DNA of 64,000 nucleotides from Takakia lepidozioides (lineage: Eukaryota; Plantae; Bryophyta): assembly GCA_030704615.1 (NCBI GenBank), contig CM060731.1, forward strand, positions 29,388,001 to 29,452,000, given 5' to 3'. This document shows, piece after piece, positions 1-64,000 of the stretch. Every line of letters begins with the position of its first letter. The first letter of the stretch is position 1. Made by a program: the position numbers and the translations under genes. The notes under the pieces were generated by a model. It searched no databases. It had not been told where the DNA came from and saw only the letters and a program-made list of their open reading frames with translations.

Positions 1-1459
1 TTTTATACCCGCCAGGTAAATAAAGGATATATTGAAGGATATATAGTTTTTTGCTCAACTCAAAAAATATAACTAATTAATTTAAGGTAATCAAATTTTG
101 GTCTATTTTTTAGTTTAGTATGAGCCTGGCTGATAAGTTGTATCATATATTGTGAATAATATGAGGGATGATCATGTGCGTGTTTGTGTTTCGTCACACC
201 AAAGATAATAATCAAACAAAGCTAGATGGCTTACCAAAGCTCAACCTCTCACAAGCACACATTGGCCTCCACCTCTCCCAACTAACCTCATCTAGCTATC
301 ATAGTAAGACAGGCCAAATTAAATATGACATCCTCCAGCTCCTTGTTCATCTTCATCTAAATTGTCACTGACACGTTTCATCAAGTAAAAATGATCGCTG
401 CAACACAAGGAGAATCCATGGCCCTACATGGATGTAGATGGAAAGGCACCCATTTTAGTCCCCCAAATTGATTCAGCCAGTTCCAAATCTGGTAGATTAC
501 ATGCTCATGGTGGTAGGTATTTCTATCCATAAGATCGCTCCTCCGTCAGCAGACAAATCATTGATTTGCACTACAAAAGACTGTTCTTATTGGCTGGTAA
601 GCTGCAATACTCAGCTCTTCCCATGATTTACTCATGCAAGCAAGCCAAATTGATAGACACAACCTTACAGACTCATCGCCGCATCCTTGTGGTCAATTAT
701 TAGAATGTGTTAAGGATGCATTTCAACAAACTATGTACTCGTCCCTGACACATACGAGCCAAGTAAACTATGTCTCCAATTCGAGAGGCAATCCAAGATA
801 AAAAGGTGTGACACTTGCATTTTCAATGGAAGTTAGCTAGGGTGGTCTTTAAGCACTTCAATGCACAACCATTTGTGGTGGAGATGATAGAAACCAGGCT
901 TTAGTCCTGCAGAAGACTAAGGCCTCATAAATGTCCTCCCCACCAAGAACAAGCTTCTTTGTGAGCTGGTGCAGGGCAGTCTTCTTCCAATGTTCAGTTT
1001 GCTTCCATGGAGGAATCCTGTCCTGGAAATTGACACAGCCATCAAAGCTGACATCATGAAACGGGTATGAACTGGACTGATATGTGACGAGCATCTCGTG
1101 AAATGTTGCACACTAGTCCCAGTGTTTACTTTAAAGGTCGATTGCCAGGAAGATTTAGTATTGCAGTCCTTCACTCAACTTCTCGTATTTTTGTGTCAAA
1201 ATGTGTCCCAGCATCATCTTGAGAGTTCATGTTGACCCTCCCTCAGCTGGCCCCAACCATCCACAAAATAAGAAAACAGAAAACAATAGTCACTTAGCCA
1301 TGTCACTGCATAAAACATAGCCAGACAAAGGGTCATTTGCACTATACTCTACACGCTTGCACATGGAAAACCGACTCTGGTTTACTCTCTAGGTCCCTAT
1401 GTATCTAGTATGAACTTTGTCAGTGTTTAGTAAAGATGGGACACACCTCCTTCCCATAC

Positions 1460-4400
1460 TCATGCGGAAATGAGGCCAATGTACGCTGCAAGAATGGCCA
1501 AAATGTAGGCAACAACATATGCGGCAGCAATGATATATGGCTCTCTTACGCCAAGCAGCTCTAAGTGATGGTGAAAAGGTGCCATAAGCAGCCATCGCCG
1601 GCCTTTCCCTTCGAGTCTTTTTGTCAATTTGAAGTACAACACCTGTCTCAATCAGGCCACTCGCCACACATAAAATTGCATGGAAGTACAAGCACCACGA
1701 GTTAATAAAAATGCTGCACAGAAATATCTCAGCTTCTTTCCAGATCTTCCAGCAATGTAACCAAGACGAACGATGCCTGCTCTTTGTAAGCATAGGTGAC
1801 GCTTATGTGTTTTCTTCTGAAAGAACTTCCACCCTCAGCAAAGCGACTGAAAGTTCTATGCAAAGATGCTGAACTGCCCCATGATTGATGTTACCCTTGT
1901 CACTCAAGCGTAAGCAAATCGAACTCTTTCACTTAGAATATTTCAGTAGGAAATGATTTTGGAGCAGAAGACCCTTTCCTTGTATCAATGTTCTTGGTAT
2001 ACTTCATGTGCCTATGTGGATTCCCAAAGAAACTGGCTCTGAGGATGTTGGATAGAGTGACATACCTGTCCAATGACTGAAACTGTTTCAATCACAAACA
2101 CACCCGACGCAATGAAGAGAGGGAGAAACATGCCAGTGCATGCAGCCATAGCAGCTAAGGCTCCTCCCAGTGCCAAGGACCCTGTGTCTCCCATGAACAC
2201 TTTTGCCTTGTACCTGTTATGTGCCAAAAATCCAATACATGCTCCTGCCATTGATGCTCCAAAAATGCCAAGACCTGCGGGCAGCATACAACCAGATTCG
2301 ATGAAGAGACTTTGTTGTCTTGTGAGGTAGTATGCATAATGCTTTTCACTGAAACATAGAGGGTAATACCGTGTGGGAACTTCTGATGCCTGATCAACAC
2401 AGAGACCATTGGCAGTATCCACTAGATACTAGTTCATAAAGCCATACATCTTCACCTTCAGTTGTAGGTTTTCCTCTTTAAATTGAACCATAGGTACAGT
2501 GCATGACATGCATCCATCATTGAAAATGTATCTGAGATACTTATATAAGAGTTCTGCTACTCCTGTACCAGGATATATAGGAAGGACAACCACCGCCATG
2601 CCAATGAGTGCTGCAGCAGCAGTGCCGGCTGCCAGTCCATCCAGGCCGTCTGTCAAGTTAACTGCATTGCTCATCGCGGCGAAGCAGAAAGCCGTTAAAG
2701 GAAAATACCATTTTCCGAGATACCGTAGCCCGAAAGGAGGTGGTAGCGGCACAAGAGTTTTCCTGGGATCACATCCATCACTTGTGTCAACATAAGCTAG
2801 CATTTCTGGCACCATAAGCCACCCACACATCAGATTGCTACCACGCATAAAGACTTGGTCATATCCTCCAGTTTCCAACGTTATGAAGTACCATTTCATT
2901 TCTCTCCCTCTCCCTGAAGAAAGAGAGAGAGCATGCTTCCAACTTGTGACTAGATGGGCACACTTGCTCCTACCTGCGTTCCTAGCTCATGAGCAGAAAG
3001 ACGAAGGGGGTGTAGTACCCAGGTGGTTGAGATGCAACCACACATTTTATAAGGGGATGGTAAGCTGGTATTGTCGAGCCAAAACACAAACCAAACGCCA
3101 ACAGCCACCTGTTATTCCAACCCATCTTTCCAGACAGCATTTCCATCACTGGCCATCAAGATGCAAGAATTGAAAGCACAGAATGAAATAAGTATGGAAT
3201 GTTTTTGGAAACCCTAGGGATGCACAATCATCACATATTTGATTTGGTGAAGTTATTTTCAGAGTGGAAGAGAAACATGGACAATAGAAGCTTCTATATG
3301 AAATAACTATGGCCCCCCCAGTGAGCCCAATAAAAAATGTAATGCCTCAATGGACTAGTTCTGCAGCAAAATTAATGACATACAAGGAAAGCCCATTCAG
3401 TTGACTAATTGAGTGGGAGTTTGATCAGAGAATATTGTACCTGCAAAACAAACTTGAACCAGCCAGCCAGGCCATAGTTGTGGTTCCGCCAGAGAGCCAA
3501 TCCATCATCCAGCAGTCCAATCACGGCACAGGCCAGTGTTGCCACACATGCTCCCCAGAGCTCATTAGAGTAGAACCCTGTGGCAATCCTGGCAACCCCT
3601 ATACCTACGGGCACGAAAAACAAGCCACCCATAGTCGGGGTTCCAACCTTGGAGAGGTGGGCTGTAGGCCCCTCTTTTCGAAACACTTGATGGGCCTTGA
3701 CCCGTTCCAACAAGGGCACACAGAAACAACCGAAGTAGGCTGAGATTGCTGCTGCTATACAAAAGGGGACTGTGAGAAAATAATGAGCAAGTGGTCGCCG
3801 TATCACTTTCCATATGTACGAGTCCACTGTTACCACTGTGCCAGCTAAAAAAATGAAGAGGACTGATGTCACCAATATCCCTTCGTCAACCCTGAATTGC
3901 AGATGGTGTCATACAGAAATGGGAAACCAGACACAATTACTGTTGTACAGGTACATCATGAATGAGGAAAAGGCAACGATGTAGCTAAGTGACAAGCTTC
4001 CTCAATACTTACCAAGCCATCTGAGAGGGGATAAACTAGAGCAAAGGCGTCTCTGTTTCAGCTCTGGTGTACAGGTGAGCATTGGCCTAGTTCACTGTGA
4101 TGATATTTCTTGGATACAATGACAATTACCTCAAATCCCTCCTTGGTTTGCAGTAGCATACCATGCAGGAAAGCCATTTCTTTGAAAGGTGGAAACCCGA
4201 TAGAAAGGAGAAGTCAAGCTCAGTGTTGATGTCTTGTCCTCTAACTCATTCTGTCTTCCTTGAGCCTTGTCACCTTCTTCTGCAAACTCCAACTTCACCT
4301 CCCCATCAGACTCCTCCCCTGAACTACTGTATGAACTGCCCGATGACATTTCTCCATCTGAATACTGCTCTATTGATGGAAAATCATCTGCCCCCTGCAG

Positions 4401-5076
4401 TAAGAGATGCGGGGTTGGAATTAATTACCAGCAGAATTTGGAAAGGTTCCACAGCAGAGCTGATCTATCATGGGGCAGGTCAAGATCATGAAACCATCTG
4501 TCGTAAATAGAAGTCCAATTGCATGTCAGCACTAAGACTGGGCAGACACATGGTCAAGTAACTGCACTCCATTACAACGAAAAACTTTTGAGTCCATGAC
4601 TGTCGGATACAGTTGCTCTGACAGTCAGAGGGTCACTCCCATCATGTTCTCTTCTGACACAAGCATGCCAGAACTGCAAAGCCAGAACTAGCATTCTGTA
4701 AATGTGAGGACTCACCTCATCCATGGCAAAAGTCTTTGGCACCACTCGTGCACACTGTAAAAGCCTTCTTCCATTTGATTGGAGTTTTTGCGACCCTGTG
4801 GCCCAACACTTCCAATGCCTTTCCTGCACATAATCTAACCGTGTCATTTCTGTGTGATGCTGTACTCTTTGAGTGATGCTATGAAAGTCTTCCTGTTAGA
4901 ACTGAAAGTAATAAAGCAAAGCAGGCAGGCTGGTAATAGAAAGAGACCTTTCTCAAAACCCTGCGCCTCAGCAAGTGCAGCAAGCAAGCATTGGCAGGAG
5001 AATGATGGCAATATGTGGCCCTCTGCCTCAACACTGAAGCCCCTTCTGAAACTATTCCTTTCCTGCGATCTAATAC
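1460..5076 (-). CDS. mraY: Phospho-N-acetylmuramoyl-pentapeptide transferase (MraY/translocase I) homolog, probably plastid-targeted; multi-exon, 5' end uncertain
   Basis: Phase-consistent GT-AG exons at 4948-5076(?), 4716-4823, 4162-4394, 3441-3891, 3044-3108, 2569-2762, 2066-2274 and 1460-1642 (stop). They encode MraY motifs [46 protein letters not shown] and [10 protein letters not shown]. The N-terminal extension is consistent with a transit peptide; the start codon was not resolved. Confidence 0.92.
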
Positions 5077-7106
5077 CTGTATGTCACGTATGAAATCGAG
5101 GTCACAAATTTCTTCCTTCAAAATGACACCTACAACTGAATTGGACTGATCTGCTGAACCACTCTTTACCTAGAATTAGGGTACATATGTAGCCATTTGA
5201 GCTAGTTTGGACCCTGTGCACTCCCAATTAGACACGACTTGAAAACTCCTGTGGAGGCCAACACTTTCTTATTTCAGAAACTTTTAGTGCTCATGATTCT
5301 GTGGAGAATCGGTTGGCTAGGAGATTGGCCTGCCTGCAGTTTGAAGAAACCACAGTAAATGGAGCAATGAAGTGTGCAGCTACTTCAAGCCAAATGCTAC
5401 CCATACACATTAACATGTGTATCTTCCCAGTAACTCTTTGAGAGGAGGATAAATAAACTTGCTCATGAGCTTTGCTTGTGCTTGAAACAGGGCAGTTCAA
5501 AAAGAGGGCAAGCAACAATGAGCACTACATCTGCCACCAAGTTTCCTCACTCAGCCTCTAACTCCAGTAATACAAAAAAATTTCAATCAAATCCAGATTT
5601 CTGCAGATGGTTACTTGCTCTAGAGAGATCTGTCACATGATTGTTGTGCTGACTTGCACATAAACTACACCTTTAGAGACTGCAGGTACTTGGTTAGGTC
5701 CCCAGATGCATGCACAGAGTACCCAGCCTGAGGTCAGATGATAATAGACACTTACACATGTAAGATCATAATTTGCACAGTGATGCTGGTAGTGTTGAAA
5801 TTGGCATAATACTTTCCGTTATCAAATCCAAGAAGTTATTCAAGTTTGATTGTTGATTGACATGTTGAGATTAGTCTGAACTCTCAAGTGCGAGGTATCT
5901 TAAGTTTGGATAGTCCTGGACAAGGCCCAGCTTGAACATACCAATGGCAAATGGCACTACCCCAAATGAGCAACCAGGCCAGGACTGAAAAAGTTACAAT
6001 AGAATCTCCCACGGATCTCATCGTAGAGAGGACAGTGAAAGAAGACATGTCCCTCTGTATTGATTTCCTTGTTGAAGAAAAATTTGTGACGTTCACAAAA
6101 GGAAATGAATTGAAATGGTACTATAACCTCCACAAGAAGCTCAAAGAGCTTACAGAACAAGAGGGAGAAAGAACCTAGAAAGAGAGAGGGGCCACAAACA
6201 GCCCTAAAGCAACTAAAGGTCAAGGGACTGTAGTTGAATTTCTCTCTAATACCGGGCGGGTTACCTATCCAGTTATATTTATATATGACCGCGGAGGTGA
6301 AAAAATGAAGTAACCGGTCCAGTTAGGAACCGGAGGTCACGCATTCAAATAATCGAGCAAAAAAAATGCTCATGCAGGTAGCTGCCAAGGAAATCTGATC
6401 CTCGCAATCGAAGACCACTGTAAGAGATGAAGTATCCCGGAATAGACAGTTGAATCTCCCGCGGATCCCATAGTACAAAGGGCAGTGAAAGCAATATTGT
6501 TCTTCACTTTCAATTTCCCACTAGTTCCCAGTGCAAGCGGGGCATAGTCGGTCTTCACGTTGCAGATTTTCTCACCTACCAGTCTCTGTCGGCAGACTGT
6601 GGGAGCCCACCCTAAACCTCCCCAATGCTTTTGTAAGAAAGAAAAGAAACTGGGGGAGAAAGAGAGTGAAGAGAGGCGAAAGAAATAAAATTTGCGCGAG
6701 AAAGGGGTGAAAGAGAGATAATTTATTAGAGAGAGGGAGAGAGAGCACCTGAAACTGACTGCAAGTTCCAAGGAAAACATGCTGGGAACTGCGGGGGTTA
6801 TGCAGCCACGCTAGCGACGTGCGCATTGCAGTCCATGACTGATCCATGCATGCGCACCCTTCTGCATCAGGAACAATCTCAATGTGAGCAAAGACAAACA
6901 ACTTGCATGAGAGCTTCTAGGTTCCAACCATTGCATCCTTGATGCGCAAACATGACTTGGATGAGGGAACGGATCGAAAACTTTCAATTCACAATTACAT
7001 CAGCGTACTAGTATGACAACCTCGTACAATGTTGATGGAAGAAAGAAGGCACCATAGAACAACCGTTCTAGAATGCTCGCACAAACGACTCTGCTGACAG
7101 TGTCAG

Positions 7107-7370
7107 AAAAACCACAGGCAAAATCAAATAAAATCGTGTAACACAAATTCCAACAATTCCAAACCACATTAGTGGAAACATACAGAATCGTACATGCAGG
7201 GCATGGGGAGAAGGCCAAACACGGAAGCTAGTGATGTAAGAACAACCACAGGAAAAAAAAAATTAAATCGTGTATTGCTAATGCACACAATTCGAAACTA
7301 TCTATAAGTGGTGGAAGCTTACAGAATGCAGCATACGGAGGGCATGGGGAAAAAGCGAAACACGGAAACC
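7107..7370. repeat. Degenerate tandem duplication (~135-bp unit) in the MraY-formin intergenic region
   Basis: Blocks AACCACAGG..AAATCGTGTA..ACAGAAT..AGGGCATGGGGA..AAACACGGAA occur twice in the same order (~7107-7228 and ~7243-7369). Confidence 0.7.
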
Positions 7371-7600
7371 GATGGTCTATCTGCTTCAACTAAAAACACT
7401 TTAGAATAAGCGTCCCGAGTTGACCAGGAAGGTGCCGAGCACAGCACTGATACAATTGGCGACCCTGTATTATCGGTTACGAATCCATAGTGAATCGTAT
7501 GGAGAGCGCGAGAGAGCAGAGCAGATGCACCTGCGGGCCTGACTGACCTCCTCGCACCTCGCCAGCACACCGCTTCTATTGCGCATCCGCGCGAGCATTC

Positions 7601-7620
7601 TATATATATATATATATATA
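7601..7620. repeat. (TA)10 microsatellite
   Basis: Read directly from the sequence. Confidence 0.95.
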
Positions 7621-8515
7621 TTTTCAATATATTAGTTACCGTCACGCAATGTGTTTTTCTTTTGAAATTTGGAAAATAACAGGAGTGGCTACTGAGTTTT
7701 GCAAGAAATAGCCATATATTCTGTTCATCCACCGAAATTTGGATAGAATCATCCTCCTTTGTTCGTTCATCCATTTATATCATCCATATTAGGTGAATTT
7801 ATTCAAGATTTATATTTTATTTGGAAAAGTTTGGCGATTTCATCCATGGGAAAACAGGGAATCTAAGACCAAATATTCTATTTTATTTTTGAGGTCGAAA
7901 GAGTGCGAAATTTCGCCAAAAAACACTTTAATTTAATTTAATTTAATTTAATTTCCCCCCTAAAAAAACTTTATATAATTAAAAAAAATTAAGCCGGTGG
8001 TAAGCCACTCGTGCATTGGCCTGTGGGTCTGAGGTTCAAACTTCAAACGTTCAAACCCCGGTCATCTGTCTCTTTGCCTTCCGGCTCCGTAATACCTCCA
8101 TGGCTCAGAAAGGGTTTATTGTTTAACTTATTATCCCCCTCAAGTTGCTCCCGGGGTTGGTGCCAGTTTCCTTGCAACAAAAAAGAAAAAGAAAAAAAAG
8201 AAGTTTAAAAGCCTGGGCTTTTCCCTCTCTTTCTGGACGCAGTGCAGTGGTGTGGTGGGGGGGAAGACGAGCTGCGGATGCAGAGAGGGCATGGCTCCCA
8301 CGGAATTGCAGCGGGATCGGATCACACCAGGTCCTGCATTGCTTGCAGGTATGCATTGTTGACGAGTTCTTGTGGCCTGTTCATGGATTGCGGATTGGAA
8401 GGTGGAGCGATGGAGGGGTGTGGCGTGAGGACTAGACTGGACTGTTGGAGACTGGGAAGCAGGTGAGGGTGAGGTTGTGTGCCGTTGGCGGTGAGGTGCC
8501 GTGGTGCATGGGAAT

Positions 8516-11500
8516 ATGTCCCTGTTTCGTAGGCTCTTCTACAGAAGGCCACCGGATGGCCTTTTTGAGGTCGCTGAGCGTATCTACGGTAAGGATCTTA
8601 TTTGCTCTGTGACATGTGATTTGTGGCCTGCATTTTCCTTGGATTCGAGTAGGGGAGTGTTTCGGCTTGCCTTGGAGTTGAATTCGGTAATGTGGAGTTC
8701 AATTTTGGGATGGAGGAATAACGGAGTGTGTGCGCGGTGCAGTGTTTGATTCGTGCTTTTCCACCGATCCGTTTGATGCTCAAGCATTCAAAGTATACGT
8801 GGGACAGATTGCGTCGCAGCTTCATGAGCAGTTTCCAGACTCTTCTTGTCTGGTTTGTGATTTTAGCGAGGGTGAGAGGAAGAGCCAGCTCGTCGAGGTT
8901 CTGACGCAGTACGATATGACAGTGATGGATTATCCTCGACATTATGAAGGTTGTCCTGTTTTGTCCATGGAGATGATTCATCAGTTTTTACGCTCCAACG
9001 ATAGGTGGCTATCTTCGGAAGGCAATCATAATATCGTTTTGATGCATTGCGAGAGGGGAGGTTGGCCTTTGCTGGCGTTTATGCTCGCATCATTTCTTAC
9101 GTACAAAAAGCTTCAAAGAGGGGTTCGGAAGACCTTGGACTTGCTGCATAAAGAGGCTCCCAAAGGATTGTTACAAATTCTATGCCCTCTCAATCCAATG
9201 CCCTCTCAGCTGCGATACTTACAGTATATTGCCAGAAGAAACAAAATCCCGGATTGGCCTCCACCTGACCGTGTTGTCACAATAGACTGTCTTATGTTTC
9301 GGGTGGTTCCCAGCTTTGATTCAAATGAGGGCTGCAGGCCTTTGGTCCGTATCTATGGTCTAGATCCGAGATCCACTGGCAGTCGAATGACACGGGTTCT
9401 ATTTTCTCAGGGAAAGAAAAGCGTGCGACACTATCGGCATGTGAGTTCTTAATGTCTAATCCTTGTCCTTCAGTTGCTTCACTTATCCCAATTTTCTGCT
9501 AGGTACACTCGGTGATGGGTCCATAATTACCCGGCATTGTGGATGTTGCAGATCGATTGCGACGTTGTGAAAATTGATGTGCAATGTGCGGTGAAAGGTG
9601 ATGTTGTGCTGGAGTGTATCCATGTCGAGAAACATTCGGAGAGGGAGGAGATCATGTTTCGAATAATGTTCAACACAGCATTCATAAGGTCCAACTGTCT
9701 GCTTCTTACGCGAGATGAGATAGATACCCTGTGGAACGTGAAAGAACACTACCCAAAGGATTTTCGGGCAGAAGTGAGTGGAGTGCTTTTGCTCATTTTT
9801 TTCATTCTTGCAGCAATAGTGTCGCGTGGACTTTATCAGGGCCCTGGGGGAGGTTCACCTAATTGCAAGATGGAATTTTGGTCTGCACAGGTGCTGTTGA
9901 ATGAACCTGAAGCTTCTCCTTCACCCATAACCCCTGTGGTAAGGTTGGATGGTGAAGAAAAGGGAGGGTTGCCAATGGAAGCTTTTGCAAAAGTTCAAGA
10001 GCTGTTCAGCAGTGGAGATTGGATGGATGGTCATGGGGATGCTGCTCTGAGGTTTCTTCAGCAAATGACCGCCAAGAATTATCAGGACTGGTTGGAGAAA
10101 CTACCACCAGGTGATGTAAAGAGCACTTGCCCTCCCCCAAGCTCGCCAGTAACACTAAGGCAACTTTTCCCCACGCCATCCCCACCTCCCCCTCAAATAC
10201 ATCCTCCAGTCCCTCCTTTTCCTCAATGCTCCAGAAATGGTGCACCTACTTCACCACAGCCTCCCCCCTCCGGACCTGCAGTTGCTACTCCCCCGCATCT
10301 GCCACCCCTTCCTCTGCTTCCCCCTTTTGCTGAGCACTCTAGAAGTGGTGCTTGTGCTCCATTCCCCCTGCCACCTCCTTTTGTTCAAGTGCCAAGCAGA
10401 GCTGAACCTCCCTCTCCCCTTCCCCCTCCAGAATTTGTCAATGCTCCTCTCCTGCCCCCTCTGTCTCAGTCACGACTTGGTAGTGCCCCTCCTCCCCTCC
10501 GACGGCTAGGCAGTGCCCCACCATCTCCACCTACACCACCTGTACCAAGTCTAGGTGGGGCTCCCCCTCCGCTCTCTCCTGAGTTAGTAGGTTTTCCACC
10601 ACCACCACCCCCTTCTCTTGGTAGTGTGTCCCCCCATCGCCCCCTTCCTCCTCAAGGAAAGTATGGTGCTCCACCTCCTCCACCCCCTCTTCCTCCACTA
10701 CCCCCAGGCAGGGGGGGTCTCTGTGTGCCTCCTCCCCCACCCCTGCCACCTGGCAGAGGTAGAGGGCTTGCTCTTCGCCCCCCCTTGCCACCTCAAGGGC
10801 TGTGCCAGGGTGCCTTACCTCCCACTTCAGTAGCTGCTGTGGCTGCTCTGCCGGCTCCTCTGAAGAAAGCATCTTTGAAGCCCCTTCACTGGGTCAAAGT
10901 CACACGTGCTGTGCAAGGGAGTCTGTGGGCTGAGAACCAGAACCATGAATACCAATCCAGGTATATCCCTATCCTCTAGCAGCTTCTGTCAGTTGTTTCT
11001 CCCAGGTGATAATGTAGTTCCATAGTTGTGTATATTGCTTCTGGTATGGATGCTAACAACCTATCTTACTAGACTGATACTTTCTTGGGAGAATACATAA
11101 GCTGTATGGAGCAGATGCCAATCTCACCAGAAAATAGACCTAGTCACAAAACTGGTGCTGTGCATAGATGCAGTAATGGTTTCCAGGCATTTGAATTTTA
11201 TCTGGAAACTGGACTATCTGATTGGATGTGCATTCGCAGAGATGGTTGTGAGCTCTGGTCAGCATGTGTAGTGATCAGCTTAAACTGTCAAGTTGGTGTG
11301 GCAGAGCACCGGAATTTGACATGTCAGAACTGGAGAGCCTGTTTTCAGCTGCAGCGCCAGCTGGAACTACTAGGGATAGAGATACCGCAGGGCCCTGGCG
11401 TGCAGCTTCTAAGCAAGAGAAAATTCATCTGGTAAAATCTACCATTCTTTCTCTCACCTTAGGCTACGGCAAACAATGTCTTAACCCGACTTACATGAAG

Positions 11501-14500
11501 CCTGAGCCACTAGTTCCAATTTCATACAAAATATGTGAACTTGGTGGATATGAGTGTTAGAATTGCAAGTGTGTGCATTGTTGGGTGTATCTGAGCGTTT
11601 GCACTGTTGGATGCAGGTTGACCTCCGGAGAGCGAACAATTGTGAGATTATGCTTACTAAGGTCAAGATGCCCTTGCCAGTTCTGCTTGTAAGTGACTCC
11701 ACCTACTTGAGCCATGAAATTGAATTGAGAAATTTGTCTTCTTTATTCCTGGTGTAGGTGCATCTCTTACGTTGAGGAACTTTGAGGTAGGTGATTCAAA
11801 TTGAGAATCTGCAATCTATCCCGGTCAGCTGTGTCATATCAGGAGTAAGTCAATGTAGCATAGGTGTCTGTTCTATACTAATTTGAGCATGTGATGTGCA
11901 GGCTGGTGTGCTAGCCCTAGATGGGTCTGTCTTAGATGTGGACCAGGTGGAAAATCTCATCAAGTTTTGCCCAAAAAAGGAGGAGATAGATATGCTGGAG
12001 GTAATAATCATAGTGTGCGTACCTGTATCAAGAATGGCAAGGCTTCGTCCAGCAGAACCATTCAGTTCTTATTTGTGATTGGCTATCTGATTATATGACA
12101 TTCACTTTCACATATCCTGGAACAGATTGTGGGGTTGATACTAAGTCTGTTGTGATGTGTGGCGCAGAAGAGCAAGTGAGCTGTTCATTGATGATCCAAG
12201 TGCTTGTTCTCATGTGGTTTCAACATGTGTGCAGAACTTTGGTGGTAACAAAGAGAGGCTAGGGAAGTGTGAACTGGTGCGTGTTTTCTATTTGTCTGAT
12301 ACTCGTTTACATTTGTTTGCTTCGTTTGTATGAATTGCTGTGTTTATTGCAACTGTCTTGAATCTTTGCTATGCTATCTGTGTTGACGTGTTTCTGTTGG
12401 TCTCGCTCGGACGCAGTTCTTCCTTGAAATGATGAAAGTCCCAAGAATGGAAGCCAAGTTGGAAATATTCTCCTTCAATATTCTTTTCGCTACTCAGGTT
12501 TACTTCTGGAGTGCAGAGAAGTTCATGTATACCTTGTTGGTGTATACGTGTAGACCTCATGTGGCTATCTGATTGTTTGTTGACCTGTGGTAGGTTGTTC
12601 TTGTGGCCACATACATGCCTGTGCTTCCCATGCTCAAAATGTCAATTGCTCTGTTGCAGAACAAAGAGTTGCGGACGAATTTGGAGATTATTAATGATGC
12701 CGTGAGAGAGGTAGGCCTCGTGTTCACCAAGTATATTCTGCATAAGAGGCTGCTAGATTGGAACTGAGTATGTTTCATTGATGGGAGCTAGGTACAATGT
12801 GTTGGAGGCGGGTAGAGCCTAAGCATCACCTGATTGGAAGGTACTATGCAGGTTTGGTGCACATAAAAGTATCACCTTTTCTACCTGGATGCAGCTGGTA
12901 TTCTCTCACAAAGTGTTGTTGATCTGCTGCACCAGGTCAGGGAATCAGCAAGGTTGCGTTGGATGATGCAGGCCGTTCTGTCCCTTGGCAATGCTCTGAA
13001 TTCGGGCACAGCACGGGGTAAATCAATGACGCTTTCTACCTTTGTGGGATATGAGTCCTTCAGTTGGTTATTACTAGGTTTGGAAGGTTTTGGAGGTATT
13101 ATGAGCCATGCAGGAACTTGTGAGCAATGTGTTTAGATAATCTTTGATTTGCAGATCCTTGGCAAATCACCTGCAGCAAAACTTCAGCAGCCATTGCCAG
13201 TATTAGTCGGTGGACCAGCCATGGTGGTTGGACCAGCAGCCAGTTGCTCGCATAGAGAAAATTGAGGAGAGATAAACAGCAGGCAACGATGGAGGCAATC
13301 AGCAATCCACTGTCTTACCTTTCCCATATATATGTTGGAAGAATTGCTGAGTTGCTTCTAGCAAAGGCCTTTTCTATGGCCCAGCTAATAGGTCGAAAAC
13401 CCATATAGGAAAGAATAAAGGAATAATAGCTCTGCATGTTGCTGACAAACATCATGTGGGCTATCTATTGGTTTAATCTTAGCTTTCAGATCGGTATGTG
13501 AGCAGGATCAGCGATTGGGTTTAAGCTAGACAGCCTGCTCAAACTCTCAGACACACGTGCCCGCAACAGCAAGATGACTCTTATGCATTACCTCTGCAAG
13601 GTATTTGCTTGCCATCTATCATTCTCATTCTCACCAAGGAAACTTTGTCTGTCTGTCCGTCTGTTTCCCTTTGCTGGGTTTTCTTCCATCAGCCTCATCA
13701 AGAATGACAGGAACAGGCTGATCGAAGAGGTGTCCCCAATTAGCCTAGAGACTCATCCTTTAAAAGTAGATGAATATGGGAGATGCATACTATGCCTCTA
13801 TGTACCCATGAATGTTATACCTGGCAAGCAAGGCCTTGGCTTCATCCACAATTGCAATGGATCCTACTAGTTGATTGAGGAAGAGGTGAACCACTTATCA
13901 GTAGATAAATCTAGGAAATGCATAAATGCCTATATGACCCGATGCACATTTAAACCTAGCACGCAAGGACTGACGTTCATCCTCCTTTGATCTCAGGAAA
14001 AATTTCTGTAAGATAGACCACTCTTCTGACAGAAATCCGTCACTTAAACAAGATGTTACCCTCCCCATCATGAAGTATCCTGTCATTTCATTTCATTTCT
14101 TTCTGGTGTCCCTTGGGCCCCCTTGTCCTTCCCTGAATGTAATTTCTTTTCCTTCCTTCCATTTTGTCCCATAAGCACTTTGAGCTTTCTGTGGACGTTA
14201 TAAAGTACCATTTCATTTCATTTCATTTCATTTCATTTCATTCTTTCTTCCCTCTCAGTTTCTCTTGTTGTTCTGCTGTGGTTCATAGGCCCTCTTCAGG
14301 GCTCGGATGGATGCACCTTTCTGAAACTTAGAAATCAGCTACTTATTTCTATTTTCTTCTTCCCTCTCTTCCCTTGCTCAGGCAGTCTGATTGGCAGTGT
14401 AATCACAAGTTACATCTCGGTCAGAGTGGGGCAGGAATCAATTGTCTAGCATGATGTCTATTTTAACCCTTTAAGTACACTCACGTCCTTGTAATGGATT

Positions 14501-16899
14501 GTCATTAGCTTTGCACAAAATCCCCAAAACTCCTCGTCCCAGAAGCTCTTTGAGATTTCTGTGGACGTTATAGAGTACTATCTGATTTCTCCCTTCCTCC
14601 CGTGGATGTAAGATTCTTTCTTCCCCTTTTTATGACTCCAAATGTCTCCTTCTATAACACTTTTCAGCTATCATCTTCCCTAGTATACCGAGTTTCACCT
14701 TGTTTGAATTTGAGAGATTCAGATTTGAATTAACTTTCTTATGTTTTTCTTTCCATTTTGTCCCATAAGCTCTATGAGCTTTCCGCGGACGTTATAAAGC
14801 ACCATTTCATTTCATTTCATTTCCCTGCGTGATCATATAGGTAGTAGCTGACAAGGTGCCAAATTTGCTGGACTTCCACAAAGACCTGCCACACTTGGAA
14901 GCTGCAACTAAGGTGGTCTCCTTCCACCCAACTTCTTACCCATGTGTAGTTTGACAAACGTTCCCCAAATTTTCAAATATCTTTCAAGCTATGTTTGTGT
15001 TTCTGGTGCTTCCCCTCAACAAGGTTGCGAACGGGAGAAGTGAATGATAGACAGGCATTGTGAGTAATGTTTATAGCCATGCCTGCATTGGGGAAAGTAG
15101 ATCAAACCTAACTGGTGAGTGTTAGTTTGTTTGTTGCAGATCCAGCTGAAGCTGTTAACTGAAGATATGCAAGCTGTAAGCAATGGCTTGGAGAAGGTGA
15201 AGCAGGAACTCGCTGTCTGTGAGAATGACGGACCTGTCTCTGCTGATTTTTGCAAGGTTGAACAGGACATACCTCTCTGCTTAGCTATTGAAGAGAAAGT
15301 TATTGAGCTCACATTGAATGGAATGTTAGGAATTTGATGTGCATGCTGCTGTCCAGTAAAGTTATGGGTCTCTATCATCCATAGTTCTGGATGAGATGAT
15401 AGCAGTAATTTGTTGTAGTCTTTCTGGCTTGATGGGGTTCTACTAAGCACCAACTAGCACCTCTGGGTATTTCTCCCTGGTAGTTCAATACTATGGTTGA
15501 AAGAACCTAGTTTTAGATGAGAGAGGGTGATGCTCACTTGTGTCTCCTCTTCATGTAGATAGTCACTTCTCTGAGCTGCACAACAACACCAAGTATAACC
15601 TTGTGATGCTGCTTTTGTACATTTCAGGTGCTAAAGGCATTTCTTAAAACTGCAGAGGCAGACGTGCAATTGCTTACTTCCTTATATGCTGAGGTGGTAG
15701 GTTCATTTCTCACAAGAAATTCGTTAATTTGTGGTCAGAAATGTAAACATGTTGTGCATCTGTCCTGTCCTTACTAGGAGAGGTTAGTTGCCTTCGGTGA
15801 ATCAATCTCCAGGGTACGGCCTGGCGACTTTCCTCACACTTTGACTGATCTGAGTTGTGTACAGAGGTGATTCAGTGTCAAAGAGTTAGATTGAAATGCA
15901 GGATTGAATAATCGAGGCCTCTATCCGTATTTATTTTAACAGGAGAGCAAGGTTTTCCCCAGAGTGCCTCGTATAGTAGCTTGGGTCTCAAGTGGCTACT
16001 TCCCTAAAAATCCCGAATTTAAGTGGTAACTTGCAGCTTGCATGGATCAAAACAAGCATGGATGAAGCTGAGCAGCTAGAGAGATACCTGTACCCCTTTG
16101 CTGTTGTCTGCTCAACGTCAGACCGTATAACCTTATAACAAAGGACATGCTTGTTAGACATACAGGTCTCTAGTCTCTACTCCCAACTGTCCTGCTGTAG
16201 GACTATGGTAACTCGTAATTCTCAAACATTAAGAGGGAAGTGAGGCTGAGTATTAGTGGATGGTGGCAGGGGCGAAATACTGATTCTCTGGCAGAGTACT
16301 TTGGTGAGGAACCTGCATGGTGTCCATTCGAGCAAGGTATAATCAATTAAATTTGTTTGCCTTTGTCAGTACTTTCATGTGCACATGTCAAATTAAGTGC
16401 GGATGTACAAGTCCCGCTTTGGCTATTTCTGATTTCTTTGGAGGCCACATCTGGCACTGCTTCTTTAGCCAGCATCATGAGGTTGAGATGCAGCCCACCT
16501 CCATTCTGACTAGGGGATTGTTGGCAAGTCATTTGTGTGGTGAAGTTCTATCTGGAATTGGAGGGAAAGAGGGGGTGGAAGGAGAGAAGTGGGCCCAAAC
16601 TAAGGAGTCCTCCGCTATCCTAGTGAACCTCCTCCCCCACAAAATGTTTTTCCCATAGGCCATCTCCACCAATTGCTGTTTATTGACCTGGTATTGGTTG
16701 CGGTGGTAAAATTGCAGTGATGTCAGTCCTCCTCAACTTCGTTACTATGTTTAAGAAAGCTGTTGAAGAGAACAGCAGGCAAGCAGAGACAGGAAGGAAG
16801 AATGCAGAGAAAGATGCTGAGAAGGAAAGGATAAAAGCTTCTGTTGGAAGGAAAGATGTGGATTCACTCTACTCCCCACTGAAGGCCAGGGTTCGATAG
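8516..16899 (+). CDS. Class II plant formin (PTEN-like phosphatase/C2 - proline-rich FH1 - FH2), multi-exon
   Basis: Starts MSLFRRLFYRRPPDGL (8516). PTEN-like exon 8743-9440 contains LMHCERGGWPLLAF; C2 exon 9552-9773; poly-Pro FH1 and LKPLHWVKV lie in 9891-10960. FH2 exons include DLRRANNCEIMLTKVK, FFLEMMKVPRME, LGNALNSGTARG/SAIGFKLDSLLKLSDTRA and YFGEEPAWCPFEQ. Stop at 16897-16899; the exons checked join in frame. Confidence 0.95.
14157..14243 (+). mobile_element. Retroposon (LINE/SINE) 3'-end fragment with (ATTTC)n tail, copy 1
   Basis: Core TGAGCTTTCTGTGGACGTTATAAAGTACC followed by (ATTTC)6; near-identical cores at 14751-14823 and 20688-20746 (minus). Confidence 0.7.
14751..14823 (+). mobile_element. 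Retroposon 3'-end fragment with (ATTTC)n tail, copy 2
   Basis: TTCCATTTTGTCCCATAAGCTCTATGAGCTTTCCGCGGACGTTATAAAGCACC(ATTTC)4; matches copy 1. Confidence 0.7.
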
Positions 16900-19483
16900 G
16901 CTTCCCGGACCATGGTTGAAGAGGCCATCAGGTGGGGTCTCACACCTAGGAACCATCGGCGTTTTGTTTCGTGTGAGTCCACTGCTATGTCACTAAAATA
17001 CTGTGTGGCAAACAGCAATTTTCACTCCAAGCTGCTGCTTTTGGTTCCATCACTGCCATACAGTACTACAAGTACTCAGACACAAATCAACTAGCTTCCA
17101 AATCATTAATGGTTGAGTCAGCTTTTGGCTTTGTTTGTTGGAGATCAGCCTCATGCACCCAGAGTGGGTCTCTTTGGAGCCCAGAAGTATGATGGGAAGG
17201 TTGTCTATTTGGGTGGGCACAAAGATCTAAAGGGAAATAGAACTCGAAACATTGGGGAAGATGTATTTATTGTACAGCTGTCATGAGGGCGAATTATTCG
17301 CAGTCACCCAATTTCATTTGCTTAGAGTCACACAATGCATGGTGGTGTATCAGTTTGACTCAGGAGAGGAAGGTTCTACGATCTAACAATTGAGAAAGAA
17401 CTGTGATAGGCTGCACCCATGTGCTGCAGGGTAGCCATTTCCATGATTGAACAGAGTTATCTGAACACCATGTTTTCTTGTTCATCTTTCAGCAGGGTGC
17501 AGGGCTGTTCGTGGCAGATATTTCATTCAGATGTCTTCATGATACAAGATCTACCTTAAAATGGAACGGGTTTGTGCAAAGCGGGCTTCAACATTGGACC
17601 TAAGCTGGGCAAAGTCAGGATTCTACTTGCTATGAAGCTCTGTACTTTCGGGCTTGTAAGTCGGTGTTCACAAATATGAACTTTCGGTGCTGGTGGATCA
17701 TACTGCAAGTCAGACATGGCACAGTGGAGCCTACGTTTTGGTTGGAATGCCCTGTTTCCGAAGCTTTATGTTGAAAAGCTTTATCCACCATGGATGTATC
17801 ACCTTTCCCTAACACTTCGCTGCCCCCTGTTTGGATCCCTGTTTCACTCTATGGGCCATAAGCTTATCGCAAGCATGAGTTTGAGTGGTGATAATAGCAG
17901 AAAAGAACTGATTGTTAAGGTTGGTCCTTCAAGCCATACCATCCAAGTGCACAGCCAACAAGGAGAGTTCTGGACCATCCTCAGCTGGGCAACTCTTTCA
18001 GCTGGGGCTTGCAATTGGAAGAACTTCAAGAAACCTGAGGTGACAGGGTCTTTGTAACTTTAAAAGTGACTGCTTGTACTACACCACTGGCAGTACATGG
18101 CACCAATAGAGGCATGAACTGAGATTGGTGAAAATAACAGTTTCATGTAAAGCTGTTCCTTTGGGTTCAGTGAAGTGCCCTCTCACGCAAACGGGGTCAT
18201 CTGAGGGGTTTTTGCTATGCTATATCCTTGTCCCCTTGGAGCTGTGAAGTTTCTCTCCTCTCTTGCTGAGAAAGTGGTCATCTGGTTTTGTTCCCTGTCG
18301 TTCCGCCGCTGTGGCATTCGGGTAAGTCATCCATCTCTTGCAAAGCTACTGCACAAGGTTATTTTTTCTTTGCTTAAATTGAGTAATTTGAGTAAAAGAA
18401 GGATCACTTTTGTTAAACAAATGATGTGAAATATAAGTTAATGCATTGACATTTTTATTTCTTCAAACATACACTTGTGATTGAGTTTTTTTCAGTGATA
18501 TGCTGGCTATGAAGACATGGTAAAATTCAGGTAATATCACTACCCAGAGGGCAGTGCTCGAAAGGCTTTGTTTGGGCTCTGGCATATTTGGAAGAATCGT
18601 TGTCCTAATGTCTATGACATCTTGATTCCTTGAACTTGCATTACCTTTCAACGTATGAGAAGTGTCCAAAGCTTGGGGGTCTTGGTCAGCTTTATGCAGA
18701 AGGCAAACGTGCCAAACTTATCAAGGATTTCGACTCCTTATGGGGTTGGAGAGGGATCATCTGCTCAGGATTCTCCTCCAACCTTCCAATCAGTTGGAGG
18801 ATCTAATCTGTGGCTTTCTCCGATGAAGGTAGGCTAAGATATCGTCATAGAAAGAACTGCAACTCCAACCCCATGGTACTACCTCGTGCTCCATTGCAAC
18901 ACCCAACTCTTGACAGAATTTCAGGTAGAAGCTTGCGTGGAGACTTGCTCTGGAGACACAAATAACATGGACTCGGCTGCAAAGCTCTGGATATTCTGAG
19001 AGGACTTCACACCACATCTGAATTATATGCCAAGCCCTGGCTGAGTGTAGTAGACCTTATCTTGTAATTATTTCTTTTGTGACAAGATGGTATCAAAATG
19101 AAGTGAATAACGAATCCTTGAGATTTTCCAAGTTATGGCAGAGCCGCAAGTTCCCGTAAAAGATAGGCTCCTATTTCTTTGAGCACAGTGAACAGGTGGT
19201 GATGAACAGAATGGCTCATCAGTTTTGCTGACTGCCCGCATGTTTTGAGTTGGGGATAATACCTAGTCGTAACTTGCACTGCAAACATGTGTCCCTGAAA
19301 GCCACCTATCATTTCCATCTGTCAAGGACTTTTCGATTGGTGAAGAACAGCCACCTACACCAAGGAAACTCCTAAAAGGATGTGACATGTGACCTATTTG
19401 ATCCTCAATGCCAGACCAACGCAGCGCTTTTGCTTTTTCAAGTTCTTCGAGCATGCATGTCTCCCTAGTCTACCAACCTTAAC

Positions 19484-22400
19484 TCAGTATATGAAGGGAA
19501 GGATGGCCCGACGAGAACGGGGATAATCCTCAAACTTTTTTAAATACCATTGATGTGTTTCCTGCCCCACCACAGATAAGTTACCAACCTGCACAACCAC
19601 CAGAGGACCACCCTGTCAATTTCATGCACAAAATCCAAGTTCTGCCAGAGGAGTCATGTAGCTGGAATCCTGAAGCCAAGGCTAAGGGACCAGATAATTA
19701 CCACCCATGTGAATAACAGCCAGATGTTGAGGTCAGTGCCCCCGCTGGCTATTGCCAAGCCAAAATAAACAACCTGACCACCCAAAGTCACATTTCCTTA
19801 GATCTTTATGCATATACAAGGCCTTACATGTTGAAAGCTGACTGCAAAACTAAGAACAAGAACCCAGCATTTGGTGGTAGTGATACTCTCCTGAAGTCAT
19901 CATTTGTGCCTATGTGAAGTGAAAATAGCAGGGTCTTGTTTGGAAGGGGTGCTGAAGTTTATAGACCAATGAACTCACAATCTCTGCCAGATAATGGGCA
20001 TTTGACACCAACTCAAACCAACTTCCCCGAGGTATGCTATAGCTATCGGTCTTCCCCTCGTCTTGTGAGAAGTGGTTGTGTAAGCTTGCTGCGCCTATCT
20101 GCTTCTTATTTCGCCGCAAGGAACCCTGCCACCATCCACACAGACCAGCAGCCCATAAAGGTCAGACTTTGGTGGGGAGAACATCACTCATTGCCCGGAT
20201 CCCTGCAAAGGGTGACCATGACATAGCTTTTGGGGCAGAACTTACGTTAGTAACCCCTCAAAGCCAGTCATGGATTTGTAACTTTTGATTGAGTGGGGTA
20301 CACCAAACTTAAAACATCCACTTGAGGCCCATGAGGGCCTACAGCACACGGCAGATAGAAATCAAAATAACATATGAAGAAAACCCACATGACGAAAGAG
20401 AAACAAAGAAAGAAAGATGAGGTAGCTTCCAGGGTATAGGCCTCTAGCTGCAACACATGAGACCAATCTGGCGGTGCAGGCGGCTGCAATGCCAGTCCAC
20501 TGTCAAGAGAAAACAGCACTTTGCATAGAGAGAGCTTCATATCCTGAAGAGAAGAGCTTGGTGATACTTCTGTCATGACAGGTACTCCCTTGAATGCTAG
20601 CCCAGTTAGGGTACCCCTTGTAGCTGTACTCGGCTCATAAGATCACTCATACAATCTCATCAAAGGTCTAGTCTTTTGCAAAAAAGAGAAATGAAATGAA
20701 ATGAAATGAAATGGTGCTTTATAACGTCTGCAGAAAGCTCATAGAGAGAAAAAAGAGAGAAAATGGCGGGTGTAAACAAAGATAGGAACGTACAGAGAGA
20801 AAATGAAATGAAATTGAAATGGTGCTTTCTGACATGAATACAAACCAATAAGAATGATTTACCAGAATCACGTGGCACCGATATTGTTGGACCCAGCCCA
20901 AGGCAAAGACAGCGAGGCCAACCAACTGGAACCACTGCAAGTGCCCCACTACCTTCAAATACTTCCACCATGGAACTTCAATATTAAGTACAGGTGGCCC
21001 GAGATGGAGCAGCCATGCCTGTCCAAGTCTCCTTACAACAAATGCACACAACGTATCCAAATAGCTTTGATCTTGGAAGAATTGAGAAAAGAAGGTCAGA
21101 GACACTGCTGGGTAACACCTGCACCATGTGTAGTAATACTAGTGTCAGTTATTCACCTTTCTTGTTTTCAACTTCGTAAAAGGCTAGCATAAACACTCTA
21201 GTTCACCTGTATAATCCCACAACAGCCAATACCTACGTGGAAGGGGTTACCAGGAGGGGGTAACTGTCTTGGAAGACCTAACCTAGTCAAGATAGATCCA
21301 CAAATCCCTTTACAATTGCAACCACGTGATGAACCAAATCCACCCGAGAAATTAGAAAGCCTTTCAACCTGAGCTGAAGGAGGTGCAATCAGTCTTTTCT
21401 GAAATTGATGCTTCAAACACTAGAGAGATGGAGGTATAAACATAAAATGGGACAGGTGGGACTGCAGAATGATACATGACCAATGAGATGATTAAGGAAT
21501 TAGCAGATAGACTTACATCAGACCTATAATATATGTCAACACCTGCATTCGTGCCAAGGGGTTGTTGTGAAAAACATAGATGCACTCGTAAAGCCTGCGT
21601 AGAACTTGGGCCTCCATCATTACAAGCAGCAGCACAGTGCTCCAGGCATATTTGTAATGTTTTGTGAGATGTGATAGTGATGAACCCAACCCAGTAGCAG
21701 AATCCACTTTTCCAGCACCTGCTACATACAACTTCTTTCAGAGAACACCATGGAGACTTGCTATTACAGCCATTGACTTGGTTTTTCATCGCTTTTCATT
21801 GATTTCATGGGGTGCCATCAACTGATTTAGTTCTCCCGAGATAGCCTCGTCAACGTCACACATAAGTGCTCAAGATACTAAGATTCATTTCTAATCGCAT
21901 AACTGATACAAAGGGTACCCATCTCTTGTCCTGACCTCAATGTGCTTTGGGTAATATCCAAGTTTTCTAGAATGATCTCATCCCCAATTTCAAATTTCAT
22001 AAGCCTTACTCCTCTTCTTTGCCATCCCTCCTTAAGCCCTTTGGATCTATCCCATCTAGGTCCGGGAAAATATGTGCATGAGAAAGCCACTGTAAGCACA
22101 GCTGGAAAAGTTCCCATCTTCCTGCCAAAAAGAGTTCTCTCTTCCAAACGTGAAAGAGGCATAGAGGCGGAAGCAAGACTGAAGAACAGCAACCTTTGTG
22201 ACACAAACCTCCTCCTCCTTTTCCCAAAACTGCCTTCGTATCACTGTCTAGAGTGGCCTCAACGACAATAATTACCTCCAAACTGGGCAACAATGGCCGA
22301 GAATTGTGCAGCATGTGTTGAAGCAGGATATGTACACGCAGATGCAAATAACAACATGACAGCAAGGAGAGCTGTGTTGAACACTACCCCAACCACATAG

Positions 22401-23714
22401 AAGTGGGTGAACCAGGCGGCAGGAACAGCCAACATCTGCAAATCAACCAGCAGCACCTTAATCCCTGATGTTTGTCCAGTGATTATCTGAAACTTTCCTA
22501 GCAACGCAACAGACAATCACACCTGACTGAGGTAGTGCTGCACTCTTGCCTGGATTCTTATCACACCAGCAGAAAACGAAAATTACAGTCTCAAAATTTC
22601 ATCAAAAGAACTGACCCTGGCTCTGGACAGAGATGCTGCAGAATCAGTGTCTGAGAAATTTTCCCCAACCTCAAGAATTAACACCTACAAAAATTGATCT
22701 GGTATCTACACTTGATTTCATTCTTCGGTAAAAGGAGAGTTCCAAGGTCACCCACCACAGGCCAGCATTGAACAACCAAGAACTGTGGTCATCAGAGGGA
22801 GACCAACACAAACCGTGATTCAATGCATCACACCTGACTACGAGAAAGCCATGTACCACACTGAAAAACTCAGATTCGTGTTTCTATCAGATGATCGCTG
22901 TCCTGCCTCGAGGATGGAGTGTCAAACATAATGCCAAATAAGGAGGGGGACGTACACAAAGATTGGCCAGATGTGTCTAAAAATTGATCAGAAGCCTCCT
23001 CAAAGGAAAACTCAGCAGTGCATATCTCCCTGTTTCACTCAGCAAACAGGCACTCTATTGAATAAACGAGACGCGTAAAAGGAAAGTCTTTGCCAAAAAA
23101 TTTACAATCCACACAACAAAGGACGCTGTAATGCAGCTCGAAAGGCTCCGGAACTCCAAAATTTGAGTAAGAGAAGCAACGCAGCGGACGGGAATATGAA
23201 GTATTTACCAAGCCTTTCATTCTGTAGACTAGAATACATCACATGCGACTACTGTTGAGTCTCAATGAGGCGTAGCGCGCACACAGAAACCAATGTCTTA
23301 CTCTAAAGCTGCAAAGTCACACAAAATATACCCATCCAAACCAGCTTCTAACGTGAAACAAAAATCACAAAGATCCAGAAGATCGGGGCAATCACTCGCT
23401 GAAGGTCTCTTTGACGATTACAACCGCTGTCGTCTCTCGCGCATTCCAGTAACAGGGCCTCCCATAAAACAAAGATTACTGTCTAAAAGAGAGGAGTGAC
23501 AAAGAGGACAATATAGGATAGGGGAGAGAGAGAGAGAGGCACGCAATCTGACCGGAGGTTTCTCAGAGGCATTGGCCAATTTCAGCTTCCCTCTGCGAGA
23601 TATGTACAACACACATTTCGTCAAAGGTCCAAGAGGCAGGAGACCGATGACACACACGCCATTACAAGCGATCCAAAACCATCGCAGCACAAGAGGGAGC
23701 TCCAGCGGCCCCAT
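19484..23714 (-). CDS. PPRD: Polyprenol reductase (SRD5A3/DFG10/PPRD family, steroid 5-alpha-reductase-like)
   Basis: Exons 23553-23714, 22276-22435, ~21516-21720, 20863-21118, 19979-20125, 19702-19773 and 19484-19588. They encode [58 protein letters not shown] and [25 protein letters not shown]. Confidence 0.92.
20688..20746 (-). mobile_element. Retroposon 3'-end fragment with (ATTTC)n tail, copy 3 (in a PPRD intron)
   Basis: Reverse complement reads CTCTATGAGCTTTCTGCAGACGTTATAAAGCACC(ATTTC)5. Confidence 0.7.
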
Positions 23715-24021
23715 CTCTGGATCCGCCTGTTCCTCCCCCGCTGCTGAGTTCCACACAAGAGGGACTAAATCACTCGTCCTTCCCCTCCTTTGGTCTCTAC
23801 ACGATCACAGCCAGAATCATAACTTGAAAAGCACTGTGGATGTCTCTCCTGCAATCCATGTTCTGGAAAATCACGCCAGAATTTCCTACAATTCCTCCAG
23901 ATTTTGATGACAACTAGCGCGCCCTCCGAGAATCTGGGACCCGGGAATTGTGGTCCTCGGACTCGGTCAGACTTTCTGCGTAGCGTCCGAAGCACCGCCC
24001 GCCCCGCTGACACCCCGTGGG

Positions 24022-24976
24022 CCATTCTTTCGCTCACTCGAGTACGGCAAACAAAGTCTTATGAGTACATTCTCACCCGCCTCACTTACACGAAGCCTGA
24101 GCCACCAGTTCCAATTTCATGCAAAATATGTGAACTTCGTGGACACTGGATATGAGTGTTAGAAGTGCAAGTGTGTGCATTGATTGCCAGGTGTATGTGA
24201 CCGTGTGCACTGTTGGATGCAGGTTGACCTCCGGAGAGCGAACAATTGTAAGATTATGCTCACTCAAGCTCAAGATGCCCTTGCTGGAGGTAATTATTAC
24301 AGTGTGCGTACCTGTATCAAAGAATGACAAGGCTTCGTCCGACAGAGCCATCAGGTTCTTAGTTGTGATTGGCTATCTGATTTTATGACATGCACGTTCA
24401 CAACAGATCGTGGGGTTGATACTAAGTCTGTTGTGATGTGTGGTGCAGAAGAGCAAGTGAGCTGTTCATTGATGATCTAAGTGTGCAGAACATTGGTGGT
24501 AGCAAAGAGAGGTTAGGGAATTGTGAACTGGTGCGCATTTTCTATTTGTCTGATACTCGTTTACATTTGTTTACCTCGTTTGTATGAATTGCTGTGTTTA
24601 TTGCAACTGTGTTGAAGCTTTGCTATGCTATCTGTGTTGACGTGTTTCTGTTGGTCTCGCTCGGACGCAGTTCTTCCTTGAAATGATGAAAGTCCCAAGA
24701 ATGGAAGCCAAGTTGCGAATATTCTCCTTCAAAATTCTTTTCGCTATTCAGGTTTACTTCTGGAGTGCAGAGAATGTATACCTTGTTGATGTGTACTAAC
24801 CTTATATGGCTATCTGATTGTTTGTGGTAGGTTGTTCTTGTGGCCACATGCGTGTGCTCATGCTCAAAATGTCAGTTGCTCTGTTGCAGAACAAAGAGTT
24901 GCGGACCCATTTGGAGATTATTAATGATGCTGCGAGAGAGATAGGCCTCGTATTCTGCATAAGAGGATGCTAGATT
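24022..24976 (+). pseudogene. Decayed intron-containing partial duplicate of the formin FH2 region (source 11442-12759)
   Basis: Colinear with 11442-12759 including introns. It has a frameshift after IMLT, a 318-bp deletion at a TGC microhomology (junction ~24284) and a splice donor changed GT>AT at 24941; no start codon or 3' exons. Confidence 0.9.
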
Positions 24977-26563
24977 TTCCTGTGCGGTATCGCTTGAGAC
25001 CACTCAGCTGTCTGCTTGGATATGAGGACTTCCGGTAGGGTTCGAGCTGCTGTGCAACTTGAGAATCAGGGGGTGGGGAGGACAGAGAGGGTGGCCGTGA
25101 CAGCATGCGCACGCTCATGGTGCAACATGCGAGGATGAATCGCACCAATTCTTCCACGACCAGATCCCAAGGGCAAGACGACAAATGCCAAGCTTTGGCA
25201 AACAAGAGAGCAGGGAAGAAGAAACAGCGACGGGCTTTCATCGGTTTTCACCGAGCACAGACGGGTAAGACGATGGAAGACCGGCTTCCATGGGGCTTTG
25301 CTCTTTGAAGCCAACGGCCCCTAAATCCGACAAAAGTACCGTCAAATTTAATAACGCTAAGAACTTTTGGGCTTTTTTCCCTGGAAGGAAACTTGTGAAT
25401 CCACCGTCCAAGGCTGTCACAGTCACAATGATCAGAATCCTATAATCTACACGCCTGCCTAGCCAATGCATTACAACAGTTTCCTGTGTGCTCTTCACTC
25501 ACGATAAGCCTCCTCGTGTGTCGGCCTCGCCCTACCTACACTCGTGGTGGGGCTCATTTCGGTAATCCCCTCTTACCCTACACATATAGAGGGTAGATTG
25601 GAGTTTTTCCTCTCACTGTAGTTAAGGGGCCTACCAATTTACGAGCAAGTTTATCTTTTTCAAAACATAAAATAAAAATATCATTGAGTTATCTAAGTTT
25701 TCTAGAATTTCTAATTCACGTTGTGAGGTTTGAACCCAGTATCTCATGCAGGACAAATGTAAAAGAGGGGCCCTGGCGGCCCCACTAGTCCCTGCAGAGG
25801 TTCCGCCAGGTTAATGATGCCAAAGGCCCACCAACAGCTTTTATTACTACATAACCGGTTTTTCGAAGCATCTCGAGTACGTGTCTACTAACTATTCGCT
25901 CACTGGACGAGGCGGCTGGTTACAGGGGTAACCTGCGATCCTCACAAGATTTGATAACCTGGCTGCGCATGGATGTAAAGTATCGATAGTATCGATAACC
26001 GGGCTGCGCATGGATGAACTGTCGGTCTCGATGTTTCGAAAACCCGGGGTTGTCCGGCCACGGTTTACCCATGCAGCGTCGGCGCTCAACCCGTGGCCTC
26101 TCGCCGGTCACCTAGTCCATTCCGGTCACCACTGTCCAGGGAATAGTGAGAGGAGATAATAACCTCTTTCGCAGTAACCTCGCCATAAAGGCGTCCAGGG
26201 GACCGCCCATGGGAAGGGGCAGAAGAACATACCACACCCGTCAGGTAGCAGGATTTGACCCCAGAATCATCTCAGTGCACTACCCAACTGAGCTACTGAC
26301 TGTAGGTAGGTAATTTTTCCTTTTTTGTCTTTTAAATGAAAGGGGACAGAGGCGGGCCCGTTACAGGGAACTGTTATGGACAGGTGTTTTCCTTTCCGGA
26401 AGAAAAGAAAAGGAAAGGGGCTTGGGCATTTAGGGTTAAGCATAGGCGAGATACGGAGTAGGTTTGTGGTTTGGAGGGAGAAAGAGAGGGGAGATGCGAG
26501 GGCTGCAATTGTAAGTAGCGTGCGATTTGGAAGTGTTTGATGCGCCAGGCGGCTAGTCAGACA

Positions 26564-28077
26564 ATGCACAGCTCCAGCCACACTGCCTACATGTTGGAGA
26601 GAAAGCTTCTTCGAGCATCTGCAACGGGCCGGCTGTCTCGTGTGTTACGTGTTCTTGAAAAGTATGGGAAGATTCATGCGAGGAGGAAAAGGAAAACGGC
26701 AACAAGGTCTACGGAATCTTCAGATGACAGCAGAGAGCAGGTCGGTAGTTTTTCTAACAGGACTGGGGTTTGCCAGAGTTGTAATAATGCCCGGGCTAGT
26801 CATGCTTCTCCTAGTAGTGATTTCGGTCCTTGCGACTGTTTCTTCCAGAGCAATAATGGAAGAGGTCTGAAGGTGGATCGCAAAAAGTCAAGTTCCAGTA
26901 TCCGAAAGAAACCTGTCAAAGACGACATTAGGAAGGCATCAAGCATGATTAACATCAATTGCATGGACTCAGAAGGTTTAACTCCTCTTCATTACGCCTG
27001 CCTCTCAAGATCATTTGAATTGGTTGAGTTTCTCATTTCAGAAGGGGCAGATCCTAGGGTTGAAGATGGGAAGGGCAACACTCCTTTACATATTGCGGCA
27101 AAATTGGGGTCCACTGTTATCATATCGGCTTTGAGAGACGCAGGAGGTGACATGGAGGCCGTTAACGATGAGAAGGCCACACCATTTAGTTTTGTCTTTG
27201 CAAGACTAGAGACTTTGAGGGAGAAACAGGAAGCAACTCCTAACTGTTCAAAGTTTGCTGAGCCAGAAAACTGGGGGTCTCGTCTTGTAAAGGAATTGAG
27301 TGATGGAGAAGATAATTGGTGGGGAGGGGAGTGGGAAGAACCTTCTTATGAGAGGGATTTTGAAGATCGCTGTTGGCGAAGAGGCTCCATCAAGAGTAAA
27401 TCAAAGGATAGGCTGGAAGGGGGTCTGTTTAAAGAGAGAGATGAGAGGAGGAAACAACTTCTGGAGGAGAGGGCAAGGGAGTCCAGGAGAATTCTGGAAG
27501 CGGAAGAAGCAAAGGACAGGGTCTGGAGGAAACAGGTGCTGCAGAAGAAAAATTCTGGACAACACAAGCTTTATGGGCAGTCATGGAACAAGTTCTCTCA
27601 TTCTTGTAATTTGTGCCTCTCCTATCGGGATGTGCCTTTTCCGGTAGAGAAAGGAGAAGAAGGAGATCTCCCAAGGGTTCTTTTGCATGGAGTCCCTCCA
27701 ACTGAGCAGAAGACATTGTTGAGGAAAGAATTGCTTCGGTGGCATCCAGGTGTGTTCCTTCTTCATGGTTTTTTGGAGAGAATTCTATTTCTGATTGAAA
27801 GTCTTTTTATGGTTGTCACATCTCTTTTTGCTGAGCTACTTGGATTTTAGGTCATGGATGCTTGTAAGCGTGTGAGATAAGTGGAGAAGAAGAGGTTAAA
27901 AAAGAGAGAGATCATGCTCAATAACAATGTCCGCATTGCTTGTCCACAGATAAATTTTTGCAGAAGTGGGGAACGAGGTTACAAGGTCCTGATCACGAGC
28001 GCATATTAGGACGAGTTAATGAAATATCACAAGCTCTCCATCAGCTTTATAGCAGCCTGGTTCCTAGAGAGGTGTAA
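26564..28077 (+). CDS. Ankyrin-repeat protein with C-terminal RWHPDKF domain (NFKBIL1/IkBL-like)
   Basis: Exon 1 (26564-27749) has ankyrin repeats (GLTPLHYAC, GNTPLHIAA), a charged coiled region and LSYRDVPFP...LRKELLRWHP. Exon 2 (27950-28077) continues DKFLQKWGTRL...RILGRVNEISQAL*. The architecture matches NFKBIL1-family proteins as recalled. Confidence 0.8.
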
Positions 28078-30733
28078 TGTAGATCCGACAACGAGCTTGC
28101 TATACTTGTAACAGCATTCATTCATTTCCCTCCTCTCTGCTTTGGAATAGTGAGGACGATTAAGGTGCCCTGTGGGCATTTGGTGACGGTTGTCTCAACT
28201 CTGGCTTGGTTTCAAAAGGGATACTAGTTAATAGATGCAAGGTAGCTCTCCAAGTTTGTTAGCTTGAGGAGGGCTGGAGTTTTGATTCAAGTAGATTGCA
28301 GGAGGCCATTATAGTCCGAGATTATCAAAGGTGATGTAGGTGCAGTGCACCTCAGGTTCAGTAATGGGTTGTCATGATGTACTGGGAACACGTGTTGAAG
28401 CCATGGTTCCATGTCCTGTAATAAACACCTGGACAATTGGAGTATTTCCCTGAAAGCTCAAGTTGCCTTAGCAAGTCTAGGCTTCACCACAGCCCGTGTC
28501 TTGATATTTGTGACTTTTTCCAAGTCCAATTTGAGAACAGCATGGTCAATGCTTGTTTGGAATCTTAACTGAATGCTTGATGTTCACAGTTTCTTCCTGC
28601 AGTTGCTCAGAATAGTTTGGGCATTGAGTTAAATTCACAGGTGAATGGCGACCCTCCCCGACCCTCCTTTCTGCTGTTAAGGTGCAACATGGTAAACCAG
28701 TGAACTCTGACGACACTTTGATACCATCTCATGTCGAGCCCATCTTGCATGTTGTGCCATGGGATCTACCCAGCATAGGTGGGAAGTCAGCCCATAAATG
28801 CTCTTAACTGGCGGTAATGAGTAAAGAGGGGATTCTGACTGACTATGGTGATGGTGGAAGGAATTCAGACAGTGGCAGTCCTAATCCTGATGTGGGTGCA
28901 CACCTTTTCCATCATAGAGAGAAAGGGAAAGAAACATCCCCAGGTCAGGAAGGTCTGGGTTCAAAAAATGATCAAAACTCGTTACTAACATCTCCGGATT
29001 ACAGTTCTGTTGCACAACATAAATCTGGAAAAAAGTCCTACATTTGAGTCCAAATCAGGCGATGAAACAGAAAATGCAGAGAATCCCTGTATTGGGGTAA
29101 ACAAGATTAGAATGGGAAGATTATTTTACTTAAAGGCATTGGGCATGGGGGTTGCCTGGGGCCACCCTTTGTAAGTCTTCTGTAGTGCTGTCCCTTACTC
29201 TTGTCAATCTTGATAGCAATGCTTATGACTAGTCCTCTAAGGGCCAATAAGTCAGTCTCAGTGCCTCAACTTTCTCTTTCTGGGGTGTTGAATTGTGTAT
29301 ACACCCAATGTGATTTGCCTCCATGAGGCTTAATAAAACTGACTTCCCAACCAGGGTCATTGCACCTTCCATTCCTGTCAATCACTACGAGCAAGAAGAA
29401 AAGCCTTGCACCTCCTGTGCCAAAATGAAGCCACTACACTTGGTTGCACGATCCATGACCTCGTGCAACTTCCACCTGGTACTGGTAACTACACCCTCCA
29501 CCCTCGATGACTTTAAACACCCTGCTCTCACTCAATGCAGGATGAAGGAATTCAGGGATGGCATTTACCGAGGAGGATAGTTGGAAACGAAGACTGACAA
29601 GGCTCATCAATTAAGGCCCAGAACGACCCCTGCGAGATTTCAAAAGCTGAAGGCACCTAAGGGCACCTTCGGGTTTGAAGTCAGAAAAAAAGGAGGGTCA
29701 AAAACAAAAACATGAACATATAGTCTTTCAGCTATATAACACAGTCGTGCATCGCATGCATGTCTTACAGACTCAAAATACAAACAAGTAATCTTGTTCA
29801 TAAACTTCCCCTTCTACCTTTTAGAGCTACCTTCAAACAACACCATTTTCTTAGGACTCATCAAAGATATGACCTTAAGGATGCAAAGGCTCCTGAGGGC
29901 ACACTGATAGTGTTTGTTACTGTCAAGACTCATGTGACATCCAATGAGAGATTTCTTGGTCCATTTTCAACCAAGGAATGGAAAGGGAGTTCTACAGACA
30001 AGAGTAAGAGCTGTGATCATGACAGTGACGATTGTGGCCATTTTCTTTCGCTCCTTTCCCCTCAACACAAGTTGATTTTATTTGAGCGCCTGCGGATCTT
30101 TTGCAAAAACATCTCTGTCATAGCAGAGGAGCGATTACCTGACCTAGATTAAGGGATTGTCAAGTTGGCAGCTGTTGAGTGACACGCATGCAGGTACTGT
30201 CATTCATACATCAATAGCTTTGTCTGCTTTCACTTTGTGATCAACTTGATGCTCTATCTGTTTCCATACCACACGCACATCAAGAACTGCGTGAGTCCAA
30301 GATGGAAAGCTGAGTTAGGAAGGTCTAGAGTGATTCTTAACTTCTTCCATTCAGTTCCTTCAACACACAGTGCACAGAACAATAAGGCAAATAAACTTTT
30401 CAAGGACATCACCATTCTCCTTCCAAATTTGCCTAAATTGTTTGCATTTTTAGGGACAGGGAAGTTACAGGGAAGTTACAGCAAGGCTTGTCAGGCATTT
30501 CAAACTTTCAGGACAGTTTATAATCCAAGAAACATGTCTGGAACAGTTCCTTCTGCACTCAAGGAGTTAACTCTCCTGGGCTTCTCGCACTTGAGGCATA
30601 CTTAGACCCGTCTCTACTTTACATGTATCTGCTATCACTATGCACAGGCTATGAAGAAATGGATGAGTGTTTTAACTCAACACTTCCTTCCATCACTTCC
30701 AAGCTTAGCTGGAAAAGCACAGAAAAGCACATC

Positions 30734-31115
30734 CTAAGAAGCTTCTTGCTCAAACTCTTCACCTTCACTTTCTTCCTCCACATTGTCCGCATCTTCATCT
30801 TCAGCATCAGGTCCATAATCCTCCTGATCATTCTCAGGTGTGGTCTTCCCTATTGGATTCACCGCTTCGTTGGCAGTTCGAATCTCATTCCACTGCACAA
30901 AGGTATTACATATCGCTCTTGTAAGCCCTAATGCTGCCCCCAGAAACACAGATACACCTAATTATAGCCAATTCAATTTCCCCTTAATCTTGTTGTCCCT
31001 GCTGTGCAACAATTACCTAAGAAGGATGCTGTAGAAATCCTGGTCAAATCTTGCATGAAAAGTGCTCAATAGTAGGTGGCTCCAACATGGGAAATTGTAA
31101 CAATCCTTGCAACAT
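30734..31115 (-). pseudogene. APC15: Anaphase-promoting complex subunit 15 (APC15)-like; intact last exon, upstream frame interrupted (pseudogene or unresolved splicing)
   Basis: Last exon 30734-30892 reads WNEIRTANEAVNPIGKTTPENDQEDY...EEESEGEEFEQEAS*, resembling plant APC15 C-termini (IGK motif plus acidic tail ending ESEGEEFEQE). The upstream MLQGLLQFP... frame starts at 31115 but has stops at 31044-46, 31017-19 and 30984-86. Confidence 0.6.
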
Positions 31116-32222
31116 GGTGCTTGGCTGACCCTCCTCTCTTTCTTCTGTCTTTTTCCTCCTTGCAGAGACACAGATGGGACACACAAGCTCGATGTACAAG
31201 GACCGTACACGTGCTCTTGTCAAATCCTGGGTAGTCAGCCTTTATATATCCAAGTTGTTTCAGCTTGGTCCACCTTGAGCTGGATCTACATCTGCAATTG
31301 GTGAATAATGCGTGAGACCAATTCCCAAACTCCAGAGATCTGATACCACATTGAAGTAATGTGGAGCCTTGCAGAAGCTCAAATTGATAATGGATACTGT
31401 TAGTCTTCTGCGTGTGGATGGTTGTATTGAAGTGCTAAGCTGCTTGTAGAGGCAGAATTATGCTGAAGACATGAACCAGCAGGAGTCACACACAGAGATA
31501 TTCACCAGGTATATCTTTTATCCTTGCTCTGTTTCAAGCTTGAAAAGGTGGTAAGCAATCAACGATAATCTATCAAACTCACACATGCCTTGGCTCGATG
31601 GGTTGTTCATTGGTCCTTGTCTACGTTCATTTCAGTCGTTTTATCTTCCTTCCCATTTTCTTCCTGCTCCTCCTCGCGGCTGTACTGCCTTCCTACTTGT
31701 TAAAGGAAAGTATCACTTGTGCTTGCTCTTCAATTGTTGAGCGTAAGCCCCGGAAAGCACACTAGCGATATCAGAACTCTCTCACGCACGCACAACAACG
31801 TGCAATTGCACCACACTGAGCACTGTGAGCTTCATCTCCCCCATACTTCCGGTAACAACCGGGCGGTGTATCTTCAAAGAAAATACGCGAGATTTAAAAT
31901 TGCGCGGGGTAATTGATGAGAGAACAAACCAGAGCTGGAGGGCTATGGAAGCTGCACGCAGGAGATGAGGCGGCTGGTGAGTACGATAATAGCCCGCAAA
32001 CGAATCACAATGATACACAGCTGCCCAAAAAACCCCCCCAAGAAAAACACCAGTGTCAGCGCCTCCATCAACCCTGCTACCTGCAATGCTCGCTGATTGC
32101 TGAGAGACAGTCTAGCAGAACAAATCCCATGTACAGTTGCGCGAGATTTCTCATCAGACACGGGCTTCAACGGAATGCGAGCCCAGTGTCCACACAGGCT
32201 TAGAAACGTGTCGTCGGGCAAG

Positions 32223-32294
32223 AAACCCTAATGAAACCCTAAAGAACCATGAAGTCCGAATCCCGTTCGATACTGTCGGTTGTGCATTTGCCGC
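32223..32294. promoter_or_regulatory. Putative bidirectional promoter: two telo-boxes and an E2F-like site
   Basis: AAACCCTAA at 32223-32231 and 32234-32242; TTTGCCGC (fits TTTSSCGS) at 32287-32294. The segment lies between the divergent APC15-like and SF3B3 transcription units. Confidence 0.5.
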
Positions 32295-32796
32295 GGGAAG
32301 TAAAACCCTCGTTCTCACCTAGAGGCCGTTTCTTGCGTTGCAGCTGCGAGGAGGGGGCGACTGTGGGATGGTATCAGGAGCCTTGCTGTTGTCTTTGATC
32401 ACCTTTTTCGAGGTCCGTGTGCTCGGGGGTTTTCAGTGAGTGAGGTACATTTTTGTTGCATTTGTTTTCGGTCAGGCTCAAGCAAGCTGCAGTTTCCCAG
32501 GGTGATTTTTTTGGATGTGCCTGGATCAATTGAGTTCTTAGAAACCTGGTTCATCAAACTGTTGAGGTGCAACGAGGTTGAGTTTGCGAGACAGCGATGA
32601 CCTAAAGTGTGAGGCTAGACACACTGAGAGCTGTTCGCTTAACTAGTCTTGTGGCAGCCTAGTTGATTGCAGAGCCGAGTTGATGTACATCAGTATTCGT
32701 GAAATCTTAGCTCCATCCAGCTTCTGAGATTTCTCTTGAAAGTCTCTGTGAAGAAAATATCACCCCCATTGCGCGACACACAAGCAGTACTGTGCC

Positions 32797-35700
32797 ATGT
32801 TCTTGTACAGCCTCACCCTGCAGCAGGCGACAGGGATAGTCTGTGCCACTTATGGAAATTTCACAGGGGGCAAAGCGCAGGAGATTGTAGTGGGTCGGGG
32901 GAAAGTGCTGGACCTTCTTCGGCCCGATGACAATGGCAAGCTGCAAACCCTACTTTCGGTTGAAATCTTTGGAGCCATTCGCTCCCTGGCTCAGTTCCGT
33001 CTCACTGGATCTCAAAAGGATTACATCGTGGTTGGCTCAGATTCCGGCCGCATAGTGATTTTGGAATACAATCGAGAGAAAAACATATTTGAGAAAATCC
33101 ATCAGGAGACTTTCGGGAAGTCTGGATGCCGGCGTATTGTGCCTGGCCAGTACTTAGCTGTTGATCCCAAAGGGCGTGCGGTCTTGATTGGGGCGTGCGA
33201 GAAACAAAAGCTGGTGTATGTGCTCAATCGTGACAACGCAGCCAGGCTCACTATCTCCTCGCCACTGGAAGCCCATAAATCACATACAATTGTGTATTCG
33301 ATCACTGGGGTCGACTGCGGTTTTGACAACCCTATTTTTGCAGCGATAGAGCTGGACTACTCCGAGGCTGATCAGGACTCCACGGGTGCAGCAGCAAACG
33401 ATGCACAGAAACATCTGACTTTCTATGAGCTTGATTTGGGTCTCAACCATGTTGTCCGGAAGTGGACTGAGGCCATTGATAATGGTGCTAATATGCTGGT
33501 TACGGTACCAGGGGGAGGTGATGGGCCAAGTGGGGTCCTTGTTTGTGCAGAAAATTTTGTAATTTACAAGAATCAGAACCAACCTGACGTACGAGCACTT
33601 ATTCCCCGAAGGCAAGACTTGCCACCCAACAGGGGAGTGTTGATTGTTTCAGCAGCTACCCACAAGCAGAAGGGCCTGTTTTTTTTCCTGCTGCAGACGG
33701 AATATGGTGACATCTTTAAAGTGACCTTGGATTATGACAAAGATGACCAAGTAACAGAGCTTAAAATCAAATACTTTGATACCATTCCTGTTACGTCGGC
33801 CATGTGTGTTCTCAAATCTGGCTTCCTATTTGCTGCTTCAGAGTTTGGCAACCACTCTCTGTACCAGTTTCAAGGAATAGGTGATGACCCCGAAGTGGAA
33901 TCCTCATCGGCGACGTTGATGGAGACGGATCAGGGGTTTCCACCCATTTTCTTCCAACCCCGAAAACTCAAGAATCTTGTACAAATTGACGAGATTGAGA
34001 GCCTTATGCCCATCTTGGACATGAAAGTGGCCAATCTCTTTGAGGAAGAAACACCCCAAATATTTGCACTCTGTGGGAGAGGGCCACGGTCATCACTTCG
34101 CATTTTACGGCCTGGTCTTGCAGTTACGGAAATGGCAGTTTCCCAGCTTCCTGGAGTGCCAAGTGCAGTCTGGACAGTCAAGAAGAATGTGAATGATGAG
34201 TTTGATGCCTACATTGTTGTCTCATTTGTGAATGCAACCCTGGTCCTGTCTATTGGTGAGACTGTAGAGGAGGTAAGTGACAGCGGTTTTTTGGACACCA
34301 CCCCATCGCTGGCAGTGTCTCTCTTAGGGGATGACTCTTTGATGCAAGTCCATCCAAATGGCATACGGCATATAAGAGCTGATGGGCGTATCAATGAATG
34401 GAAAACACCAGGCAAAAAGACAATTGTGAAGGTTGGCTGCAACAGGATGCAGGTTGTGATTGCCCTTAGTGGGGGAGAGCTGATCTACTTTGAGATGGAT
34501 GTTACTGGACAGCTGATGGAAATTGAAAAGAGAGAAATGGCAGGTGATGTTGCATGTCTTGACATTGCACCAGTACCAGAAGGGAGGCAACGCTCACGGT
34601 TCTTGGCCGTGGGATCGTATGACAGCACTATACGTGTTCTGTCTCTGGACCCTGATGATTGCATGCAGATCCTTAGTGTGCAGGCTGTTTCATCCCCTCC
34701 AGAATCTCTCTTGCTGCTCGAGGTTCAAGCATCAAGTGGAGGTGAAGACGGGGCGGATCACCCAGCTAGTGTGTTTCTCAATGCTGGTTTGCAAAATGGT
34801 GTTCTTCTAAGAACAGAGGTAGATATGGTGACTGGCCAGTTATCCGACACACGGACACGGTTTTTGGGATTGAGAGCTCCGAAGCTATTTTCTGCTCTGG
34901 TTAGAGGTCGTAGGGCCATGCTTTGTCTTTCTAGTAGGCCTTGGCTGGGCTACATCCATCAGGGCCATTTTCTCTTGACGCCACTTTCATATGAAACCTT
35001 GGAGTATGCAGCTTCCTTTTCTTCAGATCAGTGTGCAGAAGGTGTGGTAGCAGTTGCAAGGGAGGCACTGAGGGTTTTCACCATTGAGAGACTGGGTGAG
35101 ACATTCAACCAGACGGTCATGCCCCTTCGGTACACCCCCCGCAAGTTCATTCTTCACCCTAAGCAAAAGTCTCTCATTATTCTTGAGAGTGACCAGGGCG
35201 CATTCACAACAGAAGAGCGAGAGGCCAACAAAAAGGATGCACTCGAAGCTGCAGGTGAGTGTTATGTTTAACTTCTGCCATCAGAAGGTCATAGGGAGTA
35301 TCATTGCCAGACGGCACACAACTATTCTCAGGTGTATTCTCAATCTTTGTTAAGATTGTCATCCACCATCATTAAGTGTGTGCACCCATTGACAATTGCC
35401 TGCTGCAACTCTATCCCCCAGGAGAGAAAGAGGCCTGTCAAGTCATCTTGTTGTATTCTGTAATTTGGCATCAACTGATCGCAGTGATTAGCACCTGCAC
35501 AGATTGATTCGTATGAGACTTGCAGGCGGGGGGGAGGACTAAATTCTTTGATTAATGATTTGATATGATTTTCTGGCACCCGAACCTCTAGAAACGGTTC
35601 CGTACGATTCATGTATGAGGTTTATTAAGGTTTATCTTCTTAAGAACCAAAGGCATGGAGCAGGTGCTCAGGAAAATGGCAAGATGGAGACAGAGAATCA

Positions 35701-37967
35701 GGAGAATGGAGAAGGAGACGAGAAGGAGGACCCCCTCCCTGATCAGCAGTATGGGTACCCCAAAGCTGAACCAAGCAAGTGGGCATCATGTATACGAGTT
35801 TTGGATCCAAAGTCTGCAACAACAACTTGTCTGCTGGAGCTGCAAGATAACGAAGCAGCGCTAAGCATTTGCACTGTCAATTTTCACGACAACAAGGAGT
35901 TGGGGACTGTCATAGCTATTGGCACTGCCAAGGACTTGCAATTCATGCCCAAGAAACAGTCAACAGGAGGATTCATACATATCTATAGGTTTGTGGATGA
36001 GGGAAAGGGACTTGAGCTCGTGCATAAGACCCCTGTCGATGGAGTGCCAACAGCCTTGTGCCAGTTCCAAGGACGCCTGCTTGTTGGAGTGGGGCAGGTG
36101 CTCAGGATCTATGACTTGGGAAAGAGGAAGCTGTTGCGAAAATGCGAGAACAAGAACTTCCCCAACACAATCATAGCCATTCATACATATGGGGACAGGA
36201 TATACGTTGGTGACATTCAAGAGGTACTTTATGTATGCTCTGCCTGTGGTCATTTATGCACTAACAATGGAGGTTAACCTTTAAGTGTGACTGAACCTGC
36301 AAGTGACATATCAAGCCATTTGCTTGCAGGCATTGCTACTGATTCAGGGGTGTGTGGGTTCTTCCTCTAAGTTGGGGAGCAGGTCGGGTTCCCATCACTG
36401 GGTTCGTGAGCGTGTGTTTGAGAGAGAAAGAGAGACATTGTGTACCAAAAACCTTTGCTTGTTGTAGCCTTGCAACCATAGCCCATTTGCTTGAACCGGA
36501 GAAGAGGAGAGCACAATGAGGTCCACTTCATTCAGACAGCCCTATCTTTGTTTGAATGGGAGCTGCCCAGGAGAATTAACTCGAAGTAGTTTAGAAGAGT
36601 GGAGGAGGGGGGGGGTGTGTATGTGTAAGGAGAGAGAGAGAGCAAGAAGGCCCGAGCAACCATTGGCAACAACCTACTCTGTTTAGTGCATTAGCTGATG
36701 AGGATCTAGTTTCTAAATATTTCTTTCTGTCAGTGCAGTCTTTCCACTATGTAAAATATCGGCGGGACGAGAACCAGCTGTACACTTTTGCAGATGACAG
36801 CTGTCCCAGGTGGTTAACTGCCTCCCTACACATGGATTTTGACACCATGGCTGGAGCAGACAAATTTGGTAATGTCTACTTCATGCGACTACCTCAGGAT
36901 GTCTCTGAAGAGATAGAAGATGATCCAACAGGAGGCAAGATTAAGTGGGAACAGGGCCGTCTGAATGGTGCACCAAACAAGGTTGAGGAAATCATTCAGT
37001 TCCATGTAGGTGAGGTCATCACAAGCCTGCAGAAGGCGTCGCTGATTCCCGGGGGAGGAGAGTGTGTACTTTATGGCACTGTGATGGGGAGTGTGGGAGC
37101 CTTGTTGCCATTTTCATCCCGGGAAGATGTGGACTTCTTTTCACACCTTGAGATGCATTTGAGACAAGAAAATCCACCCTTGTGTGGCCGAGATCACATG
37201 GGTTATAGATCTTCCTACTTCCCAGTGAAGGTATGTACTCTTGGGTTTGTGTATGGTGCTCATATTTTACAGGTGAGATTTGCCAACATAAACCTGACTT
37301 GGATGTGTCTGTTTGGAAGATTCGACTTCTCGAACTCAGAGCATAATTCAGTAGGTTCGACTAGAGAAGCTACTCATCCCAACCTCATGAGCACCCTAAT
37401 TAACCTAATACATAGTCCACGTGTAAGGCCGAAGCTGAAGGGAGAAATAAACCAGAAGCATCTAGAGTCAGAGGCATGTGGTCAATGAGACACCTCTCTC
37501 CATCACTCCAAAAGTTTGGGGCACTTGACCTGCAGTCTTACAAGGTCTCAATAGTCATAGCTCAAGAACCTGCAGGTTCTCAGTCCAGGTGGAGGGACAC
37601 TCGTAGGACCTCTACCCAGAGGTAACCACGGTGAAGAGTAAGAAATTGAGGGGAAAGTAAAGGAGGCGCTTGGACTTCCACCAAGTGCGTCTCAACAAAG
37701 TGAAATGATTTGCTCAAGAAAGGACTTCGGACCTGATCGATTCAGAATTCCAGCAGCTTAACTTTGTCACAATTCTGTTGCTTCCTTGGTGATGTGAAGC
37801 TGATGTAAGGTTCCTTGTGTCTGTCGCAGGATGTCGTTGATGGAGATTTGTGTGAGCAGTACCCAACTCTCACTTCAGAGTTGCAAAGAAAAATTGCAGA
37901 TGAACTTGATCGCACCCCTGGCGAGATCCTCAAGAAGCTTGAAGACATCAGGAATCGGATTGTCTGA
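32797..37967 (+). CDS. SF3B3: Splicing factor 3B subunit 3 (SAP130/Rse1)
   Basis: Exons 32797-35254, 35664-36223, 36739-37230 and 37830-37967. Highly conserved sequence from MFLYSLTLQQATGI and HQETFGKSGCRRIVPGQYLA to RTPGEILKKLEDIRNRIV*. Confidence 0.98.
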
Positions 37968-38991
37968 AGTGGATATGTATCTTGGTTATATTTGTGTCAC
38001 CTTCTTTAGCACCTAGATCCTTTGTGTTTGTTACCCTTGTAGGTGTGATGTTCACCATACATCTCCCCATCTCAGTTGTAATTTCATTCCTGTAACTGGG
38101 AGGATAAATTTTGGTAACGAGTCACTTACAAAATGCCATCTCAGTGGGATATACGTTGCTTCTCTCTTGAGCAGTACATCACATAATGTTGTAAGGGCGA
38201 ATTGCAAAGGTTTTCTGGTTCACTGAGGAACAGGTTTGAACTGCTCACTTGAGGGTTCAAGCTAGTTGTCTTCCATAGGCGATTGTGGACCTGCAAAATA
38301 TTGGCATTATTGACACATGGAGGTTCTTGTCATCTCCTAGAGTTGTGTAAGATGTCACTCGCGAACATCACCCTTGCAGGACAAAGGAGCTGAAGCCTCC
38401 TGAAGGGTTTTCACTGACTGTAGTCTCTACTGTTTGATGTTTTCACAACTTGACAATTGAAAGTAACTGATTGTTCTACTCATAATGCCCAGAAGCAACT
38501 GCTATGCAACCTCTTATGCATTGCCTGCTTTGCTTCGTGTATCCCAGGGTTCATAGTTTGTTGAATGAAGAGCATGTTTGTTTCTCCTTCAACTTTGCTG
38601 CCTTACCTCACCTTCACCCACTCTGCCCACCCACTGTTCGACACCATTCCCCTTATTTCAGAGATCTGACTACAGTAGCATCTCCCCAACGCCAGTCTCA
38701 TATTTGTAAGAGGAGTACTTAAGAGGGAGACAGGATCCTGGGCATGGAGTGTTAAGAGGCACCCGGTGAAATCAGGGGCGGCCGGTCCTCCGAACGACGG
38801 GGCGGCCCCCGAGGGAAGAGAGGACTGCAGGCCTCTCACTTCCGCACTGCCACACTTGTTCGAAATCCGGTTTCCTCCGTGCTGAATTGTGGAGGACAAC
38901 GAAACATTTTCGGATTGTGTCACAGTCACCAGCATCAGATCATCACCACAATCCGGTGTGGTTTTTGGTTGGAAGACGAGGGATATCAAAA

Positions 38992-40486
38992 ATGGCGCAA
39001 CAGCAAGAGATCCCAAATCCCGCACCCAGCAGCTCGGAACCCACTGCATCACTTGCAAGGTCAGGTTGGGCGAAGACTCCCTCGCGAATGCAGAACATAC
39101 TGTGGAGCGGAGAGAAACGCCACGTGTTTGTAGGAATGCTGGCGATCAGTGCCCTGGCCGCTATTCCTTGGGTGTTTTTTACTTCTGGTATGTTCCACAC
39201 CTACTTGCTCAATAGAGATCGTCTACCCTTAATTCCACTTTTCGTCTTGATTGATGGAGGAGTCGGTCTGTGGGAAGAGGTCCGCCGTTCGGTTTTTGAG
39301 ATCAAGTCTGCCACAGTGAGTGTACCCTCAAGGGTACGACATAGTTAACGTTGGCAAGGCACACAGGCGATGAGTACATCTCTGTCTCTCTCCTTTCCAC
39401 CGCTGATACATATGTGATGTTCATGTCAGCTGTTATCTAGCACTCAGTTCCTTGAAACTGGGTTGCGGTTTGGAACTCTTCGAATTAGTGAGGAAACCTA
39501 AGGCCGGCTCTTGATAGTTGGAAATATTGGGACAAAGCAGTGATGTAGCCAATGGGGCAAGATGAATGAGTACATCTCTCTCTCCCCCTCCCTCTTATTC
39601 CTCGTCCCTAGCAGAAACCTTCAGTTATGAGCAGGTGCTTAGTGGGGGTTACCTGCGTTAGGCACTGCATCCGTGGGTTTGATTTGTTCTCTGGGGCTTC
39701 TGTGTTATCTCACTCAAACCTGAGCAAATCATTTGGGGGACTAGGTCTGGGGTTTCAAGGAGAATTACAGCTCCATAAGTGACGGCTAGCCTTTCTTCTG
39801 CTCATCAAATTTTCGATTCAGGGAATTAGAGTAGGGAATGTGAATGACATTGTGTGGTCCGGGGCCGGGGTGGTGGGGGCCCTTGCCTTCCCAAACTGTG
39901 CCCAGGGCCTTCAAGTCCATAGCTGAAGAATTGGACAACAAATTGCCTGGTGGCCAGTGTTTTACGTCCAACTATAATTTTGCCATTTGAGCACAATGTT
40001 AGAAGACACTCAGAGTGTAGGCATTGGAGAGGAAGTCAGCCCTTGCAGAATCTCTAGTGTTTAGTAACTAGCCCCCTCAGCATTGCCGGTCAATTTGCCG
40101 ACTGTGTCATGTATTCAGGCTACAATCAGTCCCTGGAGGCAAGCTGCTAGTAGTCAAAATGAACTGTATGGTGAAAATAAACATAGTAACGGTCAGAAGC
40201 TTTGATAAGTTTCAGGTGAGCAGATGCCGTAGAAGATTTTCTCAGGCAGTAGGGTTTAACTGCAGCTGATTCTTTAATATGTTTCAACTGGTTCAACGTG
40301 CTGACATATGCCAGCTATCTGACCTGTCTAAGTAGAGAGGGGTCAGCTATGGTAGTTTGATAGTGATGGTGGTTCTGGATTAAATTTGATGCAGGCAAGA
40401 AGCATGATTCACACGCAGATTACATGGACAGAGCTGAGAAAGCACGCCGTGACAGACTTTCTTCCTCATCCACTGCAACATCTTGA
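38992..40486 (+). CDS. Small single-pass membrane protein of unknown function (~95 aa), conserved plant family
   Basis: Exon 38992-39187 (..WSGEKRHVFVGMLAISALAAIPWVFFTSG) joins in phase 1 to exon 40395-40486 (KKHDSHADYMDRAEKARRDRLSSSSTATS*). Resembles small plant proteins with a PW..SHxDYMx(K/R)AxKARxxRLSS motif. Confidence 0.8.
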
Positions 40487-43144
40487 GCCCTGGTAATTTG
40501 TAGTAGCAATTCAGTTTGGAAGAAGTCTTATGGGGAACAGTGTTTGAGGTCGTAGGAAAGCTCTTTAAGATTTGTTTCAGTGTACAGTTGTTGGAATGTA
40601 GAGGCTCTTTACTGTACCTTATGGAAGTTTTTTGTGCAGGACTCCGATATTTGCAGCATTGCAACTGTGGCTACATATTATCCTTAAGGAAAGTGGGGCT
40701 GGACGACAGGAAATGTTACAGACAGTTACCGATAGTAGCAATACGACAGGGCAAATGCCTATTATTTTGTAGCCAGGATCTTTGCGGGAGACACATTAGA
40801 GGGCAGCATTCAATGAGAAGCCATTTTTCACAGAAACCTTGGTGGTAGTTGTTGGCTCACAGCTCTGCCACTATAGGAAACTTGTAAAGTATTTAGCAAC
40901 TTTTTAATAAATCTCAGCAAGACAATTGCACGTAGTCTGAAGTTGAAGACATACTGTATTGGGGAGCTTGTTTGTGTGCAGCCCATCGCATTGTGGAAAC
41001 ATAGAACAGTTGTTTGTGATTCAATTTTGATGACCAACGGCAAGGGATGGTAAGAGTGGGTGCTGGAAATGCATTTCATGTAGTTAGTCCAATCCCAGAC
41101 TATACCTTAGCTATCTCAGCTACCTTTTCTGTTTCACAGAACTTGTTTATGTCAAGCTAAGTTTTTCTTATTGTTGGAGACAAATTGCTAAATCATGTAA
41201 CATTACATGACAGGTGATGTTAATCATATTTGAGACTTTAGAGTACAGAATATTGAAAACGATCGTCAATTTGATGAAAGCTAGAAACTTGTTTGCAGAC
41301 TTTGCAGGTCGCATGAAGTTTTAATGCCTGATTGGCTGCCAACTGTTCAGTGGATGATCCAAGGCCTACATGCCAATTTAGTTGCAGAAAGTATTGCAAC
41401 ATGAATATTACCCTTTTCTCCCCTGGCAGTAAGCTTAAAACAGTCCTGTCTTTCACTTGATCAATACAGCAGATTAGAATCAAAGAGTAGGTACCATGTG
41501 TCTGAACTGCAAGCTTCACTCTGGGGGTGAACGACTTACAACTGAGGATTTACAACCCCGCCAACCTTCAGCTGTGGAGGTACCCAAAAGACTGTTGGGT
41601 CAACAGAGCACTGCTCTTAAGTATAGGTTGGGTGACAGATGACGATGATTGTTACTTGGCATTTACAACACATATTCTTACCTCTGAGTGGAGTTCTAGC
41701 TTGGCTTGAGGTGCAAAGTACAGGCCACCCCACAAGAAGAATCCCCAAGAGCAAGTTGAAATCTGACAGTCTGATCTTTCACTGAGAGGATACAATGTGA
41801 CCCCACCTGCATGTCAACCTTTGAGTACAGCAGCTTCAAGCTATGGATTGTATGCTCTCTTGTGGCAAGCTTATCACTCAACTCAGAAGCAGTTATGCCA
41901 TAACCAGACCTATTGGATGGGTTTGTCTTTGTCAGTTGAGCAGAATACCCAGTCAAGGTGTAGAAGGTGAACATCCTGCACATAACAAGCAACTCTGACG
42001 AGAAAGCATGTCCAAGAGAACTACAGTATTTTAACAAAAACGAAAAGGTCAATAGAAGAGAAACAAATATCAGATCACCTTGACTCCAATGGAAGTGACC
42101 AAAACTACAGGATGGAGTAATCATAGAGAGCACTATTGCGAAATTAGGAGAAAACCCACCCAGGTGGAGACCAACTTTCTCAGTCAGGTGTTAGCAGACC
42201 CTCTAAATTTCGACTGTTGTGAGCCTACAGTAAATTCAGAGGCATGAGATCTAAAGAGAAATTGCTTCACCAGGTTGCTAAATTCACCCCTTCTAAGCAA
42301 ATAATGTAAAACTGAAGAGATTTTTTCCACATCTGATGTCTTCAGAACTCCTAAATGAGTGCTCCCCAATTCACCATACATGACAATTAACGAGTGCACC
42401 AAACTTCCAATCACAAACTCATCAGCCCGTTAAGAGGCAAAACTGTTTCGGAACTTTTCCCATTCACACTGGCCTCGTTTGGTTAGACAAGCCAAAACAA
42501 CAGAAAAAGAAGTTGCTAGCTGACTTGCTTTCCACAAGAGGAGTCCCTGAGCATCTACTTATGATGTACTCTAAACAAACACAATAGGAAAAGCATCACC
42601 AACCAAAGGATCAAAATCGCACCCTGGAAGTGGCCAAATTGAATATACTGTCAGCAGACCTTTAACATCATAGTCTCTCTCCAAATCTGCCATTTGCCAG
42701 AGTATCTTGTATTCGCAATTTACAGATGAATTCTTAGTGTACACAGGGTCTTGTATTACACCCTGAAAAGTAAACTAATTGGGTAACTCTCAGCGCACGC
42801 TATCCGAATCATGAGACCTCGGAGCACAGAAAGTTGTCGACTCCCGGCTCCTTCATGCATCTCCTCAGAAAGTGCATTAACTGAAGTTCATGTCTCAGCA
42901 GCGTTCTTGCTCCCTTCACGAAACAGCTCTTTGCGACCTTACCACCTCGCTAAAACAAGTGGCGGCGATCGCAGGCCGAGGAAATCCTTACAACTCACCC
43001 TACTTTCCGGAGGCAACTATCCCTTCAAGTGAGTTTTCTTCGCAGCAGGTTATGGTCATGGTACAAGTGGACTCCTATCTTATCATCCACTGAGGCTCAG
43101 AGATATGACCACCAGCAGGACCGTCCGTATCCATTGTGGACTCA

Positions 43145-43837
43145 CTACACGAAGATTCTTGAGATGCGGCGTCGCTTTGGTGAATCCGGAGCAAGGCGTG
43201 ATTGCTGCAGCATGGACCACATCACATGCACGTCCTCATAACCGCAGGAACGCACATCATTGTAGAGCTTTCCGATTCCCCGCCCTGTAGCATCCAAAAC
43301 TTTATGAGCCAACGAAATTGCCAACAATTCAAAAGTCTGAATGCACCTTGACACCACAAGGTGAGCAACCGATATATGCAAAATCTCACAATTACAATAA
43401 AGAAGATAGCAATCCCTACAAGTCCTTCGACCCCATTCTTGGAACAGATTGACCTTGATTGCATCTGCATGCGTGCATGGCGAAAAAAAACTTGCTAATA
43501 AGAGAATCCAATCCGAGCAGCAAGAACGCAAGTCTAATCCAACATGCCTCACGCACATGATTTCCTCACCTCATGCCTAAAATATACATCTACAAGAACC
43601 ATATCCAGCCAACTCAAGTAACTCTTGCTCTCTTGAGCAGGCAATCCTCCACAACCATGACTCTTTAACAGACAGTGGTCAAGCTGCACAACTCGGCATC
43701 TGCAATCAATTGCGAGATTCCTAACAAGAAAATCCTCCTGGAAGACGAAACCTACCACGCTTGCGGGGACGCAGTCTGCCCAGCACCCCGCTCCATATCC
43801 TCCTGAAGGGATCCGCCATCTTCCTCAGCCACCCCAT
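43145..43837 (-). CDS. Small basic plant protein of unknown function (~72 aa)
   Basis: Exon 43756-43837 (MGWLRKMADPFRRIWSGVLGRLRPRKR) plus exon 43145-43284 (GRGIGKLYNDVRSCGYEDVHVMWSML..*). The KLxxDVxxCGYEDVxVMWxML motif is typical of an uncharacterised plant small-protein family. Confidence 0.85.
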
Positions 43838-46800
43838 ACTCTGCCTCTTCTCCGTCTCTCCTGCTCTCTGAGACCTCGCTGAAGCTCCCACAGCTCCAAT
43901 GAAGTTCCAGACGCAGGAGGCCGAGAGAGGCCGAGATTCAGAGAGCGATTTGAAGAAGACAAGTCTACTTGAAGAAGTTGAAGAAGACGACGAAACACAG
44001 TGCGAGCTTGCAGCGATGGCGGGAGGCCGCTCTGCGCTCTGTCCACCTGTCCCCCCCTCTCCTTGTCCCGGCCCCTCCACTAACCCTGGTTCCGCCCCCG
44101 GTTACCTCCCAACCGGCGGTACTTTTCGGCCACGTGGTCGTTTTAGGGTAGGTAATGCGGCTTATTCTCCCCAAGCCTTACTTCCCGATGAAGATCGAGC
44201 GATCCGCATTCCTCCACCTGGGGCTGCCATGCAACAGCATTTGGATGACATCCATCCATGCAGCCACCACGCAATATAATTCACGCTGGCCGCTACCTAT
44301 TTATGTGCATTCGGATAAATCGTGAACCTCTCATAAATTCCTTGTGTGCTATTCAATTCCAGAAACTAAGTGGAATTTATTTTACCCTAATTCTCAGTCT
44401 ATAAATTCTATATACCGAATTATTGTCACGTAAAAGATAGTAGGGTTGGATTATTGCTTCCGACTCTCCAGGAATATTTCATTTACATATTCTTTATTCG
44501 GCGACCTCACGTCAGTTGACTGTCATCTTCACCGCAGTGAAAATCCCGTTCCCTATTACTTTACTCCAAATATTCTGTGGATATCTTTCTTTACGCCTGT
44601 AATGGCACGGTCACCTAGGGGACGATGGGGGATCCAACGGCTGTGAGAGCAGGAACGTGGGCGGGACTTAGGGAGGAAAGCGTGAAGGGGAGGACTTTTG
44701 TTATTACTGTGTCACTATACTTACCTTTTGGAGCTTTTGAGGAAAAGGAGAACACATTCTTCATCCATGAAGTCTGTTTTATCTATGTTCCAAGTTCCAA
44801 CATGCATGCAGGAGGTGGGGCGACTTTTTCATCCATCTCAGGATGGAGAGTGCAGAGCCGACCACGTGGCGCGGAGGATGGGGCCGGGCAATGATGGGTG
44901 GCATGGGGTGATTATTTGGGCGCGGCAAAGCTATGGATCTATCGGCAAAAGAGCCAAATAATGGCAGCGACGGCTCTCCAAGGCGCGAATAATAATCCCA
45001 TATTCCCTCTACACGCGGTCCCCCGCTTGACCCCTTCCCATGCTCGCCATTCGTCGGTGCCGGTGCCGGCCTTACTTCCCGGCCACCGCTACTCACCGCC
45101 GGCGTAACTCTAGCACCGTGGATGATGTAATTATACCGGTTCACCGTCAACCGCACTACAGTTAAAACAAACTTGAGTGAGTTGCGTACTCTATGAAAAA
45201 TGTGGATGATTGTTTTGGTACATTCCTAATTGTACCCTAAATTAAAGTTTTTTTTCGCATTTTTTCATAATTTGGATTGAATAATTCGAAACCCGAAATT
45301 GATGCAATGGACGGTTGCACTGAATAACTTGATACTTGATACCGAGGAGTTCTTAATTTGTCAAAGTGATGTAAGCTTACAATAATGTTCCTTAGGGTCA
45401 AATGACTATTTCTTGGGTGATGCCAGACAACAAACATCCAAGGAAAACCGTCAACGGCACTAAGCAAATCCACACTGATTAGCACCGATCATGGTGGAGC
45501 TCTAGTTCTGGTCTCTAATATGCACATGGCTCACGCCGCCCAGCTTCCATCAATCGGGGTTATCGAAAGATGAATATTCAAACTGAAGATCTAACGAGGA
45601 ATAACTAACTAATAATTCTTCGAGCCGGAAAAATTCTTTGATCGATTTGCAAAGATGTCCAGAAATGAGGAATACTTATGCCCGACAACTGAGGTCCAAA
45701 AAAAGGCACCATGCGACAATAGAAACGCCAAACCATATTCGGGAGATGAAATGTTCATCTGCATCTTTCACTTAACAGTGCAAAGTTGGCAAAGTCGTAT
45801 TAGAAACGCTGGCCGGATTATTTTCGGCTAGTTTTCATGTTCCCACATCACTATGTAGCCGGTTTAATTGTGGCCCTATTTTGTTGGTTCCTAGAGAGCC
45901 CATTGTTCTTTTTTATTAATTTCAGTACAGTGCCTCCATCCCCCTTTTTTGTTTCTTTTTAAGAAAAGATCACAGCACCCCCGCATCCCACTATTTCCAA
46001 CCCTTGGATTGAAAGACTTTCACGGTTGGATCTCCAACTTCAAACACCCGCATCTTCACCGCCCATCATATCTATCGTACCGAGATCATCTGAATACCGT
46101 TGGATGAAAGATCGGCGGCTAGGAGTTGGGAGGAAAAGTTTCTCGCAACTTGGTCCTTGCTTGCCACGTGTTAGGCCCCGAAGTTCAGACGTGTCAGGAA
46201 CCAAAGGCCGAAGGAAAGGCATGCGCAAAGGACCAAAAATGTGCACGGAAGCAGAGGCTTTTTCTTTTTCTCCTTCTCCCAATAAACAACAATTTGTCGT
46301 ATATTTTCTCTGTGTTTCGGTTTGTCGCTTCCGGGCACTGTCTCCTTGACTACAATAATATTTAGAGACAGCGTTGGGTAAAATAGCAGTGATATTTAGC
46401 GAGAGAAATGGTGGGATTGACAATTCTCTCTCTACATATATCCCCAGCCCCCCATAAAACAATTATTTTACCTCCCAAGGTATTCTATCTGATCCCACAT
46501 TTGAGAGGGTATATAATTTTGACCGAATATCATGAGCTGATAATGATGACTTTTTCCAGCAAAAACCAAATGCGAAATTTGCATTGATCGTCAGATTCAG
46601 ACAAACTTGACAATTGTCAATTATTCGAGAAGCCTCCTATAATAGATTTCATAATTATTCTGTACTTACTCAAAGAAAAGAATATTAAATTTGTAGTCGA
46701 CAATTAATTAAGTTAGAGAAACTATAAATGGTATGGCAAACTAAAATTTTAGCTAGTATTAGGTAGGCTAAAGTAGCAGCTAGCCCTAACTTAACTAACA

Positions 46801-47215
46801 GTACTTGGTTATTAGATGAAGCACTTAAGACCTAATTTGTTGGTCGGTGGGGTCGATCTGTTTAGTTAGTGGTACCTAACTGGTCCTTCTGGTCACGCTT
46901 TCTGCTATCATCAGTCTGTGGGAATTCAAAACTACTTTATAGGGAAAGAGGGAGGGGCTGGAGCATTTATCACGTGCAGGATGCTGTGTGACCCATATCT
47001 CTCCGCCGTGCTTGACCCACCTTTTACATGGATGCAGCTCTTGATGATTGACAAGGACTAGTTATATTATCTTGACTGTGTCCGGCCTGCAGTACTTGTC
47101 TTTGCTTTCCACGGGAGAGAGAGACAGAGAGATTACCTTCTGTGCCTTTAAACAGGAACTGCAACAAACCTGCCATGGAGAATGATATTTCTTGCTTATT
47201 AACCATGTAATCAGC

Positions 47216-48058
47216 AGCTCTCGACGCAGAGCTCCGAGGAATGATACCTCGACGCCTTCCTGACGGCCTTTCATGTGCTTACATCTGTGCCGGAGGCATG
47301 TGAATCTGCCTCCAGGGTACTGATGACTCTCGAGTGCAGCCCATGAGATTTTTCTAGTCTCACTGTTGGGATCGATACGGACCCGGCCTCACGTGAATGA
47401 GACATACCACTTGTTTACTTATATCAGCTGAGAGATCCCTGACGTCTCTGCACCCGCTGTGGGCAAGACAGTACATTGAAATTTGATACTCTTACCTCCC
47501 CATGAGAAAGATGACTTTGGACTGTGGGCGAGACACGCACCTTGTCCTGATCAGCTTGCCATGCCTAGTTATTTATTAAGACTTCAGTTTGTGCATGAAG
47601 GTGGTGATGGGCGCGATTCTAAGTTAGGTCTCCACTGCGAATCATCTGTTGTTGAAATCAAACACACACAGAGACACACAAGATGGATCACAGACTGAAC
47701 TGCCAGTCGTGTTGGGTCCGTGACGGCTGACACTGTTACACGCAGTTGATAAGGATTCTGAGCTTTGCGTGGGGAGACCGCAACTGCTGCTCAGGAATTA
47801 CCTATATCCCGGCTCAGTGAGAACGCAACCAGGGTTCTGGGGAGCGTACAGCCCTGGATTACTGGCCTGACCTCCCGACCCGGTCGTCCGGTCGGTGGGT
47901 GACTGTACTGCGTGAATTAGGTTACGCGCCGACCTTCAGTAGCCTGTCGCGCGGTCGGACCCGCCCGATGCTATCACCGCCTGGGATTAGCTCGGCCGTG
48001 ATAGTAAAGTTCGTGTTTTCTCACGGCAGTCTGTCTTTTAGTAACTTTCAGAGGTTAC
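47216..48058 (+). ncRNA. Candidate highly structured non-coding RNA (unassigned family)
   Basis: About 12 consecutive stem-loops, at least eight with G-U pairs on the + strand, plus a long-range stem 47691-47697/48027-48033. No recognisable ORF or known RNA motif. Confidence 0.45.
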
Positions 48059-48552
48059 CTATAGTGATTATCGGCGATGATAACTCCGATTTCGTGCTCC
48101 CCGGCGAACAACATTCCGAGCAACGTACTCCCCTTTCCGCCACGAGACACGGTGTCAAAACATGCAGAATGGGTGCCGAAATATCCGTAATGTCTTCGTG
48201 TGCGTGTTTCCGCCCTAGATGAGATCTGGATGGATGACATTCATCGATCAGAAGTCCTGCAAAGTAAACTCCACGTTACGTGGATTTGAACTTAGGACCT
48301 GCCGTGGCAACTGGGGAAGTTGGGTTTGTTGGGAATTCAACGACGAGAGAGACGGAGGAGATGAGGGAGCTCGTGCATGAAATTAGGGTTACAACGTTAG
48401 AACGATTGTGTGTTGAGATTGAATACGGACTTCAGTGTGGATGGTGAGGATGTGTTGGCAGTTGGTTCATGAAGACGTTATGAGGTTGGAGCCTGGTCGT
48501 GATCTATGAGAGACAGAACGAGTGGAGCAGTTTGGTATCTGTAGTATTTGCC

Positions 48553-51500
48553 ATGAAGACATTTGAGATGGAGGAGGGAAAGGTCCGAGGGTACGGCGCG
48601 CCGCGCAGTGGTGTGTTGAAAAAGAGGAGGGTGCAGAGGCCTGCGAAGCCACGAGTTGCCAAAGGTTCCACCAAACCCTAATTTTTATCTTGGTCAATTG
48701 TGAACTATATGGTCTGTGTTCGGTATTTCTGCATTGTTCAGGTCTGATTGAAGTTACTGCCTTCATTTTTGGTACTGTTTGCAGTGGATGATTCAGCCAC
48801 GGAGTCGGAAGGGGACGGCTTGTGGCATGGATTTCGTGGTCCTCCTCCGGATTATTTCAAAAGTGGGAAGCGGGAGGCTCGTGGTAAAGGTGTTCTGAAG
48901 AGGAGGTCTCTAGCGCCTCGCGAGTTCATACCGAAAGGGATTCTTCGCACTTTCCCCCCCCCTGCCGACCAGGTCGCCGTGATTGAGCAGCATAAAGGTT
49001 AGGGCTCTTCCCACTCCAGTTAATTTGCAAGATGAATAATGCTTGTGTAGGAATCACATCTGTGGCATCAATTTTTATGTACAAGTCACAAAAATTCACT
49101 CGAGGTCCTCGATCCCATTCAATTGGCCACTTTCCCGTGTGTGAATTGCGAAGCTGCATTGGCAAAGACTGTTGCTGGAATCAGCAGTATTAGGGTTGAA
49201 ACCCATGCCCTAATTTTCAGAGTGCAGATAGGAGCTTCTAGGAAGATAATGGCGTTTATCTGGCTATGGTAATTTTGCTGATCTCTTTTGTTAACTAGTG
49301 AGAGTAAACTATCCTTTGCTGGGCTTTGAGAGAGACATACTTTTTTTTCTTGGCAGAAACTGCTCCAGGGGCACTCCAGGTGGTACTCTGAGTGCAGAAT
49401 AGAAAGCTTTTGAACCGCCAGAACGGGAACAATTCTGTACCTTTGCATTGGTATCTATGTTCAGAGAACTGAAGAGTGTCTTCACTTGGGTGAGACCACT
49501 TAAGGATTTATTCGCCATCTACAGGGGCAGCTAGTGGAGCAACCACTGTCAAACATGAGTAGCCAGTGTCAGTGACCTGGATGCATAGCCTTGTAATGTA
49601 CAGCACCTCAAGCTCTTGCATTCGCACCATGAATTTCACTCTCCAAGATGGCTGCCTCAATTTGCTTTAGTACAATGGCAGATGATTTGCTCAAACTTTT
49701 TAAGTTGCAGTGCTAGTTCAGCTAGTTGTGAGCAATTCAGGGCCAAGCTGTCCCTGTTCTTGGTGTTAGTCAGGGCAGTTGACCAAAGTGTGACCAAATA
49801 TATCATGAGTTATGCATTTGGGTTGTGCAACCTGTATCCCTCCTCTGAAGTATCTAGCTTCATTGGGGACGGCCCCCTTACCCACTGACTGCGAAAGCCT
49901 CAAACTTCACATATATTCTACTTTTTCAGGTGAATGTTGAGGGATAGAATCTCTGTCTCTAGGGCATGGCTTGTACATACAATTCATAGCTTGGATTGAC
50001 TGTGATCGTAAGAAATTGCAATAAATTTTAGGTTTACCATTCTGGTTGATGGGTGCGGTGGGTTAGCCATGTACAGTTATAGACAGAAGGAAGGAAATGA
50101 TCAAGGAGCTGACAGCATCATGTCGGAATGAGTGTCAACTATATTGCCGCCAACTTTTGGCTCTTCAACGACAGTGGCAACAGGTTCGTGGCCTCGGTCC
50201 AGTCATGATATTTGTAGCAATTGTACCCCTCTCTCAGCCCCATTATACTGGCTTCGTTTTGTCAGCCTTCCACCAGCCTTTGCACTTCCGTGAGGGCATA
50301 GTTGCTGCCAGGTATCAAACCTCCCAGATCTTGCTCTGGGGCTTCTACCTACCTGAAGGAAACGCAACATGAATTATCATGGATTAGTTCGCCATCAAAT
50401 GTCCTGTTCGTTCACTAGGAACCTTCATGAACAGACCATTCTCCTTTGCTCAATTTGCAATTTCTCAACTCCACAACTGGATTAAGTAATCCCATAGTGG
50501 AGTTGGCCATATGCAAGGATAGAATGTACTCATAAGACGTTGTTTGCCGTAGCCTTGTGGCCATTGACATATGCAAGGATAGATTGTACTCTTAAGACGT
50601 TGTTTGCCGTAGCCTTGTGGCCATTGACCCCGCGCCCAGTTTGAGCGGGAACAAAAGGGACAGAACCTACCTCTGTCAGGGGCTGACGTTGGTAGTGTGA
50701 CTTACCATCATATATAGAATTAATCCGGGTTTTCCAGATATCCTCTAGAAATCCCTTCGCACAAGCATCAATCTGCTGTGTGTGATTTGCCCAAAAACTA
50801 GGCCTCAGGAGGGCCTGGGCTTTTGGCTCAGCCTCGAGACTTTCAAAGTTGTTAAACAGGGGTACAGGCACAATTCCCTTGATAGAATTGAGGAGAGTGT
50901 CTCTGTGGTGAGAGAACCCCGGACAGTGTATCAGAAAGTGAATACTGTCTTCAGATTGCCCACACAGCGGGCAATTGCACTCTCCCTTTCCTCTCTGCTT
51001 CTGTTTGCTGTTCAAAGGTAGGCTTCCTGCCCTGAGTTTAAATTTCAGTCTAGTGCCGAGAGTGGGTAGACCCTTGAGGTCATCCAAGATGTCCTCCCCC
51101 ATGTCACTGACTGGATACAAGTTCAGGGAAGTTTTCTGCCTAACTTCATTTTCATCAGACAATCTCATGGCAAGGATAGAGAGAGAGCCGGAGGGATCAG
51201 GCAATTCTTGAGTGTTGTTACAAAGAATTTAACCACATTCAAGGAAAAGAGAGAGAAATTAAAACGACAAATTGCCAGAATTGGTTTGAGTTTCCATGCT
51301 CTGAAATCTTACTGCGTCTGATTGTGTTCTGGTGATGTGGGCTTGGGCAGGAACTTGAGAGTCCCTATGCACATTTCGTTCCTCTGAAAGCACAAGTTGA
51401 GAATGCTCAAGGAATGCTGATAGGCAAGTGAAAATTCCCATCTCTGGGCAGAGCTTCTGTTGCCTGAGTTAAAGGCTGTCTCCAGCATCTGGTCCCCCTC

Positions 51501-54500
51501 TCCAGCCCATCTCCTTCACTTCACTCTCTGGCCCTCTCTTGCTCTCTCCAATGAAATTGATGCTGTGGTACACTGGTTTCTGGAGGCATTTGGGAGGCAA
51601 CAATCGATATAATATACCAAATTGAGCTCACTGTTGTTGTATTCTTCAGGGGTCATACTGACCCTTATTATGCTCTCTTCTCCTCCCCATTCCGCTATCT
51701 CCTACCCTCTGGACAGGGTCTATGGCCATTTGGTTATGGCAAGCTCAGATTGTGTGTCTCCCTTTGTATTGGCAGCTCCCAGGTGTTTCCCATTTGTGGA
51801 AGTTTAACCAGGGGCCAATGGCATTGCCTCCAGTGTCAAGAAAACCTGACTATGCTGAGATGTGTATGGACCTTACATCCGTTGGTCGAGGTTCACTTGC
51901 TAGCCACAAGCATGCTATTGGACAAAAATGGTTTTGGGAAAGGATTCATTCTAAAACTGTTGTATGAGGTAGTGGAGATGTGGTGTGTATGATACATTAC
52001 TTCGAGCAAGTAGCCCTAAATAATTTGCGCATTTGTAAGAATCATGAAAGTTACAAATGAGCTGGCTGTGAATGTTTATTGCTAATTTTGCAGGAGAAAA
52101 TATGGGCACCAACCCAGGAGTTGCTGGAAAGACTCCCTTACGCAGGCGGGTGGGGTGGCGGGCAAATGAGCGTGAGTCCTTGCGACGAGGTTTGATGATG
52201 TTTGGGTTGGGTCGGTCAGAGAAAGTCCGAAGTATCATGCGTTCAATGCTGAAGCTTTCCCGCCATGGGCTAGGAGACATAGCTGACTGCTGCTGGGAAT
52301 TTGTACGCTGCTGTGGGGACCTCGCTGAGCCCAAAGAGAAAGCCTATGCAGAGGGTTGCTTGCAAATTGCAAAGGAACAGGGTATTGAGTTGGGTAAGCA
52401 ACTTTGGTTACTAATACTGGAGCTGGTTGTAGGTGATCTGGTATATAAAAGTTGTAAATAAATCACAAGTGCTTTCTGTGAACAGGGATGGTTGCATGTG
52501 ATAAGCCAGATGTTTGCACTTAAATCTGTGAGCTGGATAACCTGCTTTAACCAAGCCACAGAATCTCTCAGTCTGTTGTCCGGGTTGTATTCTTGCAGGC
52601 CCGGAAGTAAGTGAGCAGGTGGGACAGTGGGAAAAGATAGAGAAGAATGCCTCCGTCTGGCTGAAGCGGCTCAAGCTCTTGGATACTCTTGGTGATGCGG
52701 TCAGGATCTGTGCAAGCAAGGAGAGCCGTGATACCGCATATAGAGCTATTGATCTGCTCAGGGATGCTAGTGTTCCTACTGACTGGTGGGGGCGGGAGAG
52801 CGACCTGGCATTGCTTGCTGGAGTCTACAAGCACGGGTTTGGCAACTATGAAGGCCTGCGTAAAGATGAACAGTTTGCAGAGGCCTTCAACCCAGCAACT
52901 GCTCGATCCGTAAGTCTTTGTGATTACTTGCAGTTGGCACTAGAGGAAGCTTTTCTGTTTACAACTAGCTAAGTAATGGCTAATGTACACTGTGGATGTC
53001 ATGGGCTGTTGGACACCTATGGTAGTTTGATACCGAGTCACTCAAACTGCAGGGTACAGTCTTGCAGGGTTTATCACCCCACAGCTATGGGATCTGAAGC
53101 TCAAAGAAATTCACCCAGGAGCACATCCTCATATCAATCTGCTGTTTTTTGTCAAGTTGAATTAAGCTATTTGGACTTGGTATTGCTGACCATCAGATGC
53201 CCATGTTGGGTTGCCAGAATCAGGGGGATTAACTATGGTCATGCTTCACAAAACTTCGACGTGTGGGTTTGTATTGTTTGTGAGTAGTGGATCACACAGA
53301 GGAATAAATGATTATAAGAATCGTGGTGAAAGCAAATAAGGAGGAGGTAAACCTTTGAAGTGGATTGCTTAGGCTGAGCTTGACAGTGGGGTGGGTTGTT
53401 TCAAGGCTGAAGAACTGATTGAGGCAGAGGAGGAAGGTCCACATCCTCCGAGCAGGTTTTCCTCTTACACAGACACACACACCATCCCTTATTTCCCTAA
53501 GACTCTCATGCACCTCCACTAGCCAATCCATGTTACATTTTGTGTGTAGGCTAGCTAGTGTAATGCTCAATCTAACTGGGAGCCCATCGAGAGAGCTATA
53601 GATGTTTCATAGATTTCGTTACCAAGTTATATCCTGCAGGGTCATTGACCGTAGCACTGCAGCATCTGTGAAATGAAGTATTGAGGGCATTCAAGGTGTC
53701 CTGACCCCAATCTCATGTTCTCTCTCTTTCTCTTTGTGGGCCAATGTATTTTCTGCTGTCCAAAGAGTATACCTTGTACGCAGTGCTATCTTGGACTGTG
53801 TGATATACCTCCATATGATTGATTGCATTCTGAATTAGGTAAAGCAGAGTTTTGCACTTGGTGACAGTAGCTGTCTCACACGTATTTAAACTTTGCTGAG
53901 TTATTTTGTGGGTTTTGTCATGGTGCAGGGATGGAGCAGTTGAGTGGCCCGAGGCCAATACTCTAACACGCAGGCTGAAGCGCGTGGTGGAACATGTTAG
54001 TCGAGTGGGTCAGCAGGTATACTCTCCCTTGCCCTTATTTTGTGGCTGCATCTATGTATTGTTCAGTGCACAGTTTGGTTAAGACAAGCAGCAAATGAAT
54101 GCTGGTGGACAATCTCAAGTTTTTCACAGCTCATGCCTCATCACATGTGTCAAGCAGGCAGTGTTTCGTAATATTGAGCTCCACACCTCCTATTACAGTA
54201 TTGTAGAGTGTCTCAGGGGATAGGTAACTACTGTGCCCCTACAGCCAGTTCATGTATGTACCAATCAGGAAAACACAGTCCAGAATTCCAATGTGTTCTG
54301 CAGTCCACTCTGATTGAACTGAATTATTCTACTGCAAACACCTGATGTTGTAGAATATCTGCTAATGGTCTCTCCAACTTGGAGGAAATCTTCTTGGTGA
54401 CTTCCAGTGGCAAGGATGGGGTAATGCTGGATTGAGCTAAAAACGTTAGTCTGAAAGAGTAGTTCTGTATACTCAAATCTGTGATTGGGGAGAATTTGCT

Positions 54501-57500
54501 TGTAGAACAGAAATGGATGGTATAATGGTCCCGTTGACAAGGACAACTGTGACTGAGCCAGCCACCTACACATGTTGGTATGTGTATTTCATCCGATGTG
54601 GGGGTTTAATATGGAATATGTGTATTGCAGGTGGGCAAGAAACTAAAGGTGGTTGATATGACACCACGGGCTCGGTCCATGAAATGGAGCAAGAGAGACA
54701 AGCTAGAGTTTCTGAGAAACCTGATGCGATGGGGCCTCCCACTGGTATGTTTGCACCCTTCTTTCCACTCTACCCCTCATGCCAGCCACCTGACAGCAAG
54801 CTCATTACTTACCATAAACAGACAGAAGCTTAGTACTTCTTGAAGAACCCTCTATGGGGATGGGGTCGATGGCTGTTGGAGAAGAGATACGTCTTTGTCC
54901 AATGGGTTGCATGAATGAACCCACACTGGAGGCTGGCAGTAGTTCAGAGTTGGCAAAGCCACTCCTGGATTAAGTTATCATTAAATGTGTACATGTTTCC
55001 TTTCTAAACCAATTGGTCATTTTTGTGTTGTCAGACTCAAGGACGAGGGAAAGTCCGATGGCAAGCCTTGACTGAGCGCTCAAATTTCCCATCAGTGAAG
55101 AAGAGAAGTGAGGCAAGCGTGGAGTCCTGCTACCGTGATGTATATAGAGAGATGAAGGAGCTAGTCGGTGGTCCAGATGTGCCACTGGAGACGGTGAGTG
55201 TAAAACCTAATGCCGAGGTAATTTAAGAGCTACCTCTTGTACCGAACCTTTTGTCCGTTGCACGGCTTTCCTTCTGACCACATTGCCTGCAATTTGATAA
55301 TGGTTCACTATTTAGTGCCGTACTTTTCTTAGGAAGAGATGAGAAAACTCTCTAGATTCCCCGTGCGAACTCTGGTCACTGTAAATTTGGGCACACCCAG
55401 TTCAGGCCAAGTCAAACATGGACTTCTTGAAATTTGTGGTGATCAAAGGGTGCACTTTCCCAAATGGGTGTGATAGGTTCTGCACTTGCCCTGGACTTTC
55501 AGGATCCTCCACCCCAGGTGGGACAACTGAACTTTTTTTCATCTTCTAAATTCAAGAACCTGATTAATAACTTCAGTTGATTCCTCCTTCTCTGGCCTCA
55601 TACAGAAAAAGAAGAAGCCCGTGTCAAAAAAGGGCCCTGTCAATGTGTTTGAACAGTCAGCATTCAACACTAATGTGTCTCAAGAACCAGTTGGACCTCC
55701 CATCCTCAATGATACAAATGCAGTAAGTTCCTTTCTCTGGCCTATGAGCATGTGTTTGTATTAGATCCACGTCCACTGTTAGGAACCAATGGGGTGACTG
55801 GGGAGTTGCAGCAACTTGTCAATACTATGCTGCTAGTCTTGAAAATGTTTTGTGACCATTTTAAGGTTGCCCAATCTGAAAGGGTGTATCACATTGTCTT
55901 TAACTTCTAATACCTTGATTCAGAGATCTGGAACTTCCATCAATAAGACTGCGTCAATGCATGCACACACATTGTACTGTTGTCAAATTGTATCGTGTAA
56001 GTTGGCAGGCCAGGTTGAAAGAGAGGTTGGAGCTGCTGGACACATTGCGGCAGGTGCTTGACTGTGTGCTAGATGAGGAATGGAATACACTAGCATTACA
56101 CCACGGTCATGATATGCCGTCCTGGTGGCAAGCTGGGGTCCATGACCACGCGCTCATTAAGGTGCCCCATCTGTGTAACTGCAGTTTCTCCAATCTGTTC
56201 AGCAGGTTTGCCTGACTCATAATCTGGAGTGAAGCCAATTTCCTACCTACCCACATTCTCTTTCTTAATACTACCTCTGTAAACAGGATACAGTTCAAAC
56301 TTACACAGTACTGGCTACAATGCTGGCAACTTCTTCTGGCTACCACCAGGAAGAGTAGGCATTTTGAGGGAAATTAACAATGGTGAGTGCTAAGACCAAA
56401 TCCAAAGATCTAATCATTTTAACTTCTGTTCGTCTTGGCCATAAATGCAGGGGGTGCTAAAGCATGGGTTTGGATGTTGGGACGACATTTTTGGAGATAG
56501 TAGCCTGGGGTTTCCTGAGGCAATTGGTAAGTTTCACCTGCAACTATTTTTAGGCCAGCAAGGTGAGTGTACTTTCCCTAGAGGTTCTCACAGCTAGACC
56601 CACCACTGCCCTCCCCCTTTCTCTGCCTCCTCTCCCTCTTTGTTTGTCAAGCAAAGGAGGAAGGCAAGACCTCAATTTGAACTTTAGTAAGAATTTTCAC
56701 TTGACACCCCAGCACAAGCCAAAGAGTACATGTCAGAAAGGAAACAAAAGATACCCAAAGCCCTCCTAAGCCCTCAAGTAAACGGGAAACTTATTTAGAA
56801 GCACTATCCACCACCCCCATCATCTAGGCAGGTCAAGCTTCCACATGGAACTTGAAGCACATGTCACCCTCCAGAAACAAACCAGAAACATACCCGCAAT
56901 AGAAATTCTCTCTTTTAGTTCTCTCCCGTCCTCTCTAAGAGCGAGCTCTTTCTTCTTTTTCTTCTTTCATGCTTAAAAGAGAGTAAGCAGTACAGACAAC
57001 TTGAAATAGAATTGGTGTGCTGTAGCTCATGAAATCCTGCAGGCTCCTGCTCGGTTTCGGGGGTCCTTCAGAGCAGGTGGAAAACCACCATAGCCCATAT
57101 CAATCCTGTGGTTTGACAGGTGCAAGTGACATCAATGGAGGAGCTATTCCATCCTTGAAACCACCCCCCAAAGCATGTTTGAAGAGGGTCAAGTTTATAG
57201 GCAATATCCTACGGCGTCAGCTGCGAAAGCAAAAGGTATGCTGTCATCTTGTGCTTGTGGATCTGAGTTTGTAGGTCTTATTTTGATCTAAACGTGTGCA
57301 TCAGCTTTCTTGCATTGATGGCCTCTTAGCATCTGCAATGGTGAAGGACAGATTGTCAACTGGTTAGCTTTGTTCCAGGTAGGTTCTGGATGCTGAAATT
57401 TCAAACTGGGTTGATTGGAAAAGAATGACCTCCACTTTTCCACCAGCGATCCAGAGCTCATTGGTTGGCTGTTTGAACGGTTCACATGCTACAATATCCA

Positions 57501-60500
57501 ACCCTTTCAGCTCCATCATCACCCTCTAACCATGCCAAAGTCTGGGTCATTTGCTCTGTTGTCTGACAATTTGAAGATTTGGGGTTGTGCACCCAGTTCA
57601 GGGTCACCAACCCCAAGCTACCTGCCCTGATCAAATGAGAGGCCGTGCTGCTAGCCTTTTCCAGTTAATGTACAAACCAGGTATTGGGGATCACATTTGA
57701 GGACAACATTTGCTCTGTGCTGAGGCCTGCATCAATTAAGTAGCAAATTCCCCCTCATGGCATCACCAACTACACAGAAGTCCCTTTTTTGGTCACCATT
57801 TCAGGATCTGAGAACAACCAAAGTGGGAAAAGAAGTGGCATAGTGGCAATCACAGCCAGTTGCCTACCTTGTGAGACATAACTTAGTCTACCCAGCTGCA
57901 ATGTTTCCTACATTTCAGCTAGGTAACAGTGATCATTTTGATCTCTATTCATGATGTCAAGATTGATGCAGGTGGTGCAACCACGACGTAAACGGCCAGC
58001 ATCTGATGGGAAAGAAGGAAAGGATGCCAAGGAACTAAAGCGTTCCAAGCATGTTCGAGCTGTTGAGGTTGCAAGGGATGCAGAAAGCAAGCCCATCCTT
58101 CCGATTACCCTGTCGGACCGTCTCTCCCTACTGGATCTGGTAAGTGCAAGCAGTGGGTGAGTCATTACTGGTTTCATTATGGTTGATATTCCCATGGTAA
58201 ATATCTTTGAGTAATCAACCTTGGCTACATCTCAACATTCCAGCATGTTTACTGGGAAATTATACAATGTAAACATATCAACACTTTGCATCTCACTTCC
58301 ACCTACTTGATTGGCTGTCTTTCTTTCCCCTCCACATGTAATCTCTGGTATCATACAATGACAAAATGCTGGTCTCAGCGAGGTATTCGGTATTGGATCA
58401 TATGTCAAGTGGTAGCTGGAAGGTGTGACAGCTAGCTTTTGGATCGGCCATGGTGCTAATGCTTCGTTATTTGCAATAGTTTGAAGGGCCTTAGGGATGA
58501 CTTGTCATGATAGTGAAGGTTTTTGTGCTACTGCCAAGGGACATTGTTGTGAAGTCTACAACATAATTCTTCAAGTGCATGTGTTGATGTGGGGATAACA
58601 GGGAACGGTGGAGCCAGATCGGCCAGGGTTTCACACTGAACGTCATATTTTCCCAGTTGATTTTACAACTGTGCGTGATCATGCTAGCATGGTGGATCCT
58701 AATGAGCAGACTCAATATACGTGCACAATTGTCGATGGGGGTGGTCCTGGGCCACTCTTTCGTGTTACTCCAGATGATGCCCCTGAAATGCAAGTTGAGA
58801 AAGATTCAGCCTCAGGTGCCTGGGTAGTAGTTTGCGCTGCTGTCAATAGAGTGCGAGGCATCGATCGTGAGAAGGTGCCTGTCTCTCCTGTGCATTGTTA
58901 CTTCCAGTACTTGTAACTTGTTTCTGTCACCAGTAGACCTCTCCTTTTGACCTGTGGAGGCTAAAATTTAATGTGAATAAACATGCAGTGGTGGCTTTCA
59001 ATAACCAGGTGGGGATCTCAAATGGAGATGGGGTAAGGAAGAGACCCCTTCCTCCTACACATACCTTGGTGTGGATTTTTCCTCCACTTGCAACTGGGAT
59101 GCGCTTATACAAAAAGTGATTCAATCAGCTAAAAGCAAAGCTTTGGGTCTCACTAAATTTTTCCACTGCAGAGGGATTAACTCTGAAGTTAAAAGGGCCA
59201 TGCATTGCAAGGTTCTTAGGCCTGCTTTGAAGTACACATCTGCCATGTGGGTTGACAACTCCAACCATGTTAACTCTGAATCCATTCAGGTTGGGGTGGT
59301 CAAAGAGATCATGTCAGCGTGGTCTACAACGAGGTTGTTCAGGGCGTGGTTGCTGAATTTGACTTGGAGGCTGTCTAAAGCCATGTCGGTTGCTCAATGA
59401 CTGTCAGATGAAAATGAAGTCAGGCATAAAACTTCACTGAAGTTGTTCCCAATCTGTGACGTGGGTGAGGTTCTCAAGGATGATTTGAAGGGCCTATCTA
59501 CCCTCAGCACTAGATTGAAAATAAAACTCACGGCAAGGGGCCTACCTTTGAACAACTAACAGATGATGAGTGGAGAGGGAGATTGTAAGCACCCGATGTG
59601 TGGGCAGACTGAAGACAATATCCACTCTCTCATACATTGTCCGGGGTTTTCTCACCAGATAGCGACCCTCTTCATCTCCGTCAAGGACATTGTGCTAACT
59701 TTGAAATTCTCGAGGCTGAAACTAAAGCCCCGGCCCTGCCTGTTGGTGTCTACTTGCTGGGCAACTTACACACAGCAGAATTGATGCTTGTGTGAAGGGC
59801 TTTCTAGAGGATATCTGGAAAGCCCGAAAGTAGTGTCTGTTCCCTCTTGTTCTGCCCGCACTGGGCGCAGGTCTAGTATGAGTACAAGGCTAGTATGAGT
59901 ACATTCTCTCTCTACTAGAGGAGATTATGAATTACTTGAATGTTATTCGCAGAACTAGACTGCAATTTAAACTCGGGGCGGGGAGTCTTCCTGTGAACTA
60001 AAACAGATGCACAGAGGAAGGGGAGATATTAAAGGCCCAATGTACAGGGGGCCTGAAGACAATATCCATTTTCTGATACAATGTTCGGGGTATGACCATC
60101 AGAGAGCAACCCTCTTGAGGACCATGAAGACCACAGTACATGCACCTCTGTTCACCAACCTTCAAAATCTCGAGGCTGAGCATAAAGGCCTGGCCCTGTT
60201 GGGGTTTAACTGCTTGATCCTCACAGCAGAATGATGGTTGTGTGAAGGGCTTTTCAGACGAAATCTGGAAAGCCTGAACAGATTGTAGGTAAGTCCCTGT
60301 GCCCAGTTTGGGTGGGAGCAAGAGGGAACAGACACTACCTTTGTGAGGGGCTCACTCTAGTCGTGGGACTATGGCCACAAGTCTATGGCAAACAACGTAT
60401 AATGAGTACATTTTCTGTATGCATATCTGAAGTTTCCACATAACTGGTCCTACCATACCCAGGAGGACAATGGTGTAGAGCTCTATCCTTTGTATACTGG

Positions 60501-61058
60501 CAAAGCATTACACTTGACTGGAACATCCCTCTGTTACAACGTTATACTGGTGTCACATCCATTAGATAGTAGTTGCCTTGTGAAAATCTTTGTTAACCCT
60601 TCTCTGTTGTGTTGCAGGTGACAGTGAGTGGCACAGAGATGTTTGGGCTGTCCCATCCAGAGGTGTGTCGCTTGATCCAGGAGTTACCTGGAGCAGACCT
60701 TTGCAGGAATTTCCGACCTGAACTTTCTTTCTCTCGCTTTGGCCCACAAGCATTGACCAGAGTCATGGGTGAAGATGCAAGTCCTGTGATGCCTCCAGAC
60801 AGCCCTCCAGGTGGAGATGGAGAAAGAGAGTTGGGGCTCTCTGTGGATTTAGAAATGGACGAAGCTGGAAGCGGGAGAGATGACATACCTTTAGCACAGT
60901 GGCATGTCAGACCTCGGGAGGGTAGGGACACAAAGGGAAAGGATGTAGTGCACACTAACACAATGTCCTTCCAGCATCTGCCAGGTACGGCTGTTGATCT
61001 CACGTCAGACGAGGATGAAGATGAATCCGAAGGAGACAGTACAGAGGACGATGAATAG
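48553..61058 (+). CDS. CHD6-9/Kismet-like C-terminal (SANT/SLIDE-like) region fused to FYRN-FYRC; no chromodomain or SNF2 ATPase (~940 aa)
   Basis: Phase-consistent exons: 48553-48664, 48785-48997, 50077-50183, [51717-51732/51738 inferred], 52094-52393, 52599-52909, 53406-53455, 53929-54016, 54631-54744, 55035-55193, 55606-55722, 56009-56161, 56451-56526, 57120-57235, 57972-58139, 58602-58874, 60618-61058. CHD-like motifs: WWGRESDLALLAGVYKHGFGNYE, WPEANTLTRRLKRVV, PSWWQAGVHDHALIKGVLKHGFG. FYRN: GFHTERHIFPVDF. FYRC: SGTEMFGLSHPEVCRLIQELPGA. Confidence 0.85.
50466..51205 (-). mobile_element. 5'-truncated LINE (ORF2 C-terminal zinc-knuckle region plus 3' end), antisense in an intron
   Basis: ORF 50530-51204 has KFKLRAGSLPL...CPLCGQSEDSIHFLIHC (the CCHC motif found downstream of non-LTR RT). 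The 3' end carries a 60-bp tandem duplication (50508-50567, 50568-50627) and a hairpin (50466-50505). Confidence 0.85.
58960..60427 (+). mobile_element. Decayed LINE fragments (two partial copies of the same family as 50466-51205), sense in the last intron
   Basis: 59400-59870 aligns by eye with the reverse complement of 50630-51165. Zinc-knuckle remnants CGQTEDNIHSLIHC and EDNIHFLIQC are present, as is the family 3' tail at 60372-60425; multiple stops and frameshifts. Confidence 0.8.
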
Positions 61059-62989
61059 GGTAGCAATAGGGTAGCAAGTTGTGATCAGGGGGATTTGCGT
61101 CATGCTACAACTGATTATCTTTTGAACAGAACACTGCTCCAGACCTTTTAGAGGAAGGGAAATTAGGAGATTTGTAGCCATGTCCTTGTAGTGGGTGCAA
61201 AAGGGAATCTGCATCATGGTACATCCGATTCTTCAGCTCATTCAGAATAGAACACCTCATTCAAACCCTTAGTGGAAGGAGAAATTAGGTGCAGCTTTGG
61301 TTTGCCATCGCACTGAAGGTCTCTATTGGAGGACAGACTTTGCAAGAAGCAGCTACCTTCCGACAGCTGGCAGATCCGAGTATCTACAAGAGGACCCTCA
61401 ACAAAAAAGACATGCACAGTGGTGAGAAACCCTTATGAGGTGGTCCGAATGAAGTTCAGGTAGATCCAAGACTATTGATCACCAGAGCATGCAAGCCTTA
61501 AACCATAAGACGGTCCAGTGAGAGAATTTGGTACATGCTGCAGAGGGACTACATACTCAGAGGCACCAATCCTGCACGTTTTCCCATACACCATTGGCTC
61601 GCAGATTTTTGAGAAGTGCAGTGTTTAGGACAAGAATACACTACTTGGTTTGTGGTGTTTGAGAATGGATTTCATCTTGGAAAGTTGAATCAAAAGCTGC
61701 AAACTCTTTCTTTCTCTCCCTCAGAACATGATATGAGTTATGAGGTGCTTTCCTTTGCAATCGTCTTCCCCTCTTGGTCGGTGTTGCGATACAGGTAATC
61801 ACAGGTAAATGCAGGAAATCACAGTTTTCAAGGGTTAAATTGGGAACTCCTCCTTTTCGTCATCCCCCAACACCTTGTCCAACATCTCTGCAGTCTGATG
61901 CGACACTGTGTGCGCCATCTGCCCCAGAAAAAATCCAATCTGCCAAAACAGCAAGCAGCCAATTTGAGCTGTATCCAAGAGACATGTTCTTTGAATCAAG
62001 CTCATTTGTCTCCCTACTACAGAGTTCAATCCTGGTTATTCCATAAGTTCCATCTGCTCATGGGTACAGAGTTTGTTCTTGATCTGATAAAGGTACTCAA
62101 CTCCATGTCTGACGGTGTCAATCCTCTTGTAGAGACCGTTTTAAGTCTATGAGCAATCTCCATACAAACATCCGCAGAACCCCAGAGCTTTTTTTTGCAA
62201 GATTGGCCACCTCGATCACAGACCCAAGGGCAGGAGCTCTTGGTTTCTTTGCCTTCGCCATGATCCTGCATCTACTACTCCTACTACTCTGCCAATCTTC
62301 ACAAACGATGCACCTAGAAAGTCGCTATAGGATCCAGGCTCGGAATTGTCTTCTGCTCAATTCAGAATAAATGTATGTACTCTGGGCAACGAGTAGGGCA
62401 TGAAAGTAGGTGTGCAAGGTCTTCCCTGGAGTTTGCAAGGTAATTGAGAGGGTTCAGACTTTGGCTCCTCAGCTGCTCCCTGGTCGTTGTCACAGACCAC
62501 TCCAAATCTCCAAAGTTCAATTTCCAGAGAGATAGGAGGAATGTGAGCTGCTTCTGGACATAGCCTGTGCGTGGACTCTGGCTCTGAATCGATCTGCAGA
62601 GAGGCATGTCATTACGGGTGCTAAGTATGACTGTGTAGAGGGGACTGCCTGCCATCTTTGGATGCCCTGGAACAAAGTTTAACTGTGCCATGTGCTGCGT
62701 TTGGGATAAAGGGATTTTGCAAGAATGAGGAGAGGCACTATCGTACTGCAATTCATGGTTTAGGTGCAGCATTCTGCCGTGCTCATGCTGGGGTCGTAGA
62801 TAGCTCGTTGTCTGAATATAGGATTTTGCAGGGTTTAAGGCATCATAGAGAGCGTCTAGGAAGGTCACCGCCTGTCTGGGATATCAGAGCAGCAAAAGGA
62901 TCATTGCAATTCAAATGTGGGAATTGGAATATTGGGCCGAGATGAGATGGATACTTGGAAAAGTAAGGGATGATTGGATTCAACAGGGA

Positions 62990-64000
62990 TTCGTGTAGGA
63001 CTTTTGAAAGGGTTTCGATTCAGTCCCTCGAGCCCTTCTTCTGGACAGATTACATAGGATAGGGGCCCTCCAGAGATCATAAGGGCCATCAGGAGACTGT
63101 CATTGGCATGTTCAAGGTTGCAGGGTAAGTTCTCAGCAGAGGTGCTCAGCAGTATTGGGGTCAAACAGGGCTGCCCTCTCTCCCACCTCTATTTGGAATT
63201 TGGGAGGAAAAAATGCGAAGAATAATGGAGTGGGGGTGACTTTGGATGGGGGGACCAACACAATCAGTACTTCTCAACACCAATGATGCTGTTTTTACTG
63301 CCACAACCTCCTGTCTTCCTACAATGACGCCTTCACATCCTAGAAGACCTTCCCAAAGAGTATGGGTTACAGGTCAACCTCAGCAAAGGCAAAATGGTTT
63401 TCAAGGGCCATGCTGATCGGAGATTCCTCTTCAACCAGCAAGAGATTGAGGTTGTGAAATCATACCCATACCTGACTCTGATTATCCACTCATCCAAATT
63501 TCAGTGTCCATCAACAGCTATGGACAGATTAACGAAGTTTTAAAACGTGGGTTTCAAGAGCTCCTGGTATGCTCGGGTCTCCAACATTTTAGAGCGCAAC
63601 AGGCTCCCGTTGCTTCCCTACTGCCACAAAATACGGACGGAGTGGAAATTCCACCCGGTACATAAACTGGCGACACCATAAGAATCAAGAGTCAAAGGTC
63701 CAAACTCACGTGAAATTCGAACCGCTCTACAGTACCACCATAGATACATCAGACGAGAACTTAGGGAACTTCACGTCAGGCAGTCATGGAAACCAGCCAA
63801 CTCTTACAGCAAAACTCCAGTTCTAACGAGAGACATTCTTGGTCCTCCGTGCCGATAGAAGTTTGCACCCCATTACCTGTCTCCAGCTCTATCTCTCTCT
63901 CTTCTGAGGGCATTAGGGAGGTTTAAGATGGCCTCCCACACTTTGCGGATAGAAACTGGTAGGTGGAACAACCTGCAACACATGACCGCCTATGCCCCGC
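62990..64000 (+). mobile_element. Decayed, 5'-truncated non-LTR retrotransposon reverse-transcriptase region (runs off the window)
   Basis: Frame-broken RT motifs DF*KGFDSVPR (~63000), IGVKQGCPLS (~63155-63185) and YGLQVNLSKGKMVF, plus C-terminal RFKMASHTLRIETGRW near 63920-63966. Confidence 0.85.

What the first reader, a model, noticed from the sequence alone, without database searches (positions are those of the whole stretch)
48553..61058. ATPase-less CHD7/Kismet-type chromatin protein fused to FYRN-FYRC: possible split remodeler or adaptor
Seen: a ~17-exon, ~940-aa open frame. It carries, in order, GWRANERESLRRGLMMFGLGR, WWGRESDLALLAGVYKHGFGNYEGLRKD, WPEANTLTRRLKRVV, KWSKRDKLEFLRNLMRWGL and LKERLELLDTLRQVL..MPSWWQAGVHDHALIKGVLKHG, then FYRN and FYRC and an acidic tail. 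Established (recalled from memory): these blocks parallel the post-helicase region of subfamily III CHDs (e.g. CHD7 [51 protein letters not shown]), and FYR domains occur in TBRG1/MLL/ATX1/JMJ proteins. Seen: the N-terminus is only ~150 aa and basic, and the ~4.7 kb upstream to the previous (divergent) gene has no chromodomain or SNF2 exons. Inference: this is the DNA/nucleosome-binding half of a subfamily III CHD kept as an independent gene, a lineage I do not know from flowering plants. It may pair in trans with a separately encoded ATPase or act as a non-catalytic chromatin adaptor.
Basis: partly seen in the sequence, partly recalled or inferred. Interest (0 to 1): 0.82.

Follow-up and report, generated by a model that had tools for sequence, protein, structure and literature searches.

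The report
Stand-alone double SANT-SLIDE plus FYR protein
This is an intact moss gene for a nuclear protein that carries two copies of the DNA-binding module of CHD chromatin remodelers and a TBRG1-type FYR domain but no motor. It belongs to an unstudied family found from green algae to conifers and, so far, not in flowering plants.

Summary
Nine intron positions match the Physcomitrium patens ortholog (67% identity).

The protein has a basic N-terminus, two tandem SANT-spacer-SLIDE units and a contiguous FYRN-FYRC domain. The two units are paralogous (hhalign E 1e-15). Both resemble the Chd1 DNA-binding domain: VIA Z 15 for unit 2 and 8.7 for unit 1. The FYR domain's closest solved relative is human TBRG1 (profile E 1e-33).

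No relative has a chromodomain, SNF2 or BRK domain. Homologs occur in mosses, liverworts, a lycophyte, ferns, gymnosperms, charophytes and chlorophytes. Their first conserved block always lies within about 300 residues of the start, and several come from transcript-sized contigs. So "ATPase-less" is a family trait, not a truncated model. No angiosperm homolog appeared in any search.

The specific CHD6-9 link is only weakly supported: the second SANT is best hit by Pfam HTH_CHD6-9, mostly below threshold. The "split remodeler" idea has no evidence.

Most likely this is a non-catalytic DNA- or nucleosome-binding adaptor. No paper describes the family, and I found no earlier scan note on it. No RNA evidence for this locus could be obtained.

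The parts
48553..48664 (+). Exon 1: start codon and a basic PRSGVLKKRR motif (NLS-like)
   Evidence: First ATG of the open frame. The motif is shared with P. patens P0048 aa 82-100. GT donor after 48664.
48785..48997 (+). Exon 2: acidic DDSATESEGDG motif followed by a basic stretch
   Evidence: The DDSxTESEGE motif is conserved in land-plant orthologs (columns 101-125). tblastn HSP to P0048 102-175. AG/GT sites.
50077..50289 (+). Exon 3: conserved helix RRKEMIKEL..CRQLLALQRQW. The donor is uncertain.
   Evidence: tblastn to five orthologs; 73.5% identity to P0048 178-211; alternative donors are listed.
52094..52393 (+). Exon 4: SANT1, the first three-helix domain of unit 1 (RRRVGWRANERESLRRGLMMFGLGR...)
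   Evidence: phmmer of this block found only 26 proteins among 1.84e9. Myb_DNA-binding hits occur in some members. AF2 helices 12-25, 30-40 and 48-65.
52599..52932 (+). Exon 5: spacer helix and SLIDE1 (WWGRESDLALLAGVYKHGFGNYE). The donor is uncertain.
   Evidence: Pfam HTH_CHD1_Hrp3 2.2e-8. PDB phmmer best hit is the human CHD1 DNA-binding domain 4b4c. Unit 1 model against 4b4c gives Z 8.7 over 139 residues.
53929..54016 (+). Exon 6: basic helix WPEANTLTRRLKRVVEH that closes unit 1
   Evidence: W, P, L, T and R columns are invariant in 19 members. It aligns with the KRLKFI helix of unit 2 in hhalign.
54631..55217 (+). Exons 7 (54631-54744) and 8 (55035-55217): SANT2, the part that resembles the CHD6-9 tri-helical domain
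   Evidence: Pfam HTH_CHD6-9 hits 13 of 19 orthologs at this position. Junction WGLPL|TQGRG. The model aligns to the SANT of Chd1.
55606..55722 (+). Exon 9: poorly conserved basic linker inside unit 2
   Evidence: tblastn to P0048 615-643. pLDDT is below 50 in the orthologous stretch.
56009..56526 (+). Exons 10 (56009-56161) and 11 (56451-56526): spacer helix and SLIDE2 (MPSWWQAGVHDHALIK|GVLKHGFGCWDDIF)
   Evidence: Pfam HTH_CHD1_Hrp3 2.1e-4 on exon 11 alone. The junction reproduces the ortholog. Unit 2 against the Chd1 DNA-binding domain gives Z 15.0 over 179 residues.
57120..57235 (+). Exon 12: basic helix KACLKRVKFIGNILRRQLRKQK that closes unit 2
   Evidence: tblastn; hhalign pairs it with the exon 6 helix.
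57972..58139 (+). Exon 13: basic linker (PRRKR...) and the first strand of FYRN (PILPITLSDRLSLLDL)
   Evidence: tblastn to P0048 761-803. Junction LLDL|GTVEPD. Similarity to the Mucor TBRG1-like protein starts here.
58602..58874 (+). Exon 14: rest of FYRN and first half of FYRC
   Evidence: Pfam FYRN 2.7e-15 and FYRC 8.9e-7. The only PDB hit is the human TBRG1 FYR domain 2wzo, E 1.8e-13.
60618..61058 (+). Exon 15: second half of FYRC, acidic tail and stop codon
   Evidence: Pfam FYRC 1.1e-10. Junction REK|VTVSGTEMFGL is identical to P. patens. D+E is 30% of the last 60 aa.

Best explanation
The locus is an intact, conserved moss gene for a non-catalytic nuclear chromatin protein.

Shown: the protein has, in order, (1) a short basic N-terminus with a conserved acidic DDSxTESEGE patch, (2) two tandem paralogous SANT-spacer-SLIDE units, each closed by a conserved basic helix and each resembling the Chd1/CHD-type DNA-binding domain, (3) a contiguous FYRN-FYRC domain of the TBRG1 type, and (4) an acidic tail. 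It has no chromodomain, no SNF2 motor and no BRK domain, and the same holds for its relatives from chlorophytes to gymnosperms.

Inferred: the two SANT-SLIDE units bind DNA next to or between nucleosomes without strong sequence preference, as the single unit of Chd1 or ISWI does. The FYR domain acts as a protein-docking surface that brings a partner to that chromatin. The partner could be a transcription factor, as for the FYR of JMJ14, or a chromatin-modifying complex. The protein would then be an adaptor or tether, not an enzyme.
For: Gene reality:
- 15 GT-AG exons with no internal stop.
- Junction peptides match the ortholog.
- At least 9 intron positions coincide with the P. patens gene.
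- 67% identity to P0048 over 699 aligned residues.

No ATPase:
- In every long homolog the first conserved block starts at aa 90-300, and Pfam finds only Myb, HTH_CHD1_Hrp3, CHDCT2, HTH_CHD6-9, FYRN and FYRC.
- Transcript-derived ORFs start after a 5' UTR: Psilotum orf=227-, Pteridium orf=170-, and Picocystis 'type:complete'.
- The gymnosperm-like cluster of P0046 (71% identical to the Taxus protein, unnamed Logan contigs) sits on many 3.5-3.9 kb contigs that encode 937-972 aa.
- The P. patens locus has no called gene in the 10 kb upstream.
- The window has no SNF2 motif.

Fold:
- The family profile hits the yeast Chd1 SANT-SLIDE domain 2xb0 at E 5.4e-10 over profile positions 464-681.
- AF2 (mean pLDDT 75.6) unit 2 against the Chd1 DNA-binding domain gives Z 15.0 and 14.9, with 175-183 residues aligned. 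Unrelated rows score about 4.
- Unit 1 alone has human CHD1 4b4c as best of 48161 chains (Z 8.7), then yeast Chd1, ISWI and CHD4 SANT-SLIDE.
- Unit 1 and unit 2 profiles align end to end: hhalign probability 98.6%, E 1.3e-15, 239 columns.

FYR:
- The profile hits TBRG1 2wzo at E 9.9e-34, against 2.8e-9 for KMT2D.
- The window exon hits 2wzo at E 1.8e-13.
- The closest short relatives are TBRG1-like proteins of Mucor.

From papers:
- Chd1 SANT-SLIDE binds DNA and is needed for nucleosome binding (PMC3155300).
- The FYRN-FYRC of JMJ14 is required for its function, and the paper's title says the C-terminal domains bind a pair of NAC transcription factors (PMC4659397, title and abstract).
Against: - No experiment or expression data exists for this locus.
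- DNA binding is inferred from fold only.
- The unit 1 match (Z 8.7) lies in the range that helical models can reach by chance. Its assignment leans on the hhalign link to unit 2.
- In mouse Niam/TBRG1, the FYR half was dispensable for every binding activity tested (PMC5557939). A docking role for this type of FYR is therefore not established.
- SANT domains often bind histone tails rather than DNA.
Confidence: 0.6

Rival explanations
1. Split remodeler: the protein is the detached DNA-binding or 'ruler' subunit of a separately encoded SNF2 ATPase that lacks its own SANT-SLIDE region, and it works with that ATPase in trans.
For: The SANT-SLIDE fold is otherwise known mainly as the C-terminal part of CHD and ISWI motors. 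Pfam HTH_CHD6-9 is the best model for SANT2. Mouse Niam/TBRG1, the closest FYR relative, co-purifies with the whole INO80 complex and with B-WICH (PMC5557939).
Against: No candidate ATPase was identified. None lies in the window or beside the P. patens ortholog. No earlier scan note on a CHD or SNF2 gene in this genome was found. The family has stayed separate from any motor from chlorophytes to gymnosperms, which does not suggest a recent split.
Confidence: 0.12
2. Functional TBRG1/NIAM equivalent: the plant-lineage counterpart of animal and fungal TBRG1, in which SANT-SLIDE units take the place of the animal N-terminal chromatin-association region. It would scaffold MYST-type acetyltransferase or INO80-type complexes.
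For: The FYR domain is far closer to TBRG1 than to KMT2 FYR. The short relatives found are Mucor proteins that UniRef names TBRG1. Niam binds Myst2 and Tip60 and co-purifies with INO80.
Against: Similarity to the Mucor protein is confined to the FYR domain and about 20 residues before it. In Niam, the partners bind the N-terminal half, which has no counterpart here. The N-terminus of animal TBRG1 could not be compared.
Confidence: 0.12
3. Sequence-specific Myb/SANT-type transcription factor: one or more of the four three-helix domains reads a DNA motif and the FYR domain recruits co-regulators.
For: Myb_DNA-binding (PF00249) hits SANT1 or SANT2 in some members, up to 28.9 bits in P0022. Weak PDB profile hits to telomere-repeat Myb domains occur at profile positions 148-179.
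Against: The whole units match the SANT-spacer-SLIDE arrangement of remodelers, not isolated Myb repeats. Most Myb hits are below threshold.
Confidence: 0.1
4. Artefact: a truncated model of a larger CHD gene, or a decaying pseudogene.
For: No RNA data could be obtained for this locus. The N-terminus is about 80 aa shorter than in P. patens.
Against: All 15 exons are open with GT-AG sites. Intron positions are conserved. The N-terminal motifs of exons 1 and 2 are shared with orthologs whose models start nearby. Full-length transcripts of relatives encode the same architecture. No SNF2 motif or domain lies upstream.
Confidence: 0.03

Closest known systems
DNA-binding domain (SANT-SLIDE) of Chd1 (PDB 2xb0, 3ted, 5j70; human CHD1 4b4c)
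   Same: Same fold and helix order: SANT, spacer helix, SLIDE. Detectable by sequence profile (E 5.4e-10) and by structure (Z 15 for unit 2, 8.7 for unit 1). The SLIDE helix motif WW..xDxxLLxGxxKHGxGxW is shared.
   Different: Here the unit is duplicated in tandem. Each copy is closed by a conserved basic helix. The protein has no chromodomains or ATPase, and a FYR domain follows.
Post-helicase region of CHD6-9 / Kismet (CHD subfamily III)
   Same: The order SLIDE followed directly by a SANT is as described for CHD7 (PMC3155300). Pfam HTH_CHD6-9 is the best-scoring family on SANT2 in 13 of 19 members, and one fern protein (P0008) passes the curated cutoff.
   Different: No chromodomains, SNF2 domain or BRK domains. 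Most PF23078 scores are below threshold. No direct alignment with a CHD6-9 sequence could be made here. From established knowledge, not tested here: the CHD6-9 motors are not known in plants.
TBRG1 / NIAM (human FYR structure 2wzo; Mucor TBRG1-like proteins)
   Same: Contiguous FYRN-FYRC of the same subtype: profile E 9.9e-34, window exon E 1.8e-13, and 35% identity over 158 aa to Mucor P0061.
   Different: TBRG1-like proteins are short (281 aa in Mucor; mouse Niam 406 aa per PMC5557939) and lack SANT-SLIDE units. No similarity was found outside the FYR region.
Plant FYR proteins JMJ14-type demethylases and ATX1/2 methyltransferases
   Same: They carry FYRN and FYRC. In JMJ14 these C-terminal domains interact with NAC transcription factors (PMC4659397).
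   Different: Those are enzymes (JmjC or SET) and are present in flowering plants. The FYR here is closer to TBRG1 than to the KMT2 FYR, and no catalytic domain is present.

Membership tests
CHD subfamily III remodelers (CHD6-9/Kismet) | SNF2-family ATPase core | tested here: not met
   No SNF2 Pfam hit in any exon or in 10+ full-length orthologs. No motif I, II or III in a coding context anywhere in the 64 kb.
CHD subfamily III remodelers (CHD6-9/Kismet) | Tandem chromodomains N-terminal to the ATPase | tested here: not met
   No chromo hit in orthologs. The N-terminus before SANT1 is only 90-300 aa.
CHD subfamily III remodelers (CHD6-9/Kismet) | CHD6-9-specific tri-helical (SANT-like) domain, Pfam PF23078 | tested here: inconclusive
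   13 of 19 members hit at E up to 1, best 6.8e-6. P0048 scores 24.3 bits and P0008 28.4 bits against a cutoff of 27. It is split over exons 7 and 8 in the window, so it is not detectable exon by exon.
CHD subfamily III remodelers (CHD6-9/Kismet) | C-terminal BRK domains | tested here: not met
   No BRK hit in any member. FYRN-FYRC occupies the C-terminus.
Chd1/ISWI-type SANT-SLIDE DNA-binding module | SANT, spacer helix and SLIDE fold | tested here: met
   Unit 2: Z 15.0, rmsd 4.8, 179 aligned to 5j70_A; Z 14.1 to 4b4c. Unit 1: Z 8.7 over 139 residues to 4b4c, Z 7.0 to 3ted, Z 6.3 to CHD4 8d4y. The units are linked to each other at hhalign E 1.3e-15.
Chd1/ISWI-type SANT-SLIDE DNA-binding module | Sequence-profile homology to a solved SANT-SLIDE | tested here: met
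   Family profile against 2xb0 and 3ted, E 5.4e-10, covering chain residues 43-265 of 270. Pfam HTH_CHD1_Hrp3 is above cutoff in all 19 unit-1 sequences and hits 18 of 19 unit-2 sequences.
Chd1/ISWI-type SANT-SLIDE DNA-binding module | Binds DNA or linker DNA | not testable with these tools
   Needs EMSA or nucleosome-binding assays.
FYR domain proteins (FYRN + FYRC) | FYRN and FYRC above the Pfam gathering scores, contiguous | tested here: met
   Window exon 14: FYRN 56.2 bits (cutoff 24) and FYRC 29.4 bits (cutoff 21). Exon 15: FYRC 42 bits. The two are adjacent in orthologs, for example P0007 770-829 and 832-905.
TBRG1/NIAM family | TBRG1-subtype FYR domain | tested here: met
   2wzo E 9.9e-34 with the family profile, against 2.8e-9 for KMT2D. 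It is the only PDB hit of the window exon, at 1.8e-13.
TBRG1/NIAM family | Short protein whose N-terminal half carries the ARF, MDM2, Tip60 and Myst2 binding and chromatin association | tested here: inconclusive
   No similarity to the Mucor TBRG1-like P0061 outside FYR. The animal N-terminus was not available for comparison. Architecture and length differ.

The most novel reading that the evidence does not exclude
The family is an ancient stand-alone double SANT-SLIDE 'linker-DNA reader'. Either it is the free-living form of the module that CHD6-9 motors carry in cis, as donor or as remnant, or it still works in trans as the DNA-sensing subunit of a plant or algal SNF2 motor. Its loss in flowering plants would mark a rewiring of nucleosome-spacing control.
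Probability: 0.12. Interest if true: 0.8.

Novelty: new variant of a known kind. Interest (0 to 1): 0.5.

Why it matters
SANT-SLIDE modules are studied almost only as the DNA-sensing tails of CHD and ISWI motors. This family shows that the module also exists duplicated, free of any motor, and fused to a TBRG1-type FYR domain. It has been kept from chlorophyte algae to conifers and was not found in flowering plants, which may explain why Arabidopsis-centred chromatin work never met it.

Orthologs exist in Physcomitrium patens and Marchantia polymorpha, both genetically tractable, so function and partners are directly testable. The result would also bear on what FYR domains of the TBRG1 type do, which is still unclear in animals. 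The work also corrects the reading of the region: it is two whole SANT-SLIDE units, not a string of CHD7-like blocks.

Tried and rejected
Expression and the 5' end at this locus are untested.

2. Direct comparison with CHD6-9 sequences.
- The word-indexed search with the SLIDE1-to-SLIDE2 profile returned only family members. That is a blank that says nothing, because candidates must share exact 5-mers and fall in a length window.
- PDB holds no CHD6-9 SANT-SLIDE chain that the profile could hit.

Exons were searched one by one by reference, and the P. patens ortholog P0048 stood in for folding. The joined CDS was only counted locally for length and stops.

4. A truncated gene or upstream helicase exons: rejected (and the ortholog N-termini).

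5. A pseudogene: rejected.

6. My first guess from the LINE-like ORFs that the window might be animal: rejected. The neighbours are MraY-like, PTEN-C2 formin-like and SF3B3-like genes, and the best ortholog is a moss.

7. Literature searches for FYRN with SANT and plant, with Marchantia and with Physcomitr-, for the FYR domain with TBRG1, and for the Pfam names found no description of this architecture.

8. The Atlas row naming Ciliophora for a FYRN+FYRC+HTH_CHD1 cluster is a lead only and was not followed up.


Full report
**Context**

The window is from a land plant. Its other genes are an MraY-like glycosyltransferase (2.0-3.9 kb, minus strand), a formin-like gene with a PTEN C2 domain and a proline-rich stretch (8.7-11 kb), an ankyrin-repeat gene (26.5-27.9 kb) and an SF3B3/RSE1-type gene (32.8-37.5 kb). 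An earlier scan note on another piece of this genome calls it a moss, most likely Takakia. In line with that, the best ortholog of the target gene is Physcomitrium patens P0048, at 67% identity.

**Observation**

Pfam run exon by exon gives HTH_CHD1_Hrp3 on 52619-52972 and 56445-56597, FYRN plus FYRC on 58608-58916, and FYRC on 60609-61058.

tblastn of orthologs from a lycophyte, a liverwort, a fern, a gymnosperm and a moss lays collinear blocks from 48.8 to 60.9 kb. Fitting donor and acceptor sites against P0048 gives GT-AG junctions that recreate the ortholog's peptide, for example REK|VTVSGTEMFGL, ALIK|GVLKHGFG and LLDL|GTVEPDRPGF.

The chain of 15 exons (48553-48664 ... 60618-61058) is 2901 nt, or 966 aa, with no internal stop and with all sites canonical. 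Junctions E3/E4 and E5/E6 are the least certain. At least nine intron positions coincide with exon ends of the P. patens gene. Exon 1 (PRSGVLKKRR) and exon 2 (DDSATESEGDG) carry motifs shared with orthologs near their N-termini. The 5' end at about 48.55 kb is therefore supported by comparison, although not by RNA from this species.

**No motor**

phmmer of the first conserved block (exon 4) against 1.84 billion representative proteins found only 26 proteins. In all long ones the block starts at residue 90-300. Pfam on these finds Myb, HTH_CHD1_Hrp3, CHDCT2, weak HTH_CHD6-9, FYRN and FYRC. It never finds chromo, SNF2 or BRK.

Members come from these groups:
- Lycophyte: Diphasiastrum.
- Liverworts: Riccia (two species) and Marchantia (two species).
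- Moss: Physcomitrium.
- Ferns: Adiantum, Ceratopteris, Psilotum and Pteridium.
- Gymnosperms: Ginkgo and Taxus, plus a gymnosperm-like Logan cluster (P0046).
- Charophytes: Mesotaenium and Spirogloea.
- Chlorophytes: Monoraphidium, Bryopsis, Ostreobium, Picocystis and Chloropicon.

Several are transcript-derived ORFs that start after a 5' UTR or are flagged complete. The P0046 cluster sits on many contigs of 3.5-3.9 kb that encode 937-972 aa.

The window has no SNF2 signature in any frame, and the long ORFs upstream of the gene have no Pfam domain. The P. patens locus has no called gene in its upstream 10 kb and has unrelated neighbours downstream.

No angiosperm protein appeared in any of the four searches. 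This is decent but not final evidence of loss, because no angiosperm genome was searched.

**Anatomy**

A profile of 12 members hits the yeast Chd1 SANT-SLIDE DNA-binding domain at E 5.4e-10 over nearly the whole crystallised domain. It hits the human TBRG1 FYR domain at E 9.9e-34, far better than KMT2D at 2.8e-9.

AlphaFold2 of P0048:262-760 with 19 aligned relatives (mean pLDDT 75.6) shows two similar helical units. The second unit aligns to the Chd1 DNA-binding domain at Z 15.0 (rmsd 4.8, 179 residues), while unrelated rows score about 4. The first unit, folded alone, has human CHD1 4b4c as its best match among 48161 chains (Z 8.7, 139 residues). It is followed by yeast Chd1, ISWI and CHD4 SANT-SLIDE.

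That Z alone would be modest for a helical model. However, profiles of unit 1 and unit 2 align end to end (hhalign probability 98.6%, E 1.3e-15, 239 columns). The alignment includes the closing basic helices WPxxNxLTRRLKRLV and PxxKxCxKRLKFI.

**The CHD6-9 question**

The SLIDE parts hit the generic CHD model PF23588. SANT2 is best hit by PF23078 (HTH_CHD6-9) in 13 of 19 members, ahead of the Myb model in E-value. Only one protein, P0008, passes the curated cutoff.

Ryan et al. report that the SLIDE of CHD7 is followed directly by a predicted SANT (PMC3155300). That is the same order as SLIDE1 to SANT2 here.

I could not obtain a CHD6-9 sequence through the tools. The profile search for fragments returned only family members, and PDB has no such chain. 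The subfamily III assignment therefore stays a weakly supported lead. The direction of descent (remnant, donor or parallel) is open.

**Function**

Nothing is known experimentally, and no paper in the library describes the architecture. From the parts, the most likely reading is a non-catalytic adaptor.
- The two SANT-SLIDE units would hold DNA at or between nucleosomes.
- The basic N-terminus would give nuclear import.
- The FYR domain would dock a partner, as the FYR-containing C-terminal domains of JMJ14 dock NAC factors (PMC4659397).

There are cautions. In mouse Niam/TBRG1 the FYR half was not needed for the binding activities tested, although the protein co-purifies with Myst2, INO80 and B-WICH (PMC5557939). 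That keeps the split-remodeler and TBRG1-like readings alive at low probability.

**Limits**

- The joined spliced protein was not searched or folded. Exons were searched by reference and P0048 stood in for the fold.
- Atlas rows suggest the same Pfam set in a 237-member cluster whose few labelled members are ciliates and in a chlorophyte cluster. This is a lead for a wider range and was not tested.

**Verdict**

This is a real, ordinary-looking gene of an unstudied and unusual family. "CHD7-type" is only weakly supported, and "split remodeler" is unsupported.

Noticed in passing
window 50530-51204 (-), 59563-59784 (+), 60007-60234 (+): Three related ORF fragments with a CxxC...HxxxxC motif (for example CPLCGQSEDSIHFLIHCPGFSHHRDTLL) lie in introns 3 and 14 of the gene. 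They look like tails of a non-LTR retrotransposon ORF2. The only Pfam sign is zf-RVT at E 0.086. They account for much of the two longest introns.
   Followed up: partly
P0058/P0085 (Chloropicon roscoffensis, 732 aa): A prasinophyte-type relative is annotated by its source as 'chromodomain-helicase-DNA-binding protein', yet it is only about 730 aa. Its representative P0058 has only HTH_CHD1_Hrp3 on record and no FYR. The name is probably transferred from the domain, and this branch may lack the FYR domain.
   Followed up: no
Fold search atlas row 1: A 237-member ESM Atlas cluster of about 921-aa proteins carries FYRN, FYRC and HTH_CHD1_Hrp3, and its few labelled members are Ciliophora. The architecture may therefore exist outside green plants.
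   Followed up: no
window 1-38000: Neighbouring genes confirmed by Pfam: MraY-like Glycos_transf_4 (2012-3875, minus strand), a PTEN_C2 domain followed by a long proline-rich stretch as in class II formins (8730-10979, + strand), ankyrin repeats (26537-27850, + strand), and SF3B3/RSE1-type beta-propellers with a CPSF_A region in unusually long exons (32797-37488, + strand).
   Followed up: partly
window 48553 versus P0048 aa 1-80: The P. patens ortholog has about 80 extra N-terminal residues with two more GVLKKK repeats. The window's open frame has a stop at about 48481-48483, just before 48484. Either this species has a shorter N-terminus or a further 5' exon exists.
   Followed up: partly
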